Shown here in pieces: positions 1 through 62,196 of a DNA stretch of 62,196 nt. Position numbers and translations under genes: made by a program. Every line of letters starts with the position of its first letter. Positions within the stretch are counted from its first letter, which is position 1. This DNA comes from Candidatus Levybacteria bacterium RIFCSPLOWO2_12_FULL_39_17 (GTDB lineage: Bacteria; Patescibacteriota; Microgenomatia; Levybacterales; GWA1-39-11): assembly GCA_001782675.1 (NCBI GenBank), contig MFPJ01000035.1, positions 1-62,196 on the forward strand, in the 5' to 3' direction. The notes below the pieces were generated by a model. It worked only from the letters and a program-made list of their open reading frames with translations, searched no databases and was not told the DNA's origin.

Positions 1-655
1 TATCTTTTGAAATCACCATAGCTCTTAAAGTCAGATGACCTCCGAGAGAATGTCCCCACATCCCTATCTTATTAGGGTCAACAATTGACAACTGACTACT
101 GACAACTGACGGATCCTTAAGCTTTTTTATACTTGCAAGGGCGTTTAAAACATCGGAAGTGTAAGCAGGAGAAAAATAACCACCTTCAGGCTTTCCCTCT
201 GAATCACCATGTCCTCGGTAGTCAGGTTTAAAAACAACATAACCATTACTTGCAAACCCATCTACATAATCGGCATACTTTTCAATAGTTTTATATTGTT
301 CGGGAGGAATGTATCCGTGATTAAAAATAATTGCAGGATACCCCTTTCCAGGCTTTGCTTCTTGAGGCACAGTTAAAAGCCCATATATCTTGAGCCCATC
401 CGATTTGTATGACGCAATATATTTTTTGTAATTGCTTGAAAGCCCCAGCTCCTGCTCTATTGTTAAATCACTTCCCGCGTAGGATTTTGCCCGCATCTCG
501 TCAATCATCAGGGGATTTTTTTCTTCTTTTTCAGGGATTATGGCTTCCCCCAATTTCTTAAGATTCGTATTTTTACTTATATTATTTAAGGCTATGAAGG
601 TGAAGATTGAGATAAAAGCAATAAAAATTAGAATAATGAATATCCGGTGTTTCAT
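1..655 (-). CDS. alpha/beta hydrolase (S9 peptidase / dienelactone-hydrolase-like), C-terminus cut by window edge
   Basis: Not in the ORF track because it runs off the window. My own minus-strand translation from the ATG at 653-655 gives MKHRIFIILIFIAFISIF (signal/TM), then NHGYIPPEQY, then DPNKIGMWGHSLGGHLTLRAMVISKD. GHSLGG is a G-x-S-x-G nucleophile elbow. Confidence 0.75.
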   Translation of the reverse strand, partial: MKHRIFIILIFIAFISIFTFIALNNISKNTNLKKLGEAIIPEKEEKNPLMIDEMRAKSYAGSDLTIEQELGLSSNYKKYIASYKSDGLKIYGLLTVPQEAKPGKGYPAIIFNHGYIPPEQYKTIEKYADYVDGFASNGYVVFKPDYRGHGDSEGKPEGGYFSPAYTSDVLNALASIKKLKDPSVVSSQLSIVDPNKIGMWGHSLGGHLTLRAMVISKD

Positions 656-710
656 GAGAGACTTCTAATTTTACATTTTTGAAAAAATCAGTCAAGCAAA
701 GGCACGCGGA

Positions 711-902
711 TTATTGTGCCTCTTGAAGTGTTTGATAATTGCCTGCCTCAATTTGTCTTGAGAACTTGGCGTTAATTGCCTGCAGTGTCATAATATAGGC
801 AACTAGTGCGACAATTGCCATTATCGCGATGAAAAGCCATAGATTTTTGCTATGGGCAAGAGATCTGACTCTTCTTTTGTTTGTTTTTCTTCTGACGGGC
901 AT
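711..902 (-). CDS. small membrane protein, hypothetical
   Basis: 63-aa ORF with a basic N-terminus and one hydrophobic helix (LWLFIAIMAIVALVAYIMTL). Confidence 0.35.
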   Translation of the reverse strand: MPVRRKTNKRRVRSLAHSKNLWLFIAIMAIVALVAYIMTLQAINAKFSRQIEAGNYQTLQEAQ

Positions 903-987
903 GTTCTTATATAAAATTTACTACTGATTATTTATTATTTTAGAACTTTAATTTACAATTAAATTGTTTCAGAAAGCGTTTTATTTG

Positions 988-1254
988 TCAAGAGATTCCC
1001 GGGTTTTCAATTTGTCTTGCTTTTTTGCGGCGTCTCTCCCAAACTGTTGGGTCTGTTACACATTCCACACATGTTCTCTGGTCAAATTCGCGTCCACGCA
1101 AAGGGTTGATGGAACAAGATTGGGGACGGCCACCTACACCTTCAAGCGCACAAGCTTGATCTTTTTCCGGATCTACCACAATCTCAATTAGTGGTTTGGG
1201 GGTTGTTCCTAACTGTTGCGGTGCATTTCTTCCTGATTCGCGAGGATTTGCCAT
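988..1254 (-). CDS. hypothetical small Cys-containing protein
   Basis: 88-aa ORF, locally higher in GC than its surroundings. Has a CVEC pair plus two more Cys. No family recognised. Confidence 0.3.
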   Translation of the reverse strand: MANPRESGRNAPQQLGTTPKPLIEIVVDPEKDQACALEGVGGRPQSCSINPLRGREFDQRTCVECVTDPTVWERRRKKARQIENPGIS

Positions 1255-1286
1255 GTTATTAAGGGAGAATTTTATAATTATTAGAT

Positions 1287-2120
1287 TTACTTGTCAACCA
1301 TATCTTGGGTTTTTGCTGCTTGAATTAGGTTTTTATATAGGTAAGCAAGGTTGAGGGGGCCTACTCCGCCCGGAGTTGGTGTGTATGCGGCAGCAACCGG
1401 TTCAATCTCGTTTTCATCATAATCCCCTCGGGCTTTTCCTCCTTCAGAATGAATTCCAACACCAATTAAAATTGTTCCTTTTTTGAGTTGATTTGGTTTC
1501 ACAATTTTTCGGCCTACAGTTGAAATTACAACATCGGCATTTTTTAAAATTTCATCACGATTTAGTGTTTTGCTGTCTATAATTTCTGGTTCGACTCCGA
1601 GTTTTTTTAATCCTCTAATAATTGGTTCACCTGCAGTTTCACCTTTCCCGATTACGGCAAAATTCAATTTTTTCCAGCTTTTTTTAATTTTTAATTCTTT
1701 TAAAGATTCGGTAACCAAATGTTTAACCGCAAGCCAAGCGGGTACTTCAAAATCAGAATCGATGCGAAATCCATCTATGTCTTTTTCGGGTGAAATCGAA
1801 TTTACAACTTGCTCTCGATTAAAATTCGAAGGAATCGGTCTTTGGATAATAATGCCATGATAGTTAAAGTCAGAATCTATTTGGCGAACTGTTTGAATAA
1901 GATTCTCATCATTTGCATTTTCCAGATTTATCAAAATAGCTTTTATTCCAAGTTCGCTCGCTACTTTTATTTTTTGCCGAACATAAGTTTCCCAAGAAGC
2001 TTCCGGTCCAAGAGTAATAATGGCAATTTTAGGCACTATTTTCTTCTTAGCAAGTTCTGCGATTTGAGTTTCTAAATCTTCTCGAATCGCTTGCGCAATC
2101 CCCCCCCCATCAATTCTCAT
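1287..2120 (-). CDS. folD: bifunctional methylenetetrahydrofolate dehydrogenase / methenyl-THF cyclohydrolase
   Basis: 277 aa. FolD-like layout: N-terminal substrate domain, VIGKGETAGEPI Rossmann loop, C-terminal TPTPGGVGPLNLAYL motif. Confidence 0.9.
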   Translation of the reverse strand: MRIDGGGIAQAIREDLETQIAELAKKKIVPKIAIITLGPEASWETYVRQKIKVASELGIKAILINLENANDENLIQTVRQIDSDFNYHGIIIQRPIPSNFNREQVVNSISPEKDIDGFRIDSDFEVPAWLAVKHLVTESLKELKIKKSWKKLNFAVIGKGETAGEPIIRGLKKLGVEPEIIDSKTLNRDEILKNADVVISTVGRKIVKPNQLKKGTILIGVGIHSEGGKARGDYDENEIEPVAAAYTPTPGGVGPLNLAYLYKNLIQAAKTQDMVDK

Positions 2121-2173
2121 AGAAATTAATTATATCATTGTTCGAGCTTTCCCCGAGTTGATCTAGTGAAACC

Positions 2174-2220
2174 CAGGTATCAACGGAAAACACCTTCGGG
2201 GTGTTTCTCGATTGCACCCG
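2174..2220 (+). repeat. REP-like double-hairpin repeat, copy 1 (degenerate)
   Basis: Sequence caggtatcaacggaaaacaccttcggggtgtttctcgattgcacccg. Same architecture as the copies at 27082, 32267, 32992 and 41785. Confidence 0.7.
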
Positions 2221-2273
2221 ACGACAATAGAACCGTTTTACCAGTAGCTAGTATCTATTTACTATTTACTGCC

Positions 2274-2966
2274 TTATGGGGAGACCGTGGCAGAAGGGAA
2301 TAATTTATTCCTGATTGCGTAATTTACTTCCCCCGTTTTTGCATCAATCGTTTTCACTACCATTGCTACTTTATTTTCATCATTCAAAGTGCTCCAGAAT
2401 ATATCTGCTGTTTGGTCGATTGTTTCTCCAATAGGGACAGGATAAGGTTTACCTAGAAATGGCGGCAAAGGAGTTTCGGCTCCACTATACGTATGAATAC
2501 AATGTCCTATTCCTGGCGTTCTTTGTAATCGAAAAAAGCGATGAACAGGATTGCCGTCTCTTCCTCTTTGAATTATAGATAACTCATCTAATCCCTGAGT
2601 AAGCAACCCTTTTTTATCCGATGTCAAAAATACCCATGATTCCCCAGAAATCCTAGGAGTAAAATTCGGGTCATCCGGCTCATAAGTTCTTGTAAGTAAA
2701 GCCTGATCGAATCCCTCGAGCGGATTGTCCCTTACAAATTCTGCAATTGTATCTGTTTGATCTCCATTCGAAACAATATGAACGTTATTTTCAACCCTCA
2801 TCGCATTATAGATAATTAAACTGGTATCTCCGGCGTTTGCCTTGTCAAATAGGTTAGTTCGAAGGTTGCTTCCTTCCTGAACCAGAATTCTATTTCTGGA
2901 ATTTGCGCTTCTCCCCATTATCCAATAAACATGGACTATGTCTCCTCCTGCGTTTTCTCCTATCAC
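2274..2966 (-). CDS. purO: archaeal-type IMP cyclohydrolase (PurO family)
   Basis: The stretch VHVYWIMGRSANSRNRILV and overall length resemble PurO. The track start is GTG at 2966, but the frame stays open to 3074 and encodes family-typical LERLRKNPYPGRGIVIG, so the true start probably lies upstream. Confidence 0.7.
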   Translation of the reverse strand: MIGENAGGDIVHVYWIMGRSANSRNRILVQEGSNLRTNLFDKANAGDTSLIIYNAMRVENNVHIVSNGDQTDTIAEFVRDNPLEGFDQALLTRTYEPDDPNFTPRISGESWVFLTSDKKGLLTQGLDELSIIQRGRDGNPVHRFFRLQRTPGIGHCIHTYSGAETPLPPFLGKPYPVPIGETIDQTADIFWSTLNDENKVAMVVKTIDAKTGEVNYAIRNKLFPSATVSP

Positions 2967-3119
2967 AATGCCTCTTCCGGGATACGGATTTTTTCGAAGT
3001 CTTTCGAGGTTACTATAAGCAAGACGCTCTAAGCCAGGCCTATATTTTTCTTCTCCTCCTATAATTATTCCCGCTTATAATATAAGCTTTTTTAAGAAAG
3101 ATCAACAATCAGACGAATA

Positions 3120-5663
3120 CTACGGAGATATTGTGGTGGCGCTGGCGACTTTGTCGGCCTTGTCAGAGAAACGCATTAAGATTACGCCTTGGGCGTTGCG
3201 GGACAATAATGGCGTTGAGGCAAGGGGAATCTTAACAACTTGTCCTTTCAGAGATGTAATTATAACTTCTGTTGCGTCGCTATCCAAAACTCCCGCAGAA
3301 ACAATATCTCCTGTTTTGTTATTTATATTCGCAACGCGTACTCCCTGTCCTCCTCGCCTTTGATTGCGAACTTCTGAAACTCTTGTTCTTTTTCCGAGGC
3401 CGTTTTGAGCAACAATTAAAAGAGTCGCGGTTTTATCTCCACCTGAGACAACATCCATTCCAATCAGCTTATCGTCTCCAATTAATTTTATTCCCCTAAC
3501 CCCCTGGCTGGAGCGCCCAGTTGATCTTACCTGCTCTTCAAGAAAGCTTATAATTTTCCCTTTTTTTGTAATTAAAACAAGGTCATCTTTTCCGCTTGAA
3601 AAATTCACCCACTGGAGGCTGTCTTTCTCTTCAAGTTTTATCGCAATTATTCCCCCCCGTCTGATATTTGTGAATTCCGAGAGTGCTGTTTTTTTCACTA
3701 CTCCTTTTTCCGTTGCCATTACAATATGTTTGAAATCTGCCTTTTTTTTAGAGCTGTAGGTCAAAATTGACTGAATTGTTTCGCCTTGAGTTATATCTAT
3801 AAGGTTTACTATTGCGGTACCTTTTGACACTCGACTTACCTCAGCCATCTCAAACACCCTTGTTTGGTAAACTTTTCCAAGATTTGTGAAAAATAAAATA
3901 AAGTCATGGGTCTCAGCATATAATATCTGATCTATAACATCCTCTTCTTTTGTTGTCATGCCCCGGATTCCCTTACCCCCTCTTGCCTGAGTCTTGAAAG
4001 AAGTCATGCCTTGTCTTTTAATATAACCTGTTTTGGTTATGGTAATCACCGTAGGTTCATTTTGAATAAGATCTTCTTCTGAGAATTCGTCTACCTTTGA
4101 TTTATAAACTCTTGTCCTTCTTGAATCCTCATATTTTTCCTTGATTTTTTTGAGCTCACCGGAAACCACGTCAAGCATTTTTTTGGGATCGGCAAGCAGG
4201 CTTACCAGATAATCAATTGTTTCCTTTACCATGTTCCATTCATCCTGAATTTTTTCGCGTTCAAGAGCGGCCAAACGGCGCAATTGCATATCAAGGATTG
4301 CCGTTGCTTGAATTTCTGAAAGCTTGAATCTCTTCATAAGATTAACTTTTGCTACATCAGCGCTTTCCGACTTTTTAATTGTTTCAATAACAGCATCGAT
4401 ATTATTAACCGCGATTAATAGGCCGTCTAAAATGTGAAGCCTTGTCTTTGCCTGTCTTAATTCAAATTCCGAGCGTCTTGTTACAACCCTAAACCTGTGG
4501 TTTATATACTCGTCAATTAAAACCTTAAGATTAAGGGTGCGCGGAATTCCGTCTACCAAAGCAACTATATTTGCCGGAAAAGTTGTCTGCAGGGCGGTTA
4601 ATTTAAAAAGGTTATTTAAAACTTTTCTTGGAGAAGAATCCCTTTTAAGTTCTACTACTACTCTTATTCCGTGTCTGTCCGATTCGTCCCTAAGGTCGGT
4701 TATTCCATCAAGTTTTTTCTCTTTTGCAAGCTCTGCAATTTTTGCAACTAAAGAAGCTTTATTGACTTGATAAGGTATCTCTCGAATTATTATTGCATTT
4801 TTTCCCTGCCCTATATCTTCAATCTCGGCAATTCCCCGGATCAAAATTCTTCCCCGCCCCATGCGATAGACATTTTTAATTTCCTCAATGTCATATATCG
4901 CCCCGCCTGTGGGGAAATCAGGACCCTTAATATGCTCAAGTAATTCATCAACAGTTACTTCCGATGAGAGTACAAAGGCCGGTTTTAGGGAATTCATTTC
5001 TTCATCAGTCAGCTCCTGCCCGTCTTTTCTTTCTTTCGCGTTTTCATTTTTGGAGTATGTTATCTTATCAATCGTGAGGGTGACAGCGTCAATTACTTCA
5101 CCTAAATTATGCGGAGGAATTTTTGTTGCCATACCCACAGCAATTCCCTCAGATCCCATTAGAAGCAGATTCGGAAGTTTGGAGGGCAAATAAACAGGCT
5201 CCTTAAGCGTTCCGTCAAAGTTTGGGGTTAATTCAACAGTCCCCTTATCAATATCAAAAAGCATTTCCATGGCAATTTGAGTCAATTTTGCTTCCGTATA
5301 CCTCATTGCTGCCGCAGAATCGCCATCCATGGAGCCGAAATTACCCTGCCCGTCAATTAAAGGATATCTCATGGAGAAGTCCTGGGCGAGACGCACAAGC
5401 GCGTCATAAATTGCCATGTCTCCATGGGGGTGGTATTTACCCATGGTCTCCCCAACAATTTTGGCGCTTTTTGCGTACTTAGCTGTTGGGTAAAGGCCCA
5501 TCTCGTACATTGCAAAAAGGATTCGTCTATGAACGGGTTTGAGGCCGTCTTTAACATCAGGCAAAGCACGCGCCACAATAACAGACATAGCGTAATCAAG
5601 ATACGCTTTTTTTGCCTCATCTGTTATATCTACATGTTCGAGTCTACCTATCTGGTTGTCCAT
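3120..5663 (-). CDS. gyrA: DNA gyrase subunit A
   Basis: 847 aa. Contains [28 protein letters not shown], the catalytic-Tyr region AAMRYTE, and C-terminal beta-pinwheel repeats. Confidence 0.97.
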
Positions 5664-5736
5664 AAATTCACTATTTGACTAAATCTATTCTTGGGGAATT
5701 AACATGCATACAGAACTTATTAAGTTTTTTTCTATT

Positions 5737-7776
5737 CTACACTAAAAAGGACGCAATCAAAAGTGCTACAATGTTTGTTACTTTTATCATTGGATTAATA
5801 GCAGGACCTGCGGTGTCTTTGTAAGGATCCCCAACTGTATCACCGGTGACCGCTGCTTGGTGCGCAAAGCTTCCTTTTCCTCCAAGATTCCCCTCTTCTA
5901 TATACTTTTTCGTATTATCCCAAGAAGCCCCCCCTGTTGTCATAGAGATTGCGACAAACATACCCGTGATTATGCTTCCAACGAGCATTCCGCCAAGGGC
6001 TTGGGGTCCCAAGAGAAACCCGACTACAACCGGTGCCGCAACAGGGATGAGCGTTGGCAAAATCATTTGGCGGATTGCTGCTGCCGTTACAATATCAACT
6101 GCCCGTCCGTACTCAGGCTTGGCAGTTCCTTCCATTATGCCTTTTATTTCCTTAAATTGGCGTCTTACCTCCTTAACAACTGATACGGCCGTTTTCCCCA
6201 CAGCTTCCATGGCAAGAGCCCCGAAAAGATAAGGCAGTGCTCCGCCCACAAAGAGTCCGATCAGAATGTTTGGGTCTGATAAAGAAAATGTGAATTGACC
6301 ACCGCGCGCCTTTGAGAGCTCCTGAGTATAACTTGCAAAAAGAACCAAAGCAGCAAGACCGGCACTGGCGATAGCATAACCTTTTGTCACAGCCTTTGTA
6401 GTATTCCCAACTGCATCCAGGGAGTCGGTGATATTTCTAACTTTGGCGGGCATGTTTGTCATCTCAGCTATGCCTCCTGCATTGTCAGTAATTGGTCCAA
6501 AAGCATCAATCGCAACTATAATGCCTGTCAATGACAACATACTCATCGCAGCAACAGCCACCCCGTAGAGGCCCGCAAAATTATAAGCGAAAAAAATTGC
6601 AGCCGAAATAAGTATTATTGGCGCGAATGTTGACTTCATAGAAATCGCGAGTCCTGCGATTACATTTGTACCGTGACCCGTTGTTGAGGCATTTGCGATT
6701 GTTTTGACAGGGCTATAATTTTTGGAAGTGAAATATTCAGTTATTACAACCATACCCATAGTTACGACTATCCCAATGACGCAGCTATAGAAAATATTAA
6801 GTTGAGGGATATTCATAAGACCGTTTGGGAACAAAGCCTGCGTTGTGAAGTAAAACCCGATAAGCGCAAGAAGTGCTGTGACAGCCAATCCTTGATAAAG
6901 CGCGGCCATAATTTGTGTTCCCCGTATCCTTACAACGCTTACTCCTATAATGCTTGCGACAATCGCTACTGCTCCCAAAAGCAAAGGATATAAAAGCACC
7001 TGATTAATACTCGGGAATGTCAAATTTCCTAAAATCATAGCCGCAACAGCCGTTATCGCATAGGTTTCAAAAAGATCCGCTGCCATTCCTGCATCATCCC
7101 CAACGTTGTCCCCAACTAAATCCGCAATTACTCCAGGGTTTCGGGGGTCATCCTCTGGAATTCCCTTCTCAATCTTGCCTACCATATCTGTTCCTACGTC
7201 CGCGCCTTTTGTGTAGATTCCCCCACCTAAACGAGCAAACACAGAAATAAGCGAACTGCCAAAGCCAAGAGCAATTAAAGACCTTAAACTTTGTTCAAGC
7301 GGAAGACCTGTGCTTGATAAATAGTAAAAGAAGCCGCTGACAGAAAGTAGCGCGAGTCCCGCAACCATAAGACCTGTTACTGCCCCGCCTTTAAATGCGA
7401 TGCCAAATGCGGTAGATAGTCCGTGTCTTGCCGCCTGAGCGGTTCTAATGTTGCTTCGGATGGCCACATTCATACCAATAATTCCAGCCAGAGCCGAAAA
7501 TACTGCCCCTATTGCAAAGCCTGCGGCTGTATAAATATTAAAAACGTAAAATAAAATGGCGAAAATCAGAAGACCAATACCCGCTACTACCGTATATTGC
7601 CTTTTCAAATACGCTACGGCGCCTTCAGCGATCGCATCAGCTATTTCATTCATCTTTTCATCGCCGCGAGGGCTTTTGAAAACCTGAAAAGTTAGGAACA
7701 CCCCGTATAAAATTGAGGCGACTCCGGAAGCTATTGCCACTAAAAAAGAGTTTTCTAAAAGAAACGATAAATTCAT
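5737..7776 (-). CDS. hppA: membrane-bound H+/Na+-translocating pyrophosphatase
   Basis: 679-aa polytopic protein with [18 protein letters not shown] and [18 protein letters not shown] motifs. Confidence 0.95.
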
Positions 7777-8056
7777 CTAAGCTTATTATACAGGAAAAAG
7801 GAGCAATTTCCAACACAAAAATTGAGGAATTCCAACAAAATATTTGCGATCCAAAAACAAAATCCCACCCGGGAGATGGATACCTATCATAAGATAAATT
7901 TCCCCCCTTAAAATCAGTATCCAGTATTCTAAATATCCAGATTAGCCATGTTTGCCCGCCTAATCTTACCTCTCGCCTTCAAGTACTATTCCCGCCAGAG
8001 GCGGGCAGGCGAACACGGCGCAAGGAGCGATTTATGGCGGACTCCGCTCGTTTTTA

Positions 8057-10024
<1,968 letters not shown>

Positions 10025-10057
10025 TTAGCAGAAAAAGACAATCGAATTCAACACCTA

Positions 10058-10155
10058 GAAGTGTGAAATGTGAAGTTAGAAGCTGGATTTATAAGGTGGG
10101 AAGTGTGATAATCCCACATCACACTTCATTGTCAAGCTTCACACTTCCAACTTCT
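10058..10155. repeat. compound inverted repeat built from GAAGTGT-type heptamers
   Basis: Direct heptamers gaagtgt/gaaatgt/gaagtta/gaagctg at 10058-10085. Perfect 10-bp hairpin gaagtgtgat(aatcccac)atcacacttc at 10100-10127. Complementary cacttc-type units at 10139-10155. Confidence 0.6.
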
Positions 10156-10163
10156 CATCTCTA

Positions 10164-11363
10164 TTATTGTATTTGTGATATAAGACTATAAATCGGAGTG
10201 ATAACGGACAAAATAAGGAAAGCAACAGACACACCCAGGACAATTATCAAAATCGGCTCAATGGCCGTAGTCAAAGTACTCACCTTAACATCCAAATCCC
10301 TTTCAAAATATTCCGAAATTTTAAGCAAACTTTCATCTATTCTACCGGTTGACTCTCCGACTCGAACCATTTGAACCAACATCGGAGGAAACATTTTTGC
10401 ATGCGCAAGGGCGTCTGAGAGTGAAACACCCTTTTCCACCAGGGAGCTTGTTGACACAATGGATTTTTTATACCAATAATTATTTGCAACATTTGAAGTT
10501 ATATTAAGACTCTCTATAATGGAGGCTCCCGAATTAATAAGAAGAGATAGAGTTCTTGTTATTTCATCCAATATGGATAAATTGATTATGCTTCCCAAGA
10601 CAGGAAGATTCAGCTTCATTTTGTCCAGAGCACGAATACCGGGATCTGTTTTTTTGAACCGGTTAAATCCTATAAAAGAAAAAATTAACAAAACTAATGC
10701 TGCCGGCCAAAATGTAGTAAATAATTTCGATATTCCAAGTACGATTTTAGTGCTGCCCGGCAGCTCAAGGTTTAAATTTTCATATAAACTTCCAAGCTGG
10801 GGAATAACAAAAATGTTCATAACCGCAATAACAATAACAACGCCGGAAATTACAATTGCCGGATAAAACATTGCGCCTTTTACTCTTTTTCTTAAGTCCT
10901 CCGATTTCTCCATGTTATCGGCGAGACGGACCAGGACCTTGTCAAGAAGTCCTCCTTTCTCAGCAGCTCTGATTAATGCTATGTAAACATCGGAAAAAAC
11001 ATCCTTATGTTGGCCCAATGTATCCGAGAGAGAGGTTCCTTCGGAAATCTGAGCAATAAGATCATTTACCAATACCTGCATGCTCGGTTTGTTTCTCTGT
11101 TGTTTTAGTATGTTCAGGGATTCAATCAGGGTTAATCCGGTTAGTATCATTGAGGAGAGCTGCCGTGTAAAAAGGACAATATCCGAGTTGTTTACTCGAC
11201 CAAATTGAAGGAAAGTAGTAGCTCTTCTTTCGACCTTTCTAATAGAAAGAGGGGTAATATTGCCGGAGCGCAAAAACTCAACAACCTCCTTTTCATTATT
11301 TGCTTCAAGTCTGCCCTTTTGCTTAAGCGAATCCTTGTCAATTCCCGTATAAATAAATTCCAT
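10164..11363 (-). CDS. pilC: type IV pilus platform protein (GspF/PilC family)
   Basis: 399 aa with two GspF-type repeats and three TM segments. Adjacent to the pilT and pilB ATPases. Confidence 0.9.
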   Translation of the reverse strand: MEFIYTGIDKDSLKQKGRLEANNEKEVVEFLRSGNITPLSIRKVERRATTFLQFGRVNNSDIVLFTRQLSSMILTGLTLIESLNILKQQRNKPSMQVLVNDLIAQISEGTSLSDTLGQHKDVFSDVYIALIRAAEKGGLLDKVLVRLADNMEKSEDLRKRVKGAMFYPAIVISGVVIVIAVMNIFVIPQLGSLYENLNLELPGSTKIVLGISKLFTTFWPAALVLLIFSFIGFNRFKKTDPGIRALDKMKLNLPVLGSIINLSILDEITRTLSLLINSGASIIESLNITSNVANNYWYKKSIVSTSSLVEKGVSLSDALAHAKMFPPMLVQMVRVGESTGRIDESLLKISEYFERDLDVKVSTLTTAIEPILIIVLGVSVAFLILSVITPIYSLISQIQ

Positions 11364-11370
11364 AAAAATA

Positions 11371-11400
11371 TTTATTATTTATTACTTATTATTTATTATT
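11371..11400. repeat. TTTATTA heptamer array (pilT-pilC spacer)
   Basis: Units tttatta tttatta cttatta tttatta. Nearly identical to the array at 12479-12510. Confidence 0.7.
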
Positions 11401-11403
11401 TCC

Positions 11404-12471
11404 CTACACAATCAGCTGATTGAACGCTTCCTGTCTTAATACATAACTTCTTGCAGTTTCAAGGGTAATTAGTCCTTGCTTGACAAGCGCGGCAAGAGAA
11501 GCCTCAAGGGAAATCATTCCAATATCCTGCGAGGTTTCAATTGTTGAGTCAATTAGATGGGTTTTACCTTCCCTTACATTGGACTTAATTGCATTGTTTG
11601 CGATCATTACTTCGCTGGCAACAATTCTGCCTCCGTCAATTTTAGGAATCAGTCTTTGGGAGATTATTCCCTGAAGAGATCCCGCGAGCTGTGCTTTTAT
11701 TTGATTCTGTTGCTTTTCCGGAAAAGAATCAATAATTCTGTCTATCGTTTGCGAAGCGGAATTCGTATGCAATGTGGAGAAAACCAGATGACCGGTTTCT
11801 GCCATGGTGATTGCCGAGGCAATGCTCTCGGGATCACGCATCTCACCAATTAAAACCACATCCGGATCTTCTCTTAAAGCGCTGCGTAAGGATTCCGCCC
11901 ACGAGAGGCTATCTATCCCTATTTCTCTCTGAGAGATAATGCCTTTTCCTTTCGGGTACACATATTCTATAGGATCCTCTATTGTAATAATATTTGCTGC
12001 CTGGTTCATATTGATCTCATTAACAATTGATGCTAAAGTTGTTGATTTTCCATGACCCGTTGGACCCGTGACGAGCACAAACCCTTGTTTGATTTTTGCA
12101 AAATTATGAGCAATCGGCGGAAGCCTCAGCTCTTCAATGGTTTTGACTTTCGGTGGAAGAAGTCTGAATGCGGCAGCTACTGTATTTCTTTGAAAATACA
12201 AATTAATTCTGAATCTTCCCTTCTCCCCGTAATCTCCTCCGCCATAACCGTAAGAGAAATCAAGACTCCTATTTGTTAAAAATAACTCTTTTTGCTCAGG
12301 GGTAAGAATTGAAAAAACAAGATTTTGAATTTCTTCATTGCTTAGGGGAGGATAGGCAGAGAGCGGGATTAATCGCCCGTCTACACGGATATTCGGAGCA
12401 ATGCCTGCAATCAAATGAAGATCCGAGGCATTAGTTGTTACGGTTTTTTCAAGTAATTCTGCTAAAATCAT
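11404..12471 (-). CDS. pilT: twitching-motility retraction ATPase
   Basis: 355 aa. Walker A GPTGHGKST, plus IITIEDPIEY and VLIGEMRD motifs typical of PilT. Confidence 0.9.
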   Translation of the reverse strand: MILAELLEKTVTTNASDLHLIAGIAPNIRVDGRLIPLSAYPPLSNEEIQNLVFSILTPEQKELFLTNRSLDFSYGYGGGDYGEKGRFRINLYFQRNTVAAAFRLLPPKVKTIEELRLPPIAHNFAKIKQGFVLVTGPTGHGKSTTLASIVNEINMNQAANIITIEDPIEYVYPKGKGIISQREIGIDSLSWAESLRSALREDPDVVLIGEMRDPESIASAITMAETGHLVFSTLHTNSASQTIDRIIDSFPEKQQNQIKAQLAGSLQGIISQRLIPKIDGGRIVASEVMIANNAIKSNVREGKTHLIDSTIETSQDIGMISLEASLAALVKQGLITLETARSYVLRQEAFNQLIV

Positions 12472-12478
12472 AAAAATA

Positions 12479-12510
12479 TTTATTATTTATTACTTATTGT
12501 TTATTATTTT
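12479..12510. repeat. TTTATTA heptamer array (pilB-pilT spacer)
   Basis: Units tttatta tttatta cttattg tttatta. Duplicate of the spacer at 11361-11403 with one mismatch. Confidence 0.7.
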
Positions 12511-12562
12511 TAGTTTCGAATCTTTAAAATAATCTATAATATACAATCTATAATCAATAACT

Positions 12563-14320
12563 CTATTCCTGTGCTACTCTAAGAATTTCATCGATTGTTG
12601 AAATTCCCCCTAAAACCTTAAGATATCCGTCCTGCTTCATGGTTATCATCCCCTCTGCTTTGGCCTGTTTTTCGATTGTAGACGCATCGGATTTTGTCAA
12701 AATTAAACCGGCAAGTGTTTGGGTAACCGGCAAAACCTCAAATATTCCGACTCTTCCGGAATAGCCCGAGTGCCCGCAGTAATCACATCCCTCTCCTTTA
12801 TAAAGCAAAATTTCCTCATTTTTGATGGTTATTAGATTTCCAAGAACTTTCCCAAGCTCCCCAACCAGTTCTTTAGCGGGTTTATATTGCTTTTTACAGT
12901 GGGTACATATTTTCCTGGCAATTCGCTGCCCTAGTATGGCATTCATAGTTGAAGCGAGCAGAAAATTTTCCGCCCCCATATCCAATAAACGAGGAAGCGC
13001 GCCTGAGGCGCTTGATGTATGAAGTGTTGAAAACACCAGATGGCCGGTCAACGAGGCTTGAATTGCCAACTCGGTAGTTTCTTTATCCCGAATCTCTCCG
13101 ACAAGGATAATATTGGGATCCTGTCTTAAAAAAGAACGAAGTCCTGTAGCAAATGTCAATCCGACATCAGGATTAATCTGGACTTGATTAGAGCCATGTA
13201 TTTGGTATTCTACAGGATCCTCAAGCGTTAATATATTTACGCGAGTTGTATTTAACTTAGATAAAACCGAATAAAGAGTTGTGGTTTTTCCGGATCCTGT
13301 GGGTCCGCAAACAATTATTATCCCGTGCGGGCGAAGTATGGATACTTCCAAATTTTTTAATGCGGTCCCGCCTAGTCCAAGTTCAGGTAAGGTGGGTACT
13401 CCGCCCGACTTCTTAAGAAGACGCATGACTATTTTTTCTCCAAAAATTACGGGAAGAGAACTTACGCGAAGGTCCACCTCTTCATCTCCAAACTTAAAGT
13501 TAAATCTTCCATCCTGCGGTATCCTGTGTTCGTCAATTTTCATATCCGATAAAATCTTAATTCTTGATATGACAGCATCTTTTACGGGCAGCGGAAGAGA
13601 AAGTCTTTCATATAGTATGCCGTCAATTCTATACCTTACCCTGACTCTGTCTTCCTGAGGCTCCAAATGAACATCCGAGGCTTTACTTTTAACGGCATAT
13701 TCAAGAATAGTCGACACTATTTTGGCAATTGGCGCTTCTTTTATGACCTGAGACAAGCTTTCTTTATCAAAGGTTTTAACTCCTGTCATTTCCTCTGTCT
13801 CTTTTAAAGCTGCCTTTACTTCACCAACCAACCCAAATGTATATTGGTTTTGGATCGCATTTTTAATTTCTCCGGGGATCCCCTGAAAAGAAGCAATATT
13901 CGCGTTTGTTTTCTGTTTAACAAAATTGACTGTTTCAAGATCAAGAGGGTCGGACATTGCCAAAGATAATATGTTCCTTTCCTTATCGAAGGAAAAAGGA
14001 ATCACTTTGTATTTTTCGGCAACTCCTTTTGGGACAAAACTTAATGCTTCAGGAGAAAAAGGAAGTGTCGCGACCGAAACGAAGGGAATTCCGATAAGCT
14101 TGGCCCGCGCCTCATAATAATCATCTTCTTTTACCAATTTTGAATCAAGTAATACCTTGTCTATTGGCTCACCTTTATTTAGAGAATCTGATTTGAGCAG
14201 GTTGTATTGGTCAAGGATTATTTTTTTTTCTTGGAGTAAAATTCCGGTGATATTATTCCCAACATTTAAAGGAGCGGAAGTGGTTGTTGCGGAATTATTA
14301 TTAGGCAGCTGTTCATCCAT
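12563..14320 (-). CDS. pilB: type IV pilus assembly ATPase (GspE/PilB family)
   Basis: 585 aa. Has an N-terminal GspII_E-like domain, Walker A GPTGSGKTT, and a tetra-Cys cluster (CTHC ... CDYC). Confidence 0.9.
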   Translation of the reverse strand: MDEQLPNNNSATTTSAPLNVGNNITGILLQEKKIILDQYNLLKSDSLNKGEPIDKVLLDSKLVKEDDYYEARAKLIGIPFVSVATLPFSPEALSFVPKGVAEKYKVIPFSFDKERNILSLAMSDPLDLETVNFVKQKTNANIASFQGIPGEIKNAIQNQYTFGLVGEVKAALKETEEMTGVKTFDKESLSQVIKEAPIAKIVSTILEYAVKSKASDVHLEPQEDRVRVRYRIDGILYERLSLPLPVKDAVISRIKILSDMKIDEHRIPQDGRFNFKFGDEEVDLRVSSLPVIFGEKIVMRLLKKSGGVPTLPELGLGGTALKNLEVSILRPHGIIIVCGPTGSGKTTTLYSVLSKLNTTRVNILTLEDPVEYQIHGSNQVQINPDVGLTFATGLRSFLRQDPNIILVGEIRDKETTELAIQASLTGHLVFSTLHTSSASGALPRLLDMGAENFLLASTMNAILGQRIARKICTHCKKQYKPAKELVGELGKVLGNLITIKNEEILLYKGEGCDYCGHSGYSGRVGIFEVLPVTQTLAGLILTKSDASTIEKQAKAEGMITMKQDGYLKVLGGISTIDEILRVAQE

Positions 14321-14359
14321 ACACTCTCATGGTATTAGAATCCTTGATATAATGTCAAT

Positions 14360-15004
14360 ATGGACAGGTTTATTTTAAGCGGAAGTCAAGAGGCCAAAGA
14401 AGAATACATGGGCAAATTTATTAAAGAAAATAGGATACTTTCTTATAATATCAGAGTCTTCACGGAACCCTTGAAAATTTCTGATGCAAGGGAAATAAAA
14501 AGAATGCTGGGATTAAAAATCGATGATAAACAAAAAAGATTATTTATAATTGAGAGCGAACCTACAATAGAAGCCCAAAATGCGCTGCTTAAAACTCTTG
14601 AAGAATTATCCAAGGAGAGCTGTATTGTATTTTATTCTCCAAATCTTCTTCCTACAGTTATTTCAAGGTGTAGAACGGTTAACCTTGGAGCCCGGAAAAT
14701 TGAACCGAAAAAGGAGCAAGTGGATCAAGTCATGTCTTTAATTGGAGGACTTGGGGAAAAAAGAGAGCTTTATTCAATACTTTTGTTTTCGGATAAATGG
14801 TTTCAAAATGACAATATTGAAGATTTGCAGATTTGCGCAAGATTTGCCCTCTTGAGCTCAATTTCTTCCCGCGACTATCAAAAAATTAAGTTTTCATACA
14901 GATTGTTGCGAGCGCTTATCCTCCCCTGCTCTCTTATTCTATCCAATAATTTAAATAAAAGGATAGCAATCGAAAAAGCTCTAATTGAGGAGTTTGTATC
15001 CTGA
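14360..15004 (+). CDS. short DNA polymerase III delta-prime-like clamp-loader subunit
   Basis: 214 aa. AQNALLKTLEE and TVISRCR match the sensor motifs of the clamp-loader delta-prime/gamma family. No P-loop is present. Confidence 0.55.
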   Translation: MDRFILSGSQEAKEEYMGKFIKENRILSYNIRVFTEPLKISDAREIKRMLGLKIDDKQKRLFIIESEPTIEAQNALLKTLEELSKESCIVFYSPNLLPTVISRCRTVNLGARKIEPKKEQVDQVMSLIGGLGEKRELYSILLFSDKWFQNDNIEDLQICARFALLSSISSRDYQKIKFSYRLLRALILPCSLILSNNLNKRIAIEKALIEEFVS

Positions 15005-15019
15005 GAAGACAACTGCCCC

Positions 15020-15049
15020 TTGACAACCATTTTTATTTTTGATTATGAT
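15020..15049 (+). promoter_or_regulatory. sigma-70-like promoter of the major pilin gene
   Basis: TTGACA (15020-25), 18-nt spacer, TATGAT (15044-49). The ATG at 15059 is only 9 nt downstream of the -10 box. Confidence 0.4.
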
Positions 15050-15058
15050 TAATCTAGG

Positions 15059-15634
15059 ATGGAATTATCTGCCCAAAGTATCAAGTCGAACCTCAGTAAA
15101 GGATTTACTCTCATTGAGCTTCTTGTAGTTATCGGTATTTTAGGAATTCTTGCGGCTGCTTTGGTTGCAACTATTGATCCATTTGAACAATTGAAGAAAG
15201 CCGATGATTCAAAGATTAAAAATATTGCTGTTGAATTCCAAACTGCAAATGTAAGATATTACACAACACACGGGGCATTTCCTTGGAGCGATGCGAATAA
15301 TCTTAATAATCCTAACTGTACAGGGAATAGTACATGGCCTATTCAGCTTGGGGCAACCGGCATGGTGGAATGTATTGATAACTCAAGCGGGAGCTTAACG
15401 GCAGAAGGAGAATTAAAAAAAGCCTTCGCTTCAAATCTGACTGACCTTAATAAAGTTTATGTAACATGGAGCTCAACCGATACAACCAATTTAATTGTTT
15501 GTTTCAGTCCTACATCAAAATCCCAAAAAGCGGCTCCTGAGACCAAATATAATAATGACGGAACAGACGCTCCTGCCGGTACATGTCCGGATTCAAGTGC
15601 TCCTGATGGAACCTGCTTCTGGTGCACAAGATAG
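15059..15634 (+). CDS. pilA: type IV pilin (probable major pilin)
   Basis: Prepilin cleavage/methylation motif KG|FTLIELLVVIGILGILAA. 191 aa with C-terminal Cys residues. Confidence 0.85.
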   Translation: MELSAQSIKSNLSKGFTLIELLVVIGILGILAAALVATIDPFEQLKKADDSKIKNIAVEFQTANVRYYTTHGAFPWSDANNLNNPNCTGNSTWPIQLGATGMVECIDNSSGSLTAEGELKKAFASNLTDLNKVYVTWSSTDTTNLIVCFSPTSKSQKAAPETKYNNDGTDAPAGTCPDSSAPDGTCFWCTR

Positions 15635-15682
15635 TTAAATACCCTCTTCCCTCTTTGACTATTTTAAATATATAATTTTATT

Positions 15683-16459
15683 ATGTTTATACTATCTTTT
15701 ATCTTGTCGTTTTTATTCGGCGCGGCTGTCGGCAGTTTTCTAGCTGTATTGATTGACAGGTTGAGGAGGGGAGAAACTTTTATTTCAGGAAGATCGAAGT
15801 GCGAATCATGCAAGAGAACATTAACTCCTTCGGAACTTATTCCGATATTATCTTTTTTCCTCCAAAAAGGAAAATGCAAAGGCTGCAAGGCTAAAATACC
15901 TTCAAGGCTGATTATTGCTGAGATTTTAACAGGATTATCTTTTGCCGGACTATTTTTACTTTATTATTTTGGCGGGATAGGAATAATCGAGTTAATTTAT
16001 CTCATTTTAATTCTCTCTATTTCTATTGGGATTTTTATTAGCGATATCGCTTACGGAATAATTCCGGATGAACTTGTTGTTGCTTTTCTGAGCGTTTCTT
16101 TGCTCTACGGTTTTGTTTTTGTTCCATTTGATATGATCAACCATTTTCTCTCAGGTATAGTTTTAATGCTCCTTTTTCTTATTCTATTTTTGTCAACAAA
16201 GGGACGCGGCATGGGATTTGGTGATGTTAAGCTCTCATTTGCCCTCGGCATTTTCCTGGGATTCCCTAAAATAATAGTTTCTACATATATGGCATTCTTG
16301 ACAGGAGCTTTTGTCTCCGTAATACTGATTATGTGGGGCAAGAAACGCTTAAAGAAAGATACAATTCCTTTTGGTCCGTTTCTAATTTTCTCTGCTCTGG
16401 TTTCTTATTTCATTGGAGAAATATTAATCGCACAATTCCTAGACTTTTTCCAAAGATGA
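15683..16459 (+). CDS. pilD: prepilin peptidase (A24 family)
   Basis: 258 aa. N-terminal CxxC...CxxC (CESCKRTL ... CKGCKAKI), polytopic membrane domain, and a GMGFGDVKL aspartyl motif. Confidence 0.9.
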   Translation: MFILSFILSFLFGAAVGSFLAVLIDRLRRGETFISGRSKCESCKRTLTPSELIPILSFFLQKGKCKGCKAKIPSRLIIAEILTGLSFAGLFLLYYFGGIGIIELIYLILILSISIGIFISDIAYGIIPDELVVAFLSVSLLYGFVFVPFDMINHFLSGIVLMLLFLILFLSTKGRGMGFGDVKLSFALGIFLGFPKIIVSTYMAFLTGAFVSVILIMWGKKRLKKDTIPFGPFLIFSALVSYFIGEILIAQFLDFFQR

Positions 16460-17028
16460 AGCATCAACTTTCACCACTTGTTGACTCTCATTCCCGATTG
16501 AATCGTTGTCAGTTGTCAGTTGTCAGTTGTAAGTTGTCCTCAGATGGCTTTACCTTGATCGAGTTGGTTCTTGTTGTAGCCATAATGGGTATTCTTTCTG
16601 CTTTCTTCCTTACTGTTCTTAATCCCTTTGAGCAATTCAAGAAAGCAGCCGATTCTCAAAGGAAAAGCGACCTGGCTCAAGTTCAAAGAGCGCTTGAGGT
16701 ATATTATGAGGATTACTCCAGATATCCGGAGGCTTCTTCCGACAAAATTGCTCCCCAGGGTTCCGTTAAAAATTGGGGTAGTTCATGGGCTCCGTATATT
16801 AATCTATTACCAAAAGACTCAAGCACCCAAAAATTATACATTTATATGGTTTCTCCTGATGGGCAAAGTTATTGGCTTTATGCATCTTTGGACCGACAAG
16901 GAAAGGATCCACAAGCCTGTAATCAAGACGGCTCTGCTTGTTCAAATGTCCCTGCCGGTCTTGTCTGTGGAGCAAGTGCTTCACAAATTTGTAATTACGG
17001 TATTTCCAGCCCCAATGTTTCGCCATAG
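16456..17028 (+). CDS. type IV pilin-like protein
   Basis: The ATG at 16456 overlaps the pilD TGA (ATGA). Leader MKHQLSPLVDSHSRLNRCQLSVVSCKLSSDG precedes FTLIELVLVVAIMGIL. The track ORF 16333..17028 extends spuriously back into pilD. Confidence 0.8.
   Translation: MKHQLSPLVDSHSRLNRCQLSVVSCKLSSDGFTLIELVLVVAIMGILSAFFLTVLNPFEQFKKAADSQRKSDLAQVQRALEVYYEDYSRYPEASSDKIAPQGSVKNWGSSWAPYINLLPKDSSTQKLYIYMVSPDGQSYWLYASLDRQGKDPQACNQDGSACSNVPAGLVCGASASQICNYGISSPNVSP
16505..16539 (+). repeat. GTTGTCA heptamer tandem repeat (5 units) inside the pilin leader-coding region
   Basis: Units gttgtca x3, gttgtaa, gttgtcc. The unit length is not a multiple of 3. Confidence 0.85.
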
Positions 17029-17037
17029 GGCAAAACA

Positions 17038-17072
17038 ACAATTGACATTTAACAATTAACAGTTGACAGTGT
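17038..17072 (+). repeat. degenerate heptamer array in the pilin-pilin spacer
   Basis: Units acaattg acattta acaatta acagttg acagtgt. Confidence 0.6.
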
Positions 17073-17109
17073 TATTGTCAAAAAGAACAAAATGATCTAA
17101 ACTGGAATT

Positions 17110-17571
17110 ATGAAGAAACATTCAAAAAGTCAGGCGTCAGTTGTCAATTGTCAATTGTCCCGGAGGGGCTTTACCTTAATCGAGCTTCTGGTAGTTGTTT
17201 CCATCATTTCAATTCTCGCGTCCCTCTTAATAGCAAACTTTGTAGGGATAAGACAGAGAGGGCGAGATGCGCAAAGAAAATCGGATCTTCGCCAAGTCCA
17301 AACGGCGCTTGAATTATATAGAGCGGATAATGGAACCTATCCTGTCAGTCTATCTGCTTGCGGAAGTCCATTCACTTACAATTCAACAACTTATATGCAA
17401 AAATTGCCTTGCGATCCACTCCAGGAAACAGATTACACATTTTCATCCGACGGCATAATCTATACGATATATGCCTGTCTTGAAAATGACAATGATTCGG
17501 ACCGAGACAACACAACTCAACCGGGATGTACAGCGGTAACAAATAATTCGTTTACGGTAGTAAACCCCTAA
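17110..17571 (+). CDS. type IV pilin / GspG-like pseudopilin
   Basis: Leader MKKHSKSQASVVNCQLSRRG precedes FTLIELLVVVSIISILASLL. Also has RDAQRKSDLRQVQTALELY, typical of GspG-like pilins. Confidence 0.85.
   Translation: MKKHSKSQASVVNCQLSRRGFTLIELLVVVSIISILASLLIANFVGIRQRGRDAQRKSDLRQVQTALELYRADNGTYPVSLSACGSPFTYNSTTYMQKLPCDPLQETDYTFSSDGIIYTIYACLENDNDSDRDNTTQPGCTAVTNNSFTVVNP
17131..17158 (+). repeat. CAGTTGT/CAATTGT heptamer tandem repeat inside the pilin leader-coding region
   Basis: Units caggcgt cagttgt caattgt caattgt. Confidence 0.8.
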
Positions 17572-17573
17572 TA

Positions 17574-18116
17574 ATGTTAAATTTCAAATTTCCCTTCGAA
17601 AAATCTCAGGACAAACAAATTTCAAATTTCAAATTCGCGAATGGCTTTACATTGATTGAGCTTCTGGTTGTTTTCTCTTTGATTGCAGTGATTACCGGAA
17701 TTGGTTTGGTTTCATTGGTTTCTTACAGCAGAGCTCAAACGGTGAAGCAGGCAGCGGCAGAAGTTAAACAAATGATTGATTTGGCCAAGTTTAACTCTTT
17801 GTCTTTTGTTAAGCCTGAAAGCTGCACGGATGCGCTTGCGGGATATAAACTGGACTTTTGCGCAAACACCCTTTGTCAAAGGGCAAATGTAGATTATGAA
17901 ATAGTTGTTTTGTGTACAACTGATGACCCGGTAGTTCAATTCAGAAATTTTCCGAGCAATATTTCAACCAACAATATCGGATTAAGTGAGCCCTGTACTT
18001 CGATTACATTTAATATTAATAAGCAAACTCAGGGTATCCCTTGTGAAATAAATGTTGCCGGCTATAATAATCAAGTTAAATTATCGGTTGATTCGGTAGG
18101 ATATGTTACTTATTAA
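17574..18116 (+). CDS. type IV pilin-like protein
   Basis: Leader MLNFKFPFEKSQDKQISNFKFANG precedes FTLIELLVVFSLIAVITGI. Confidence 0.75.
   Translation: MLNFKFPFEKSQDKQISNFKFANGFTLIELLVVFSLIAVITGIGLVSLVSYSRAQTVKQAAAEVKQMIDLAKFNSLSFVKPESCTDALAGYKLDFCANTLCQRANVDYEIVVLCTTDDPVVQFRNFPSNISTNNIGLSEPCTSITFNINKQTQGIPCEINVAGYNNQVKLSVDSVGYVTY
17617..17637 (+). repeat. AAATTTC heptamer tandem repeat inside the pilin leader-coding region
   Basis: Units aaatttc aaatttc aaattcg. Two more aaatttc units lie at 17579-17592. Confidence 0.75.
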
Positions 18117-18597
18117 ATTCATCAAAGACCAAAGGGGACAGACTATTGTAGAAGCAACCATTGCTCTTGCTTCAATTCTTTTAGCGCTTACGGCAATATC
18201 TATTGCTGTTATGACAAGTCTTAATAATTCAAGTTTCATAAAAGATCAGACTCTTGCAAGCAAATATGCGCAACAGGGAATGGAACATATGAGATATTTA
18301 AGGAATATCGATCCGGTTTCCTTTGAGGCCATGGAAAGCCAAATATATTGCATGAATCCTCCTGATAACTCACTTATTCCCGGGCAATGCTCCGGAGTTA
18401 ACATCGCTACCGATGGGCAATTTAAGAGGGAAGCGGAAATTCAGCAAAGCTCATTGGTCGATTGCAGCATGGGTACAAAGATTATCGTTACCGTCTATTG
18501 GGCAAGCAGCAAGTGTGATGCGGCAGATAGGTTTTGCCATAAGTCCCAATTGATTTCTTGTTTTTCAAGACAGTCTGATGAAGGAAGGACTTTATGA
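18103..18597 (+). CDS. minor pilin-like protein (non-canonical N-terminus)
   Basis: 164 aa. RGQ|TIVEATIALASILLALTAISIAV resembles a pseudopilin/TadE-like hydrophobic N-terminus. Sits inside the pilin gene run. Confidence 0.5.
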   Translation: MLLIKFIKDQRGQTIVEATIALASILLALTAISIAVMTSLNNSSFIKDQTLASKYAQQGMEHMRYLRNIDPVSFEAMESQIYCMNPPDNSLIPGQCSGVNIATDGQFKREAEIQQSSLVDCSMGTKIIVTVYWASSKCDAADRFCHKSQLISCFSRQSDEGRTL

Positions 18598-19130
18598 TAA
18601 AAAAATATGATTTGGGATATACCGTTGTTGAATTATTGGCGGTAGTTGCTATTCTAATGATTGTTTCGGGAATTGTAATAGGGATTCTCTACTCGACGCT
18701 TCGAGGAAGCGCTAAAACCAAAATCACCACGGATATCTCTCAAAATGGAAATTATGCAATTTCGGTAATTTCCGACATTATAGTTGATTCGACAAACATT
18801 ACTAAAATTGGTGGCTCTGATATTGCAGATTGTACATCCAGCCCGGAAGGTTCTTCAATAACATTCAAGAGACTAAACGGAAACTTCACGAATCTTGCCT
18901 GTGAAAATCAGACAATTACATCAGACAGTGCCTCTCTGATTAATACTAATCTGGCCGAACTTGTTGATGGAACCTGTTCTTTCTATTGTTCTCAACTCTC
19001 AAATGACCCTTACGCAATACCAATCGTCAGAGTTAAATTCAAGTTGCAGGATAAAGGAACAGGTTTATCCGAAACAAAAGCCTCCTCCACCTTTGAAACC
19101 TCAGTATCCCTCAGAAATTACTCTCCGTAG
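18594..19130 (+). CDS. minor pilin-like protein
   Basis: 178 aa. LG|YTVVELLAVVAILMIVSGIVIGIL is prepilin-like with Glu at position +5. Confidence 0.6.
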   Translation: MIKKYDLGYTVVELLAVVAILMIVSGIVIGILYSTLRGSAKTKITTDISQNGNYAISVISDIIVDSTNITKIGGSDIADCTSSPEGSSITFKRLNGNFTNLACENQTITSDSASLINTNLAELVDGTCSFYCSQLSNDPYAIPIVRVKFKLQDKGTGLSETKASSTFETSVSLRNYSP

Positions 19131-19185
19131 ATAGATCCTCAAGCGCCCGGCAGGGATTGACATTAACTTTGTTTTTCCCCTATTA

Positions 19186-19980
19186 TTGTATATAGGAGTG
19201 AAAAAGATAAATTTAGAGTCAGGACAAATGCTGCTTGTGGTGGTACTAACCATGATAGTTGCCTTGACTGTTGGATTGTCTCTTGCCTCAAGAACGATTA
19301 CCAATATGAAGATCTCCAAGCAAAACGAGGAATCACAAAGAGCATTTCAAGCGGCAGAGGCAGGAATTGAAAGGGCGCTTGAATCGGCAATAGGATCAAG
19401 TCTTGAGTTCGGAAACAATTCAAAATTTACGACTACCATAACAAATCCGCAAGGCTCAAGTTTTCTTCTCAATGCGGGCGAGACGGTTGAGCAAGATGTG
19501 GGTCTTGATGTGTGGCTTTCGGAATACCCCAATTATGCAAATCCCGTAACAGGCACCGTATATGTCTATTGGAGTACGACTAATCAGGGTTGTGGCAGGA
19601 CTGATGATAATGTTGCCGCCGCTTTATCTATAGTTACTTTATCAGGCAACCTTTCAAATCCGACGGTTACAAGAGAGGTTTATGATCCTTGCACAAGAAT
19701 ACCAAACGGATCACTCTTTGATTCAAGGGGTGGATCGGTTGATGGCACGAGCTTTAATTATGCTACATCAATTCCTGTTCTGGACGGTATAATAATGAGG
19801 GTTATTCCGGTCTACAATTCAACAAAAATCGGGGTAACATCAAGCGTGGCTCTTCCTAAGCAAGGAACAGTTGTTGAGTCTGTCGGTGAATCAGGGGAAA
19901 CTGTGCGAAGGGTCCAGTATTTCTCCTCCAATCCACAGGTACCTCTGGAGATTTTTCCTTACTCAATACTTTCACAATGA
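19186..19980 (+). CDS. PilX-like minor pilin / pilus tip-associated protein
   Basis: 264 aa. SGQMLLVVVLTMIVALTVGLSLASR followed by RAFQAAEAGIERAL resembles the PilX N-terminal domain. Confidence 0.5.
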   Translation: MYIGVKKINLESGQMLLVVVLTMIVALTVGLSLASRTITNMKISKQNEESQRAFQAAEAGIERALESAIGSSLEFGNNSKFTTTITNPQGSSFLLNAGETVEQDVGLDVWLSEYPNYANPVTGTVYVYWSTTNQGCGRTDDNVAAALSIVTLSGNLSNPTVTREVYDPCTRIPNGSLFDSRGGSVDGTSFNYATSIPVLDGIIMRVIPVYNSTKIGVTSSVALPKQGTVVESVGESGETVRRVQYFSSNPQVPLEIFPYSILSQ

Positions 19981-21005
19981 AATCAAAAGCTTTTGGGCTT
20001 GATATAGGAAACACATCCATTAAGATTGCTTCCATCAGAAAAGACGGGAATTCTCTGATGCTAGAGTCGGTTGCTACCGCTCCCTCAACCCCCAAAGGTA
20101 TCTTATCTGAATCGATTGTTGATCTTCAGGTTCTATCGGAATCAATTAAACAAATGCTTGCCCAGAGCAATATAAAGAATACGAATGTTGCATTGTCTCT
20201 TCCCGAAAGCCGTGTCTATACAAAAGTTATTGAGATGCCGGATCTCTCCGAACAGGAATTATCCGCTGCCCTGAAATTTGAAATGGAACAATATGTTCCC
20301 CTTCCTTTAGATCAGGTTAGAACGGATTGGGAAATTTTAGGAAAAAAAGAAATTCAAGGCAAAAAAACCATGGATGTAATGTTGATTGCTGCTCCCCTTT
20401 CGATTATTGAAAAATATGAAAAACTAGCGGAGCTTGCCGGACTTACCCCCCAAATCATAGAAACGGAGGTAGTTTCGGTTCATAGGGCGCTTTTACCGTT
20501 TATCAATACTCCCGATTCCAATGTGATAGTTCACATAGGAGCAACAACCACGACTATTGCGGTAACTCAAGCAGGCATAATAAGAATAGTTTTCTCAATT
20601 GCCTTGGGTGGTCTTGCTGTCACCCGCGCGATATCGGTTGATCTTGGAATAGACATAAATCAGGCCGAGAATTATAAGAAAGCCTATGGATTAAATAAAG
20701 AGGCATTTGAAGGAAAAATCGGAAAGTCGCTCGCGCCTATTCTTGAGTCTATTTCAGGGGATGTTAAAAAGGCAATTCTTCTTTTCAAAGAGAAAAGCAA
20801 CGAACCTATTAAGCAGGTGGTTCTTTCAGGGGGAAGCGCTCTCCTTCCCGGAATTGATGCTTTTCTAACAAATGCTCTTTCCTCCCAGGTTGTCCTTGGC
20901 AACACTTTCTCAGCTTACAATATCGCGAATGTTCCAAATGAACTTCAAATTGAGGCTCCAAGCTATAATGTAGTTGTCGGTTTGGCGCTCCGAAGCTTTC
21001 TATGA
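19977..21005 (+). CDS. pilM: type IV pilus assembly protein PilM (actin-like ATPase fold)
   Basis: 342 aa. Starts FGLDIGNTSIKIA, has LKFEMEQYVPLPLDQV, and ends with LSGGSALLPGI. Confidence 0.85.
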   Translation: MKSKAFGLDIGNTSIKIASIRKDGNSLMLESVATAPSTPKGILSESIVDLQVLSESIKQMLAQSNIKNTNVALSLPESRVYTKVIEMPDLSEQELSAALKFEMEQYVPLPLDQVRTDWEILGKKEIQGKKTMDVMLIAAPLSIIEKYEKLAELAGLTPQIIETEVVSVHRALLPFINTPDSNVIVHIGATTTTIAVTQAGIIRIVFSIALGGLAVTRAISVDLGIDINQAENYKKAYGLNKEAFEGKIGKSLAPILESISGDVKKAILLFKEKSNEPIKQVVLSGGSALLPGIDAFLTNALSSQVVLGNTFSAYNIANVPNELQIEAPSYNVVVGLALRSFL

Positions 21006-21547
21006 AAACAAATATAAACTTAATTGGTCAAACTCGCGCGCAAAAAAAGAGACTCAATATTTTTTTCATTGCTTCACTTTCTGTTTTTTTGATAATTTTT
21101 ATCATATCCTTATTTTTCTTGGTCTATTCCTTAATGCTTAAGGCGCGTGCACAAGGCCTCTTGAAAAAGGAAAATTCATTGAGATCGCAGATTACAGTTT
21201 ATTCTGCTCAAAAGGAAAAGCTATTAATAGTTGGGGAAAGGTTAGGCAACCTTAGGAAAGTTATCTCCTCAAGAGGGAACATCGATACAAGAGCGGAAAC
21301 CATTCTATCGGTTATTCCGTCTGATTTTAACATTGAAGCTTTGATGGCCGACAGTAAAGTTGTAACAATTAAAATATCCTCGCCCGATCTCACGAGCTTT
21401 GATACTCTCCTTGAAGAAAGAATTCCAAACTTCACCAAAAATAATAGTTTGAAAATCGCGAGAGTGAATGTGGATTATTTTTCTCAAAAAAAAGATGACT
21501 ACTCCCTTTCCTTGAGTTTTCACTTTGCACCGCAGAAACTTAAATAG
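21002..21547 (+). CDS. pilN: PilN-like bitopic pilus alignment protein
   Basis: 181 aa, one N-terminal TM helix. Its start overlaps the pilM stop. Assigned by position and topology. Confidence 0.55.
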   Translation: MKTNINLIGQTRAQKKRLNIFFIASLSVFLIIFIISLFFLVYSLMLKARAQGLLKKENSLRSQITVYSAQKEKLLIVGERLGNLRKVISSRGNIDTRAETILSVIPSDFNIEALMADSKVVTIKISSPDLTSFDTLLEERIPNFTKNNSLKIARVNVDYFSQKKDDYSLSLSFHFAPQKLK

Positions 21548-21551
21548 TTTT

Positions 21552-22193
21552 ATGGAATATCTAAAAAAATATTACATAAAGTACAAAAAACAGATATTGC
21601 CCCTGATATTTTTATCCTTGTCTTTTTTCCTTATTTTTAGAGTGATTCTTCCTCAAATTTCAGCGATTTCCGAGTCAAATCAATTAATTTCAAGTAAGAC
21701 TTCACAAATAGATACTTTACAAAAAACGCTTTCGGTTGTTTCCTCGCAGAATGATTCATTAACGGAGGAGCAGCTGGGCACCGCAACGAAAGCTCTTCCG
21801 GGAATAAAAGATATAGTAATAATTTTTGAGGCCTTGACATCCGCGGCGGGAGCCTCACGAACCGAGCTTCGTGAGTTTTCTCTTAAAGTGGGAGGAGTAT
21901 ATGGGAGAGCGGCAAAAGTGACAGGATTTGTAAAAGGAGTGCCGTCAATAAGCGTCACTACGAGGATATCAGGAGATCCTCTTGGTTTGATTAGGTTTTC
22001 AAAAGAAGCCCAGGAAAGATTGCCGCTTGCGGAAGTAAAAACAGTCGATACAAATAAGGATACCGGGACTTTCGAAATTGATTTTTTCTATAAACCTTAT
22101 GATATTACGGCAATTGCGAAATCGGACAAGGTTAGTCCCCTAACACAAGCAGACTTAAATCTTTTAAGTCAGCTAAAAGAGTGGGACAAATAA
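21552..22193 (+). CDS. pilO: PilO-like bitopic pilus alignment protein
   Basis: The internal Met (MEYLKKYY) just after the pilN stop is preferred over the track start at 21525. One TM helix plus a coiled coil. Assigned by position. Confidence 0.45.
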   Translation: MEYLKKYYIKYKKQILPLIFLSLSFFLIFRVILPQISAISESNQLISSKTSQIDTLQKTLSVVSSQNDSLTEEQLGTATKALPGIKDIVIIFEALTSAAGASRTELREFSLKVGGVYGRAAKVTGFVKGVPSISVTTRISGDPLGLIRFSKEAQERLPLAEVKTVDTNKDTGTFEIDFFYKPYDITAIAKSDKVSPLTQADLNLLSQLKEWDK

Positions 22194-22252
22194 ATATAAA
22201 AAATACAATATAAAATATTAAATATAAATAGAAAATATTTTATTTTTTATCT

Positions 22253-22948
22253 TTAATTTTTTATTTTCCTGAGGATGTCCGGTCTTCTTTTTTTTGTTAT
22301 TTCCTGGGCTTTTTTAATCCTGTATTCCTCTATTTTTTTAAAGTTCCCGGAAAGAAGTTCCTTTGGAACTGCCCGATTCTTATATTTTGGCGGTCTTGTA
22401 TAATGAGGATATTCAAGTATTCTAAGATTGTCTATTTTAGTGAAGGATTCAAAGCTTGTTGCTTCGGCTTTCTTTAGTACTCCCGGAATAAGCCTGGCAA
22501 TTGTATCTATCATTACCATCGCGGCGATCTCTCCCCCGGATAAAATATAATCTCCAATAGAGATTTCATAATCAACTAAGCTTCTTACCCGCTCATCTAC
22601 TCCCTCATAATGACCGCATACGAGAATTATATGGTCAAATTTTGAAAAAAACTCAGCCCTTTTTTGATGATAAGGTTCTCCTTTTGGGTCAAGAAGGATT
22701 GCTACCTCTTTTCCATGCTTTTGCCGAGCAGATTGTATTGCATGATCCAAAACATCCACCCGTAAAACCATTCCTGCTCCTCCGCCATATGGTCTATCGT
22801 CCACAACCTTATGCTTTCCTATTCCGAAATCCCGCAAGTTCAGGAGTTTTATCTTTAATTTATTTTCTTCCTGAGCCCTTTTTAAGATGGATACTGAAAA
22901 AACCTGTTCAAATACCTGAGGAAAAAGAGTAATAATGGTTATTTGCAT
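22253..22948 (-). CDS. trmD: tRNA (guanine37-N1)-methyltransferase
   Basis: 231 aa. Contains VDDRPYGGGAGMVL and GHYEGVDERV motifs and the SIGDYILSGGE trefoil-knot region. Confidence 0.92.
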   Translation of the reverse strand: MQITIITLFPQVFEQVFSVSILKRAQEENKLKIKLLNLRDFGIGKHKVVDDRPYGGGAGMVLRVDVLDHAIQSARQKHGKEVAILLDPKGEPYHQKRAEFFSKFDHIILVCGHYEGVDERVRSLVDYEISIGDYILSGGEIAAMVMIDTIARLIPGVLKKAEATSFESFTKIDNLRILEYPHYTRPPKYKNRAVPKELLSGNFKKIEEYRIKKAQEITKKRRPDILRKIKN

Positions 22949-22953
22949 TGGGC

Positions 22954-23181
22954 TTAAGCTTCATTTATCTGAACATCTATCCGGACGCCTTCTTTGATTG
23001 CCATTATCTTTATAATATTTTTAATTGCATTAATTGTTTTTCCCCCACGACCGATGACTATGCCTACCTGATCCTTTGGGATTTTAACGGAAAAAACAAC
23101 AAATCCATTCTCTCTGCTTTCTTGAATTTCCGCGGAGTTGCCTGTTATACCGGTTATGATGTAAGAAAGAAGATCTTGCAT
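22954..23181 (-). CDS. KH-domain RNA-binding protein (YlqC/UPF0109-like)
   Basis: 75 aa with IGRGGKTINAIKNI (GxxG KH motif). Conserved position between rpsP and trmD. Confidence 0.8.
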   Translation of the reverse strand: MQDLLSYIITGITGNSAEIQESRENGFVVFSVKIPKDQVGIVIGRGGKTINAIKNIIKIMAIKEGVRIDVQINEA

Positions 23182-23183
23182 AT

Positions 23184-23414
23184 TTATTCAGAAATTATTT
23201 TTTCAACAGCAGGTGATAATTGGGCGCCCTTTGATTTCCAATATGACAACTTCTCAAGATCAATATCCTTAATGCTTTTACTGCCTGTGCTCTTTTCATA
23301 AAAACCAATGAAATCAACTGCCGCGCCGTCTCTTTTACTTCTTTTTTCTTTAACAACTACCCTATATTTTGCCTCCCCTTTTCTTCCGATCCGGGATAAT
23401 CTTATAACCAACAT
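23184..23414 (-). CDS. rpsP: 30S ribosomal protein S16
   Basis: MLVIRLSRIGRKGEAKYRVVV is the canonical S16 N-terminus. The internal Met is preferred over the track start at 23432. Confidence 0.9.
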   Translation of the reverse strand: MLVIRLSRIGRKGEAKYRVVVKEKRSKRDGAAVDFIGFYEKSTGSKSIKDIDLEKLSYWKSKGAQLSPAVEKIISE

Positions 23415-23456
23415 AACGCAATAGTTTAACATTTTCAGCCTTCTTAGTCAATCTGT

Positions 23457-24122
23457 TTAGGATCTTAGCGAGAGGTTTTCGAGAGCTTGCTTTGCGGCGG
23501 ACTTTTCTGCTTCCTGTTTGGAATGACCAAAACCTTCTGCCAGAAGCTTCTCGCCAAGATAAACCCCGATGGTATAGAATTTACTGTGATCCGGACCCTC
23601 CTCTTTTATTGTTATATAGCTTGGTGAAATTTTGTATTTCTCTTGCAATTCTTCCTGGAGTTTGCTTTTAGGGTCTTTTAGACCTTTGTTTTCAATAATG
23701 CCCTCTGCTTTATCCAGGATATTTTCCTCAATAAATTCGCTTGCTTTTTCAAGCCCCTGGTCAATATAGATACCGCCAATTATTGCTTCAAGGGTATCTG
23801 CCAGAATTGTTTTATTTTCCCGTCCCCCCGACTGCTCCTCGCCTTTCGACAATTTCAGTGCCTGTCCCAACCCAAGTTCTTTTGATATCTCATAAAGCGT
23901 CTCGGTATTTGTCAGTACAGACCTTATATTCGTGAGTTCTCCTTCTTTTAAATCCTTATGCTTGATGAAAATATGAGAGGAAACAACAAATGAGAGAATA
24001 CTGTCCCCCAAAAACTCGAGTCTTTCATTTGATTCAATATTCTCCTGAGTTTCATTAAGATACGATCTATGAATGAAAACCTGTTTGAATAATTTTTGAT
24101 CCTTAAACTTTGGTATGTTCAT
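23457..24122 (-). CDS. rnc: ribonuclease III
   Basis: 221 aa. RNase III signature NERLEFLGDSIL plus a C-terminal dsRBD (GPDHSKFYTIGVYL ... AEKSAAKQAL). Confidence 0.92.
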   Translation of the reverse strand: MNIPKFKDQKLFKQVFIHRSYLNETQENIESNERLEFLGDSILSFVVSSHIFIKHKDLKEGELTNIRSVLTNTETLYEISKELGLGQALKLSKGEEQSGGRENKTILADTLEAIIGGIYIDQGLEKASEFIEENILDKAEGIIENKGLKDPKSKLQEELQEKYKISPSYITIKEEGPDHSKFYTIGVYLGEKLLAEGFGHSKQEAEKSAAKQALENLSLRS

Positions 24123-24480
24123 ATTTTGAAATGTCTTTAATAAGTTTGCCTAAGGCTCCATTTATAAAGCCGGCAGAATGCTCTCCGCCAAATTCTTTTG
24201 CAAGTTCTATTGCTTCATCAATTATAACTTTTTTGGGTTGAGTTTTGTCTATTAAAATCTCATAAACCCCAAGTCTTAAAATTGCCAGGTCTACCCTATT
24301 AATTTTTTCAATCGGAAATTCAGGCGCTATGTCATTTATGACGGAGTCTATTTTTGCTAAATTACTTATGATTTTTTTAATTTTCTGATTTTTTTTGCCT
24401 TGTTCTATAAAACTCTCCGCAAACAATGCCCGAACCGCATTCTGTCTTACTTTGTGCCGGGGATCTCTTGAGGTTTTCAT
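24103..24480 (-). CDS. nusB: transcription antitermination factor NusB
   Basis: 125-aa all-helical protein. LAILRLGVYEIL and FINGALGKL are NusB-like. Confidence 0.8.
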   Translation of the reverse strand: MKTSRDPRHKVRQNAVRALFAESFIEQGKKNQKIKKIISNLAKIDSVINDIAPEFPIEKINRVDLAILRLGVYEILIDKTQPKKVIIDEAIELAKEFGGEHSAGFINGALGKLIKDISKYEHTKV

Positions 24481-24550
24481 ACTTTGGAAATAGTTAAATA
24501 GTTGAATGGTTAAAATGGTTTTAAACCATTTAACAATTTAGCCATTTTAA

Positions 24551-24727
24551 CTATTTTGTTATTACCAACTTCCCCTTATAATAGCCGCACGCGCCGCAAA
24601 CTCTGTGCGGTATGATAGTTGAGCCGCAATTTTTGCAGATTGCAATAGTTGGCAAATCAAACTTAATGCTTGCCCTTCTCTTGCCCTTTCTTTGTCTGGA
24701 ATGTCTTCTCTTTGGTTCGTGCGGCAT
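24551..24727 (-). CDS. rpmF: 50S ribosomal protein L32
   Basis: Below the ORF-track size cut-off. My own translation gives MPHEPKRRHSRQRKGKRRASIKFDLPTIAICKNCGSTIIPHRVCGACGYYKGKLVITK (58 aa): basic N-terminus plus a CxxC...CxxC zinc ribbon typical of L32. Confidence 0.85.
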   Translation of the reverse strand: MPHEPKRRHSRQRKGKRRASIKFDLPTIAICKNCGSTIIPHRVCGACGYYKGKLVITK

Positions 24728-24835
24728 ATTAATAAGTTACGCTCTCTTCATCAACCGTCATTATTATATTTGATTTTATTAAAAATCGCAAGGTAATAAC
24801 CCTTTAATTACTAAGATTTGAGTAGTAATTTTTTC

Positions 24836-24859
24836 ATCCAGTTGACTGGACAACTGGAT
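24836..24859. promoter_or_regulatory. 24-nt palindrome ATCCAGTTG-actgga-CAACTGGAT (same family as 46271 and 46725)
   Basis: Perfect 9-bp arms with a 6-nt spacer. Lies between the recG stop and the rpmF start. Confidence 0.5.
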
Positions 24860-24894
24860 TACTTGATAAAAGTTTAGTTTTTTGATAGCGATAT

Positions 24895-26934
24895 TTAGTC
24901 TTTGGAGATTTTTTGGATAACAGTTTCTTCGATCTTCTTTTTAAGTTGGGGATATTTATCTAAATCCCAAAAGACATTCTCTGCTTCCTTTCTTGATGCG
25001 CTTATTATGGCAAAATCGGAAAACGAGGCAATTTTAAGTTCGGGAATTCCATGCTGCATTGTGCCAAACATCTCCCCCGGTCCCCTTAATTTTAAATCTG
25101 CTTCCGCAAGTTTTGCCCCCTCATTTAAGGTCTGCAGAAGCGTCAGCCGTTCCCTGGTTTTTTCAGAATTTGAACCCGAAAAAAGAAGACAAAAAGACTC
25201 TTTTTCTCCTCTCCCAACGCGTCCGCGAAGCTGATGAAGCTGGGCAAGACCAAACCGTTCCGCCGCTTCAATAACAATGATATCGGCAGTAGGTATATCA
25301 ATCCCCACTTCAATTACCGGAGTTGCTACCAGGACATTAATTTTCTCTTCCCGGAAATCTTTGATAACTTTATCTTTTTCTCCCGCCTTCATTTTTCCAT
25401 GCAAAAGCCCAAGTTTTAGGCCGGGAAAAACATCTTTTCTAAGCCGGTCGAATTCTTCTTTCGCCGCCGCGACCGTATTCAGAGTTTCGGAGGGTTCAAT
25501 AAATGGACAAACAATAAATACTTGACTTTTTTCTTTTTTTACTTTTTCCTGAATCCATCTGTATCCGTTTTCTCTTTTTTCTTCAGGGATAAGCCATGTT
25601 TTAATTTTTTTCCTTCCTTTTGGCATTTCGGAAAGTATAGACAAAGCTAAATCTGCGTAAATTGTTAAGAATATTGTTCGAGGAATGGGCGTTGCGGTCA
25701 TAGTCAAAAGATGAGGGTTTTTACCTTTTTCCCGAATTATTGCCCTCTGCTCTACTCCAAACCTTTGCTGTTCGTCAATTACTACCAGACCGAGCCTTTC
25801 GAATTTTACTTTACCGTGAATTAAGGCATGAGTGCCGATGGCAATATCGAAAGATTGATGATTTATGATTGATGATTTATGATTTTTTGTCGAACTGGTG
25901 AATAGTTCGACTTTGACTCTAAAGGGTTCGAGAATTGAAGTTATAGTTTCGAAATGTTGCTGAGCAAGTATTTCCGTCGGAGCCATCATGGCCGATTGAA
26001 ATCCATTAAGATAGGCTAAATACATTGCAATCGCGGCAACTATTGTTTTTCCTGAACCCACATCCCCCTCAAGAAGTCTGTTCATGGGAGTTTCTTTTTT
26101 TAGATCCTCACAAATTTCGGCAATTGCCTTTTTCTGTGATGTTGTAAGCTCAAAGGGAAGATTTTTTATTAGTTCATCAATTTTATTTCGATTTGAATCG
26201 ATATCAAAAGGAACGGCAATTTCCTCTGATTCCCATTCCTTTTTTCTTATTAAACTTGCCGTATGTTTAAGAAATAGTTCATCAAAAGCAAGTCTTGCGC
26301 GAGCCGCCTCCGCATCCTTTATGCTTTTTGGAAAATGAATATTCTTGATGGCATCGGAAATACCTATCAGTCTACGCTTTCTTATAATTTCCTGGGGCAA
26401 ATACTCCTTAATCTCAAGATCTTTTGAAAGCAAATTTTTTATTCTATTGCGAATCCATTTTGAGGTAAGTCCTCGAGTTTCGAAATAGATAGGGACGAGC
26501 CTACCTGTATGAAATGTGTCTGCAAGCTCATCCGGGAGAACTTCATAACCTCGCACCGCAAGAGTAGTTTTGCGACCAAACTTATCAGCCTTTCCGGCAG
26601 CGCTTAGGAAATCTCCCTTCTTTATGCTTTTCAAAATATAAGGCTGGTTAAAAAAAATGCAATCAATCTTGCCCGTTTCATCTTCAACCGTCAGTTTTTG
26701 TATTGATAAATGTTTTTTTGTGTATATATTTGTTGTATTAACAACCCTTCCTTTAATTGTTACAGTCTCGCCGGCTTGCAAAACCCCAATTTTGGAAACA
26801 ATAGAGGAATTTTCATATCTAAACGGGGTATAAAAAAGGAGATCCTGAACGCTTTCGATCTCAAGCCTCGATAACCTTTTCGCATTGAATTTAAATGTTG
26901 CCCCGAGCGACCTTAAGGGAGTTTTTAAATCCAT
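24895..26934 (-). CDS. recG: ATP-dependent DNA helicase RecG
   Basis: 679 aa. N-terminal OB wedge, helicase motifs GDVGSGKT, DEQQRFG and TATPIPRT, and QLRGRVGRG. Confidence 0.93.
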   Translation of the reverse strand: MDLKTPLRSLGATFKFNAKRLSRLEIESVQDLLFYTPFRYENSSIVSKIGVLQAGETVTIKGRVVNTTNIYTKKHLSIQKLTVEDETGKIDCIFFNQPYILKSIKKGDFLSAAGKADKFGRKTTLAVRGYEVLPDELADTFHTGRLVPIYFETRGLTSKWIRNRIKNLLSKDLEIKEYLPQEIIRKRRLIGISDAIKNIHFPKSIKDAEAARARLAFDELFLKHTASLIRKKEWESEEIAVPFDIDSNRNKIDELIKNLPFELTTSQKKAIAEICEDLKKETPMNRLLEGDVGSGKTIVAAIAMYLAYLNGFQSAMMAPTEILAQQHFETITSILEPFRVKVELFTSSTKNHKSSIINHQSFDIAIGTHALIHGKVKFERLGLVVIDEQQRFGVEQRAIIREKGKNPHLLTMTATPIPRTIFLTIYADLALSILSEMPKGRKKIKTWLIPEEKRENGYRWIQEKVKKEKSQVFIVCPFIEPSETLNTVAAAKEEFDRLRKDVFPGLKLGLLHGKMKAGEKDKVIKDFREEKINVLVATPVIEVGIDIPTADIIVIEAAERFGLAQLHQLRGRVGRGEKESFCLLFSGSNSEKTRERLTLLQTLNEGAKLAEADLKLRGPGEMFGTMQHGIPELKIASFSDFAIISASRKEAENVFWDLDKYPQLKKKIEETVIQKISKD
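25853..25887. repeat. GATTGAT/GATTTAT heptamer array inside recG
   Basis: Units gattgat gatttat gattgat gatttat gattttt. Encodes KNHKSSIINHQS between helicase motifs I and II. Confidence 0.75.
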
Positions 26935-27081
26935 AAATTAAGATAAGAATAGAGGAAGGAGCGCACTAATAAGTATTGCCAGAGAAGCAATGATTATGAA
27001 AATTTTAAAAATCCACTTATGTCTCCTCATCGCCTCCATACAAAATATATTACCAGATTTTGTTTCGAGAATAAACTTCTT

Positions 27082-27130
27082 CAGGTGTCAACGATAAACA
27101 CCTTCGGGGTGTCTTACGATTGCACCTGAG
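27082..27130 (+). repeat. REP-like double-hairpin repeat, copy 2
   Basis: Sequence caggtgtcaacgataaacaccttcggggtgtcttacgattgcacctgag. Abuts the purD stop codon. Confidence 0.8.
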
Positions 27131-28486
27131 TCATTGCAAAGATTTTTGTCTGAGTCTTTCCACATCCCGCCACCCAATATCTGTTCTAAATCTTACATTT
27201 TCTCCGTCCATTCCTTCTACAATTTCTAAGACAACGCTAAGTTTTTCTCTTGCTTCAAGAACATCTATTTCTTCTGTCATAATATAAAACAATCTTCCGC
27301 CTGCGATATAATGTTTGCTCTCTTCCATTTTGATCCCAGCACCATAAATATTTATTCCATCAAGTCTTCTCAATTCTGGCAAGCTTTTAACCTCTTTATT
27401 TCGCACTGCTTTGTAGCTTCGTGGATATCCTCTTGATGCAACTGCGACGACTACCCTAACCTTGCCATCATTTCTAATGTCAAGTCCGCTTATATCTCCG
27501 TCTACTATTGCATCTCCCAACTCCAGTAAGTCGATATTTAATCCCGGGAGAATTACCTGGGCTTCAGGGTCGCCAAGTCTTGCATTCCATTCAAGTAAGA
27601 ATTGTTTTAAGCGATCGTTTCCTATCGGTATAGCCATACCACCATGGAATATCCAGCCCCTATAGGGATTCCCTTCTTCTCTTTTCGCTGCTAGCATTTT
27701 ACTAATATTTGATTCGGTCCCTTCCTGCAAGACAACATCTCGCATTAGTAAGGGATTGGAAACAGCTCCCATTCCTCCTGTCATGTCCCCTTTATCGCCG
27801 TCCTTTTCATGTTTGTGATCCTGAGCGCTTCCAACAACGATAAAATTTGTACCGTCTGAAACCGCAAACGTTGAGGACTCTTCACCCACAAGAGCTTTTT
27901 CTATAAGAAATCTTTCGGAAGCCATTGGGTGTTCTTTCTTTAATCTTTTGATTGCATCCAGGGCTTCCTGTTTATTACTCGCGCGAATCGAACCTTTCCC
28001 CTCGGCAAGACCAGTAGCTTTCACGAACATCTTTCGCTCAGGCATTTTATCAAGCCACCCTTCTGCTTCTCTTATAGTTGAAAACGCAACCCAGTCAGGT
28101 TGAGGAATTTCTGCCGTGTCCCCCAATCTTCTTGCATATTCCTTATCCCACTCTATTCTTCCCGCAACAGAAGTTGGTCCAATAACTTTTATTCCATGAA
28201 GAAAGGCGGCATCACTCACTCCTGCCTGAACAGCATTGTCCTGACATATATCGATGTGAGTCACACCGTTTTCCTTGGAAAGAGCTATTATTTGATCAAC
28301 ATCCGAAGTTTTTATACCTGGAAAGAGCGCTACTCGGTCACTTCTTTCTTCTGCCATCATGTCATTTCCTGGGAAAACAAGAACTTTTTCTACGTGGGGA
28401 CTTTTTAAGTAAGCCTCAACTATGACAGAGCCTCTTCCGCCACCGTCAGTTACTGCAACTACTGCCTTTCTTTCTTGCGTTGCCAT
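27131..28486 (-). CDS. purD: phosphoribosylamine--glycine ligase (ATP-grasp)
   Basis: 451 aa. The N-terminus VAVTDGGGRGSVIVEAYLKSPHVEKVLVFPGND parallels PurD (GxGGREHA ... PGN). ATP-grasp core FVKATGLAEGKG. Confidence 0.8.
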   Translation of the reverse strand: MATQERKAVVAVTDGGGRGSVIVEAYLKSPHVEKVLVFPGNDMMAEERSDRVALFPGIKTSDVDQIIALSKENGVTHIDICQDNAVQAGVSDAAFLHGIKVIGPTSVAGRIEWDKEYARRLGDTAEIPQPDWVAFSTIREAEGWLDKMPERKMFVKATGLAEGKGSIRASNKQEALDAIKRLKKEHPMASERFLIEKALVGEESSTFAVSDGTNFIVVGSAQDHKHEKDGDKGDMTGGMGAVSNPLLMRDVVLQEGTESNISKMLAAKREEGNPYRGWIFHGGMAIPIGNDRLKQFLLEWNARLGDPEAQVILPGLNIDLLELGDAIVDGDISGLDIRNDGKVRVVVAVASRGYPRSYKAVRNKEVKSLPELRRLDGINIYGAGIKMEESKHYIAGGRLFYIMTEEIDVLEAREKLSVVLEIVEGMDGENVRFRTDIGWRDVERLRQKSLQ

Positions 28487-28516
28487 AAGGAGATTATATT
28501 ATTGTGATTCGGAAAA

Positions 28517-29746
28517 TCAAGAAGAAATTTTGATCCTGATGAAGTTGCGTTTGCCGCACTTTATGAGCATGTTGTCTTCTGGGATTATTTCTTCGAACGG
28601 TGAATCGACAACATCAGAGTCTATTTCGACTGCAGCTTGTCCAACCAGTCTTTTTGCTTCCGATTTACTTCCAACAAGCCCTGTTTTAACCAACAGATCC
28701 GTGATTACCAAATGTTCATCCGGTTTCATTTCGAAAATTGGAATATCTTCCGGCAGTTCTTTTTTCTGAACTGTTCTCTCGAAATATTCCTGTGCCTCAC
28801 GAGCTTCTTTTTCCGAATAAAGCCCAGAAACTATTGTTCGTGCCAACTCTTTTTTGACTTCGATTGGATTCTCCCCTTCTTTCAAGCGTTGTTCGATTTT
28901 TTCGATCTCCTCATTCGATAATTGCGTTGCAAGCGTAAAGTATTGAATAATTAAATCGTCATTTATTGCCATAATTTTGACAACCATGTCTCGGGCTGAA
29001 TCATCCAACCAAATTGCATTTCCCCAAGTCTTGCTCATTTTCCGGCCGTCTGTTCCCATCAGAAATTCGGTAGACATGACAAACGATTCCTTGTTTCGCA
29101 ATAATTTTTGAAGGTGACGGCCCGCCTGCATATTAAATGTTTGATCAGTTCCGCCGATTTGAATATCAGTATCCATAAAGTAACTGTCATATCCCTGCAT
29201 AACGGGGTATAAAACTTCATGAAGGCCGACTTTCCCATCACCAGCTAGCCTCCTCTTTATTAGTTCGCGACTATTAAAATCTCCAAGCGAGAACTTTTGT
29301 GTAAGTTCAACAACATCTTTAAATCCAAGTTTTGAGAGCCACTCACTATTGTGACGAACTATAATTTTTGAGAAATCGAGAATCTTTTCTGCTTGTTTTT
29401 TGTAGGTTTTAAAGTTTTCTTCGATTTCTTCCGAAGTTAAAATAGGGCGCTCGGAATCTTTATCGGATGTGTCTCCAATTAAGGCCGTAAAATCCCCGAT
29501 TAATAAAGTTACGCTATGTCCAAGTTCTGCGAATTTTTGAAGCTTTATTAATGGAACAGCGTGCCCAAGATGTATTCTTGGAGCAGTAGGATCAATTCCC
29601 AAGTATACATTTAATTTTTTTCCCGAATTCAAAACCCTCTCTAGCTCAATTTTGTTTGGGATGATATTTGCCACGCCTCTTGTTAGTATCCTGTTTATTT
29701 TGTCAACCATTGCACTTATTATACGGGTAATTAATAAGGCTTTCAA
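28517..29746 (-). CDS. tyrS: tyrosine--tRNA ligase
   Basis: HIGH-type motif (IDPTAPRIHLGH), KMSKS-type motif (RKMSKT) and a C-terminal S4 domain. The start may instead be the internal Met (MVDKINR). Confidence 0.92.
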   Translation of the reverse strand: MKALLITRIISAMVDKINRILTRGVANIIPNKIELERVLNSGKKLNVYLGIDPTAPRIHLGHAVPLIKLQKFAELGHSVTLLIGDFTALIGDTSDKDSERPILTSEEIEENFKTYKKQAEKILDFSKIIVRHNSEWLSKLGFKDVVELTQKFSLGDFNSRELIKRRLAGDGKVGLHEVLYPVMQGYDSYFMDTDIQIGGTDQTFNMQAGRHLQKLLRNKESFVMSTEFLMGTDGRKMSKTWGNAIWLDDSARDMVVKIMAINDDLIIQYFTLATQLSNEEIEKIEQRLKEGENPIEVKKELARTIVSGLYSEKEAREAQEYFERTVQKKELPEDIPIFEMKPDEHLVITDLLVKTGLVGSKSEAKRLVGQAAVEIDSDVVDSPFEEIIPEDNMLIKCGKRNFIRIKISS

Positions 29747-29791
29747 TCCCGATTGGTGTCGATTGAATCGGGATCAAATAGGAGCCTGTTT

Positions 29792-29820
29792 TGATTTAAG
29801 AATTCTTGACTGGTATAATT
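29792..29820 (+). promoter_or_regulatory. sigma-70-like promoter of the PBP gene
   Basis: TTGATT (29792-97), 17-nt spacer, TATAAT (29815-20). The ATG at 29828 is 7 nt after the -10 box. Confidence 0.45.
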
Positions 29821-29827
29821 ATCGCAA

Positions 29828-32200
29828 ATGCCGTACGGTCGATCCTCTTACAATATTCGTTTAGGTCGTCTTAGAAAAGCAAACAATATCTTACTTCTCA
29901 GTAAGCTTGCAAGATATGCGTTTCTTGGGTTAGTAGGTTTAGTTATATTCTTTTTCCTTTATTTTCTTTGGGTAAGCCGTGATTTGCCCACTCCCGGAAA
30001 GCTATCTAATTCCGATATTAAAGACTCAACAAAAATTCTTGATAAAAACGGGATAGTGCTCTACTCTATTTTTAAGGACTACAACAGACTTTATATTCCG
30101 CTTTCGCAAATCCCTAGAAATTTGAAGGAAGCGACAATCGCAACAGAGGATAAAGATTTCTACACCAATCAGGGCTTTTCTGTTTCGGGTCTATTTCGTG
30201 GCTTGGTGTTTGATCCGATCTTCAACAGAAGAGCCACAGGTGGCTCAACAATTACCCAACAGCTCGTAAAAAACCTTCTTCTAACTTCCGAGAGAAGCAT
30301 CACAAGAAAAATAAAAGAATTGATTCTTGCGGTGCAGGTTGATAAACGATTTTCAAAAGATGAAATTCTTGAGATGTACCTGAACAATGTTTCATATGGA
30401 GGTACGGCAATAGGCGTTGAGGCGGCGTCAAATTTGTATTTCGGGAAGCACGCGAAAGAGTTAAGTCTTGCGCAAAGCGCATTCCTTGCCGGTCTTCCAC
30501 AGGCGCCAACTTATTATTCTCCTTTCTCCGGCAAAGATAAGACTTATATCGAAAGAACAAAACATGTTCTAAAAAGAATGAGGGAAGAAGGGATTATCTC
30601 CAAAAAGCAGGCAGAAGAAGCCGGGCGGGAGATAGAACAATTTAAATTTACGCAAAAACAGGGAAATCTTAAAGCGCCTCACTTTATGCAGTATGTTCGC
30701 GAACAGCTGGTTAAGCTTTATGGAGAATCTATGGTTGAAAATGGAAACCTGACCGTTACCACAACTCTTGATTATGAAATCCAAAAAAATGCCGAAGATA
30801 TTGTTAATTCGGAAGTTGTGAAGCTCGCCGATTTTAAAGTTGGAAATGGATCCGCTATTGTTATGGATCCAAAAAACGGAGCGATTCTCTCTATGGTTGG
30901 AAGCCGTGACTATTTTGACATGGATCGGGAAGGAAATTTCAATGCGGCAGTTGCGCTTAGACAGCCCGGATCTTCGCTTAAGCCAATAATGTACGCAACG
31001 GCATTTGAAAAAGGATATTCCCCCTCTACTCTTGTTATGGATTTACGGACGGAATTTCCCACGAATGTCCCCGGCCAACCTGATTATAAACCTGAAAATT
31101 ATGACGGGAAATATAGAGGTCCGATGCAAATAAGGTTTGCTTTGGGTAATTCAATTAATGTGCCTGCGGTAAAAATGCTTGCTCGGGTTGGAATTAAGCC
31201 TGTTATGCAAAAGGCATATGAGATGGGAATAGACAACTGGAAGCCAACGAGCAAGAATCTTGAAAACGTTGGTCTTTCGCTTGTGTTGGGTGGACGCGAG
31301 GCAAGTCTTCTTCAAATTACAACAGTCTACTCTTCTTTTGCCGCGCAAGGAGTAAAAAGAGAGCCCTTCGCAATAGCAGAAGTTAAAGACGGAAAAGGGA
31401 AAATAATTTATAAACATAAGGAGTCTCAAGGCGAAAAAGTTTTGTCTCCTGAAGTAGCCTTTATTATTTCCCATATACTTCTTGATGACAACGCCAGGTC
31501 TGAGGTTTTTGGAAGGTATTCTCTATTAAATATTCCGGGAAAAACAGTGGCGGTTAAGACGGGTACAACAGACAATAAAAGAGATAATTGGGCAGTAGGA
31601 TATACGCCTTCCTATGTTGTTGGGGCATGGGTTGGAAACAATGATAATACTCAAATGAACCCAAGAATAGCCTCAGGTGTGACAGGGGCAACGCCAATCT
31701 GGAATAAAATAATGCAGGTTGTTTTGAAAGGCAAAAAAGATGAACAGTTTTCAAAACCTGACGGGGTTGTTGCGATTGAAATTGACTCTTTTTCTGGAGG
31801 TTTGCCTCGTGATGGACAGGTAAAAAGAACCGAGTATTTCATGAAAGGGACAGAGCCAACCACAAATTCGATTATCTACAAAAAGGTTAAGATTTCAAAG
31901 CATCAAGATGGAAAATTAGCAAATGAAGAGGAGATTGAGAGGGGCGATTATGATGTTAAGGAATTCGTTGTTTTTGAAGAGTCGGATCCTGTTTCTCGGG
32001 ATGGAAAGAACCGATGGCAGGAAGCCATTAACGCGTGGTTAAATGAAGCACACAGGGATGATTCAGCCTATCGCCTCCCAACAGAGCTGTCGGATTATGA
32101 GTATGATTCAGAAGAAAACAAAACCCCCACTTCAACTCCTGCCCCTACAGGAGCAGCACCAACTCCGACACCAACTTTTTCCCCAACTCCCTCACTTTAA
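29828..32200 (+). CDS. class A penicillin-binding protein (GT51 transglycosylase + transpeptidase)
   Basis: 790 aa. GT51 motifs ATEDKDFYTNQGF and GGSTITQQLVKN; transpeptidase motifs SSLKP and KTGTT. Pro/Thr-rich tail. Confidence 0.92.
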   Translation: MPYGRSSYNIRLGRLRKANNILLLSKLARYAFLGLVGLVIFFFLYFLWVSRDLPTPGKLSNSDIKDSTKILDKNGIVLYSIFKDYNRLYIPLSQIPRNLKEATIATEDKDFYTNQGFSVSGLFRGLVFDPIFNRRATGGSTITQQLVKNLLLTSERSITRKIKELILAVQVDKRFSKDEILEMYLNNVSYGGTAIGVEAASNLYFGKHAKELSLAQSAFLAGLPQAPTYYSPFSGKDKTYIERTKHVLKRMREEGIISKKQAEEAGREIEQFKFTQKQGNLKAPHFMQYVREQLVKLYGESMVENGNLTVTTTLDYEIQKNAEDIVNSEVVKLADFKVGNGSAIVMDPKNGAILSMVGSRDYFDMDREGNFNAAVALRQPGSSLKPIMYATAFEKGYSPSTLVMDLRTEFPTNVPGQPDYKPENYDGKYRGPMQIRFALGNSINVPAVKMLARVGIKPVMQKAYEMGIDNWKPTSKNLENVGLSLVLGGREASLLQITTVYSSFAAQGVKREPFAIAEVKDGKGKIIYKHKESQGEKVLSPEVAFIISHILLDDNARSEVFGRYSLLNIPGKTVAVKTGTTDNKRDNWAVGYTPSYVVGAWVGNNDNTQMNPRIASGVTGATPIWNKIMQVVLKGKKDEQFSKPDGVVAIEIDSFSGGLPRDGQVKRTEYFMKGTEPTTNSIIYKKVKISKHQDGKLANEEEIERGDYDVKEFVVFEESDPVSRDGKNRWQEAINAWLNEAHRDDSAYRLPTELSDYEYDSEENKTPTSTPAPTGAAPTPTPTFSPTPSL

Positions 32201-32266
32201 GTAATTGACGGTTTCTCCAATCTAATACAAAAAAATAAAAAATACACCTTTTCAAAAAATACAAAA

Positions 32267-32300
32267 TACACCTTCGGGGTGTCTTCCGATTGCACCTGAG
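32267..32300 (+). repeat. REP-like repeat, copy 3 (5' arm missing)
   Basis: Sequence acaccttcggggtgtcttccgattgcacctgag, 10 nt beyond the stop codon of the HUH transposase gene. Confidence 0.8.
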
Positions 32301-32309
32301 TATTTTTGA

Positions 32310-32966
32310 TCATACCCACTCGCTTTCGAAGTCGAGCAGGAGGTGTTTTACTCGATCGAGTTTTTTTGCATAATCAATATGGTCTAAAACAAATTGCTTA
32401 TAATCACCCTTTGTTTTGAACTGATCAAGAATTATATCTTTTTCACAAACACCATCTCTTGCAGAATCAATATATTCAGAATAGGATGACCATCTGTATG
32501 TCTCAAGATTTTTTGTTACGAAACCGATTAATGGATTGAGATGGATATAACGCCCAAGGTGAAGTAGTTGTTCGTTTGATTCAATATGTACAGCTTTAAA
32601 ATCTCCTTGCAAAAGCGGACCTACACGGTTATTTTTGATATTGAAATATTTAGTATAGCTGTTACTTATCCTGCTAATAAATTCTGAAGTTCCACCATCT
32701 CTTATCTGTTTCAGTAAGAAATGAAAGTGATTTGGCATAAAACAATAGGAAATTATATCAACGATCTTTTTAGTTGAATCTAATTCATAAGTTTCTGGTG
32801 TAAATATTGAGAATCGCGGTTTCTGACCATCAATTTGATAATAAAGGACACATTTGAGAAATCTATTATAATCATAGGAATTATTAAAAATTCTCATCTT
32901 CGCAACGCCACGGTTGAATATGTGGTAGTATTCTCCGGCTGCAAGAGGTACTTTTCTTGATGCCAT
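32310..32966 (-). CDS. IS200/IS605-type Y1 HUH transposase, REP-associated (RAYT-like)
   Basis: 218 aa. HUH motif in CFMPNHFHFLLKQ and a catalytic-Tyr helix GRYIHLNPL. No IS ends or tnpB, but repeat copies lie on both flanks. Confidence 0.8.
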   Translation of the reverse strand: MASRKVPLAAGEYYHIFNRGVAKMRIFNNSYDYNRFLKCVLYYQIDGQKPRFSIFTPETYELDSTKKIVDIISYCFMPNHFHFLLKQIRDGGTSEFISRISNSYTKYFNIKNNRVGPLLQGDFKAVHIESNEQLLHLGRYIHLNPLIGFVTKNLETYRWSSYSEYIDSARDGVCEKDIILDQFKTKGDYKQFVLDHIDYAKKLDRVKHLLLDFESEWV

Positions 32967-32991
32967 ATACTAAATAAAGCAAATATTGCGT

Positions 32992-33040
32992 CAGGTGTCA
33001 ACGGTAAACACCTTCGGGGTGTCTTACGATTGCACCTTCG
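32992..33040 (+). repeat. REP-like double-hairpin repeat, copy 4
   Basis: Sequence caggtgtcaacggtaaacaccttcggggtgtcttacgattgcaccttcgg, 25 nt upstream of the HUH transposase ATG. Confidence 0.8.
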
Positions 33041-33129
33041 GATTTTGGACAGGATTAGATGTTGAATTCGGTGTAGTGACAAACGCCAGAGTGTCTGTAT
33101 GCTACAATAATTGAATAAAAGAACAGAAA

Positions 33130-33870
33130 GTGCAAATAAAAAATAAAGCCAAAGAAACTCTAATTGGAGTAGAAACCTTACCCAGCGAATACAAAGATAA
33201 ACTTCCTGCTGTTGTTTTAGTTCATGGATTCGCATATCAGAAAGAAGAAGATGGAATGTTTGTTGAACTTGCGAAACGCTTGACAGAGATTGGCGTTATA
33301 TCTTATCGCTTTGATTTCTCGGGATGTGGAGAAAGCGAAGGGGATTACGTAGATACGACATTGAGTAAACTTCGAGATGACTTAGAATCAATACTTGAGT
33401 TCGTAAAAACAAGATCAAATGTAGACCCAAACCGCATAGGAATAATCGGTCAGTCATTTGGTACTACTACGACAATTGCTCTTGCTCCCGAAATAAACTC
33501 TCTTGTTTTAATGGGAACAGTTCTTAATGCCAAGGAAATTCTCGTGAATCTTTTCGGTGATGGATATAACCCTAATGGAATTTCTACCAGAATAAGGTCT
33601 GATGCTAGTACTGTGCGAATAGGACCTGAATTTTGGAAAGATTTTGGAAATCATAATTTACCCTCTTTGGTAAAGCAAATAAAATGCCCGATTCTTCTTA
33701 TTCATGGGTCAGAAGATGATCATGTTCCGCTTTCTGAAATGGAAGAAACCCATAGCATTGCCAATGAGCCAAAAGAAAAGATTATTCTAGAGGGAGCGGA
33801 TCATAGACTCGATCCCAAACGAGAAGAAATGTACAAAATTGTTATTGATTGGTTTAAGAAAACTCTTTGA
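33130..33870 (+). CDS. alpha/beta hydrolase
   Basis: 246 aa. HGF oxyanion region (VVLVHGFAY), nucleophile elbow GQSFG, and C-terminal LIHGSEDDHVP ... GADHRL. Confidence 0.8.
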   Translation: MQIKNKAKETLIGVETLPSEYKDKLPAVVLVHGFAYQKEEDGMFVELAKRLTEIGVISYRFDFSGCGESEGDYVDTTLSKLRDDLESILEFVKTRSNVDPNRIGIIGQSFGTTTTIALAPEINSLVLMGTVLNAKEILVNLFGDGYNPNGISTRIRSDASTVRIGPEFWKDFGNHNLPSLVKQIKCPILLIHGSEDDHVPLSEMEETHSIANEPKEKIILEGADHRLDPKREEMYKIVIDWFKKTL

Positions 33871-33873
33871 CTA

Positions 33874-35757
33874 TTATATTTGCGTTGCTTTAAAATTAGC
33901 CTTCATTGCTTTAATAATTTTCTCTCGAATCGGCGAAATATCCTCATTCGTCAAGTTTCTTTCCCGGCTTAAATAGGTGATTCGGAATGTTTTCTTATTT
34001 CGATACTCATCCAGTAGTTCTACTTTGTTGACAAGTTTGCTTTGTGCTGCAATTACATTAACTATTGCTCCATATTTTATTTTGGGATTTATTTCAATAC
34101 TTAGGTCCTCAATGATGGGTGGATATTTTGGAATAGATAAATATTTTTTACGCGGGGACAATTTTTCTAGAACCTCAGATAAATTAACTTCAAACAAGAC
34201 CCCCTCTTCTGTTGCTTCAATGTTTTTGCTTGGATCTTGCTTAACTCCAAGTTCCTCAAGTAGATTTTCAAGTACTCCCTTTATCTCAACAAAGCTTTTG
34301 GAATTAGAAATGCCTGAAAGAAAATACGCTTCTTTTGCTTTGTCCAGATCTTCTCCAAGATAAACTTTTCCAAGTTCAAATAAATTTATTTCTTCAAAAT
34401 TCGGTTTGTTTTGCAACAGTCCATTCCTCAACCCAATTTTTAAAGTTGGTCTGAGATATTCAAATTCAATACTGACAGGATTATCAACCCGAAGCGTTTT
34501 TTCAGGATTAATATCCAATGCTAGCAAAGCTTTTTCGCTTACAAGACTATATGAATATATTTCCGAAAAACCGCTTGCTTTTAAAAGATTCTTTACTTTT
34601 TCCTCCAAACGGTAGTCTTTAAAATAAGGGATTGTTTTTGTGGGAATTTCTCCGCCGGGTATGATTTTGGGAAACTTGTTGTAACCATAAAGCCTTGCTA
34701 TTTCTTCAATCAAATCTTCTTCAATTTTTAAATCGTTGCGATAAGTTGGAATCGTACACTCGATTTCGTCTTTGCGCGCAATTGGTTTCAAATTTAAGCT
34801 TTCCAAAATGGAAACGGCTTTTTGTTTTGGGATTTCAATCCCAAGAATTTTACCCAGGCGGTTAGTCTGAACAGACAATTTCCACGGTTCAAATTCTTCC
34901 TTTTTAATATCGTACAATTGGCTCGCAATTTCGCCTCCTGCTATTTGGAGCACTAAATCCACGCATCTTTGAAGAGCGTCGATTGTTCCCCCCGCGTTTA
35001 CCCCTCGCTCAAATATAGCCGAGGCTTCAGATCGGAGGCCCAAGGCTTGAGAAGATCTACGAATTAGATTTGGAACTTCAACAGGGACTCTAATAAAAAT
35101 TGTTTTTGTTTCTTCAAATGTTCCGCTGTTTTCTCCCCCCTTTATTCCACAAAGGTCTATTAAATTTTGGCTGTCTGAGATGACCACTGCGTTTTTCGGC
35201 AAATGATAAGAAACGCCATCGACGCTTTTAAATTCTTCTCCACCTTTTGTTTGATGAACTTTTAAAACATGACCCTCGATTTTGTCGTAATCAAAAGCAT
35301 GAAGAGGATTTCCCAATTCAAACATTACATAATTTGTAATATCGACGATATTATTAATTGGTCTTTGGCCGATTTTAATAAGCCTTTCGGCAAGCCATTG
35401 CGGCGATTCTTTTACTTTTATTCCGTCAATGATCATTCCTGTAAATCTTGGGTTTATTGTGTGATCGGTTTGAATTTTAAGAGGAAGAACTTTTTTCGGC
35501 TTAACATTTTTAATATCAACTATTGCTTTTGGATATTTTATTTTTTTGCCTTCCATTGCCGCTACTTCCCTGGCAACTCCGATAATCGATAAGAGATCGG
35601 GTCTGTTAGGAGTTATTTCCAGTTCAAAAATAATATCATCTTTATCTTTTGTAATTTTTTCCGTTCCAAGACCCACCTCCGTAAGCCTATCCCCGAGCTT
35701 GTTAGACTCAAGGGTTACATCAATATATTCTTTTAACCAGGATAAAGGCGCTAGCAT
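33874..35757 (-). CDS. pheT: phenylalanine--tRNA ligase beta subunit (short form)
   Basis: 627 aa. Starts MLAPLSWLKEYIDV, followed by ITPNRPDLLSIIGVAREVAA (B3/4) and B5 domains. The N-terminal OB tRNA-binding insert appears absent. Confidence 0.9.
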   Translation of the reverse strand: MLAPLSWLKEYIDVTLESNKLGDRLTEVGLGTEKITKDKDDIIFELEITPNRPDLLSIIGVAREVAAMEGKKIKYPKAIVDIKNVKPKKVLPLKIQTDHTINPRFTGMIIDGIKVKESPQWLAERLIKIGQRPINNIVDITNYVMFELGNPLHAFDYDKIEGHVLKVHQTKGGEEFKSVDGVSYHLPKNAVVISDSQNLIDLCGIKGGENSGTFEETKTIFIRVPVEVPNLIRRSSQALGLRSEASAIFERGVNAGGTIDALQRCVDLVLQIAGGEIASQLYDIKKEEFEPWKLSVQTNRLGKILGIEIPKQKAVSILESLNLKPIARKDEIECTIPTYRNDLKIEEDLIEEIARLYGYNKFPKIIPGGEIPTKTIPYFKDYRLEEKVKNLLKASGFSEIYSYSLVSEKALLALDINPEKTLRVDNPVSIEFEYLRPTLKIGLRNGLLQNKPNFEEINLFELGKVYLGEDLDKAKEAYFLSGISNSKSFVEIKGVLENLLEELGVKQDPSKNIEATEEGVLFEVNLSEVLEKLSPRKKYLSIPKYPPIIEDLSIEINPKIKYGAIVNVIAAQSKLVNKVELLDEYRNKKTFRITYLSRERNLTNEDISPIREKIIKAMKANFKATQI

Positions 35758-35761
35758 ATAG

Positions 35762-35796
35762 TTAATTTTTAATTTTTAATTTAAAATTTTTAATCA
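35762..35796. repeat. TTAATTT heptamer array (pheS-pheT spacer)
   Basis: Units ttaattt x3, aaaattt, ttaatca. Confidence 0.7.
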
Positions 35797-35820
35797 AGTC
35801 TAATTAAATCAAAATTCACT

Positions 35821-36861
35821 TTAAAATTGTTCAAGTATTCGTAAATCGGGATTTGTTAAAAGCCGCAAGTCATCCATCTGATATTTTAATATCACGAGTC
35901 TTGATAATCCTGTGCCAAAAGCAAATCCCTGCCATTCTGCCGGATCAATACCGACATTCCTTAAAACATTGGGATGAATCATTCCTCCCCCCAATACCTC
36001 TACCCATCCGGATTGTTTACAAAAGCTGCATCCTTTACCTTTGCAAACAACACAACTTACATACCCCTCAAGACTCGGTTCGGTGAAGGGAAAATTATGT
36101 GAGGTAAATTTTATTTTTGTCTCCTCTCCGAAAAACTTTCTGACAAAATAATCAAGTGTTCCCATGAGATTGGTAAAAGTAATATTTTTATCAACCGCAT
36201 ATCCCTCAAATTGCCAAAATTCGAATCCGTGAGAGGCATCGGTTTGTTCATATCTAAAAACTTTTCCCGGAACGATTACTCTAAAGGGAGGTTTTATTTT
36301 TTCCATTATGCGTCCCTGCATTGTGGATGTATGGGTTCGCAGGATTGTCTCCCCGGAAGTCGCCTTGCTTTTTCTCGTATCAAGAAAAAGAGTTTGCTGC
36401 GTATCGCGCGCGGGATGATCTTTCGGAAAATTTAGAATCTCAAAATTGTAACGGTCTGTCTCGATTTCCGGTCCGTCTGCCGCCTGGAATCCAAGACCCT
36501 TGAATACATCAATTACATCAAAAAGCACCTGAGACATTGGATGCAGATGGCCAAGAGAAGGCTTGACGCCAGGGATCGTTATATCCTCAACTGCCCTTTT
36601 AATCTTCTCTTTTTTTTCTCCTCTAAGTTCCTCTCCTCGTGTCGCAAGTAAGTCCTCAACCGTTGAGATTATCTCATTTGCCAACCTTCCAATTTCGGGC
36701 TTTCTTTCCTCCGGCAAATCTTTCATGCGCTTAAGCAATTGAGTCAGCTTCCCATTGCGCCCTAAAAAATCCAACTTGATTTCATTGAGCTCTTTCTCAT
36801 CTTCGGCAGCAATAATGAGCGAGCTTGCGTCATTTTTTACCTTCAATAACTCATGCTCCAT
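35821..36861 (-). CDS. pheS: phenylalanine--tRNA ligase alpha subunit
   Basis: 346 aa. Class II motifs: HPARDTQQTLF, ILRTHTS, and GFAFGTGLSRLV. Confidence 0.95.
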   Translation of the reverse strand: MEHELLKVKNDASSLIIAAEDEKELNEIKLDFLGRNGKLTQLLKRMKDLPEERKPEIGRLANEIISTVEDLLATRGEELRGEKKEKIKRAVEDITIPGVKPSLGHLHPMSQVLFDVIDVFKGLGFQAADGPEIETDRYNFEILNFPKDHPARDTQQTLFLDTRKSKATSGETILRTHTSTMQGRIMEKIKPPFRVIVPGKVFRYEQTDASHGFEFWQFEGYAVDKNITFTNLMGTLDYFVRKFFGEETKIKFTSHNFPFTEPSLEGYVSCVVCKGKGCSFCKQSGWVEVLGGGMIHPNVLRNVGIDPAEWQGFAFGTGLSRLVILKYQMDDLRLLTNPDLRILEQF

Positions 36862-36888
36862 AAACTTTTAATAGGATAGCATATTTTA

Positions 36889-37236
36889 CTACCATGCCCT
36901 AGCTTTATAACGGTGGGCTAAAGTACTTTGTCTTGGTTTTACAGGTTTTTTGACAATCGATGGGTCATGTAATTTAACTGTTAGTTCTTCTCCGCCTTTC
37001 AATTCCTGAGAACCTTTTCCTTTTCTATTTAGTTGAATTCTTCGAATTCCATTTTCCGTGCTAGAGCTAACTCTACCTTTTAGACCATTTCCTGAAAGGA
37101 CTATTTCATTTTTTTGATTGGTTGGATGAAACAAGCTCATATCAACTTTTATATCTCCCATTTGAGTAGGATACGTGCCTGTTTTATCAGGTAAATCAGC
37201 GATTAATTTTTCATTTATTATTATTTCTGGTGACAT
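36889..37236 (-). CDS. hypothetical protein
   Basis: 115-aa ORF preceded by a strong SD (AAGGAGGTG, 6 nt before the ATG). No family recognised. Confidence 0.45.
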   Translation of the reverse strand: MSPEIIINEKLIADLPDKTGTYPTQMGDIKVDMSLFHPTNQKNEIVLSGNGLKGRVSSSTENGIRRIQLNRKGKGSQELKGGEELTVKLHDPSIVKKPVKPRQSTLAHRYKARAW

Positions 37237-37261
37237 AATTTACACCTCCTTCCATTTTTAA

Positions 37262-37292
37262 ACACAAAAAAACCTCCCTTTTGAGGAGGTAA
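37262..37292 (-). terminator. Rho-independent terminator after rplT
   Basis: Minus strand reads ACCTCC-tcaaaag-GGAGGT followed by TTTTTTT. Confidence 0.6.
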
Positions 37293-37441
37293 TTTTGAAT
37301 GCATTTGTATCTTTAACTACATTAACTACCTCCCATTAGGAAGCGAAGGTAAAGTAGAAAAAGAAATCTAATGCTTTCATAGAGATTTAATGATTTTATA
37401 ATTAAAAATTAATGCTGTCAATAATTAATTTGGCTTTAGTA

Positions 37442-37789
37442 TTAGTTCTTTGCTTCCTCGACTATTTTTTTAAATGTTTGGGGGTCGTTTAGGACTAAAT
37501 CGCTTAAAATTTTCCTGTCAAGTCTAATATTTTTCTTAATAAGCGAAGCGATAAGTTTGCTATAGGAAATACCTTCCTGTCTCACTGCTTCGCTAATTCT
37601 TGTAATCCAAAGCCGCCTGAAATCGCGTTTTTTTCTCTTTCTTCCATGGAAAGCGTATTCGCCTGCATGAAGAGCTGCTTCACGGGCAACTTTCACGAGT
37701 CTGCTTCTTGTACCTCTGTATCCTCTTGTCAAAGACAGTAACTTATTGTGTTTTTTGTGGGAAACTACTCCCCTTTTTACTCTAGTCAT
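37442..37789 (-). CDS. rplT: 50S ribosomal protein L20
   Basis: MTRVKRGVVSHKKHNKLLSLTRGYRG is the canonical L20 N-terminus. Confidence 0.95.
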   Translation of the reverse strand: MTRVKRGVVSHKKHNKLLSLTRGYRGTRSRLVKVAREAALHAGEYAFHGRKRKKRDFRRLWITRISEAVRQEGISYSKLIASLIKKNIRLDRKILSDLVLNDPQTFKKIVEEAKN

Positions 37790-37950
37790 ATGTTTTATTT
37801 ATTTTTCTAAAAGGGTTTATATTTCGAAACACCCTTTTAATTTTCTGATTATAATTTTTATAAGAATTGTTTGCTGAACGCTCAGATTTTGAATGTTTAA
37901 AATTAAGACTAATCCTCTTATAAAACCTCTTAAGCATAGTTCTTAAGCAA

Positions 37951-38148
37951 TTACCCTTGACCAAGCAATTTCTTGATTTTTATCGCAAAAGTCCCGGTTA
38001 ATTGTCCCGGAATTGCCTTTCGCCTTAAATTGCTGCCGGATTTTTTACGCCTTAAATGTCCGGCCATTTGATGTTTATATAGAACTTTGCCGGTTTTTGT
38101 AACCTTAAATCTCTTTGAAACAGACTTTTTTATTTTTAATTTTGACAT
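37951..38148 (-). CDS. rpmI: 50S ribosomal protein L35
   Basis: 65 aa. MSKLKIKKSVSKRFKVTKTGKVL ... H is L35-like. Sits in the conserved infC-rpmI-rplT order. Confidence 0.9.
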   Translation of the reverse strand: MSKLKIKKSVSKRFKVTKTGKVLYKHQMAGHLRRKKSGSNLRRKAIPGQLTGTFAIKIKKLLGQG

Positions 38149-38160
38149 ATTAATTCTAGT

Positions 38161-38202
38161 TAAAAATTAAAAATTAAAAGTTAAAAATTACAATTTAAAA
38201 TT
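38161..38202. repeat. TAAAAAT heptamer array (infC-rpmI spacer)
   Basis: Units taaaaat taaaaat taaaagt taaaaat tacaatt taaaatt. The 7-nt periodicity continues weakly to about 38256. Confidence 0.7.
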
Positions 38203-38256
38203 CAAAGTACTTAAAATTTAAACTGCAACTTTTAACTCCTCACTTTAAACTTTTAA

Positions 38257-38790
38257 CTACTTAAGTTTGCTCATTACCATTACAAGTTGGCGTCCCTCCA
38301 TGTGCATTTCTTTCTCAATTTTCGCGATGTCCTCCATCTTTTGAATTACCGATTGAAGCAGTATTCTTCCTAAATCCTGCTTGCCCATTTCCCGTCCCCT
38401 AAACTTCACCACAAATCTGACTTTATCCCCTTCTCCTATGAATTCTCGTGCCCGTGCCAGTTTTATATTCAAATCATGCTCGTCTATAAAAGGCCCAAAC
38501 TGGATTTGTTTAGTTTCGGAAGCAAGAGCGTGCTTTTTTTCCTCCTGTTTTTTCTTCTTTAATTGGTACAAAAACTTATTGTAGTCAATTAATTTTACAA
38601 CGGGAGGTTTTGCAAGCGGCGCTACCTCAACAAGATCCAAGCCTCTTTCATCTGACAGCTTAAATGCTTCATCGCGGGAAACGACACCGATTTGTTTCCC
38701 GCTATCTTCAAGAAGACGGACAGTTGGCGAAGTTATCTGCCGGTTTATCCGGTAAGACGCTTCTCTTTTAAATTTATTTCTTTTTCTCAA
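38257..38790 (-). CDS. infC: translation initiation factor IF-3
   Basis: 177 aa. INRQITSPTVRLLEDSGKQIGVVSRDEA and LDLVEVAP are IF-3-like. The track start is TTG and overlaps the thrS end. Confidence 0.9.
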   Translation of the reverse strand: MRKRNKFKREASYRINRQITSPTVRLLEDSGKQIGVVSRDEAFKLSDERGLDLVEVAPLAKPPVVKLIDYNKFLYQLKKKKQEEKKHALASETKQIQFGPFIDEHDLNIKLARAREFIGEGDKVRFVVKFRGREMGKQDLGRILLQSVIQKMEDIAKIEKEMHMEGRQLVMVMSKLK

Positions 38791-40036
38791 TGTCTTCTTT
38801 TAATCCTTTTACAAAATCAGAAAGTTTCTTTTGGCCTAAATCTTGCCCCTCCCGGGTCCTGACAGACACAAAATAACCTGAACTGCCAACAGATTCAGCT
38901 TCTTCTTTAGAGCCTATTATACACATGAAGGGTATCTTTTGTAAAGTAGCCTCGCGGATCTTGGCGCCTATAGGTTTATCAGTTGTATCAAAATCGGCTC
39001 GTATTTGCTCTTCCTTGAGTTTTTCGTAAACTTTCCTACTGTACTCTGTCGCTTTGTCAGAAATAGGCAAAACCGCAACCTGAACCGGTGAAAGCCACAA
39101 GGGCAATGCTCCCTGATAGTGCTCAAGAAGAGTACCTATAAAGCGCTCAAAACTACCGATGATTGATCGATGTACCATAACAAGTCTTTGTAGTTTACCG
39201 TCTTCATTTACATATTCGAGGTCAAACTGCTTAGGAATATTAAAATCAGCCTGAACTGTCGAAACCGTCCACGTTCGGTTTTGGACGTCGGTAATATCAA
39301 CATCTATCTTCGGACCATAAAAGACACCATCTTTTTCGCGGATTTCAAAATTAACTCCACTTTTTTTGAGCGCATTTTTGAGAGATGTTTCTGCCATTTG
39401 CCAGATTTTATTATCTCCTAGGGCTTTATCAGGTTTTGTTCCTAGGTAAAATTTCGATGGAAACCCCATTAAGGCATGGAATTGGTTAATCCATTTGAGA
39501 ATATTTAAGACCTCGTTTTCGAGTTGATCATTTTTCAAGAAAACATGTCCATCGTCTTGCGTAAATTCAATTACTCGTAGTAAACCACCGACCACTCCGG
39601 AAAGTTCTCGCCGATGCAGCCTACCATATTCTGAATATCTTAACGGCAAATCTCTGTAGCTTCGCGTTTTAGATTTATAAATTAGTGCCGTTTCTGGACA
39701 ATTCATGGGTTTTAGACTATATCTTTCGTGTTCGATGTCCATGTTGTACATATGATGCTCATAATATTTAAAGTGTCCCGATTTTTGGAAAATATTGCTT
39801 TTTACTAATATTGGGGTTTGTACTTCTTGAAATCCATGAGCTTCATTTTGATCGCGGATGAACTTTTCGATCTGTTTGATGATTGTCATGCCCTTTGGTA
39901 ACCAAAAGATAGTTCCCGGGGCTAATTCGTCGATCATGAATATCTCGAGTTCCTGCCCAATTTGTCTGTGGTCTTTTAAACTTGGATTATCCATGAAGTT
40001 ATTGTAGCATTTTGAGGCTGTTTTGTCGAATGTCAA
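38774..40036 (-). CDS. thrS: threonine--tRNA ligase, catalytic + anticodon-binding domains only
   Basis: Begins at the class II core (KDHRQIGQELEIF) and contains HRRELSG. Has a C-terminal anticodon-binding domain. The likely start is the internal Met at 39994 (MDNPSLKDHRQ). No TGS or editing domains. Confidence 0.88.
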   Translation of the reverse strand: MTFDKTASKCYNNFMDNPSLKDHRQIGQELEIFMIDELAPGTIFWLPKGMTIIKQIEKFIRDQNEAHGFQEVQTPILVKSNIFQKSGHFKYYEHHMYNMDIEHERYSLKPMNCPETALIYKSKTRSYRDLPLRYSEYGRLHRRELSGVVGGLLRVIEFTQDDGHVFLKNDQLENEVLNILKWINQFHALMGFPSKFYLGTKPDKALGDNKIWQMAETSLKNALKKSGVNFEIREKDGVFYGPKIDVDITDVQNRTWTVSTVQADFNIPKQFDLEYVNEDGKLQRLVMVHRSIIGSFERFIGTLLEHYQGALPLWLSPVQVAVLPISDKATEYSRKVYEKLKEEQIRADFDTTDKPIGAKIREATLQKIPFMCIIGSKEEAESVGSSGYFVSVRTREGQDLGQKKLSDFVKGLKEDIEKKK

Positions 40037-40437
40037 TTATTCTCAAGTTTTGTAATTCTTTTTTCGTGATCTTTAACTTTTCTCTTAACTTGCTCCATTT
40101 GTTCTGTCGATAAATCACGATCTATCTTCGCGTTTTCTACTTCAGCTAGGATTGGGTCAATTCTCGTTAAAACTCGGTCGATTCCTTTCTGTATTGAATC
40201 TTCAACTTCCCTCTTAAAGCTATCTAGCTTCAGATCGATTCTGACTTCATAATTATCGAACCTTTCATCCATCTTTTTATCATAAGCACCAAACCTTTCA
40301 TCCATCTTTTTATCATAAGCACCAAACCTTTCATCCATCTTTTTATCATAAGCACCAAACCTCTTGTCGAGGGCATTATTTAGGTACCCTTTTGTGAGCA
40401 AATCAGAAGAATTATTGTTTGTTGTTTTCTTTTTCAT
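40033..40437 (-). CDS. coiled-coil repeat protein, hypothetical
   Basis: Contains three perfect MDERFGAYDKK repeats. MKKKTTNNNS is the likely start, rather than the track start at 40467. Confidence 0.45.
   Translation of the reverse strand: MKKKTTNNNSSDLLTKGYLNNALDKRFGAYDKKMDERFGAYDKKMDERFGAYDKKMDERFDNYEVRIDLKLDSFKREVEDSIQKGIDRVLTRIDPILAEVENAKIDRDLSTEQMEQVKRKVKDHEKRITKLENN
40261..40359. repeat. perfect 33-bp x 3 in-frame tandem repeat
   Basis: cctttcatccatctttttatcataagcaccaaa repeated three times without a mismatch. Confidence 0.9.
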
Positions 40438-40489
40438 AAGACAAATATATAAAACTTTTGAAGGCAAAACAATAGATCAATTCAGAATA

Positions 40490-40711
40490 CTACCTCATTA
40501 ATTGGGGGTTATTTTGTAAAACAAAGCTTAAAATGTTAGAAACGAAAGTTCCGACAACCGGAATAAGATTGACTTTGCTTACAACAAGACCCAAAGTCGT
40601 TAGCACTATGGCAAGTCCGATTGTTGCTCCCAATCCCCACGCAATTCCTCCAATAAAATTATTTATGAAAATTTGCCTTTTGGTTCTCTCGATTTTTTCA
40701 TGCGGCTCCAT
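40490..40711 (-). CDS. small two-TM membrane protein, hypothetical
   Basis: 73-aa ORF with two hydrophobic helices. Confidence 0.45.
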   Translation of the reverse strand: MEPHEKIERTKRQIFINNFIGGIAWGLGATIGLAIVLTTLGLVVSKVNLIPVVGTFVSNILSFVLQNNPQLMR

Positions 40712-40723
40712 GATTAAATTATA

Positions 40724-41290
40724 TTACAATCCCAAGGGCATGGCTATCTCTTTCATTGAATTTAAGACTATTTCAATAAATTTCAACAAAGGAATCCCGA
40801 GTTTTTCCTCGCAGGTAATTATCGAAACCCTGTCTGCTCCCTTGGCAAATGATTTTTCATAAAATCTTTTAAGGACAAATTCCGGGCTCATCGATTCAAG
40901 TTTTTTGGTTGGGCTCACCAGAGCTGCCGCAACAATTAAACCGGTCAACTGATCGCAGCATGATATTGCCCAGTCAAGAGGCGAAATCGGATTTATTTTT
41001 GTATTTTGGTAGTTATGAGCTTTTATTGCGTACGCTATTTCATCCGGCAATTTTACTTTCTCGGTAATCATGATTCCATGTTCCTCGGGATGATTTCTTA
41101 CAAGCTCATAATCCGCATCATGCAAAAGTCCTGTTATCTGCCAGTTGGTTAGGGTTTCCTGATCGGGCTCAACAAGCAAAAATTTGCAAATGCCTGCCAT
41201 TGCTGCTTCAGTTGCCAAGCTGTGCTTGATGAGATTGGGATTTTTTAGATAAGTTGTAAGAATACGGAAAGCTTCAAACCTCGTCACCAA
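40724..41290 (-). CDS. HD-domain metal-dependent phosphohydrolase
   Basis: 188 aa. H ... HD motif (IKHSLATEA ... LLHDADYE). Confidence 0.75.
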   Translation of the reverse strand: MVTRFEAFRILTTYLKNPNLIKHSLATEAAMAGICKFLLVEPDQETLTNWQITGLLHDADYELVRNHPEEHGIMITEKVKLPDEIAYAIKAHNYQNTKINPISPLDWAISCCDQLTGLIVAAALVSPTKKLESMSPEFVLKRFYEKSFAKGADRVSIITCEEKLGIPLLKFIEIVLNSMKEIAMPLGL

Positions 41291-41340
41291 TTTATTATAG
41301 CAACAAAAATTATGAATTTGAAATTGTGAAATTTAACATT

Positions 41341-41470
41341 AGCTTGGCGGGCTCAAGAGGACTTGCCTGTCCGGCGCGGGCGCGAAACCTCTGACCTTTA
41401 CAATGTCAACCTGCCTGCCTGCCTGCCTGCAGGCGTGACGCCCTAACCAATCCCAGCACTGTCTTGCCCC
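41341..41470 (-). pseudogene. tRNA-Val(GAC)-derived pseudogene with GC-rich insertions
   Basis: Shares aggacttg / aaacctctgacctttacaatgtcaa / gtgacgccctaaccaa with the intact tRNA-Val at 41530-41603. It is interrupted by cctgtccggcgcgggcgcg in the T-loop and by (cctg)5cagg in the anticodon stem. The acceptor stem no longer pairs. Confidence 0.4.
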
Positions 41471-41529
41471 GATTGAATCGGGGCTTAGAAGTGGCGGGGG
41501 GATCCCGAAGTTCTAAGCTTTGCATCGTG

Positions 41530-41603
41530 TGGGCGCATCAGGACTTGAACCTGAGACCTTTACAATGTCAATGTAACGCTCTAACCAACTGAGCTATGCG
41601 CCC
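41530..41603 (-). tRNA. tRNA-Val (anticodon GAC)
   Basis: Hand-folded cloverleaf, 74 nt. Acceptor GGGCGCA/TGCGCCC, anticodon loop TTGACAT, T-loop TTCAAGT. Confidence 0.9.
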
Positions 41604-41624
41604 TTTTAAAGTTTACAAAGCTAG

Positions 41625-41700
41625 ATACTTCTGGGACTGAGCTACGAGTCCAGGCACTGTCGGGCAGGTCTAACCAACTGAGCTAAGGATCCGATCCGAA
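41625..41700 (-). other. tRNA 5'-half fragments
   Basis: The minus strand contains two D-arm-like pieces (ccttagctcagttggttagac and ctcgtagctcagtccc). No complete cloverleaf can be folded. Confidence 0.35.
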
Positions 41701-41784
41701 CTATTCTACCAAGGCTGGATCTAATTGTAAAGAAACCTTACGAGTAATAACCCGTTGGCACATGCCCCCCCTGGAAAGGTATCC

Positions 41785-41833
41785 CAGGTGTCAAGCTAAG
41801 ACACCTTCGGGGTGTCTTACGCAGACACCCGGG
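41785..41833 (+). repeat. REP-like double-hairpin repeat, copy 5 (variant arms)
   Basis: Sequence caggtgtcaagctaagacaccttcggggtgtcttacgcagacacccggggg. Confidence 0.7.
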
Positions 41834-42040
41834 GGATTATTTGATTGTGGAGATTCAAAGCTTACCTCTCGGCTTTCGACCATATTCCCACCTCCTTCAA
41901 AATTTCATTCTCACGGGATATCCGTCCGATGTTATAGGTAGAGTATTGTTTTCAAGCATGGTTGTTAGTATTGGATATATAGGATCTGCTTGTCTAACAA
42001 CAGTGTTTTTCGATATTAGAAAAAACAAGGATTGAAAAAA

Positions 42041-42080
42041 CAAGGATACTCCTTGTCGTGCGTGGCAGGGATACTCCTTG
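42041..42080. repeat. paired CAAGGATACTCCTTG palindromes
   Basis: caaggatactccttg-tcgtgcgtgg-cagggatactccttg. The same 40-nt module recurs at 60501-60540. Confidence 0.75.
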
Positions 42081-42198
42081 CAGTTCCTCGCTTGAAAAAG
42101 CTTCTGAAAAGGAATTTTTTTGAAAGGAGGTTTTTTTGAATCTTTTGCAACCTACTCGTTTCTACGCGTCCAACGCAGCAGCTCTGCGCTCATTATAG

Positions 42199-42885
42199 TT
42201 ACCCTGTTTGAGTGGCCGTGGTTCGCTCGCCTGAGAGGCCAAAGGTTGTACCGTGTTTTTTGTATTTACTCCAGTATTTACTTTGCTGTTTCTTACTTGT
42301 AAAGACCGCTCCATAGGAAACAGAATCCTCCAGTTTTCTGGTTGCGTCCCGGATTACAGATAGTACAAATTCAAAGAAGGAAAGATGATATTTTCCGGGT
42401 CTGACAGGTGCTTGATCCGCTGTTGCATCTTTAACAGTTCTTTCTACAATTTTTGAGGTTTTAACCAATCTTTTAATCTCAAGTCTGATCTCTTCAACCC
42501 TCTGTTTTACCTCTGTTTCTACTTTTGATTCGGCAAAATTGTCCGCATTTTCAACTCTTCTGAAATACGACATATGCTCCATGGAGACTTGGGGTTTCTC
42601 TTCTGCTCTTTTTTCTCTTGCATCTTTTGCTTGTCTATATTTATCCAAAGAAACAATATTTCCTTCGATAAGATACTCCTCTTGTTTAGGCCTTGAAGAT
42701 CCAAGAAGTTGTTCGGAAGCAGATTTCAGAGAGCCACCTACAATATCTTCCTGTGTTCTCTTTAACATACTTTTCCACAAATTTTTGACCTCGGAGCTGA
42801 CGGTTGTCGGTTCCGGTACGGTATTCCTTGGTTTGGATTCAACGGATTCCTCTGTAATTTGCCTTCTTTTAACCTGAGTTTTCAT
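42199..42885 (-). CDS. hypothetical charged protein
   Basis: 228-aa ORF, Lys/Glu-rich. No catalytic motif recognised. Confidence 0.45.
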   Translation of the reverse strand: MKTQVKRRQITEESVESKPRNTVPEPTTVSSEVKNLWKSMLKRTQEDIVGGSLKSASEQLLGSSRPKQEEYLIEGNIVSLDKYRQAKDAREKRAEEKPQVSMEHMSYFRRVENADNFAESKVETEVKQRVEEIRLEIKRLVKTSKIVERTVKDATADQAPVRPGKYHLSFFEFVLSVIRDATRKLEDSVSYGAVFTSKKQQSKYWSKYKKHGTTFGLSGERTTATQTG

Positions 42886-42947
42886 ATGCCTGCCAAGCTA
42901 AATTTATCCCTAAAACACGAAGATTATATCTTATCTTAGACGAAATA

Positions 42948-43814
42948 TCAAATTTTTGAAATAAAGTCAAGAGTTTTTTGCTGACGAATAACCGAGGCTA
43001 AAAGATAAGGATTTTTTGCGATTTCCTGCTTCTGTTTTTCATCTTTAATTGAATTTAGGGCATCTTCAACATCCTTTTGCTCGACAGTAATTTTTTCCTC
43101 ATCTGCAACTTTACGGAGCAGGAATTCAAGCTTCAGGTCTTTTTCTGCCCGTTCGTCATATTCGGCCCTCAATTGTTCGGCTGTTTTTCCCCTTGATAAA
43201 AGGTATTGATCCAGTGAAACTCCAAGCTTCTTCAGTTCGTCTAAAAGCTGCGATAAGAGTCTGTTGGTTTCTTGTTCTATCAAAATTTTTGGAATTATTA
43301 TTTCGGCTGTCATCAAAATTGCATTTAAGATTTCATCCAGCCCAACTTTTTTTTCCTCTTTACCTGGAACCACAATTCTTCCTTTTGCTGTAACTTTTTT
43401 GACTTCCTCTTTATAATTTTTGAGCTCTATTTTTGGTTCCTCACAAGTTTCGGCAGTAAATTTAAGATCCGTACCGTCTTCAAATACTTCGATATGTATT
43501 CTTGGATTAACAATTGGAGCTATATTCAATTCCTTGATTCCCTTGACATACTCCTCACTTAATACTTTTTTTAATATTTCTTAGCGAATTTGTTCTTTGC
43601 TAAGTTTCTCTTGCGCAACTTTTTTGGGCGCATTTCCTTTTCTGAAGCCCGGAATCTCAACTGCCTTTACGAGTTCTTCTATCTTTTTTTCCTTTATAGC
43701 CTCAAGTTCCAGCCACGGAACGATTACGGAAAGAACGATAGCATTGTCGGCTTTTCTCTCAAAAGAATATCTTTTTTGGGTTTGAATTTTCGGATCTTGG
43801 GATTTTTTACTCAT
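42948..43814 (-). pseudogene. tig: trigger factor lacking a PPIase domain, interrupted by one in-frame TAA
   Basis: The N-terminal piece carries IPGFRKGNAPKKVAQEKL (ribosome-binding GFRxGxxP). Track ORFs 43581..43937 and 42948..43529 are in the same frame, separated only by a TAA at 43581-43583. Read-through gives KEQIR*EILKKVLSEEYVKGIKELNIAPIVNPRI, which is collinear with trigger factor. Confidence 0.7.
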
Positions 43815-43861
43815 GAATTGCCAATTATAGCTGGATCCAGTCTTCTTGTAAAGATTTTCTG

Positions 43862-43943
43862 TGCCGAAGAGAGGAATCGAACCTCCAAGGGTTTCCCCAC
43901 ACGGTCCTAAACCGTGCGCGTCTACCAATTTCGCCACTTCGGC
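43862..43943 (-). tRNA. tRNA-Leu (anticodon TAG)
   Basis: Starts GCCGAAGTGGCGAAATTGGTAGACGC. Anticodon loop TTTAGGA, long variable arm, acceptor GCCGAAG/CTTCGGC, discriminator A. Confidence 0.9.
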
Positions 43944-43981
43944 ACAAAGACATTATACACTTTTTTGGGCACAAACGAAGC

Positions 43982-44548
43982 TTAGATATTGGGTAGAACC
44001 GAGAAGATGGATAGTTTTAAATATTCCCTGTTAATCTCCTCCATAAATCTTGATACTCTTTCTGCCCAGGTTGGAGATTCGGCATATATCGAACCTATTG
44101 ACCATACATCCTGCGCCCCGCGATTCATATAATTTTGTCTTAGCGCGCGGTTAATGATTCTGATACCATCTTCCCAAGACTCAAAGTAAATATATCCTCC
44201 GCCCCATCCATAGGCGTTATAAGAGCCGGGCATAAGGAATCGTCCGAAAGTCGATTCTAAACCTGCAATTGAAGGAAGAAGTTTCCAGTCTACGCCAAAC
44301 TCGTCAGCATATTTGACATAGAAAACTGCTTGATCAACGAGTGGAGAATTATACTTTCTAAAGACATTTCGAACAGCCTTTGTTCTGGTATCAAGATTAT
44401 AATCTTTTTCACCAATAACTTCATTCACGAGTTTCGCGGAAGAAGATCTTATTTCTTCAGCATAGACATCTTGCGAAAGCCACATTAAACGTGGCGAAAG
44501 AAAAATCGCAGAAAAAAGAAGAATAATAACTGTGATAAATTTTTTCAT
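43982..44548 (-). CDS. secreted putative peptidoglycan hydrolase (transglycosylase/glucosaminidase-like)
   Basis: 188 aa with a signal peptide. [13 protein letters not shown] is a Glu-Ser catalytic-type motif. Paralog of 44863..45450. Confidence 0.5.
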
Positions 44549-44713
44549 GCTTGTCCCCGTTAAGCGGGGGGTTTATGTAATTGTTCAAACCTCGACTTTG
44601 AAACCGAGATTTGATGATTACGAAAACCTTGGGACAGAGATGTTTAGAGGAAACCCTTCGACTCGTTTACACTGAGCGTTGTCGAAGTGCTCAGGGTTTT
44701 GCCTTTTTCAAGG

Positions 44714-44750
44714 CAAAAAAAATCCTAAAGTAGTTTTGGGCTACCTTAGG
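44714..44750 (-). terminator. Rho-independent terminator
   Basis: Minus strand reads CCTAAGGTAG-cccaaaa-CTACTTTAGG followed by ATTTTTTTT. Confidence 0.55.
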
Positions 44751-44862
44751 ATCTAGCCAATATAATACCATATAACTATAGGTTTGTCAAGTCCCTTACT
44801 ACAGGCCAGTGGGCAGAATTCAAGCTTGATTTATGGGTATATGAGATCAAGGCAGACGCAGC

Positions 44863-45450
44863 CTACATTGAGCCTTGGATACGATCCATTATGTAGGAGA
44901 CATTTTCAGCCCAAACACCTGAATTGGAGGGCGTATATTTGCTCATTATTTCACTGGGATCTTCTAACCCTTGCGCGTGATAGTCTTGTGCCAAAGTCTT
45001 GCTTACTTTATCAATTGCCTCTTCAAAACCACTGAACCTCGTTACCTTCTTGCCATAGATTCCAAATCCCCAGCAATTATATGAGTCTTTAGGAATTTTC
45101 TTGCATAAGGTGCTTTCCTGCATGGCTATGGCCGGAAGAAGTCTGTAATCAATACCGTATTTGTCCGCCGCTTCCACAATTACATCTGCATACTTATCAA
45201 GAGGAGATTTATATCTTGCGAAAAACTCTTTTAGAACTTCGATCCTCGCTTCTTTTACAAATAAGGCCGTCCGGGTGCTGTTGATAGTTTCCGGAATAGC
45301 TTTATAGCCAACATTGCTTTGTGGGGACAAAGATCTTGCCGAAACCTGGCTGTTTTGATGAACTAAAAAAAGCTGATAGAGTATGAGAATAAAAATAAAA
45401 ACCGGAGTTACTGTAAAGTAACTTGCGAGCAGAACAAGCTTTCCGACCAT
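44863..45450 (-). CDS. membrane-anchored putative peptidoglycan hydrolase (paralog of 43982..44548)
   Basis: 195 aa with an N-terminal TM helix. LLPAIAMQESTLCKK motif. Collinear with the neighbouring paralog. Confidence 0.5.
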   Translation of the reverse strand: MVGKLVLLASYFTVTPVFIFILILYQLFLVHQNSQVSARSLSPQSNVGYKAIPETINSTRTALFVKEARIEVLKEFFARYKSPLDKYADVIVEAADKYGIDYRLLPAIAMQESTLCKKIPKDSYNCWGFGIYGKKVTRFSGFEEAIDKVSKTLAQDYHAQGLEDPSEIMSKYTPSNSGVWAENVSYIMDRIQGSM

Positions 45451-45483
45451 GTTGTTCTCTTATGCTGGCATATTCCCCGGGCC

Positions 45484-45513
45484 TTGTCAAGTTTGCCTCG
45501 AAGCTGATAAAAT
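45484..45513 (+). promoter_or_regulatory. possible promoter of tRNA-Leu(CAG)
   Basis: TTGTCA, 18-nt spacer, TAAAAT. Confidence 0.3.
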
Positions 45514-45595
45514 ATGGATATCGTGCATGATGCCGGAGTGGTGAAACGGTATATCGTTCGACTCGCTTTGCTCGCTCAGGACAAGCACGCACAAT

Positions 45596-45678
45596 GCTCG
45601 GGTGGCGGAATGGTAGACGCGCTGGCTTCAGAAGCCAGTGTTCGCAAGAATATGGGAGTTCGACTCTCCCCCCGAGCA
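45596..45678 (+). tRNA. tRNA-Leu (anticodon CAG)
   Basis: 83 nt. Acceptor GCTCGGG/CCCGAGC, anticodon stem-loop ctggc-TTCAGAA-gccag, long variable arm, T-loop TTCGACT. Confidence 0.9.
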
Positions 45679-45743
45679 CAGAGGTTCGTTCACCCTGAGC
45701 GAAGTCGAAGGGACTCCTCTCTCTGGCACAGATATCCGACTCC

Positions 45744-46172
45744 TTATTCTATTTCCAAAATGCCATAGATCGGCCTTTCAGGTAATCTTCCTCTATATCC
45801 TGCTTCAATTTCTTTGTTCGGAAAATTGATCCATGGATCCATCCATCTATTGTTCGCCGAACGAACCATATAATGTCCCCTTGGATACCTTTTGGATCTT
45901 CTTAAAAATACAATTGAGTTTAGTCGGCGTATTTTCTTTTTGGTCTTGCCGTTTACATGTTTGTATTCGTATTTGAAGCCAATTTGCTCGAGAACAGCAA
46001 TTATTTCTTTACAAAGAAAACCTGTGCTATTTGCTTTATTACGCCCATTTTTAAAAAGATTTAAAGATTCCCCATAGGTTATTCGAAGTATAAAGGCCGC
46101 GCATGCAACAGCGCATCCCAGAGGATTGTCCTGCTTAATAGGTTTCATACTGATTAGTTGAGAGCTTAGCAT
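45744..46172 (-). CDS. papain-like / C39-like cysteine peptidase domain protein
   Basis: 142 aa. Candidate catalytic Cys in QDNPLGCAVACAAFIL and a downstream His (PRGHYMV). Confidence 0.5.
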   Translation of the reverse strand: MLSSQLISMKPIKQDNPLGCAVACAAFILRITYGESLNLFKNGRNKANSTGFLCKEIIAVLEQIGFKYEYKHVNGKTKKKIRRLNSIVFLRRSKRYPRGHYMVRSANNRWMDPWINFPNKEIEAGYRGRLPERPIYGILEIE

Positions 46173-46270
46173 TTTTAATATTTACTATTTATTTATAAAA
46201 ATAATGGCTTCAGAATTGACTGACTTTAGGTCTTGACAACTTTTTCTCCACCTCATAAACTATTATTAAT

Positions 46271-46290
46271 CCAGTTGTCCAGTCAACCGG
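46271..46290. promoter_or_regulatory. 20-nt palindrome CCAGTTG-tccagt-CAACCGG just upstream of the HTH gene
   Basis: Ends 7 nt before the ATG at 46298. An inverted copy lies at 46725-46743 and another copy at 24836-24859. Confidence 0.5.
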
Positions 46291-46297
46291 CTTAATA

Positions 46298-46708
46298 ATG
46301 AGAAGATACAATTTTCTACAAAAAAGTGATGTATTCGAAGCTTTAAATAATGTTCGGGACGCTTTCCTTTCAGCTAAAGACGGAAACGATGTCGAACAGA
46401 TCATGAATGGTCTTTTAACCTTTGATGAGCGGATTAAAATAGGTAGGAGAATTCTGGTTGCAGAATGTTTATTAAGCGACTGGAAAGTTGAGGACATTAA
46501 GTCAGTATTTAAAGTGGGCAAGACAACTATTGCATTTGTTGCAAGCAAGCTCGAGGAGTATGAGAAATGTTTTGAGCTTATAAAGTTGCGAAGCAAAAGA
46601 GTCCAAACAGAATACGAAAGGAAAAGTCATAGGTTGGTTGGAGGTTCAACTAAAATATTTAAAACGAGAGAATATACAGGGTTTAAAAGGAAGGATGTTA
46701 AACGCTAA
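46298..46708 (+). CDS. TrpR-like / YerC-YecD family helix-turn-helix protein
   Basis: 136 aa. LLTFDERIKIGRRILVAECLL ... VGKTTIAFVASKL matches the TrpR-related layout. Confidence 0.65.
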   Translation: MRRYNFLQKSDVFEALNNVRDAFLSAKDGNDVEQIMNGLLTFDERIKIGRRILVAECLLSDWKVEDIKSVFKVGKTTIAFVASKLEEYEKCFELIKLRSKRVQTEYERKSHRLVGGSTKIFKTREYTGFKRKDVKR

Positions 46709-46724
46709 ATGTTTTCCTTTTGTC

Positions 46725-46743
46725 CCGTTGACTGGACAACCGG
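46725..46743. promoter_or_regulatory. inverted copy of the 46271 palindrome, just downstream of the HTH gene
   Basis: Sequence ccgttgactggacaaccgg. Confidence 0.5.
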
Positions 46744-46854
46744 TCAAAGACTACTGTAATTCTACTCTACTCCGGTTTTTTTCGGACATATTTTTCGATT
46801 AAGATTTTGAGCTTGCCTAACCATTCAAATCCTCTCCTCGGTACAGTTCGCAAA

Positions 46855-47802
46855 CTATAATTTGCTCGGAGTTAAAGTGGCCTCAATATCTTTAAGTTCG
46901 ATTCGAGATTTGTAGAAGAAATAACCTACTGTTCCAAAGGCAATAATTGGAGAAACGTAGGGAGGGATGCGATATCCAAAGCTATCTAGAATCATTATAA
47001 TTCCCAAAAATAAAATCGAATACATTGCACCGTTTTTTAAATATTTATACTTCTTGATTCTCTCGATGTTTGAAACCGTTAGTTGTCTTAGAACAACTGC
47101 TCCAATGCCGTTTCCTATTAGAATTATTGGAACAGATAAGGTAAAAGCAAAAGCTCCAACTACGCCGTCTATTGAAAAAGTTGAATCTAAAACCTCAAGA
47201 TATGCGATCTTTGAGGCATCTGACATTCCGCCTGACATTAATCTTTTTTCTTGTTGTTCGGCATATTGTCTAAATCCGTGGATAATAAAGAACGCTGTAG
47301 AACCTAAAACCGCTCCGAATGCCATTATGGGATTTTCCTGAAGCGCGAACCAAACAATGACTGAGAGAAGAATCGAAACGATCGCGAAGAACCATGCTCC
47401 TTGCTCATTGAAAAATTTCTCACCTCGCAGTCCATAATTTTTGGTTTCAAGGAAAAGCCAGTTAAAGAAAAGAAACACCATAAAGATCCCTCCCCCAACA
47501 AGTAAAATCGGCGAAGATGCTTCTATTGCTTCATGAATTTTGGGGTCGCCTGAGAAGGTTGCAGTTAGTGCGCCGATGATCCCCAGAGATGGGTTTGAGG
47601 CAAAAACTATAAGAAGCGGGAGGAGTCCCCTAACTATAAAAACCGCAAGCAGAATTCCCCAGAAGAGGAAAAATCGGCGGGCTTTTTTACCCATTGTTGA
47701 AAGAACCTCTGCATTGATAACAGCATTATCGATCGAGGTGATGATCTCAAAAAGTGTAAGCCCGAGGATTGTTAAAATAATAAATCCAAGCTCCATAAAC
47801 AT
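46855..47802 (-). CDS. TerC/DUF475-like integral membrane protein
   Basis: 315-aa polytopic protein. EIITSIDNAVINA is the family-typical SxDN motif. Confidence 0.65.
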   Translation of the reverse strand: MFMELGFIILTILGLTLFEIITSIDNAVINAEVLSTMGKKARRFFLFWGILLAVFIVRGLLPLLIVFASNPSLGIIGALTATFSGDPKIHEAIEASSPILLVGGGIFMVFLFFNWLFLETKNYGLRGEKFFNEQGAWFFAIVSILLSVIVWFALQENPIMAFGAVLGSTAFFIIHGFRQYAEQQEKRLMSGGMSDASKIAYLEVLDSTFSIDGVVGAFAFTLSVPIILIGNGIGAVVLRQLTVSNIERIKKYKYLKNGAMYSILFLGIIMILDSFGYRIPPYVSPIIAFGTVGYFFYKSRIELKDIEATLTPSKL

Positions 47803-47867
47803 TAATTATATATCAAACCCACCAAGGATTGTAATATGGCTGAATTCTGGTAAAATATATTCGGTTT

Positions 47868-47949
47868 GGGCTTGTGCTGAAATTGGTATACAGGCATGCT
47901 TGAGGTGCATGTGCCGCAAGGCGTGGAGGTTCGAGTCCTCTCAAGCCCA
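47868..47949 (+). tRNA. tRNA-Leu (anticodon GAG)
   Basis: 82-nt class II tRNA. Acceptor GGGCTTG/CAAGCCC, anticodon stem-loop catgc-TTGAGGT-gcatg, G37, A73, 13-nt variable arm. Confidence 0.85.
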
Positions 47950-47957
47950 CACCTCAT

Positions 47958-49525
<1,568 letters not shown>

Positions 49526-49607
49526 TTGTTTATCATAAAAGTTCTTTTAAACAAGCGAAGCGCGTTAGCTTCATTTCCAAAATTTTTGCGTCTTTTACTG
49601 CTTTTTA

Positions 49608-49712
49608 CGGCTGCTTTCTCCGATTTTCAAAAAGGGCTTTGATACGCTCTTTTCGGAATTTGTCCCCCATGCAAATTCCGCAATTCCGCCTTCAAAATTC
49701 CTGAGTGTGGAC
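49608..49712. repeat. IR-A right arm (105 bp, perfect)
   Basis: Reverse complement of 48026-48130. Overlaps the IR-B left arm by the 7-bp core tgtggac (49706-49712). Confidence 0.95.
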
Positions 49713-49787
49713 ATTTACGAAAAAATCCGAACTCAATTCAAAAAAGAAAATTCTTAAACTAATTCGCTCGGGCTTCGCCCTCGCTCT
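49706..49787. repeat. IR-B left arm (82 bp, perfect)
   Basis: Exact reverse complement of 52895-52976. Confidence 0.95.
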
Positions 49788-49991
49788 CAAAAACTGTCGG
49801 CTCGTCTCAGATTTATCTGAAGAAAGCGCAAAAATTTTGTTAAAGAACTTTTAACCTAAAATGGCGCAACCGGTAGGCTCAGTTGGGATTGTGTTCCAAA
49901 ACTGTCCGATTGCGCCATTAAAAAACACAATCCGCCAAAACTGAGTCCGTTTTTAATTTATAGGAAAATCGTACACAAATCAAGCCATACG

Positions 49992-50990
49992 TTAACAATT
50001 GATCCAATAGAGGTTCTTAATTCTTTTTGCTAGGTTAAAAGAATTTGCATGCGACACATATCCCAAGTAAGATTGTAAAGCCTGATAATCACTGCCTTGC
50101 ATAAGCTTCTTCAATATTCTCCTCTTAGTACTAGTCCTGGGCAAAGTGTAATGGGGTAAAACAATGTATCCGCAAAAATCAATTCCCCATGAAAGTTTTC
50201 TTGCTGAGGTTTTCTTTGGGTGTAATTCAAGTTTTAAATTCTCTTCCAGGAATTCATTGACAGCGATAAGGTAATCTTCGTGCTGTTTGGTGTTTACACT
50301 TAAGATCAAGAAATCGTCGGCATAACGAAGATAGTGTTTCATTTTTAATCTATGTTTAACAAACTGGTCTAACTCGTTTAAGTATACATTTGAAAATATC
50401 TGGCTGGTTAAATTACCAAGTGGAATTCCACGACCAGATCCTCTCTCAGAACTAAAGCTATCTATTACATTATTGATAAGCCAGTTAATTTCCTCATCCT
50501 TGACCTTTCTTGAAATAAGCTCCTTTAAAATACTGTGATCAACTGAGGCAAAGAACTTTTTAATATCGCATTTCAAAGACCAACACTCACCCGTATAGTT
50601 GAGGCTTACAGCTCTTGTCATTTTCTTAAGCCTTTTGACAGCTTTGTGCGTTCCCTTACTCTTCCGACAAGAATACGAATCGTAAATAAAGTGTTTATCA
50701 AACAATTCGTATAGATATTTGTAGAGAAGATGGTGCAGGACACGGTCGCGAACGTTTGATTTATGGATATGGCGTCTTTTAGGATCTGTTACGTAAAATT
50801 CTTGATATGTACCGTGTTTATATGTTTTCTTGTTTAATTCTTCATATAAACTAAATAGGTTATCTTCCAAATGTCTTTCAAATTTTTGCACGTCCTTTTT
50901 ATTTCTTTTTTCCTTTTTAAACTCGTCCCATGCGTGAAATAGGTTTTCAATTGTTATAATATCTCGATACTTTAATTCTTCTGCCTTCAT
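49992..50990 (-). CDS. DGR-type reverse transcriptase
   Basis: 332 aa. YADD box (LRYADDFLIL) and RGIPLGNLTSQIFSNVYLNELD (DGR-typical LGxxxSQ). Lies next to a TR/VR pair. Confidence 0.9.
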   Translation of the reverse strand: MKAEELKYRDIITIENLFHAWDEFKKEKRNKKDVQKFERHLEDNLFSLYEELNKKTYKHGTYQEFYVTDPKRRHIHKSNVRDRVLHHLLYKYLYELFDKHFIYDSYSCRKSKGTHKAVKRLKKMTRAVSLNYTGECWSLKCDIKKFFASVDHSILKELISRKVKDEEINWLINNVIDSFSSERGSGRGIPLGNLTSQIFSNVYLNELDQFVKHRLKMKHYLRYADDFLILSVNTKQHEDYLIAVNEFLEENLKLELHPKKTSARKLSWGIDFCGYIVLPHYTLPRTSTKRRILKKLMQGSDYQALQSYLGYVSHANSFNLAKRIKNLYWINC

Positions 50991-51040
50991 AAATTTTTCA
51001 AACTATATATGCAGACTGGCAAAAATATACACAAAGACGC

Positions 51041-51064
51041 AGAGAGAGAGAGAGAGAGAGAGAG
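51041..51064. repeat. (AG)12 microsatellite
   Basis: agagag... x12, followed by tgtgagagtgag. Lies in the divergent RT/Avd spacer. Confidence 0.9.
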
Positions 51065-51097
51065 TGTGAGAGTGAGTATAAACTACCCCTAAATGAT

Positions 51098-51454
51098 ATT
51101 CCGATTTTCATTAAGCTTTATGATTTTTACAAAAATTTAACACCTGTTATTACTGCTTTTCCTAAAACGAAGCGCTACACTTTGGGGCAGAAATTGGACA
51201 ATATAACTCTTGATATTCTCGAATTATTGTTTTCTGTACCCGCGTCTAAGGACAAGGTCGACATACTTCAGCAAATAAGTACAAAAATTGACCTTATTAA
51301 AGTCTTACTACGACTTGCAAAAGACAGTCAGGCAATACAAAACAACAAATATTTAGGACTTGAATCAATTTTACAAGAAATAGGCAGGATGCTTGGGAGA
51401 TGGATAAGATCAACCAAGCAAAATAGTGGGCAGGGGCAGGATAAGCTTCTTTAA
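51098..51454 (+). CDS. avd: DGR accessory variability determinant (Avd, four-helix-bundle family)
   Basis: The C-terminus LQEIGRMLGRWIRSTKQNSGQG parallels Bordetella phage bAvd (EVGRILGSWIARVNRKGQAG). The track ORF starts at TTG 51182, but the homologous N-terminus IPIFIKLYDFYKNLTPVITAFPKTKRYTLG lies in frame upstream with no ATG/GTG/TTG, so the 5' limit is uncertain. Confidence 0.7.
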   Translation: MPIFIKLYDFYKNLTPVITAFPKTKRYTLGQKLDNITLDILELLFSVPASKDKVDILQQISTKIDLIKVLLRLAKDSQAIQNNKYLGLESILQEIGRMLGRWIRSTKQNSGQGQDKLL

Positions 51455-51464
51455 CCTCACCAGA

Positions 51465-51579
51465 TACTTCCATGCGGAGAACACCTATGTTCTGATTGCC
51501 GTTGTCGCGATTCCAGTTATTCACGTTCACCCCGTTGTCGGGCTTAGCATTACCAACGTTGGCGACATTCGAGCCAGTG
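51465..51579 (-). repeat. DGR template repeat (TR)
   Basis: 115-bp match to 51882-51996. In the VR frame it encodes TGSNVANVGNAKPDNGVNVNNWNRDNGNQNIGVLRMEV, rich in AAY Asn codons. Confidence 0.9.
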
Positions 51580-51851
51580 CTTCCGCGAGTAATTCTCCGT
51601 AATATATAATTCTCACTATAGTTTGATTGCTCTTACTACTGTATTTTATTCGTCCCAAGGACAAAAGAGAAAAACTCGTAGTGTCTAGTAAGCTTACTTT
51701 AAGTACGCTTTTGACAATTACTTGTCAAAACTCTGACTTTTGAAAGTTCTAGAAATAGGCGAAGAATAAAACGTGTTTATGCTTTCACTGCCTAATGAGG
51801 GTATTTTACAAAAAAAATTTCGGAAAAACCAAGAGGAAAAATCCAAAAGAA

Positions 51852-51881
51852 CCAAAAAACCAATTACTTAGTCTCAATTGG
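51852..51881 (-). terminator. hairpin + T-run at the target-gene stop (terminator and/or DGR target-recognition hairpin)
   Basis: Minus strand reads CCAATT-gagactaagt-AATTGG then TTTTTT. The stop codon sits in the loop, immediately 3' of VR. Confidence 0.5.
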
Positions 51882-52679
51882 CACTACCATGCGGAGAACA
51901 CCTATGTCCCGACGGCCGCTGCCGCGACCCCAGTGATCCACGAACACCCCGTAGCCGGGCCCAGCATCACCAACGTAGGCGACATCCGAGCCAGTGGAAT
52001 TTGTAGGATTTTTAGTTCTTGTATATACATAGTTTAGGCCTTGAGCTGCTGCATATTCGGATCCAAGTAACCACTGTCCTGTTGCTTCTTCGTGCTGAAA
52101 GACTATATCTGTAACGGTAGATGCTTCGCCGGGAATTATTTGTCCTAATCCTTCTTGTCCTAGTCTTTGTCTTAATTCAACTGCATCAACAGCCACAGCC
52201 TTATCTTGTCCCTCTACACCTTTACTGAAACTGTCAGGCACAAAAGCTCTTTCTGGAGCGGGATATATAGCTATTTCAACCTTTCGTGAAGGAACGGCTA
52301 CTAATCTGTTTTCACTTGTGGTTAGGTACGCAAAAGAAGGTTTCCCTTTTTTAGCACGGGAATCTTTTTGAGCTGTAATCGTTTCTCCAAGTGGAGTATA
52401 TATAAGTGCACCATCGGCAATTAAAGCCTCTCTTTCCACATCTGTGAAGCTTTCTCTAATAGTCAATTGTTCAATAACCGTTGGTGTTTCAAGAGGAACT
52501 GGCGCTGTAGGACTAGAAAAATGTTCAGGCATACCAAGTTTCCTTGCAATTTTGGCTCGTGCGCCATAGGATTTAGCGTCAGCGCTGAGTGTGTCTGCAA
52601 GATCAGGATAACCCTTCTGCTTGAATTGTTTGGCTAATTGATCGGCTTGTCGACGTAACTGGTCAAGTTCTGCTGCCAT
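51864..52679 (-). CDS. DGR target (variable) protein with C-terminal VR
   Basis: 271 aa. VR encodes TGSDVAYVGDAGPGYGVFVDHWGRGSGRRDIGVLRMVV at the extreme C-terminus. The ...W...G..R pattern is typical of CLec-fold DGR targets. Confidence 0.85.
   Translation of the reverse strand: MAAELDQLRRQADQLAKQFKQKGYPDLADTLSADAKSYGARAKIARKLGMPEHFSSPTAPVPLETPTVIEQLTIRESFTDVEREALIADGALIYTPLGETITAQKDSRAKKGKPSFAYLTTSENRLVAVPSRKVEIAIYPAPERAFVPDSFSKGVEGQDKAVAVDAVELRQRLGQEGLGQIIPGEASTVTDIVFQHEEATGQWLLGSEYAAAQGLNYVYTRTKNPTNSTGSDVAYVGDAGPGYGVFVDHWGRGSGRRDIGVLRMVVPIETK
51882..51996 (-). repeat. DGR variable repeat (VR)
   Basis: Differs from TR at 20 positions. All are T in TR on the plus strand, i.e. A on the coding strand. 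No other mismatches. Confidence 0.9.
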
Positions 52680-52688
52680 AATCCGAGC

Positions 52689-52717
52689 ATTTTATACTAA
52701 CTATAGGGCGTTGTCAA
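52689..52717 (-). promoter_or_regulatory. sigma-70-like promoter of the DGR target gene
   Basis: Minus strand: TTGACA, 17-nt spacer, TAAAAT. The ATG at 52679 is 9 nt downstream of the -10 box. Confidence 0.5.
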
Positions 52718-52894
52718 GATCCCGCCTGTTTTTTTAATCTTAAACATTTTGCTATAACTTTCCCTTTAAAATTTGTTAAAATACAAGGGAGTAAAATATA
52801 TTGTCCGCGTACGGGAAGGGTTGGGACAAGGACAATTAAAATAAATTTCCTTGCTCGTACGATAGTAACGAGAAAATCGCGCGCAAAAATACCT

Positions 52895-52976
52895 AGAGCG
52901 AGGGCGAAGCCCGAGCGAATTAGTTTAAGAATTTTCTTTTTTGAATTGAGTTCGGATTTTTTCGTAAATGTCCACA
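52895..52976. repeat. IR-B right arm (82 bp, perfect)
   Basis: Reverse complement of 49706-49787. Ends in the core gtccaca. Confidence 0.95.
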
Positions 52977-52996
52977 TTTGATATAATATTTTTTCT

Positions 52997-53069
52997 GCCT
53001 AGATTGCCAATGTGGTCAAGGCGCCAGTCTGAAGAACTGGTTATGCGGGTTCGATTCCTGCTCTAGGCA
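52997..53069 (+). tRNA. tRNA-Phe (anticodon GAA)
   Basis: 73 nt. Acceptor GCCTAGA/TCTAGGC, anticodon stem-loop ccagt-CTGAAGA-actgg, T-loop TTCGATT. The D-arm is atypical. Confidence 0.75.
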
Positions 53070-53072
53070 CAT

Positions 53073-53144
53073 GCGGGAGTAGTTCATTGGTAGAATGCTT
53101 CCTTGCCAAGGAAGATGTGGCGGGTTCGATTCCCGTCTCCCGCT
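53073..53144 (+). tRNA. tRNA-Gly (anticodon GCC)
   Basis: 72 nt. Acceptor GCGGGAG/CTCCCGC, anticodon loop TTGCCAA, discriminator U. Confidence 0.9.
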
Positions 53145-53331
53145 CAGCATTGGCGGGCAGGCAATGAATTCGATTGCACCTGCGGGTATGCTGCTTAAAA
53201 AAACTTCACCAGACTCCATAAAAAAGCCCCAGATCATAAACATACGGGGTAGGTAAGCATAACTCATAATTTCTCACTCTTTCTTACAAAACTCTTACAC
53301 AAAATCGCTTGAAGTTTTAATTTTTAATTGC

Positions 53332-53360
53332 TTGACACCATTTTGCTCCTTTGTTATATT
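53332..53360 (+). promoter_or_regulatory. sigma-70-like promoter of the cell-wall cluster
   Basis: TTGACA, 17-nt spacer, TATATT. Confidence 0.45.
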
Positions 53361-53436
53361 GGTAACTCCGCAATCAGGCATTATCTTCTAATTCAAATCA
53401 GCTTTTGTTTCAACAGAATACGAAAGCCAAAAATAG

Positions 53437-54690
53437 ATGAGTCAGATAAACATCAGTAATTTAAAAGCCAGGGCTTCCCGTCTATTTATCGCAATCGGCG
53501 CCGCGCTTCTTCTTTCAATGATAATGAATTTTAATTTTGTTTCAAAATCTATAATTTCTCCGCTTGCTAACGATAGACATACGGAATCGGTCCAAGGCAA
53601 ACAGGAAACTTACGAAATTTTTGGATTTGCTCCCTATTGGACAATAAATAAACTAGAAAATGTTGACTTCAATGTTTTGACTACTTTGGCTTATTTTGGT
53701 ATTCCGGTAAAAACAAACGGCACTCTTGATACATCGGACACGGGCTATCAAGTTTTTAAGAGTCCGAAAGCAACAGCTTTATTTGAAAAAGCTCATTCAC
53801 ACGGAACAAAAGTAGTTTTGACATTAACGCAAATGAACAACAGTACAATTAAAAGTTTTTTGGATGATAAAAATGCTCAGAAAAAAGCAATTAATGAAGC
53901 TGTGAAGTTAGTTAAAGAACGCGGAATAGATGGCCTTAATATAGATTTTGAATATACGGGAAATCCCGGCCGCGAATATAAAGATAAATTCAGCAGCTTT
54001 GTGGCGTTAGCAAAGAAAAAGCTCAGTCAGGAGATTCCGGGCTCAAGACTTTCCGTCTCAGTTTATGCCTCATCTGCAAAAGCTCCGAAAATGTATGACA
54101 TAGCAGCTATCTCAAAGTCATCAGATTCAATTTTTATGATGGCTTATGATTTTGCGACAGCCGGCGCGGATGTTGTTATTCCCACCGCTCCTCTCTACGG
54201 CTATCGCGAAGGAAAATACTGGTATGACATTGCTACTGCAGTTGAAGATTTTCTAAAAGTTATGCCGGCCGAGAAATTAATACTTGGCCTTCCGTGGTAT
54301 GGATATAATTACCCTGTTTCCTCCCCCGGGGTCAAGGTCGCAAGGTACCAGGGTTATTCTTACTACTATTGGTGGGGGAGAAGAAGGTATAGGGCATATT
54401 ATCGGCCTCCCGCATCTGCTCAGACATACGCAAACGCAATCAATAACATAGAGGAGGATGCAAGCGGTTGGGATGATTATGGGAAAGTAGGTTGGAAAGC
54501 GTATAAAGAGGGAGGAATCTGGAGAATGATATTTCTTGATGACAGTAAGTCATTAAAAATTAAATACCAATTTGCAAAGGAAAAGAATTTAGCGGGAGTC
54601 GGAATGTGGGCTCTTGGATTTGATGACGGAAAGCATGAGTTATGGAATCTTTTGAATTTAGAATTTGGAAATATGCTGGCAAGAAAGTAG
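53437..54690 (+). CDS. glycoside hydrolase family 18 (chitinase/YaaH-like), membrane-anchored
   Basis: 417 aa. Has the DGLNIDFEY catalytic DxxDxDxE motif and an N-terminal TM helix. Confidence 0.85.
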   Translation: MSQINISNLKARASRLFIAIGAALLLSMIMNFNFVSKSIISPLANDRHTESVQGKQETYEIFGFAPYWTINKLENVDFNVLTTLAYFGIPVKTNGTLDTSDTGYQVFKSPKATALFEKAHSHGTKVVLTLTQMNNSTIKSFLDDKNAQKKAINEAVKLVKERGIDGLNIDFEYTGNPGREYKDKFSSFVALAKKKLSQEIPGSRLSVSVYASSAKAPKMYDIAAISKSSDSIFMMAYDFATAGADVVIPTAPLYGYREGKYWYDIATAVEDFLKVMPAEKLILGLPWYGYNYPVSSPGVKVARYQGYSYYYWWGRRRYRAYYRPPASAQTYANAINNIEEDASGWDDYGKVGWKAYKEGGIWRMIFLDDSKSLKIKYQFAKEKNLAGVGMWALGFDDGKHELWNLLNLEFGNMLARK

Positions 54691-54698
54691 CTTATATT

Positions 54699-55760
54699 AT
54701 GGAATCGTTATTTAACATCAAGAAATCAAGCGTTCTCTCATTCGTCTTAGGTTTTTCAGGCGTAGCCATAATGATTATTTTGAATTCGATAGGACTTAAG
54801 CCTGTTAAGACAATTGACGCGATCATTCAAAGAGAGACAAAAGTTCAAAAAGTTCAAGATCGTATTACCCCAAAACTTGAAAAAATAAAAAATAACTTTA
54901 AGATCAAAAAAAATAAAAATATTGTCCCTCGGGTATACGGAGATAATACGCAAGTTGAGGCAAAAGCATATGGCGCCATCGATTTCAATACGGGTGAAGT
55001 CCTGGTCCATAAAAATCTCGAAATGTCTCTTCCGATTGCTTCTGTTACAAAAATTATGACCGCTGTAGTTGCTTTGGATTTGGCAGAAAAGGATGATTTA
55101 TTCACTGTGTCAAGAAAAGCCTCAAAGGTCTCTCCCACAAAAATAGGAGTTGTACCGGAACAAAAAATGACGCTTCAGGAATTGCTCAATGCCCTGCTTC
55201 TGACTTCAGCAAATGACGCGGCAGAAGTAATAAAGGAAGGTATAAATGTAAAGTATCAAGGCGAGGTTTTTGTTGCGTCAATGAATAAAAAAGCAAAGTT
55301 TTTAAACCTTAAAAATTCAAATTTTGCGAATCCTCAGGGCTTTGATAATAAAAAAAATTACAGCTCCGTTGGGGACTTGGCGGTTTTGACCCACTATGCT
55401 CTTTCAAATTACCCGATAATTTCTGAGATTGTTAAAAAAGATTATGAATTTCTGCCAAAGAACCAAAATCATAAACAATTTGATCTTTACAATTGGAATG
55501 GATTAATTGGTGTATATCCAAACACAATAGGTGTAAAAATAGGAAATACCGGTCTTGCGGGAAAAACAACAGTTGTAGTTTCCCAGCGCGAAGGAAATAA
55601 AATTATATCAATTGTTTTAGGGGCTCCGGGTATCCTTGAGCGGGATCTTTGGGCTGCTAAATTACTTGATCTTGGATTTGAGCAAAAAGGACTCAAAGCT
55701 GCTATGATTAAGGAGGATGATCTAAATCAAAAATATAATTCCTGGAAATACTGGAATTGA
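54699..55760 (+). CDS. D-alanyl-D-alanine carboxypeptidase (peptidase S11)
   Basis: SVTK (SxxK), SANDAA (SxN) and KIGNTG (KTG-like) motifs. The internal Met after the GH18 stop is preferred over the track start at 54642. Confidence 0.85.
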   Translation: MESLFNIKKSSVLSFVLGFSGVAIMIILNSIGLKPVKTIDAIIQRETKVQKVQDRITPKLEKIKNNFKIKKNKNIVPRVYGDNTQVEAKAYGAIDFNTGEVLVHKNLEMSLPIASVTKIMTAVVALDLAEKDDLFTVSRKASKVSPTKIGVVPEQKMTLQELLNALLLTSANDAAEVIKEGINVKYQGEVFVASMNKKAKFLNLKNSNFANPQGFDNKKNYSSVGDLAVLTHYALSNYPIISEIVKKDYEFLPKNQNHKQFDLYNWNGLIGVYPNTIGVKIGNTGLAGKTTVVVSQREGNKIISIVLGAPGILERDLWAAKLLDLGFEQKGLKAAMIKEDDLNQKYNSWKYWN

Positions 55761-56944
55761 TTATTCAATTGAAAAAAATTAAATTTCACCCGCGCCTTTT
55801 TTTCTCCTTATCCTTTTTAGTTATTGCTTTAAGTTTATCATTTTATGGACTTGGAGAAATAAAAAGACTTAAGTCTGAGGTCTCCTCCCTAAGAGGTGTC
55901 GGGAAACAGCTTGAGTTAAACCGGGAAGAGCTTCAAAGTTTAAAAAATCAGGACCAATATAAAATTAATCAAAAATTAAACAAAGAAATTGATGATATTA
56001 ACACAACATACAAAAGAGCGGCTATAAGCTTTGAGAGTCTGGATGATTTAAGTTTAACCACGAAAAAAACAGATGACATGAAGAAGGATTTTGCCGCTAT
56101 CTTAAATTTTCTGTCCGAGCGGAATTACGCTTCTGCTGCTGCTAAAATTGCTTTTTTGGATAGCGAAATTAAGAAAGAAAAAGATAGAATTACATCGAGT
56201 TTCTCCTCTTCTATTATAGATAACGCTAATATTGTTTCAAGCGTATCTCCTCCGGGGGCAGGTTATCAAAGACAGCAGGTTGGAGTTCTTGAGTCTTCTT
56301 TTGTTGTTGATGTTGTTGCGGCCGATTTATCCTCAACCAGAATAATAGTTGATACGGCATCTACCAGCGACTGCCGTGACAATTGCCCGGTCTTATCTTT
56401 AAGCGACTATATCTCGCGGAACGGGGCTTGGGCAGGAGTAAACGGTTCTTACTTTTGCCCCGCTTCCTACCCTTCTTGTGCCGGCCGAGCTAATTCCTTT
56501 GACACCCTTCTTATGAATAAAAATAAAGTTTATTTCAATTCAGAAAATAATGTATACAGCAATGTTCCGGCGGCAATATTTCTTCCGGGCTCAATTCGTT
56601 TTGTGGGAAGATCTCTTGAATGGGGAAGGGACACCGGGGTTGATGGCGTTTTGGCCAATCAGCCGCTTCTTCTCTCTGGAGGAAATGTTGTTTTTGGCGG
56701 AGATGGGGATCCCAAGAAAGGCTCACGAGGAACAAGGAGTTTTGTGGGATCCAAAGGGGGCACGGCTTACATCGGAGTTGTTCATAATGTAACGGTGGCC
56801 GAGATGGCTCATGTTCTGGCGGCGCTTGGACTTGAAAATGCCTTAAATCTTGACAGCGGCGGCTCAACCGCTTTATGGGCGGGAGGATATAAGGCAGGAC
56901 CGGGAAGGAATATACCAAACGCAATATTATTTGTTGGAAAGTAA
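55757..56944 (+). CDS. phosphodiester glycosidase (NAGPA/DUF2233) family protein with N-terminal coiled coil
   Basis: 395 aa. Contains AGVNGSYF, RSFVGSKGGTAYIGVV and LNLDSGGSTALW. Confidence 0.65.
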   Translation: MIIQLKKIKFHPRLFFSLSFLVIALSLSFYGLGEIKRLKSEVSSLRGVGKQLELNREELQSLKNQDQYKINQKLNKEIDDINTTYKRAAISFESLDDLSLTTKKTDDMKKDFAAILNFLSERNYASAAAKIAFLDSEIKKEKDRITSSFSSSIIDNANIVSSVSPPGAGYQRQQVGVLESSFVVDVVAADLSSTRIIVDTASTSDCRDNCPVLSLSDYISRNGAWAGVNGSYFCPASYPSCAGRANSFDTLLMNKNKVYFNSENNVYSNVPAAIFLPGSIRFVGRSLEWGRDTGVDGVLANQPLLLSGGNVVFGGDGDPKKGSRGTRSFVGSKGGTAYIGVVHNVTVAEMAHVLAALGLENALNLDSGGSTALWAGGYKAGPGRNIPNAILFVGK

Positions 56945-56973
56945 ATCTAACAAGGAATTTGTCAAAAATTCAT

Positions 56974-56988
56974 CAAGGAGTATCCTTG
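56974..56988. repeat. CAAGGAGTATCCTTG palindrome (single unit)
   Basis: 6-3-6 perfect palindrome, complementary orientation to the 42041 units. Confidence 0.7.
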
Positions 56989-57110
56989 CGGGGTATTTAG
57001 GTTCTCAGAAGGTTATTTTGATCACGAAACAATAATATCCAAGCTTTACCTTTAAAAATCTTACCTTCCTTTATCCCTATCTTAACACTTAGGCTTTAAA
57101 TTATGGGGAT

Positions 57111-59189
57111 GTGAAAGTAATTGCAAGAAAATCATTGAGCTTTATTCTCCTGGCATTGGCTTTTTTTATTTTTTTCCTTGCGCTTTTTGGTTTGGGTACA
57201 TACGCTCATTTTCTCCCTGATCTCGCAAGAAAAGAAACTATTGTAAATAACAATGACACCGGTTTAATCTTGCTTGACGATCAGGGAAATTATTTTTTCA
57301 AGTTTTATGAAGCAAAAAACAGGAAGTATGTAAAGCTTTCGCAAGTATCCGATTATGTCAAAAAAGCCGCAATCGCGGTTGAGGACAAAGAGTTCTATGA
57401 TCATAGGGGCTTTTCTTTGAAGGCAGTAGCAAGATCTATCCTTCTAAATATTCAAAAAAGCACACTTACCTATGGAGGATCAACTATTACACAGCAACTT
57501 GTTAAAAATTCGCTTCTAACAGCGGAGAGAAGTTTAGTCAGAAAATATCAGGAATTAATTTTGGCCCGCGAAATTGAAGCAAGATACAAGAAAGATGAGA
57601 TTCTTGAGATGTACATTAACTCTGTTTATTTTGGGGAGGGGGCATTCGGAATTGAAGAGGCTTCGGAAATATATTTCGGGAAAAGCTCCAAAGATTTGAA
57701 TTTATCCGAAAGTAGCTATTTAATTGGTCTTCTACCCTCCCCTTCGAAATTTTCTCCATACTCAGGTGATAGAAAGTTATCCAAAAAAAGGCAGGAATTT
57801 GTTTTAGAAAATATGAAAATAGAAAAGTTCATAACTCAAGAAGATATTGATCGTGCCCTTTCCTCAGAACTCACCTTTAAAACAAACCCTGAGAATCTCG
57901 ATCTCATAGCCCCCCATTTTGCCTTAATGGTTCGCGACAAACTTATAGAGGAATATGGTGAAGAACAGGTTATAAGATCAGGATTTAAAGTGAAAACCAC
58001 TCTCAATAGGCAATGGCAGAAAATGGCCGAGGAAATTCTCGCAAGAAACATTGCACTGCTCCACAGAAACGGCGCAAGTAACGGTGCGGTTGTTGTTATG
58101 GACCCCAAAACAGGTGATATAAAAGTTATGGTAGGAAGCGTGGACTGGAACAATGAGAGTTTTGGTAAGGTTAATATGGCCCTTGTTCCAAGGCAACCGG
58201 GTTCAGCATTCAAGCCGATTGTGTATGGTACTGCTTTTGAGGAGAGATTGATCACTTCGGCAACGGTTTTGCCTGATGTTCCATCAACCTTTAGGATAGA
58301 AGACTGCAGATTTAACTGCCTTTACTCGCCTCGAGATTACGATGGAAAGTTCAGGGGGAATGTATTGGTCAGGCGAGCGCTGGCCAATTCCCTTAATATT
58401 CCGGCTGTTCATGTAATGAAAAAGGTTGGGGTGTCACGGGTTTTATCTAAAGCCAAATACTTAGGTATCTCTACCTTAGGAGACGAATCCAATTATGGAC
58501 TATCACTGGTTTTGGGTGCCGGAGAAGTTTCCCTGGTTGAAATGGTTGATGTTTATGCTTCGTTTGCAAATGAAGGAGAATATCAACATTATAAATTTAT
58601 TGATGAAATAATAGACAAAAAAGGAAAGCATATTTATTTAGAAAAAGATGAGGCACGACGCGTTTGGAGCCAAGAGGTTGCATTCTTAATCTCATCTATT
58701 TTGTCTGATGTTCAAGCAAGGGCTGAAATTTTTGGAAATGCTTTGAACATTCCAATACCCGCGGCAGTAAAAACAGGCACAACTACATCATACCGCGACG
58801 CATGGACAATTGGATATAGTCCAAGTCTTGTCATAGGTGTCTGGGTTGGAAATAACAATAATAGGGCAATGGATAATGTTGCAGGTTCCCTGGGCGCCGC
58901 CCCCATATGGCGCGAGCTAATGGAAGCGTATCATAGTGGTTTGCCTCGGCAAAACTTCACCCCCCCTCCAAGAATTGTTCAGATTCCTTTATGTTCGTCT
59001 GCGGGAAAGGAGTTTTTTATAGCAGGGACCGAGCCTCGGACAAATTGTTTTGTAAATCTTACAGGAAAAAAAGCCTCAGGCTCGGCAGATATAAAATTTG
59101 ATAAAGATGAATTCAGAAACAGATCTGGAGAAAACAGTGGAAAAAACTCAAAAGATAACGATGGCAACGACGGATTAGAGCTAAATTAA
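57111..59189 (+). CDS. class A penicillin-binding protein (second copy)
   Basis: 692 aa. GT51 motifs AVEDKEFYDHRGF and GGSTITQQLVKN; transpeptidase motifs SAFKP and KTGTT. Confidence 0.9.
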   Translation: MKVIARKSLSFILLALAFFIFFLALFGLGTYAHFLPDLARKETIVNNNDTGLILLDDQGNYFFKFYEAKNRKYVKLSQVSDYVKKAAIAVEDKEFYDHRGFSLKAVARSILLNIQKSTLTYGGSTITQQLVKNSLLTAERSLVRKYQELILAREIEARYKKDEILEMYINSVYFGEGAFGIEEASEIYFGKSSKDLNLSESSYLIGLLPSPSKFSPYSGDRKLSKKRQEFVLENMKIEKFITQEDIDRALSSELTFKTNPENLDLIAPHFALMVRDKLIEEYGEEQVIRSGFKVKTTLNRQWQKMAEEILARNIALLHRNGASNGAVVVMDPKTGDIKVMVGSVDWNNESFGKVNMALVPRQPGSAFKPIVYGTAFEERLITSATVLPDVPSTFRIEDCRFNCLYSPRDYDGKFRGNVLVRRALANSLNIPAVHVMKKVGVSRVLSKAKYLGISTLGDESNYGLSLVLGAGEVSLVEMVDVYASFANEGEYQHYKFIDEIIDKKGKHIYLEKDEARRVWSQEVAFLISSILSDVQARAEIFGNALNIPIPAAVKTGTTTSYRDAWTIGYSPSLVIGVWVGNNNNRAMDNVAGSLGAAPIWRELMEAYHSGLPRQNFTPPPRIVQIPLCSSAGKEFFIAGTEPRTNCFVNLTGKKASGSADIKFDKDEFRNRSGENSGKNSKDNDGNDGLELN

Positions 59190-59221
59190 ACAAAAGGTGT
59201 GGATAATGTATTTAGGATCAA

Positions 59222-59236
59222 CAAGGAGTATCCTTG
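59222..59236. repeat. CAAGGAGTATCCTTG palindrome (single unit)
   Basis: Abuts the stop codon of the convergent beta-helix gene. Confidence 0.7.
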
Positions 59237-60433
59237 TTAGCAGGGGTCTGTGGGTTTGAATTCCGATCCATGAGAGCCCACGGAATCGCCCTTGGAATTG
59301 TCTTCCATCGTGTTTCCGCAAACTTTTCCCTGAGGTTCTCTTTGAAACTTAATTCCCCCCGACTTATTACCACGGATTATATTTAAATAGATGTCATTGT
59401 TAATTCCGTTGCCCTTCTCGTCTCCTCCGAGTCTTACCCCCGCGCCTTTATTATCAAAAATTTCATTAAGTCTGAAAATATTATTTTCTCCCCGCGAATC
59501 AAATCCCCCCGAATTTGAATCTTTTTGTCCGGTACAGCGATTATTTTCGATAATATTTTTTGCCGCTGCCTCCTTAATATCAACACATTCATTTCCTTGA
59601 GTATCAAAAAAGTTATGATGAATCCAGTTATTGTTGGATTCGTCAGGGTCGGATGTCGGATTTTTTCCGTCCTTGAGCTGTTCAGGCGCTGTTCCTATAT
59701 ATACACCTTCTCCGTTTTTCCCTCCGTCACCAAAGACAAAATCATGAATTCCGCAATTTTCTATAGTGTTATATGCAATTTCACTGAATTTCACAAGATA
59801 GCGTAGCCTTATACACTCCCCGCCGGCATTTCTTATGGCCATATTGAATATTCTTGTCCCCGTAATACCTACCTTGGGCTCTTTACCTAAAATATACAAA
59901 AGCTTATCGCGGTATCCGGAAGCTGAATTTGAAGAATCAAACTTTCCGTCTAGCGTGAATCCTGAGAGAGTTATGTAGCTATGGTTAATTTCAGCAACCC
60001 GGGCGTTTGCTCCTCCTTTGACAACTGCCTCTTTTGGTCCCGTAATGGTGATTGGAAACCCGCTTTCCCCGCTTCTTTTTGACACAAAATTTTGAAGATA
60101 TACACCCGGAGCAAGATTTATTGTTTCTCCCGCGGTGGCCTGATCCAATGCTTTCTGAATTGTTCTGAAGGCAAGATCGGGAGATGTACCGGCATTTTGA
60201 TCGGAGCCTGTTGGGTTTACAAAATACTCAATACCCGCACTCTGCCCGTTTTGAGGTGATTGGATGGTTTCAGGAGTTGGAACATCTGAAGCAAAAGTAG
60301 ATGGTTTGTTTTGCGAATTTTGAGCCCTGGAGTCTCCATAGAGTAGAATATTTCCAATCAAAAGGCTTAGGATGAGAAAAGAAGATGCGAGAATGGTGAA
60401 TTTGAGTGACGGGTGTGGAATTTTTTTAAACAT
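59237..60433 (-). CDS. secreted right-handed parallel beta-helix protein (DUF1565/pectate-lyase-like)
   Basis: 398 aa with a signal peptide. YFVNPTGSDQNAGTSPDLAFRTIQKALDQATAGETINLAPGVY, then beta-helix repeats. Confidence 0.7.
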   Translation of the reverse strand: MFKKIPHPSLKFTILASSFLILSLLIGNILLYGDSRAQNSQNKPSTFASDVPTPETIQSPQNGQSAGIEYFVNPTGSDQNAGTSPDLAFRTIQKALDQATAGETINLAPGVYLQNFVSKRSGESGFPITITGPKEAVVKGGANARVAEINHSYITLSGFTLDGKFDSSNSASGYRDKLLYILGKEPKVGITGTRIFNMAIRNAGGECIRLRYLVKFSEIAYNTIENCGIHDFVFGDGGKNGEGVYIGTAPEQLKDGKNPTSDPDESNNNWIHHNFFDTQGNECVDIKEAAAKNIIENNRCTGQKDSNSGGFDSRGENNIFRLNEIFDNKGAGVRLGGDEKGNGINNDIYLNIIRGNKSGGIKFQREPQGKVCGNTMEDNSKGDSVGSHGSEFKPTDPC

Positions 60434-60500
60434 GAAAATGCTGCCTCTAAACCTTAATTCTGGAGTTTAGAGGACTCAAGAAATATTGTCAAGCAATTGA

Positions 60501-60566
60501 TAAGGATACTCCTTGTCGTGCGTGATAAGGATACTCCTTGTCGGTAAACCTCCTTGTCGGTAAACC
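60501..60566. repeat. paired TAAGGATACTCCTTG palindromes plus a 16-nt tandem duplication
   Basis: taaggatactccttg-tcgtgcgtga-taaggatactccttg, then tccttgtcggtaaacc x2. Confidence 0.75.
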
Positions 60567-60604
60567 GATATTCCTTTGGAATGTTTGATCCGGCCGAGCC
60601 CGAG

Positions 60605-62173
60605 CTAAATTGAATAAGTATTTCTTTTGTTCTTTACTATTGTATTGTTGTTTAAATAGTTGACGCCACCGTAGACTTCCTTTGAGTAAATCCCATACGA
60701 TGAATTTTTTTCTATCAAATTATCAATTAGTTTATTATTGATAGCAGCGCCTGTTATGAAAAAGCCGGCTCTGTTATTTTTAACTTTATTATTTGCAATT
60801 TCATTACTTGAGGTTTTTATGTATAAAGCTCTTGGACTTTGCGTGATTTCATTATTTTTAATTATGTTTTTGTCGGATTTATCATACAGAAAGACTCCGT
60901 ATTTGGCGCTTTTTGCGAATGTATTGTCGCGGACATAGTTATTTGTTGAACTGCCGTATATTCTTATTCCGGTTTGATTCCGTTCCACCTGATTGTTCAA
61001 AACCAAATTGTTCTTTGAAGCAAAAATTGCAATCCCATCGGAATTCTCATAGACCCTGTTGTTTTCGATAAGATTGTTGTTTGAATCCTTATGGAGCATA
61101 ATTCCATGAAGGCCATTATTGTAGGAGATGTTGTTTCGAATGATATTATTTATGCATCTTTTGGAAAAGATCAAGCCGTGCGTTCCATTATCGTAAAATT
61201 TATTGTCCTCGACTAAAAATCCGTTTGAATCATCGTGTGGATCAAGTCCGTATCTCGCGTTTTTATAGAACTCATTATTGCGCCAAATCATAGATGTTGC
61301 GCCATATGTATATGCTCCAAAATAGTTGTGGTGAAATTTACTGTTTAGAACCTCGCCGGTTAGAAGACTATAGGGATACTTTGCCGGGGTCATTCTCATT
61401 GAGACGCCATATACAGACTGATCCTCAGGTTTTGTTCTTGGATGCCCCAAATATGCTAATTCCGAGTTATAGATATCCATTCTTGCCCCATCTTTTACTA
61501 AGATATAACTTCTTCCGTCATTATAATTTTCATCAACCTTATTTTTTTGGCTGTTCCATGAAGTGATTTTTGCTCCGTTTATCTCTAGAACCCCGCTGTC
61601 TACCCTCAAAAAAACGAATTTATTCTCATTGCTTTCAAGTCTTAACCAAGTAACCTCCGAAGGATTTAATGCAAGCATTACTCCGGTATGCAGTTTCAAA
61701 CTGGTTTTTAAGTGCCACACTTTTGGCGAAACCTCTTCTAATACATCTGCTCCCATTCTCTCCCGAACATCTTTTAGTGTTATTCTTTTGCCTCTGCCAA
61801 AAACTTCAATCGTATCCGTTATTGGGTTGCGCCACATGGTAACTATCTCAGGAAGTCTTCTTATTTGGTAATAAAAAGTAATAGGCAGATAAAAATTTAA
61901 ATTTTTTCTGGGAATACTCAATACATAACCCGGATCAATCGCGTACCAATTAGCTAAAACTCTTGAGTTTGCCGCAAGTAAATCATCCTGAGTAATTTCG
62001 AATTTCTGAGCAATTGAGAAAGTGGTGTCTCCGGGTTCGGTAACATACCGGGTTATCGCCGGTTGGCTTGAAAATTCCCCCCAGCGTTTAAGTAAATCGG
62101 ATGAAGGGGAAGGTTTTAAGGATTCATTTGAAATTAAATTATTGGGCGAGTCCGGCGCAGACGCCAAGGTCAT
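60605..62173 (-). CDS. LysM-domain + right-handed beta-helix (PbH1/NosD-like) repeat protein
   Basis: 522 aa. LysM segment YVTEPGDTTFSIAQKFEITQDDLLAAN, then many NN-rich beta-helix repeats. Confidence 0.7.
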   Translation of the reverse strand: MTLASAPDSPNNLISNESLKPSPSSDLLKRWGEFSSQPAITRYVTEPGDTTFSIAQKFEITQDDLLAANSRVLANWYAIDPGYVLSIPRKNLNFYLPITFYYQIRRLPEIVTMWRNPITDTIEVFGRGKRITLKDVRERMGADVLEEVSPKVWHLKTSLKLHTGVMLALNPSEVTWLRLESNENKFVFLRVDSGVLEINGAKITSWNSQKNKVDENYNDGRSYILVKDGARMDIYNSELAYLGHPRTKPEDQSVYGVSMRMTPAKYPYSLLTGEVLNSKFHHNYFGAYTYGATSMIWRNNEFYKNARYGLDPHDDSNGFLVEDNKFYDNGTHGLIFSKRCINNIIRNNISYNNGLHGIMLHKDSNNNLIENNRVYENSDGIAIFASKNNLVLNNQVERNQTGIRIYGSSTNNYVRDNTFAKSAKYGVFLYDKSDKNIIKNNEITQSPRALYIKTSSNEIANNKVKNNRAGFFITGAAINNKLIDNLIEKNSSYGIYSKEVYGGVNYLNNNTIVKNKRNTYSI

Positions 62174-62196
62174 TTGTTTGAAAAGATAAACAGACG

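Follow-up and report, generated by a model that had tools for sequence, protein, structure and literature searches.

In the window, the whole 62,196-nt stretch of DNA from an uncultured groundwater bacterium (Candidatus Levybacteria, CPR) that was analysed, the prepilin peptidase gene pilD stands between one pilin gene and three consecutive others (Table 1), and the locus also holds the assembly genes pilB, pilC and pilM and a pilT-like ATPase gene. All four pilins scored above the Pfam N_methyl cut-off, as did pilins 2 and 3 for T2SSG, and the type IV pilin motif, G↓F(T/S)LIE with Glu at +5 (the arrow marking cleavage), is visible in the pilins as G↓FTLIEL. The TGA stop of pilD and the ATG of pilin 2 share bases (ATGA). 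Read from their ATG codons, pilins 2, 3, and 4 have leaders of 31, 20, and 24 aa (Gly(−1) codons at 16546-16548, 17167-17169, and 17643-17645), not the short (~5-7 aa) basic leader of type IVa pilins; this length is type IVb-like, but here it is made by repeat arrays. Pilin 1, which carries no array, provides an internal contrast.

Table 1. Features of the pilin locus and other heptamer arrays in the window
Feature	Positions	Strand	Basis or remark
GTTGTCA-type array x4.3, in frame in an alpha/beta-hydrolase gene	81..110	−	Encodes SVVSSQLSIV
Array ATAAATA (gene strand) x4.7, directly 5' of the pilC (T2SSF) ATG	11369..11401	−	
Heptamer array near-identical to that of pilC, directly 5' of the pilT-like ATPase ATG	12477..12516	−	
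Pilin 1, 191 aa, 15-aa leader	15059..15634	+	
Prepilin peptidase gene pilD (peptidase A24)	15683..16459	+	Pfam A24_N_bact and Peptidase_A24
Pilin 2, GspG-like type IV pilin, 190 aa from ATG	16456..17028	+	Pfam N_methyl and T2SSG
Array GTTGTCA x5, pilin 2 leader	16505..16539	+	TRF, pattern statistics, sequence
In-frame TTG, last pilin 2 repeat unit	16534..16536	+	A start here would give leader M-SSDG
Imperfect period-7 array AACAATT x3.6, spacer between pilins 2 and 3	17037..17061	+	TRF
Promoter-like TTGTCA-17 nt-TAAACT, ending 6 nt 5' of the pilin 3 ATG	17075..17103	+	
Pilin 3, 153 aa	17110..17571	+	Pfam N_methyl and T2SSG
Array (G/A)TTGTCA x3-4, pilin 3 leader	17133..17160	+	TRF
Pilin 4, 180 aa	17574..18116	+	Pfam N_methyl
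AAATTTC x2, immediately 3' of the pilin 4 ATG	17579..17592	+	Sequence
AAATTTC x2 plus AAATTCG, pilin 4 leader	17617..17637	+	TRF 17616-17635, 100% matches

An earlier, sequence-only reading of the window had placed 7-nt tandem repeats in three adjacent pilin genes, and both the sequence itself and TRF confirmed the arrays at those positions. The pilin 2 array consists of three perfect GTTGTCA units followed by the variants GTTGTAA and GTTGTCC (TRF: 4.9 copies, 92% matches, score 61), and that of pilin 3 of GGCGTCA, GTTGTCA, ATTGTCA, and ATTGTCC (TRF: 17136-17159, 3.4 copies). The unit that had been listed first for pilin 3 (caggcgt) proved to be a weak match only, although the array stood, and the repeats of pilins 2 and 3, which had been given as different, have the common unit RTTGTCA. 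The AAATTTC unit of pilin 4 also codes for KFQISNF leaders in other Levybacteria pilins; it fits the XXXYYYZ pattern of a −1 frameshift slippery site, which we regard as coincidence, since the other units do not. In pilins 2 to 4 the array ends 6-7 nt before the Gly(−1) codon (5-7 nt for pilin 4) and 9-10 nt before the cleavage site, at the low end of the 10-20 nt first estimated.

The imperfect array in the spacer between pilins 2 and 3 contains many TTGACA/TTGTCA motifs and has one extra CCAATTGA unit in the sister strain L002. The promoter-like sequence beyond it matches at 9 of 12 positions, which alone is not significant, and its layout, of a leaderless type, recurs at pilin 1 and at many other genes of the window. 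A sigma-70 promoter scan of the window returned 14 sites versus 11.1 expected, not a significant excess, and was used as positional context only. With Rfam, only tRNAs were found, and no RNA family matched in the pilin region.

Heptamer arrays are not confined to the pilins. Housekeeping genes carry them as well, 5' of pheT and in frame in recG and the hydrolase gene, and period 7 accounted for 21 of the 59 TRF rows in the window. Exact period-7 arrays numbered 5 against 0.34 expected; the RTTGTCA dimer gave 13 matches against 1.79 expected, a number reached in none of 100 shuffles, and the AAATTTC dimer 13 against 5.84, reached in 1 of 100. Because such arrays are common in or near housekeeping genes and lie 5' of pilC and pilT, a general mutational bias toward heptamer arrays exists in this genome. 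Thus, the argument that three adjacent genes with the same period are hard to attribute to chance held insofar as the counts exceed the shuffles, but the pattern points to a genome-wide and lineage-wide habit rather than a special locus.

Start codons and translation of the arrays

The frame from ATG to Gly(−1) is open in pilins 2, 3, and 4, and each of these ORFs thus contains, ahead of the mature pilin, a tandem repeat with a unit length indivisible by 3. Among CPR pilin genes, all 18 ATGs that adjoin an array (within 24 nt upstream) share the frame of the mature pilin, and of 40 arrays, 19 had stop triplets on the coding strand versus 37 on the reverse strand. The MKH start of pilin 2 is kept in its orthologues P0002 and P0006, the MKH and MKKHSKSQ N-termini being conserved, and the start lies 5' of the array at L107 and L023, the loci with a clear Shine-Dalgarno sequence. 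A second canonical in-frame start codon was not found in pilin 4. Together with the ATGA overlap, these results indicated that the arrays are translated and lie within the prepilin leader, in agreement with the unusually long leaders first described.

The arrays of pilins 2 and 3, but not those of pilin 4, might instead be 5' untranslated, with the true start at the TTG of the last unit and leaders of M-SSDG and M-SRRG, in which case copy number would alter only the length of the untranslated region or promoter spacing. In-frame TTG codons do exist at 16534 and at 17155-17157, as had been pointed out, although inside the last unit rather than after the repeat; pilin 2 has further ones at 16513 and 16498. 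The NCBI annotation begins pilin 2 at TTG 16534 (P0121, 164 aa); a TGA in the near-identical L004 interrupts the frame from the ATG and leaves only array-internal TTGs in frame; and some CPR loci have an array 5' of the start codon or an ATG within it, as in GAATTAT arrays. Against such starts, no Shine-Dalgarno sequence precedes the TTGs, in a genome that rarely uses one (recognisable in only ~4 of 52 genes, hence uninformative for the choice between ATG and TTG) and that favours ATG, near a −10 box or coupled to a preceding stop. The overlap with pilD and the conserved N-termini also favour ATG, as does the L002 orthologue of pilin 2, which has no array and no alternative start; moreover, no stop interrupts the ATG frame in any of the three genes, ATGs next to an array are in frame throughout the family, and pilin 4 lacks a TTG start of this kind. 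We consider untranslated arrays unlikely. Peptides derived from the leader upstream of the TTG would include HQLSPLVDSHSR. Gene calling is affected by this ambiguity, as CPR pilin starts are called inconsistently and one and the same DNA has been called both as 164 aa and as 190 aa.

Heptamer arrays among CPR pilin loci and their alleles

A survey of 84 CPR loci compared 256 pilin ORFs with 413 other ORFs. A PilD scan of JGI metagenome contigs returned relatives at ≤51% identity only and no copy of this species, and these relatives were included in the family-wide analysis. A period-7 array was present at the 5' end of 54 of the 256 pilin ORFs versus 13 of the 413 others (odds ratio 8.2, p = 1.5e-13), while no pilin leader in the non-CPR loci had one. 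In total, TRF found 163 period-7 arrays in the CPR loci versus 19.6 in shuffles. Their density in the 90 nt before Gly(−1) was 1.92 per kb, which is 3.7 times that of intergenic DNA (0.52 per kb) and 23 times that of coding DNA (0.083 per kb), and the intergenic value was itself higher in CPR than in non-CPR loci (0.07 per kb). Placement is stereotyped, with 3-10 nt between the ATG and the array and 4-10 nt between the array and Gly; the unit count has its mode at ~4-5 and its maximum at 14 (window arrays, 3-5 units, of which 2-4 are perfect). The units vary widely among genes (GTTGTCA, CTACTGC, and AAATTCA, for example), and a single DNA- or RNA-binding regulator is unlikely for this reason. 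These data indicated that heptamer arrays are a widespread habit of CPR pilin genes, present in about one-fifth of those near pilD, of which the window arrays are local examples. The habit is apparently undescribed: no account of it was found in literature on heptanucleotide or tandem repeats, phase variation, and pilins in CPR/Patescibacteria.

Comparison of alleles revealed changes by whole units. L173 and L169, which share a homologous pilin, align over 3197 nt without a mismatch and with a single 7-nt gap, the loss in L173 of one CAAAAAT unit just after the ATG, which puts the ATG out of frame. In the sister strain L002, exactly 21 nt (3 units) are missing from pilin 3 with identical upstream flanks, and one-unit differences were found among the L012 paralogues and between L035 and L156. 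In locus pairs of ≥97% identity, gaps occurred only in or directly beside a pilin-leader array, namely the L173 unit loss and a segment replacement in L004, whose 45-nt replacement segment had no match elsewhere in the window. Whole-unit slippage thus occurs in nature in this pilin family. Orthologous arrays also show concerted evolution: the counterpart of CAATTTT x5 is CAAAGTT x5, all units bearing the same pair of changes, and orthologous minor pilins of 7 genomes all keep an array while its units differ. In the L012 paralogues and in L035/L156, leader and array form a module whose conservation greatly exceeds that of the coding sequence around it.

Variation within the population of the window is another matter. 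Identical pilins 2 to 4 are encoded by 45-54 contigs, with no variation in unit count at the consensus level; differences in unit number were present in the family and in L002 but not across these contigs. Of 40 CPR pilins with an array, about 37-39 are in an ON configuration, the only apparent OFF cases being L173, L004, and possibly L086; the common ON and OFF alleles of phase variation by simple-sequence repeats (SSRs), and the long pure tracts (typically 8-10 units or more, versus 3-5 here), were not found. Two further sets of candidate OFF alleles were rejected, as P0134 and P0124 are both contig-edge fragments, and P0158 and P0157 have identical DNA and differ only in the start codon called.

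Slippage-prone leaders as candidate switches

Our preferred interpretation, held tentatively and with slightly less than even confidence, is that these are heptanucleotide microsatellites in the class III signal peptides of three consecutive pilins, part of a lineage-wide, slippage-driven pattern in which each array would act as a low-frequency reversible switch. The arrays would arise and turn over by strand slippage. Since a 7-nt unit does not make up whole codons, adding or removing one or two units would uncouple the ATG from the mature pilin, and in simulation such changes left a peptide of 20-69 aa from the ATG for each protein, in line with the frameshift that the sequence-only reading had predicted for one unit. 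The uncoupled pilin would be silenced, with only array-internal TTGs remaining as possible starts in pilins 2 and 3, while steps of three units would change only the length of a leader that PilD removes anyway. In this way every pilin gene would contain a separate on/off (or high/low) switch, reversible and of low frequency, and pilins 2, 3, and 4 would all be in the ON configuration in the window.

On/off switching at a low rate is plausible but unproven. The shortness of the tracts probably keeps slippage infrequent, and every unit in pilins 2 and 3 brings a TTG with it, so that a start codon stays in frame whatever the slippage. For these reasons, and because ~50 contigs are identical, most alleles are ON, and heptamers are a genome-wide habit, frequent adaptive phase variation is unproven. 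The phase variation originally suggested is accordingly supported by the one-unit allele of L173 and the three-unit deletion in L002 but weakened by short tracts, identical leaders, and the near absence of OFF alleles. The data show slippage-prone coding microsatellites that are non-random, translated, enriched across the lineage, subject to whole-unit indels in nature, and evolving in concert; from these we infer switching often and reversibly enough to be of consequence, and selection for it.

The arrays could also be a neutral by-product, a CPR mutational bias making and homogenising 7-nt repeats in weakly constrained sequence without any switching, since a cleaved leader needs little beyond a start codon, some charge, and Gly(−1) and would tolerate them, and frameshifting variants would be deleterious and purged, leaving only in-frame states to be seen. 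This is a real possibility, though not a probable one. The predominance of period 7 among repeats in the window and the CPR loci, including intergenic DNA, pheT, recG, and the hydrolase gene, is consistent with it, as are the short tracts, the ON state of nearly every allele, and the identical counts in ~50 assemblies. Mutational bias alone, however, does not readily account for the enrichment of leaders over intergenic and coding DNA or over the 5' ends of other genes, nor for the stereotyped placement and the retention of arrays in orthologues while units change; a 5-unit array in an ORF must also have passed through frameshifted states or jumped by 3 units, and OFF-type alleles persist in nature (L173 and L004). 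Selection for a property other than mutability, such as an unstructured A/U-rich initiation region (for Shine-Dalgarno-less or leaderless mRNA), a required leader length or charge, or a cis-acting binding module common to paralogues, appears improbable. Most units are A/T-rich and code for Lys, Asn, Gln, and Ser, direct repeats cannot self-pair, the genome is mostly devoid of Shine-Dalgarno sequences, and the L012 paralogues and L035/L156 have the conserved modules noted above, all of which fits such selection; yet it leaves period 7 rather than 3, 6, or 9 unexplained, the units are too different between genes for one binding factor or peptide property to be likely, and many functional orthologues, including pilin 1 and the L002 pilin 2, do without arrays. 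To chance in an AT-rich genome or an assembly artefact we give practically no credence, as nothing beyond base composition speaks for it, whereas shuffle statistics reject chance, the same arrays are present in dozens of independent assemblies, and the pattern is lineage-wide.

If the arrays are indeed switches, leader heptamers might form a lineage-wide switchboard in CPR (at least in Microgenomates/Levybacteria and some Parcubacteria), with 5-8 paralogues per locus switched independently, an extension that we regard as rather unlikely. A heptamer-specific process of slippage and homogenisation would underlie it, near-clonal populations of these episymbionts would present a mixture of pilus types for attachment to hosts, uptake of DNA, or evasion of phage, and it would be the first contingency-locus system described in CPR and the first within a class III signal peptide. 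In the ultra-small CPR bacteria, which are mostly uncultured and have many pilin paralogues, type IV pili are regarded as central to host attachment and DNA uptake. The statistically robust association, across the lineage, of prepilin leaders with microsatellites able to shift the frame offers a concrete hypothesis, testable in existing metagenomic reads, and exposes a heptamer-biased repeat dynamic with concerted array evolution in CPR genomes; even if neutral, the arrays would be useful as hypervariable strain markers.

Comparison with known repeat systems

Heterocystous cyanobacteria carry STRR heptamers (CCCCAGT, TTGGTCA, and CAACAGT) in several unit families that are mostly non-coding. 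The lineage-specific, genome-wide excess of tandem heptanucleotides is alike, but the phylum and the unit sequences are others: GTTGTCA and AAATTTC, rotated or reverse-complemented, match none of the STRR consensus sequences known to us, and we know of no STRRs that are translated or concentrated in prepilin leaders. In Neisseria, type IV pili vary through homopolymer slippage in pilC and through pilE/pilS gene conversion with silent cassettes; there, too, type IV pilus components are switched or diversified by hypermutable DNA, but by homopolymer tracts in an accessory gene and by recombination rather than by leader heptamers. We know of no report of a simple-sequence repeat within a prepilin leader, and a literature search found none.

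In the promoters of the Haemophilus influenzae adhesin genes HMW1A and HMW2A, (ATCTTTC)n lies between P2 and P1 as a non-coding tract of 10-28 or more units, the number of which tunes expression via transcription (PMC8262952). These are likewise heptanucleotide SSRs at surface adhesin genes, but the arrays of pilins 2 to 4 lie inside the ORF and not in a promoter; the arrays 5' of pilC and pilT (11369-11401 and 12477-12516) and those 5' of the ATG in L035/L156 may, by analogy, be closer to the HMW type. A precedent is neuO, the capsule O-acetyltransferase gene of E. coli K1, in which the heptanucleotide AAGACTC is repeated in the 5' coding region in 3-53 units, commonly about 20; the gene is ON only if the repeat number is divisible by 3, it is OFF in 65.6% of genomes, and heterogeneity is measurable within a culture (PMC13001214). 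The CPR pilin arrays resemble neuO in having a translated 7-nt unit at the 5' end of the ORF, with the unit number modulo 3 setting the frame. Unlike neuO, they have 3-7 units, are almost always ON in consensus sequences, and lie in a cleaved signal peptide, recurring with different units in many paralogues and orthologues.

Heptamer arrays in the leaders of a type IV pilus locus

The window, a contig from an uncultured member of Candidatus Levybacteria (Microgenomates, CPR), shares an identical 10.8-kb stretch with the Rifle aquifer scaffold ANAN16-1_SAMN03842436 scaffold_103, and the named homologues of its proteins come from Levybacteria or Patescibacteria. The setting of the arrays is a type IV pilus locus, the features of which are summarized in the table together with other elements of the window. 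A sequence-only reading by a model had placed 7-nt arrays in the leaders of pilins 2, 3, and 4, and all three were recovered at those positions both in the sequence and by TRF, with the Gly(-1) codons (the last leader residue before cleavage; 16546, 17167, and 17643) lying 6-7 nt 3' of the array ends. That reading had overlooked the unit common to pilins 2 and 3, as well as a GTTGTCA-type array in frame within an alpha/beta-hydrolase gene (81-110, minus strand). Five exact period-7 arrays were observed in the window versus 0.34 expected; dimers of RTTGTCA matched 13 times versus 1.79 expected (13 being reached in 0 of 100 shuffles), and those of AAATTTC 13 times versus 5.84 (reached in 1 of 100). 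These counts excluded chance, which the model had already judged an unlikely source of the pattern.

Coordinates of genes, repeats, and mobile-element features in the window
Feature	Position	Strand	Details
pilC	10164-11363	minus	
pilT-like ATPase	11404-12471	minus	
pilB	12563-14320	minus	
Pilin 1	15059-15634		Pfam N_methyl above cut-off
Prepilin peptidase pilD	15683-16459		
Pilin 2	16456-17028		Pfam N_methyl and T2SSG above cut-off
Pilin 2 array	16505-16539		GTTGTCA x3 perfect, then GTTGTAA, GTTGTCC
Pilin 3	17110-17571		Pfam N_methyl and T2SSG above cut-off
Pilin 3 array	17133-17160		GGCGTCA/GTTGTCA/ATTGTCA/ATTGTCC
Pilin 4	17574-18116		Pfam N_methyl above cut-off
Pilin 4 first array	17579-17592		AAATTTC x2
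Pilin 4 second array	17617-17637		AAATTTC x2 plus AAATTCG
Leader-derived peptides			HQLSPLVDSHSR, HSKSQASVVNCQLSR (predicted translation of prepilin leaders)
Additional pilin-like genes and pilM			same pilus locus
Heptamer array	22192-22267		between convergent genes, end of pilus operon
Heptamer array	25853-25885		in frame inside recG, encodes KNHKSSIINHQS
Heptamer array	35762-35794		directly 5' of pheT ATG
Heptamer array	38160-38258		3' of gene near rplT
Large serine recombinase gene	47990-49525		adjoins tRNA genes; region 47868-49689
Diversity-generating retroelement	49992-52679	minus	
Reverse transcriptase	49992-50990	minus	Pfam RVT_1
Template repeat	51451-51579	minus	129 nt
Variable repeat	51868-51996	minus	3' end of gene 51864-52679

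Period 7 accounted for 21 of the 59 TRF rows of the window, and heptamer arrays outside the leaders were found 5' of the pilC, pilT, and pheT starts, between convergent genes, and in frame in recG and the hydrolase gene. The hydrolase array encodes SVVSSQLSIV just before the GHSLGG nucleophile elbow, where seven residues are inserted relative to the solved homologue 8b4u. Two near-identical segments of ~40 nt (11364-11403 and 12472-12516), with ATAAATA x4.7 on the gene strand, immediately precede the pilC ATG and that of the pilT-like ATPase; such repeats may change the spacing within the promoter or UTR. In a 144-aa open reading frame that has no Pfam match and adjoins a class II aminoacyl-tRNA synthetase gene lies a perfect 33-nt tandem repeat (40259-40362; x3.2, 100% identity, TRF score 208). 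Shine-Dalgarno motifs are scarce in the window (~4 of 52 genes), and at many gene starts (e.g., 14360, 5737-7776, 27131-28486, 29828, and 46855-47802) the ATG follows a TATAAT-like box by 6-12 nt, an arrangement that suggests leaderless or near-leaderless transcripts.

The window also holds a diversity-generating retroelement, whose template and variable repeats mismatch at template adenines only. An (AG)18 dinucleotide repeat (51041-51076; (CT)18 on the gene strand) precedes the start codon of the reverse transcriptase gene by ~50 nt, which places it between this gene and the template repeat. Inverted GCGGAATT/AATTCCGC doublets (48049-48064 and 49674-49689) flank the nearby serine recombinase gene, and this region may form one end of an integrated element that includes the retroelement as well.

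A lineage-wide feature of CPR pilin genes

From metagenomes and GTDB species genomes we collected 160 loci that surround relatives of PilD, located every prepilin cleavage motif in them, and crossed the motifs with TRF arrays (loci from other assemblies carry L-numbers, and homologous pilin proteins P-numbers). Densities were compared between 84 CPR-like loci (576 kb) and 77 non-CPR loci (Bacillota, Actinomycetota, and others). In the CPR-like loci, the 90 nt before Gly(-1) contained 1.92 period-7 arrays per kb, intergenic DNA 0.52, and coding DNA 0.083, while the pilin leaders of the 77 non-CPR loci had none and their intergenic DNA 0.07 per kb. A period-7 array was found between -60 and +90 of the start in 54 of 256 pilin ORFs versus 13 of 413 other ORFs (odds ratio 8.2, p=1.5e-13). 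In the shuffle control, 163 arrays of period 7 were observed against 19.6 expected (period 8, 67 against 21), which shows that the period-7 excess is not a TRF artefact.

Named genomes bearing arrays include Levyibacteriota, Microgenomates, Gottesmanbacteria, Blackburnbacteria, Colwellbacteria, and Parcubacteria. The protein matches of pilin 2 had given an early sign of this spread: the leaders MKFQISNFKFQIS, NLKSQISNLKS, and KFKIQNSKFKI among them are translated AAATTTC, AATCTCA, and AAATTCA arrays, respectively. We conclude that heptamer arrays in leaders are a specific feature of CPR pilin genes that extends across the lineage. Many MAGs (L086-L088, L091, L094-L098, and others) with a GC content of 34-41% and a PilD sharing 40-50% identity with that of Levybacteria are titled 'uncultured Gammaproteobacteria' or 'Pseudomonadales'; these taxonomic labels are probably wrong or placeholders.

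Copy-number change in whole units

Array copy number changes in whole units. Two loci of another CPR species carrying a pilin 2 homologue (L169 and L173) were identical over 3197 nt save one 7-nt gap, the loss of one CAAAAAT unit directly after the ATG. In the short allele the ATG frame runs into a stop after MQKSKTKQKITH, and it is now a GTG, 21 nt upstream, that is in frame; the longer allele was found on 5 contigs and the shorter on 1, from source samples with neighbouring accession numbers. In the sister strain L002, the pilin 3 array is short by exactly 21 nt (3 units) behind 100% identical upstream sequence, and pilin 2 is without an array. Differences of exactly one unit also separate two L012 paralogues and the L035 and L156 orthologues. 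Among locus pairs of at least 97% identity, the only gaps were in or directly beside a pilin-leader array: the unit loss in L173 and, in L004, the replacement of a segment immediately preceding the pilin 2 array. Comparison of pilin loci between genomes, suggested as a check by the sequence-only reading, gave whole-unit differences in relatives (L169/L173 and L002) and exact copies of the pilin 2, 3, and 4 proteins on 48, 54, and 45 contigs, respectively. Point-mutant variants of pilin 4 kept the leader unchanged, and truncated cluster members suspected of being frameshift alleles proved to be contig-edge fragments or differing start calls. When gains or losses of 1 or 2 units were simulated, translation of pilins 2, 3, and 4 from the ATG gave products of only 20-69 aa, bearing out the model's proposal that a unit change shifts the frame.

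The pilin arrays evolve in concert: the L009 and L015 orthologues carry CAATTTT x5 and CAAAGTT x5, every unit differs by the same two substitutions, and the flanks are 85% identical. Orthologous minor pilins from 7 genomes all carry an array in the same position but built of different units; no array is present in the orthologue of the window (18594). Leader and array together form a module that is almost identical between L012 4376-4490 and 6595-6700 and between L035 4990-5065 and L156 5945-6025, whereas the coding flanks are ~13-20% diverged, which suggests that the module has undergone either gene conversion or selection at the nucleotide level. Between L175 and L176, two populations from neighbouring wells, the first pilins are identical and the downstream minor-pilin genes (~3750-5500) strongly diverged (342 mismatches and numerous indels); this region looks like a hypervariable pilin cassette.

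Translation, function, and known heptamer systems

Several lines of evidence say that the arrays are translated. Among 40 non-redundant arrays ending within 30 nt before Gly(-1), 18 had an ATG within 24 nt upstream and stayed open through the array, and all 18 ATGs were in frame with the mature pilin (chance, one third). Stop triplets in any frame occurred in 19 of the 40 arrays on the coding strand versus 37 of 40 on the opposite strand. A clear Shine-Dalgarno precedes the start codon upstream of the array in L107 and L023, the L002 orthologue of pilin 2 has a 12-aa leader without an alternative start, and no other canonical in-frame start was found for pilin 4. The pilin 3 ATG lies 6 nt 3' of a promoter-like TTGTCA-17-TAAACT, a layout that this largely SD-less genome also shows at pilin 1 and at numerous further genes. 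The alternative raised by the model, that the arrays of pilins 2 and 3 only are untranslated and precede TTG starts, is at odds with this judgement and, for pilin 2, with an ATG that overlaps the pilD stop (ATGA) and an MKH N-terminus kept in the orthologues P0002 and P0006. It draws support from the NCBI annotation, which starts pilin 2 at TTG, and from the near-identical strain L004 (JGI 3300025322; 304-407, corresponding to window 16456-16546), in which an unrelated 45-nt segment without a match in the window stands in place of the 32 nt that separate the pilin 2 ATG from the array; with this change a TGA closes the ATG frame and only array-internal TTGs are left in frame. Since GTTGTCA includes TTG, an array of at least 3 units has a TTG in every frame. 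On balance we consider TTG starts improbable.

We conclude that slippage-prone heptanucleotide microsatellites are embedded in translated prepilin leaders. The best mechanistic reading is that they would act as a low-rate, per-gene on/off or high/low switch, a proposal that we hold tentatively, at slightly less than an even chance. The tracts are short (3-5 units, 2-4 of them perfect), consensus alleles across CPR are essentially all ON (the ATG in frame with the mature pilin through the array), and heptamer arrays beside housekeeping genes genome-wide show a general mutational propensity; together with the identical copies, these observations count against frequent adaptive phase variation. 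The same genome-wide propensity favors the main rival of the switch, in which the arrays are a tolerated by-product of heptamer-biased slippage on a dispensable, cleaved leader, and we regard this as a serious possibility, albeit not the probable one. Selection of the arrays for another mRNA or peptide property seems to us unlikely.

Our literature search found no paper on tandem repeats in prepilin leaders or on phase variation in CPR. The cyanobacterial STRR heptamers are a parallel for lineage-wide heptamer bias. The heptamer repeats of Haemophilus influenzae hmw1A and hmw2A are located in the promoter (PMC8262952), and their nearer likeness is to the arrays 5' of pilC and pilT. The closest functional analogue of the CPR pilin arrays is the 5'-coding heptanucleotide repeat of neuO, the best-known heptanucleotide coding switch, which is OFF in 65.6% of genomes and has tracts of up to 53 units (PMC13001214), in contrast to the almost uniformly ON pilin arrays and their 3-5 units in the window.

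Follow-up and report, generated by a model that had tools for sequence, protein, structure and literature searches.

We identified a gene for a Y1 HUH protein, flanked by hairpin repeats, in a 62,196-nt stretch of DNA (here called the window). The gene is an open reading frame on the minus strand (32310..32966), is the single Y1 HUH gene in the window and encodes a protein of 218 amino acids. The protein matches the Pfam domain Y1_Tnp with 24.2 bits, just over the cut-off of 23, and NCBIfam REP_Tyr_transpos with 40 bits against a cut-off of 80. It contains the HUH motif NHFH (H80 and H82), a predicted catalytic tyrosine (Y140) in the motif YIHLNP, a WSSY motif and a helical C-terminal extension of about 75 amino acids. 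In an alignment of 69 family members, H15, H80, H82 and G116 are invariant, and R139-Y140-x-H-L-N-P and S160-S161 are nearly invariant. The family consensus further includes GPLFQGxFKAV, which holds an FQ motif where the window protein has LLQG. The family comprises 439 clusters with E-values up to 1e-30 and 6732 clusters with E-values up to 1e-10 (50% clustering), and where a close relative has a named source, that source is given as Candidatus Levybacteria. A tnpB gene was found neither in the window nor adjoining any of the homologues examined.

The gene lies between two copies of the hairpin repeat, both described here on the strand of the gene (minus). The left end (32990..33022) consists of the core hairpin ACACC-CCGAA-GGTGT (33022-33008) followed by the inward arm TTACCGTTGACACCTGAC. 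An extra outer arm (33023..33040, minus strand), which is present only in the window and in the homologue loci L015 and L044, makes this end a full hairpin of ~47 nt. The right end (32262..32305) consists of the arm CTCAGGTGCAATCGGAAG, the core ACACC-CCGAA-GGTGT and a T-run that is terminator-like on the strand of the gene. One hairpin ends 9 nt past the stop codon and the other starts 25 nt before the ATG; the coordinates on which a preliminary description of this DNA had based the bracketing of the only Y1 HUH gene by two repeat copies are therefore correct.

Homologue loci with 45-87% identity (about 12 distinct loci) were fetched and their flanks were compared in gene orientation. In all of these loci the upstream end consists of a core hairpin and an arm ending in (G)TTGACACCTG, 28-31 nt before the ATG, and the downstream end consists of an arm (CAG)GTG[CT]AATCGTAAG and then the core, 7-34 nt after the stop codon. 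This layout is constant in relatives down to 45% identity: the outer end is a GC-rich hairpin of 5-7 bp and an arm of ~18 nt points inward. Each arm is an imperfect reverse complement of the other, which makes the ends inverted repeats of ~45 nt whose outermost part is the hairpin. Core stems differ by lineage but agree at both ends, being ACACC/GGTGT in most loci, CCACC/GGTGG in L024 and TCCACC/GGTGGA in the paralogue of L020, which is 45% identical. The core loops have the same reading on one strand at both ends in the window, L001, L002, L015, L022, L044, L061 and L066, and are inverted between the ends in L020 and L040. Across 61 units the conserved block is CCGATT-ACACC-N5-GGTGT-CTTACGATTACACCTG(G/C)GG; the CGATT tag at the hairpin foot occurs in many relatives and is absent from the window clade. 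GTAG or GTGG was not found at the hairpin foot in the window clade or in the relatives, in agreement with the lack of a GTAG head noted earlier. The flanking copies are conserved terminal inverted repeats of the Y1 gene in all homologue loci, and the statement in the preliminary description that IS ends are lacking does not hold.

The two arms differ in a constant way, the upstream arm reading TTGACAC in all ~12 distinct homologue loci and the other reading ATT[GA]CAC. This difference would be explained if the upstream arm were a promoter. As read from the sequence, a putative promoter lies within the left-end arm (32967..33001, minus strand), with a -35 element TTGACA (33001-32996), a 17-nt spacer ending in TGC, a -10 element TTTATT (32978-32973) and 6 nt to the ATG. 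The spacing TTGACA-17 nt-TGnTTTAYT-6 nt-ATG recurs in most homologues, suggesting that the upstream arm acts as a promoter from which a leaderless mRNA would be made. A scan with a consensus promoter did not report the left-end promoter, whose -10 element does not have an A at position 2.

The Y1 gene is located between the genes encoding PBP1a and PheT (pheT) in at least eight genomes (the window, L002, L008, L015/L055, L022, L044, L054 and L066), and the Y1 genes at this site share 60-87% identity. In L001, L020, L024 and L040 the gene is found at other sites, and both ends have been kept with it in these differing genomic contexts. Comparison of the window gene with its three closest homologues gave dN/dS values of 0.03-0.06 with dS of at least 1.3, indicating that the gene is under strong purifying selection. 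A 44-nt block of the left end is identical in the window and L015. The low dN/dS together with this identical upstream end shows that the gene and its ends are both strongly constrained. L020 and L042 each contain two Y1 genes, and paralogues on one contig are 45-63% identical; a near-identical second copy was seen neither in the window nor in the homologue contigs. The Y1 gene and its ends appear to be mostly inherited vertically and occasionally relocated as a unit, and the transposase gene has probably been domesticated.

The repeat is not confined to the Y1 gene. The exact 15-mer core ACACCTTCGGGGTGT occurs five times in the window, at 2190, 27098, 32268, 33008 and 41801, always on the plus strand. 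In dinucleotide-preserving shuffles of the window the mean was 0.05 matches and no shuffle reached five, which bears out the five dispersed plus-strand copies that had been described. A profile made from 61 related units found the same five copies and an arm-only match downstream (3') of a tRNA-Gly gene (53169..53188, plus strand). This match (CGATTGCACCTG, 3/16 mismatches) possibly represents an arm-only remnant; a sixth copy, described previously as a fragment of the 3' arm, is thus recovered, but as a weak and marginal match (nhmmer E 0.008). Complementary arms on both sides are present in four of the five copies, and the copy at 32267-32300 has a 3' arm without a 5' arm. The three copies away from the Y1 gene are solo full hairpins. 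The first (2174..2220, plus strand) is flanked by two minus-strand genes, an IMP-cyclohydrolase-like gene and folD. The second (27082..27130, plus strand) abuts the stop codon of purD and lies upstream of a small ORF and recG; the GARS domains of the encoded protein show that this gene is a true purD, as had been proposed. The third (41785..41833, plus strand) lies beside a tRNA-Val gene and has a variant arm (GTCAAGCTAAG / CGCAGAC). The shared plus orientation of the window copies is explained by the location of the neighbouring genes on the minus strand.

As single-stranded DNA, the full window copies fold into one continuous imperfect hairpin of ~19 pairs with a 5-nt TTCGG loop (folding energies -8.5 to -15.4 kcal/mol; z-scores -2.5 to -5.1). 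The preliminary description had distinguished two stems with a UUCG-type loop, but the repeat folds as a single interrupted stem and its loop is not a cUUCGg tetraloop. The 'double hairpin' of ~47 nt is two inverted arms around one shared core hairpin. A comparison of the hairpins with Rfam gave no match at the gathering or E-value thresholds.

A scan of one genome per species, in which diverged copies are missed, gave strict unit matches in six Levybacteria or Microgenomates assemblies, with one to four matches each; the JACQJR01 contigs contain four in 774 kb. The motif, whose presence elsewhere had been suggested as a check on the preliminary description, does occur in relatives, but in small numbers. 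The genome scan also matched a metagenome-assembled genome labelled 'Gammaproteobacteria', which is syntenic with the window and probably mislabelled, and gave three chance matches in GC-rich genomes. A metagenome scan for units yielded 62 stretches. After removal of duplicate contexts there were 80 units, 21 adjoining a Y1 gene and 59 solo; the solo units comprise 42 half units and 17 full hairpins, some of which entered the count on both strands. Because the right-end arm was the basis of the search patterns, the counts of the two unit types are biased; units with a TTGACA arm also exist solo.

The solo half units are oriented with respect to the neighbouring genes: on the arm side they face the 3' end of an opposite-strand gene 27 times and a 5' end four times. 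A stop codon lies within -6 to +17 nt of the arm in 11 cases, and in three cases the arm supplies the last codons of the neighbouring gene (…Q V stop). GC skew did not separate gene-relative from replication-relative orientation of the units. The neighbours are unrelated housekeeping genes, including purD, tyrS, dnaB (twice), folD and the genes for DHFR, PilC, glycosyltransferases and Fic. An origin of the units as integron-like cassettes, in which a hairpin follows an ORF, was rejected, as the neighbours are housekeeping genes (dnaB, tyrS, folD, DHFR) and neither arrays nor an integrase were found. The paralogue of L020, which has its own ends, has a matching solo copy with a TTGACA arm 11 kb away, and loop and arm variants agree between gene and solo unit in all three contigs that hold both.

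Comparison between relatives gave an indication of the age of the solo units. The copy at 2190 has an orthologous copy in L018, with 46 of 50 positions identical between flanking genes that are 72-76% identical; at least one solo copy is therefore old and inherited. The site of the copy at 27098 has no unit in L002, in L022 or in the closest genome, L055, and holds a half unit in L014; the purD gene that precedes this copy is missing at that place in L002, L022 and L055. The region of the copy at 41801 is variable, with no copy in L044 and a copy nearby at a different position in L005 and L034. In L085 a unit lies in frame inside pheT and encodes KPQGVIGRHPKGVIGKPTKS, where the orthologues have unrelated sequence. 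Among near-identical contigs no pairs of filled and empty sites were found, and only the in-frame pheT case and length variants were seen. The presence and absence of units between relatives and the old orthologous copy together indicate that units are gained and lost, slowly. The copy number is low, so activity, if any, is rare. Viral contigs contained no unit and only one distant relative of the protein, and a plasmid search gave only remote relatives annotated as 'transposase'.

The repeats were also considered as RNA. The full hairpin is very stable in this form (-23.4 kcal/mol, z -4.1) and the right end in the window, with its T-run after the core, was scored as terminator-like. The T-run is absent from most units, and half units as RNA fold no better than shuffled sequences. 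Among 15 full hairpins 84.6% of cells pair in register, compared to 29-54% when the arms are slid, and covariation of the long stem was not above that of shuffles. The long stem therefore represents two conserved inverted arms; compensatory changes in this stem, which had been considered, were dropped for the same reason. Paired changes between gene lineages are limited to the 5-bp core. A TnpB guide RNA at the right end was considered and rejected, as the neighbours are not TnpB.

To place the protein among known Y1 HUH proteins, its fold and sequence were compared with those of solved and published members. The AlphaFold2 model of the window protein has a pLDDT of 94, and a Foldseek search with this model gave 4ER8 (E. 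coli TnpAREP) first (E 2.6e-7, target TM-score 0.68), with IS608 and ISDra2 behind. A phmmer search of the PDB with the single window protein gave nothing relevant and the family profile was required; it matched 4ER8 best, with an E-value of 1.6e-7 (34.5 bits), and ISDra2 TnpA with an E-value of about 1e-3 (21.8 bits). The protein is on the RAYT side of the Y1 HUH family and not on the IS200 side, the question that the preliminary description had put forward for a phylogeny. Eighteen sequences were rebuilt from Additional file 5 of Di Nocera et al., 2013 (PMC3733652) and compared with the window protein. BLASTP of the window protein gave E-values of 1e-17 to 1e-23 against most printed TIRYTs, with gbm2474 (8e-23, nearly full length), rba2408 (5e-22) and dau2153 (1e-20) as top matches and lower scores for the Acidobacteria subgroup than for the other TIRYTs. 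Canonical RAYTs scored less well, with E-values of 1e-11 for the P. fluorescens RAYT and 0.009 for E. coli RayT; in bits, most TIRYTs scored 60-82 and RAYTs 25-50. The family profile likewise gave 101-129 bits on the best nine TIRYTs and 34.5 bits on E. coli RayT.

The motifs lead to the same group. Subclass 2.1 of TnpA-Y1 is characterized by the HuH motif NH[YF]H or NHVH, by FQ or W[EQ], by Y[IV]HLNP or YIELNP and by an SS conserved in the proximal tail, and has been equated with Group 1 of Bertels and probably also with the TIRYTs of Di Nocera et al., 2013 (Quentin et al., 2018; PMC6006769). NHFH, the family-consensus FQ, YIHLNP and WSSY are the key motifs of this subclass (Table 1 of PMC6006769). 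The window protein is a member of the TIRYT / TnpA-Y1 subclass 2.1 / Group 1 RAYT group. The suggestion of a distinct new REP class is thereby superseded, since the protein falls within a published group. Of the REP/RAYT-type system that had been proposed, the RAYT-side protein and the bracketing and dispersed repeats that co-vary with the gene stand, but the class is TIRYT and the copy number is low. The system is of a known kind; what is new is the host lineage and an unusually legible architecture.

We consider it likely that this is a TIRtron-type locus, in which one Y1 HUH gene of the TIRYT group, passed on vertically, is flanked by terminal inverted repeats of ~45 nt and accompanied by a few scattered solo copies. 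By analogy with E. coli TnpAREP and IS608 TnpA, the protein would bind the folded core hairpin on single-stranded DNA and would cut beside it using Tyr140 and a metal site formed by His80 and His82, after which the strands would be rejoined. Such cutting and rejoining, again by analogy, may occasionally copy or move a unit, and more rarely the whole gene with its ends; from the same systems we infer that the Y1 protein mobilises units in trans. Units would persist where they do little harm, just after stop codons and oriented like the right end behind the Y1 gene, and there they may also serve as RNA hairpins at 3' ends. The units may be kept for such a host function rather than for spread.

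The locus could instead be an ordinary autonomous insertion sequence of the IS200/IS605 type, with the flanking hairpins as subterminal LE and RE hairpins recognised on one strand and the solo copies as miniature derivatives or scars. The core hairpins at both ends usually do have the same loop on the same strand, as in IS200/IS605 ends, the gene with both ends occurs in several contexts, and Group 1 is the most IS-like RAYT group (PMC5581495). Against this, the Y motif is YIHLNP (class 2) and not Y---Q, the protein has 218 amino acids with a C-terminal extension compared to about 150, profile and fold favour TnpAREP, and tnpB is lacking. The gene has, moreover, stayed at the same site in at least eight genomes despite saturated synonymous sites and with dN/dS of 0.03-0.06, its paralogues on one contig are 45-63% identical and no near-identical second copy was seen. 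Internal deletion of such an element would leave core-arm-arm-core and not the solo arm-core-arm. We therefore regard an ordinary insertion sequence as unlikely. That the hairpins are host RNA elements, such as terminators or 3'-end stabilisers, which flank the Y1 gene by chance and are unrelated to its protein, appears less probable still and is the least credible of the explanations. It would account for solo half units that closely follow stop codons and keep one orientation to the upstream gene (27 versus 4), for the terminator-like right-end core with its T-run, for the stability of the full hairpin as RNA and for the one solo copy conserved at an orthologous site, and REPs in general are mostly downstream of genes (PMC3733652). 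Both ends, however, accompany the gene in every homologue and context and their stems co-change down to 45% identity, and the paralogue of L020 has its cognate solo copy. The rarity of the T-run, the poor folding of half units, the unit in frame inside pheT and the lack of an Rfam match also argue against a host RNA element, and a terminator would serve no evident purpose at the upstream copy, which is flanked by divergent genes.

A quite improbable alternative, though one that fits the geometry, is a hairpin-specific integrating module. If each of two directly repeated cores were cut beside at the same offset, a circle with an arm-core-arm junction would be set free, and this circle would re-enter at an existing core. 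The locus does have the arrangement core-arm-gene-arm-core, its loops are direct and its inner arms complementary to each other, the predicted junction is the same as the full hairpin, and solo one-arm cores exist with both arm types. The idea derives purely from this geometry; neither empty and filled pairs nor circle-junction reads were found, and the loops are inverted and not direct in L020 and L040. In a related and comparably speculative scheme, the Y1 protein would place promoter-bearing modules (the TTGACA arm) and terminator-like modules (core plus arm) at gene boundaries through hairpin-specific recombination of single strands, with the full hairpin marking the junction of a circular intermediate, which would integrate where cores are already present. 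If this were true, subclass 2.1 Y1 proteins would be site-specific 'gene-boundary editors' and not decayed transposases.

The TIRtron reading can be set beside the systems described to date. Compared to IS200/IS605 elements (IS608, ISDra2), the locus shares the HUH/Y1 fold, hairpins at both ends that usually have the same loop on one strand, and no obvious target duplication. It differs in its class 2 Y motif, in the lack of tnpB, in ends that are also inverted repeats and in a gene that is syntenic and strongly conserved and not multi-copy (one copy in the window). With REP/RAYT systems, such as E. coli TnpAREP with REP/BIME and Pseudomonas RAYT with REPINs, the locus has in common a Y1 gene, here probably domesticated and probably single, between inverted palindromic repeats that are also dispersed intergenically. 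Repeat and gene co-evolve in both, the repeats are mostly 3' of genes and in some cases part of a reading frame, a pair of inverted units makes a long hairpin comparable to a REPIN, and the protein is a class 2 Y1 HUH protein (Y---NP) with 4ER8 as closest solved structure. Unlike in REP/RAYT systems, there is no GT[AG]G tag at the 5' foot, the copies are few (5 in 62 kb, where classical REPs typically number more than 100 per genome) and the protein belongs to another subclass, under the cut-off of REP_Tyr_transpos.

In the literature searched, Y1 and REP systems are not reported from the candidate phyla radiation, to which the locus extends RAYT-like systems. Among class-2 Y1 HUH proteins, subclass 2.1 (Group 1) forms the largest group; the member described here comes with a co-varying hairpin repeat at both ends. 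The core hairpin, the arm and, in relatives, the CGATT tag are defined candidate substrates for a cleavage assay. The small and countable repeat population, in a small genome with short intergenic regions, allows us to ask whether the system is mobile, domesticated or both.

The closest likeness is with the TIRYT genes or 'TIRtrons', which are RAYT-like genes flanked by long inverted repeats, some of them self-complementary, and not by GTAG REPs, and whose solo repeats are moderately abundant as singles, dimers or groups (Di Nocera et al., 2013; PMC3733652). For Group 1 RAYT genes, flanking 16-mers have about 12 occurrences per replicon (Bertels et al., 2017; PMC5581495). The locus shares with TIRtrons the motifs NH[YF]H, FQ, Y[IV]HLNP and SS, a protein that exceeds core-only Y1 transposases by a C-terminal extension, long inverted repeats, some with self-complementary tracts, instead of GTAG REPs, solo repeats that are single or dimeric in moderate numbers, and a probably low gene copy number. 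Quentin et al., 2018 (PMC6006769) did not find REP-like structures in the vicinity of subclass 2.1 genes, whereas repeat structures are obvious here. The host is a groundwater bacterium of a candidate-phyla-radiation lineage (Levybacteria), and the protein has 218 amino acids compared to a subclass median of 238 and is without the long distal tail of gbm2474-type proteins. The ends have a defined layout of an outer hairpin and an inner arm with a putative promoter, with the CGATT tag in many relatives. Finally, the string nearest to GGGGWSAS, the TIR motif of many TIRYTs, is GGGGTGTC, which matches at 7 of 8 positions.

In-frame insertion of a hairpin unit was found in one relative (locus L085, about 8560-8620), where the unit lies within the essential gene pheT and codes for KPQGVIGRHPKGVIGKPTKS in a variable linker. 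Another relative contig, L020 (2651-3500 and 14817-14860), carries two paralogues of the Y1 transposase gene that are 45% identical, each with an end sequence of its own, and a solo copy of the second end type, with the TTGACA arm, is located 11 kb away. Many units have between one and three additional copies of CCGATTACACC(yt) in tandem on their outer side; this sequence combines the CGATT tag with one half of the core stem. Such copies are present in the relative loci L043 (7620-7650), L064, L073, L078, L082 and L002 (10684-10720), and they may have been left behind by repeated rounds of cutting and rejoining, or by slippage.

The same hairpin units as in the window also occur in MAG CAYZZF01 (loci L014 and L016), which is labelled 'uncultured Gammaproteobacteria'. 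This MAG shares the PBP1a-tyrS-recG gene order of the window, with 57-65% identity between the proteins encoded there, and its label is probably wrong. The position of purD between tyrS and recG (window 27131-28486; GARS N, A and C domains) is found in the window genome only, as L002, L022, L055 and L014 have no purD at that place. In the window, the purD stop codon is directly abutted by a solo hairpin. Immediately upstream of recG lies a small conserved ORF on the minus strand (about 26938-27039) encoding a hydrophobic peptide of about 33 amino acids (MEAMRRHKWIFKIFIIIASLAILISALLPLFLS), which is also found in the same four relatives.

Other repeats were also observed in the window. A second small repeat with the palindromic core AAGGATACTCCTTGTCGTGCGTG..AGGGATACTCCTTG (42042-42105 and 60502-60540) is not related to the Y1 hairpin family. 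At 81-110, 16508-16537 and 17129-17158, and in the region 15101-17687, several pilin-like genes that have an N-terminal GFTLIELLVV segment in common are preceded by runs of GTCAGTTGTCAGTTG-like repeats.

At 47990-49525 on the minus strand lies a gene for a large serine recombinase with Resolvase, Recombinase and Zn ribbon domains. Two pairs of perfect inverted repeats bracket it, one of 105 nt (48026-48130/49608-49712) and one of 82 nt (49706-49787/52895-52976). The whole region (47868-52976), which adjoins tRNA-Leu and tRNA-Val genes, could represent an integrated element, an invertible one, or an artefact of the assembly. Alongside the tRNA-Val at 41529-41603 (minus strand), the region 41290-41800 contains tRNA-like fragments and a (CCTG)4 run, and its content varies among relatives (L005, L034 and L044).

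Follow-up and report, generated by a model that had tools for sequence, protein, structure and literature searches.

Does the chromosome of a Candidatus Levybacteria host from the Rifle aquifer hold a complete DGR (diversity-generating retroelement) that has mutated its own target gene, as an earlier note on this DNA had proposed, and is such an element still diversifying its target? We analysed the locus within its window, by which we mean the whole stretch of 62,196 nucleotides from Candidatus Levybacteria bacterium RIFCSPLOWO2_12_FULL_39_17 (GCA_001782675.1 MFPJ01000035.1:1-62196), and compared it with related loci. The element is chromosomal and cell-encoded, and its parts follow one another on the minus strand in the order target gene with a C-terminal VR, 302-nt spacer, TR, avd (on the opposite strand) and RT (Table 1). 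The start-to-start offset between VR and TR is 417 nt (approximately 365-595 nt in relatives), and the end of TR lies 475 nt from the RT, and in 53 relatives TR is on the RT strand and ends approximately 375-600 nt (mostly 390-470) before the RT alignment begins. The VR-TR-RT arrangement seen here was found in 53 related loci, and avd lay directly upstream of the RT on the opposite strand in 75 of 76. A reversed avd beside the RT, a TR beyond avd on the RT strand, and a target with its VR further upstream, which together make up the B3 layout, were all found in the present locus. We considered the reversed avd as a possible oddity and rejected this idea, as the published B3 architecture of CPR DGRs has the same orientation (PMC5758913). 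The element is an ordinary member of the known DGR clade restricted to CPR/Patescibacteria, with the B3 architecture.

Table 1. Coordinates of the Levybacteria DGR and its surroundings, counted from the first letter of the window
Feature	Position	Strand	Basis or remark
Large serine recombinase	47990-49525	-	Resolvase, Recombinase and Zn-ribbon domains; 3' end extends into tRNA-Val
Left arm of perfect 82-nt inverted repeat	49706-49787		Flanks the DGR cassette; segment between the arms inverted in L003
DGR RT, 332 aa	49992-50990	-	Pfam RVT_1, 6e-26; YADD, LGNLTSQ and an Arg equivalent to bRT R74
Leader ORF, MQTGKNIHKDAERERERESVRVSINYP and stop	51009-51092	+	Only ATG between RT and avd; crosses the repeat tract, out of frame with the avd body
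Hypervariable tract, (AG)12 at 51041-51064, then imperfect tail TGTGAGAGTGAG	51041-51076	+	Downstream of ATG 51009, ahead of the Avd body at 51098
avd body, 118 aa plus stop	51098-51454	+	NCBIfam DivGenRetAVD (NF033474), 85.8 bits, cut-off 80; Pfam bAvd, 7.5e-18
TR, Asn/AAY-rich, reading TGSNVANVGNAKPDNGVNVNNWNRDNGNQNIGVLRM	51465-51579	-	TR/VR alignment; separated by 10 nt from the stop of avd, which is on the other strand
Spacer between VR and TR, 302 nt	51580-51881	-	From TR/VR alignment coordinates
Weak 6-bp A/T-rich stem-loop over the target stop codon, then T6 run	51854-51881	-	-4.8 kcal/mol, z = -0.96
DGR target gene, 271 aa	51864-52679	-	ORF; CPR-specific family
VR, last variable stretch of the target, reading TGSDVAYVGDAGPGYGVFVDHWGRGSGRRDIGVLRM	51882-51996	-	21 of 21 mismatches to TR at TR adenines
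IMH-like G+C-rich VR end, GGTGTTCTCCGCATGG on the coding strand	51887-51902	-	Read from sequence; identical to TR 51470-51485
Promoter-like site TTGACA-17-TAAAAT	52689-52717	-	Consensus match only, 11/12; within the invertible segment, immediately before the target ATG
Right arm of 82-nt inverted repeat	52895-52976		Ends in 7-nt core GTCCACA; 20 nt before tRNA-Phe

Re-alignment of TR and VR gave a gapless match over 115 nt at offset 417 with 21 mismatches, every one of them at a T in TR on the plus strand, which is an A on the coding strand. The earlier note had described the same gapless, adenine-only pattern and had named mismatches at other bases as grounds for abandoning it; none was present. 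All of its 20 listed positions were correct and both of its translations were exact, the one difference that it overlooked being 51465 (T versus C). Solid continuous homology spans 51466-51579, and the mismatches at 51465 and 51469 belong to the fraying 3' end of the repeat. With 34 A in the 115 nt of TR, 21 random mismatches would all fall on A with a probability of P = 1.8e-14. On the coding strand, VR has G at 14 of the mismatched sites, T at five and C at two. TR is intact with all of its adenines retained, 31 of the 34 at codon positions 1 or 2, and it contains 11 AAY codons; relative to TR, VR has 16 codons with non-synonymous changes and one with a synonymous change, and it ends seven codons before the stop of the 271-aa ORF. 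No further copy of TR was found within the 62-kb window. As VR departs from TR solely at TR adenines, at least one retrohoming event has occurred, and the DGR has rewritten its target gene in the past.

The RT carries both of the motifs described for it, YADD and LGNLTSQ, and the DGR RT signature is [I/V/L]GxxxSQ in place of QGxxxSP (PMC7826257). Its best solved relative was 8ub7_A, the Bordetella phage bRT (E = 1.5e-39 over residues 10-332), against approximately 1e-17 for group II and retron-type RTs, and the NCBIfam group II, retron and Drt models all scored far under their cut-offs on this protein. The RT groups with the DGR clade, a placement outside of which had been named beforehand as evidence against the assignment, and the identical protein is intact on 45 contigs. 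One could still suppose that the 115-nt copies are an ordinary diverged duplication beside an unrelated retron or group II-type RT, and the weak hairpin and the unrecognised target fold described below are all that favours this idea. It predicts mixed-base mismatches, and these were not seen, all 21 differences falling on one base of one copy; together with an RT far nearer to bRT than to group II or retron-type enzymes, a DGR motif instead of QGxxxSP, the low scores of the non-DGR models and a curated Avd match, this leaves it a negligible probability. The RT clade, the GxxxSQ motif, the Avd match and the adenine-only differences between TR and VR bear out the identity of the element as a DGR that has mutated its own target.

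The G+C-rich 16-mer GGTGTTCTCCGCATGG closes TR and VR alike, and the two sequences part only after it; the shared IMH-like stretch pointed out earlier was thus recovered from both repeats, and by analogy with the Bordetella phage DGR (PMC5758913) the 16-mer may have an IMH-like function. A hairpin and a T-run had also been reported to follow VR. Both exist (stem 51860-51865/51876-51881 with a 10-nt loop, T-run 51854-51859), but the stem is weak, with six A/T-rich pairs and a stability indistinguishable from that of shuffled sequence (z = -0.96), and a terminator scan did not pick up the stem-loop at 51854-51881. Inverted repeats after VR were found in just 34% of DGRs (Wu et al. 2018, PMC5758913), so the lack of a G+C-rich inverted repeat here does not exclude membership of the DGRs.

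The target gave no match to Pfam or to PDB sequences. In the AF2 model (pLDDT 88.6 for the full-length protein and 87.8 for the domain), the N-terminal part is folded as a helical hairpin, followed by a compact alpha/beta domain at residues ~70-271. Comparison of 23 homologs revealed a conserved scaffold with hypervariable C-terminal columns that are the VR columns, and distant homologs differ mainly in these columns. A CLec fold had been suggested for the C-terminus, with structure prediction as the way to check it; the fold was not confirmed, as a Foldseek search of the target models against the PDB and BFVD returned no match at E <= 0.001. The order of secondary-structure elements (beta-alpha-alpha-beta-beta-beta-beta) is compatible with a C-type lectin fold, and among the PDB matches of the domain model, all of them weak, eight of the top 16 were C-type lectin or FGE-like (Mincle with E 0.28, PorK, SenA, pFGE and MCL).

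The claim that the DGR is complete turns on avd. The presence of an Avd homolog is well founded, with a score above the curated NCBIfam cut-off; its opposite strand and the absence of an in-frame start had gone unmentioned. In the window, the first in-frame ATG, GTG or TTG of the avd body is TTG 51182, already 28 codons into the conserved part. The (GA)n that separates ATG 51009 from the body has the wrong phase, so that the body is untranslatable from a canonical start, and loss of one GA unit would fuse the leader ORF to Avd. Thus all of the parts of a DGR are present, but its completeness is doubtful, the avd body being out of frame with the only upstream ATG and having no other canonical start. 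The body is not a pseudogene, since it is under strong purifying selection (dN/dS 0.035-0.08 against relatives whose synonymous sites are saturated). In four relatives (L098, L094, L114 and L099) the leader is conserved and differs at third positions. Avd could be initiated at a non-canonical codon, or slippage during transcription or translation could bring it back into frame; we know of no established rules for translation initiation in CPR.

Across 10 assemblies with an identity of at least 99.3% elsewhere, the pure GA run varied from 10 to 23 units, and the ATG was in frame with avd in only one of them (L001), where Avd has 147 aa. Sequencing and assembly are prone to errors in dinucleotide and homopolymer tracts, but identical tract lengths recurred in independent assemblies (L006 = L008; L094-L097), which argues against pure noise. 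Only two such tracts exist in the 62-kb window, the GA tract at 51041-51076 being one. Comparable tracts were found at the same spot in 41 of 72 relatives, made of poly-C, CA, GA or CT according to lineage, and of the 58 simple-sequence tracts found across related loci totalling 867 kb, 48 lay within 130 nt upstream of the RT, a region making up approximately 1% of the sequence. Because four motifs occur at the same spot and the tracts are concentrated to this degree beside the RT, a neutral origin is hard to credit. An in-frame ATG was present in all 27 relatives without a tract versus 10 of the 45 with one, and a short leader ORF, with its ATG 3-25 nt upstream of the tract, recurred among the relatives. 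A second lineage was polymorphic, with C9 (in frame) and C10 (out of frame) on three contigs each, and tract length also varied in other lineages with an identical RT within each, as (CA)8, 11 or 28 in one and (CA)16 or 18 in another. The GA tract has two of the properties of a repeat contingency locus, namely a 5' position by the gene that would be gated and a length polymorphism that shifts the frame. We consider it likely that slipped-strand changes in the GA tract turn Avd on and off in this element, and mutagenesis with it; we found no published description of a repeat tract as an on/off switch for avd.

At consensus level, VR and TR were identical in all 10 assemblies, with no variation of VR at TR adenines among them, and the exact target protein was present on 46 contigs. 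A related DGR of the same aquifer, whose interrupted tract is fixed in frame, served as a positive control; its VR differed between assemblies at 14 sites, of which 13 were TR adenines. A VR that is static beside an out-of-frame tract, as here, and variable in this one relative is the only indirect evidence for an effect of the tract on diversification, and VR did not differ between the two tract states of the C9/C10 lineage. An invariant VR together with ordinary divergence had been put forward as an outcome that would tell against the proposal; the invariance holds at consensus level in 10 assemblies, whereas ordinary divergence is excluded by the adenine specificity. Because VR is fixed across assemblies and the avd body has no in-frame canonical start, the element appears to be switched off and not diversifying in the sampled state. 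The consensus invariance could also come from a clonal population or from strong selection on one VR.

If the element works as the Bordetella phage system does, TR would be transcribed, an RT-Avd complex would copy the TR RNA into cDNA with misincorporation opposite adenines, and the cDNA would replace VR, recoding up to ~18 C-terminal codons of the 271-aa target. Slippage by one GA unit would restore the 147-aa Avd, as in the natural assembly L001. Taken together, the best explanation of the whole locus, and in our judgement a highly probable one, is a CPR-clade B3 DGR that has undergone retrohoming in the past, is non-diversifying in the sampled state and is probably gated by its GA tract. 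A wider reading is plausible but falls short of being probable: in much of the CPR DGR clade, this element included, the tract at the 5' end of avd would be a phase switch, with Avd and hypermutation on in a minority of cells, and here mostly off with VR frozen, and the cassette would also be part of a small islet that can invert, is associated with a serine recombinase and lies between two tRNA genes. If true, a stochastic switch would control a mutator, holding a successful VR allele until the next slip of the tract.

Alternatively, the DGR may be constitutively competent, with the tract as a neutral microsatellite in the avd leader or divergent promoter, Avd made from a non-canonical codon near 51098 or through transcriptional slippage, and VR kept constant by clonality or selection. 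Two relatives (L099 and L114) fit such a view, in that they have an extra in-frame ATG of their own directly before the Avd body and downstream of the tract, in one case with an SD-like GGGAG, so that there the tract is part of the leader but need not be part of the avd coding sequence. Other observations point the same way: in L017 an in-frame ATC has a GGAGGA motif 7 nt ahead of it, the C9 and C10 alleles have a common VR, and the 10 loci all originate from a single aquifer. However, the codon at the conserved N-terminal position has no preference for ATT (ATT 13, ATA 10, ATC 7) and so is not a start in the Ile group, and no SD-like motif is suitably spaced from 51098 in the window. The four tract motifs at one spot and their concentration within 130 nt of the RT, the recurrent leader ORF and the VR differences between assemblies of the related same-aquifer DGR also speak against constitutive competence, which we regard as unlikely, though it is the rival to be taken most seriously.

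Considerably less probable is that the element is a decaying relic, that is, a formerly active DGR that has lost its avd start for good and is drifting towards loss in the population. Eight of the 10 assemblies have no in-frame canonical start for avd (ATG is found only in L001, and L005 gains an in-frame GTG), a 79-nt deletion has removed the Avd N-terminus in L009, a 108-nt deletion lies upstream of the target in L004, and the fixed VR would also be expected of a relic. Decay is nevertheless hard to square with an avd body that is an intact ORF at a dN/dS of 0.035-0.08, an identical and intact RT on 45 contigs, a TR that keeps all of its adenines, a natural allele (L001) that restores the 147-aa Avd, and the same arrangement in many species.

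The cassette lies between the perfect 82-nt inverted repeats, beside the large serine recombinase, which is itself flanked by a perfect 105-nt inverted repeat (48026-48130/49608-49712), and both the cassette-flanking and the recombinase-flanking repeats are inverted, not direct. The core GTCCACA recurs where the two repeats meet, ahead of tRNA-Phe and at the tRNA-Val 3' end. The cassette was inverted in one assembly (L003). Since the arms are 82 and 105 nt long, homologous recombination could invert the segment equally well, and no expression switch is evident from the inversion because the promoter-like site of the target is inside the segment. A search for exact copies of the predicted empty site gave none, and no circular junction was recovered.

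CPR DGRs were reportedly first surveyed by Paul et al. in 2017. The Levybacteria element and the CPR B3 DGRs are alike in gene order, strands, TR-RT spacing, host group and in being cell-encoded, and its core anatomy is no different from theirs. Their architecture has been described as TR-(avd)-RT (Wu et al. 2018, PMC5758913) and as 'DGR clade 2' (Roux et al. 2021, PMC8144416). Most CPR DGR targets have no recognisable domain (PMC5758913), and the Levybacteria target is no exception. A tract at the 5' end of avd, an inversion of the cassette and a serine-recombinase islet are not mentioned in these accounts of CPR DGRs (PMC5758913 and PMC8144416). The prototype, the BPP-1 DGR (mtd-avd-TR-brt), resembles the Levybacteria element in its full-length homologous RT (8ub7_A, E 1.5e-39) with [I/V/L]GxxxSQ, YxDD and R74, its Avd homolog, the adenine-specific transfer from TR to VR at the 3' end of the target, and a G+C-rich repeat end. 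Unlike in BPP-1, avd of the Levybacteria element is on the opposite strand and divergent from the RT, so that RNA 3' of TR is antisense avd with no dedicated spacer. Furthermore, the IMH-like 16-mer is identical in TR and VR, no G+C-rich cruciform follows VR, the element is chromosomal and not phage-borne, and the target is not Mtd-like.

Hin/Gin/Cin-type invertible DNA segments are flanked by inverted repeats. The islet shares with them perfect inverted repeats beside a serine recombinase gene and the occurrence of both orientations in nature, although the recombinase is of the large serine type and not a small invertase, and it resembles tRNA-targeted large-serine-recombinase islands in the 7-nt core in common with the 3' end of tRNA-Val. 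Slipped-strand contingency loci are known in Neisseria, Haemophilus and Campylobacter (for example, PMC3315296 and PMC4965091). The likeness to these loci is in the homopolymer or dinucleotide tract just after a start codon, with a length polymorphism that toggles the frame. The Levybacteria DGR and its relatives differ from them in that the tract may, in some relatives, sit in a leader ORF outside the avd coding sequence, and in that the gated gene encodes an accessory factor of targeted mutagenesis rather than a surface antigen or restriction enzyme.

Among solved structures, the RT (Pfam RVT_1) was closest to bRT, the DGR enzyme of the Bordetella phage (8ub7_A; E 1.5e-39, alignment over the full length), with group II intron and retron-type RTs next at ~1e-17, and it carried an arginine aligned to R74 of bRT. 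The YADD and LGNLTSQ motifs reported in the earlier note were both present, and the latter fits the [I/V/L]GxxxSQ signature of DGR enzymes, where group II and retroviral RTs have QGxxxSP (PMC7826257). All of the NCBIfam group II, retron and Drt models scored far under their cut-offs against the RT. The Avd homolog that had been described was recovered both by the NCBI curated DGR-Avd model (85.8 bits against a cut-off of 80) and by Pfam bAvd; it lies on the opposite strand to the RT, TR and target. A search of Rfam returned tRNAs only.

Coordinates of the features discussed (forward strand of the window)
Feature	Position	Strand	Remarks
folD-like gene	1287-2120	minus	THF dehydrogenase/cyclohydrolase, housekeeping
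tRNA-Val	47958-48031		left of the insert
Large serine recombinase gene	47990-49525		first of two insert units
Perfect 105-nt inverted repeat	48026-48130 / 49608-49712		flanks the recombinase
Perfect 82-nt inverted repeat	49706-49787 / 52895-52976		flanks the DGR cassette, the second insert unit
RT	49992-50990	minus	332-aa ORF
Leader ORF MQTGKNIHKDAERERERESVRVSINYP*	51009-51092	plus	27 codons, crosses (AG)12 at 51041-51064, frame differs from Avd body
(AG)12 with imperfect tail (tract)	51041-51076	plus	
Avd homolog (body)	51098-51454	plus	
TR	51465-51579	minus	
VR	51882-51996	minus	
Target ORF	51864-52679	minus	271 aa
Target promoter-like site	52689-52717		inside the invertible segment
tRNA-Phe	52997-53070		right of the insert

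The TR and VR aligned without gaps over 115 nt at an offset of 417 nt, with 21 mismatches. The earlier note had counted 20; all 20 positions were right, and the one at 51465 had been overlooked. Its statement that the differences lie solely at TR adenines held for 21/21 (T on the plus strand of the TR, hence A when read in the coding, minus-strand sense), the VR base on the coding strand being G at 14 positions, T at five and C at two. With 34 A among the 115 nt of the TR, the probability that all 21 mismatches fall on A by chance is 1.8e-14. The TR adenines occupy mostly codon position 1 or 2 (31/34), 11 codons are AAY, and between TR and VR 16 codons changed non-synonymously and one synonymously. 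The translations given previously for both repeats were exact, seven codons separate the VR from the stop of the target ORF, and the 16-mer GGTGTTCTCCGCATGG is the closing segment of both repeats; no further TR copy or other VR was found across the window. The hairpin and T-run noted 3' of the VR do exist (stem of 6 A/T-rich base pairs, loop of 10 nt), but their stability was like that of shuffled sequence (z = -0.96). As the hairpin was also not reported by a terminator scan, its candidacy as a terminator was dropped. Every DGR component is present, with an adenine-specific transfer from TR to VR, and the interpretation as a DGR is right on the RT, the Avd and the adenine-only differences; we hold this identity with very high confidence, and the alternative that the element is not a DGR is scarcely conceivable.

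The target protein had no match in Pfam, run on all 23 family members, or among PDB sequences in a profile search. Alignment with its 22 homologs gave a conserved scaffold (...VYGRTKNPTNSxGSxVAxVGxAxPDxGVxVxxWxRDxGxxxVGAxRxVVPIE), in which the hypervariable columns coincide exactly with the Asn codons of the TR. AlphaFold (AF2) models were confident (pLDDT 88.6 at full length; pLDDT 87.8 and pTM 0.86 for residues 70-271). Foldseek searches of PDB and BFVD with the full-length and domain models gave no match at E <= 0.001, the full-length search being dominated by an N-terminal helical hairpin. The weak, non-significant top PDB matches of the domain model were enriched in C-type-lectin/FGE-like folds (Mincle, MCL, PorK, SenA and pFGE), and the order of its secondary structure is compatible with a CLec fold, weak as these matches are. 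Two close relatives of the target (P0009 and P0010) carry differing VRs on nearly identical scaffolds, and therefore diversification occurred on a longer time scale. In a protein-level assembly (P0003; SRC SRR3990167_2732688), the 5' part of the VR was joined to the 3' part of the TR and continued into the sequence downstream of the TR, VR-like and TR-like residues being intermingled. Most probably the assembly fused the two repeats into a chimera, with a VR/TR recombinant or a retrohoming intermediate as less likely readings.

The most interesting result, incidental to what the earlier note had found, concerns the start of avd. The description of the DGR as complete is not supported in the sampled sequence, where the avd body has no canonical in-frame start ahead of it. 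Its frame is open back to 50993, without an ATG, GTG or TTG before TTG 51182, which lies 28 codons into the conserved Avd body. The sole ATG between the RT and avd, at 51009, opens the leader ORF, and the length of the tract sets the frame between this ATG and Avd. Among ten near-identical assemblies encoding the identical RT protein (L001-L010), all sequence variation sat in the tract, three deletions aside, and the pure GA run ranged from 10 to 23 units. In L001 only, in which the tract region is 2 nt shorter, ATG 51009 is in frame with Avd and the product is 147 aa long, as the gene prediction of that assembly also has it; the predicted leader-repeat-Avd junction reads, for example, ...DAEREREREK/EREYKLPLNDIPIFIK. 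Natural deletions were seen in L009 (JGI 3300025308; 79 nt, window equivalent 51082-51160), taking out the Avd N-terminus, and in L004 (LBYJ01000002; 108 nt, window equivalent 52770-52877), upstream of the target promoter-like site.

In related lineages the leader starts with MQTGKD (L098), MQTDKD (L094), MQSGKD (L114) or MDTNKD (L099), and its nucleotide differences are mostly at third codon positions, which suggests that the leader is translated. The dN/dS of avd was 0.035 to 0.08, against lineages saturated at synonymous sites, and judged by its sequence avd is not a pseudogene. Two other starts were considered. ATT 51098, where the Avd profile begins, was rejected as an explanation for the whole group: at that codon ATT, ATA and ATC are about equally frequent among the relatives, most of which have an ATG five codons upstream. 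The out-of-frame ATG 51093, a candidate degraded start, arises from the Asn-Asp codons AAT GAT; relatives get equivalent NTG triplets from Phe/Leu-Asp codons, and the ATG is therefore probably coincidental.

Between the Avd N-terminus and the start of the RT, 41/72 related loci had a simple-sequence tract, defined as a G/C run of 8 or longer or a dinucleotide run of 6 units or more. Most (36/41) were poly-G on the RT strand, that is, poly-C in the avd sense; read likewise in the direction of avd, the remainder were (CA)n, (GA)n or (CT)n. Across 867 kb of related loci, 48 of the 58 tracts lay within 130 nt upstream of an RT start, which makes up ~1% of the sequence. An in-frame ATG at most 25 codons away was found in all 27 relatives without a tract and in 10/45 with one, the latter being close to the one third expected of a randomly phased switch. 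The spacing from tract to RT ATG varied from 9 to 49 nt, inconsistent with a Shine-Dalgarno role, and therefore the poly-G is not simply the ribosome-binding site of the RT. Tract length was polymorphic in at least four natural lineages, namely the Levybacteria and three others each defined by an identical RT protein: one with (CA)8, 11 and 28 and four more contigs ending inside the tract, one with (CA)16 and 18, and one with C9 and C10 on three contigs each. In the last, the C9 allele reads MPPPTDFTLDIPIF... into Avd and the C10 allele stops after nine codons. Random assembly noise is an unlikely source of the differences, as the same lengths recurred in independent assemblies (L006 and L008; L094-L097); many short contigs break right at the tract. 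In two related DGRs, (GA)10 (L054, 2534-2553) and (GA)13 (L077, 3780-3805) lie inside the RT coding region. The window holds one other such tract only, a G9 at 2100-2108 on the minus strand, which is its other long homopolymer and forms codons 5-7 (Gly-Gly-Gly) of the folD-like gene; its place just past the start codon resembles that of phase-variable tracts, though the gene is a housekeeping one.

The 3.3-kb cassette was at least 99.3% identical to the window in all ten loci, and at the level of assembly consensus neither the VR nor the TR differed from the window by a single base. As a control we compared two assemblies (L091 and L093) of a DGR from Candidatus Beckwithbacteria, whose RT is 69% identical; over 9 kb, 14 positions differed, all within the VR (3060-3182) and 13 of them at TR adenines. 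The comparison of assemblies therefore detects an active DGR of this clade, and the Levybacteria DGR shows no such change. The Beckwithbacteria DGR is apparently active, with an avd that carries an interrupted, in-frame (CA)-like tract; it sits (L091-L093) amid conserved housekeeping genes, with those for EF-G and EF-Tu downstream. The VR of the Levybacteria DGR is currently fixed in the sampled population at consensus level, and present activity of the element is not supported for the sampled sequence.

By homology with the Bordetella phage system, RT-Avd would make a cDNA from the TR RNA, misincorporating bases opposite A, and this cDNA would replace the VR. The anatomy of the avd start suggests that Avd would not be made in most cells of the population, leaving the DGR idle, and that a tract one GA unit shorter or two units longer would turn it on. 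Unrestrained mutagenesis of a functional protein is costly, and the wider interest of this element may lie in the natural control of DGR activity. A hypervariable tract recurring at the avd start across the clade may gate DGR activity; that the Levybacteria tract is itself a repeat-gated switch we propose tentatively, at somewhat under an even chance. If true, CPR bacteria would couple a stochastic switch to a targeted mutator, each of them a device for evolvability.

A neutral tract, with Avd made from a cryptic start, is an explanation we consider rather unlikely. It is favoured by two related loci (L099 and L114) in which an extra in-frame ATG, in one case with an SD-like GGGAG, directly precedes the Avd body and the tract lies in a leader ORF, and by the C9 and C10 alleles, which share the same VR, so that switch state and VR are not linked in that lineage. 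Non-canonical initiation or transcriptional slippage might also allow Avd to be made. We give little credence to a decaying relic, since avd is under purifying selection and neither the RT nor the TR has lost its integrity. Simple-sequence or phase-variation control of DGRs was not described in any paper that the literature searches listed, nor in the passages checked of the Bacteroides DGR preprint and of PMC10053308.

The DGR lies on a 4.95-kb insert between tRNA-Val and tRNA-Phe. Its 105-nt and 82-nt inverted repeats abut at a 7-nt core, GTCCACA. The same 7 nt form the 3' end of tRNA-Val and stand directly ahead of the tRNA-Phe flank, and the three sites together resemble attL, an inverted attP and attR. 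In one of the ten assemblies (L003; ERZ27254759 k141_656074, 8097-11203), the cassette 49788-52894 had been flipped between the 82-nt repeats, with both flanks, the recombinase and everything else still collinear, and both orientations therefore exist in nature. No expression switch is evident because the target promoter-like site lies within the segment, and the inversion may simply be a consequence of the long inverted repeats. The islet recurs in independent assemblies, including k=141 assemblies, made with a k-mer longer than the repeats, and is therefore not an assembly artefact. The predicted empty attachment site (tRNA-Val core joined to the tRNA-Phe flank) had no exact match in JGI metagenome contigs. 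The left flank of L001 (12966-14137, against window 46800-48025) was 94% identical in the tRNA region and 76% in the TerC gene, and its islet and right flank were 99.8-100% identical, a pattern suggestive of a recombination or transfer event that had its breakpoint where the islet begins on the left.

Database records place the identical RT protein on 45 contigs and the exact target protein on 46; the ten RT contigs compared here all came from Rifle aquifer metagenomes, and named members of the neighbouring-protein clusters were from the Candidatus Levybacteria bins GW2011_GWA2_40_16, GWB1_39_7 and GWA1_39_11. A scan of one genome per species gave more than 559 relatives, of which the best was only 64% identical; the record titles of most name Patescibacteria/CPR lineages. 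Related cassettes adjoin mobile-element genes (T4SS genes, IS1595 transposase, rve integrase and relaxase). The order VR, TR, (avd), RT with adenine-specific mismatches recurred in 53 loci, with the TR ending ~375-600 nt (mostly 390-470) before the RT. In 75 of the 76 related loci with Avd, avd lay immediately upstream of the RT on the opposite strand, and since the published CPR architecture B3 (PMC5758913) shares this arrangement, a reversed avd is normal for the clade. Roux et al. (PMC8144416) described a cell-encoded DGR clade confined to Patescibacteria. Among DGRs the element is ordinary: it adds to the known CPR B3 clade, which earlier surveys of CPR genomes have covered, a member that is new or possibly in the catalogues already.
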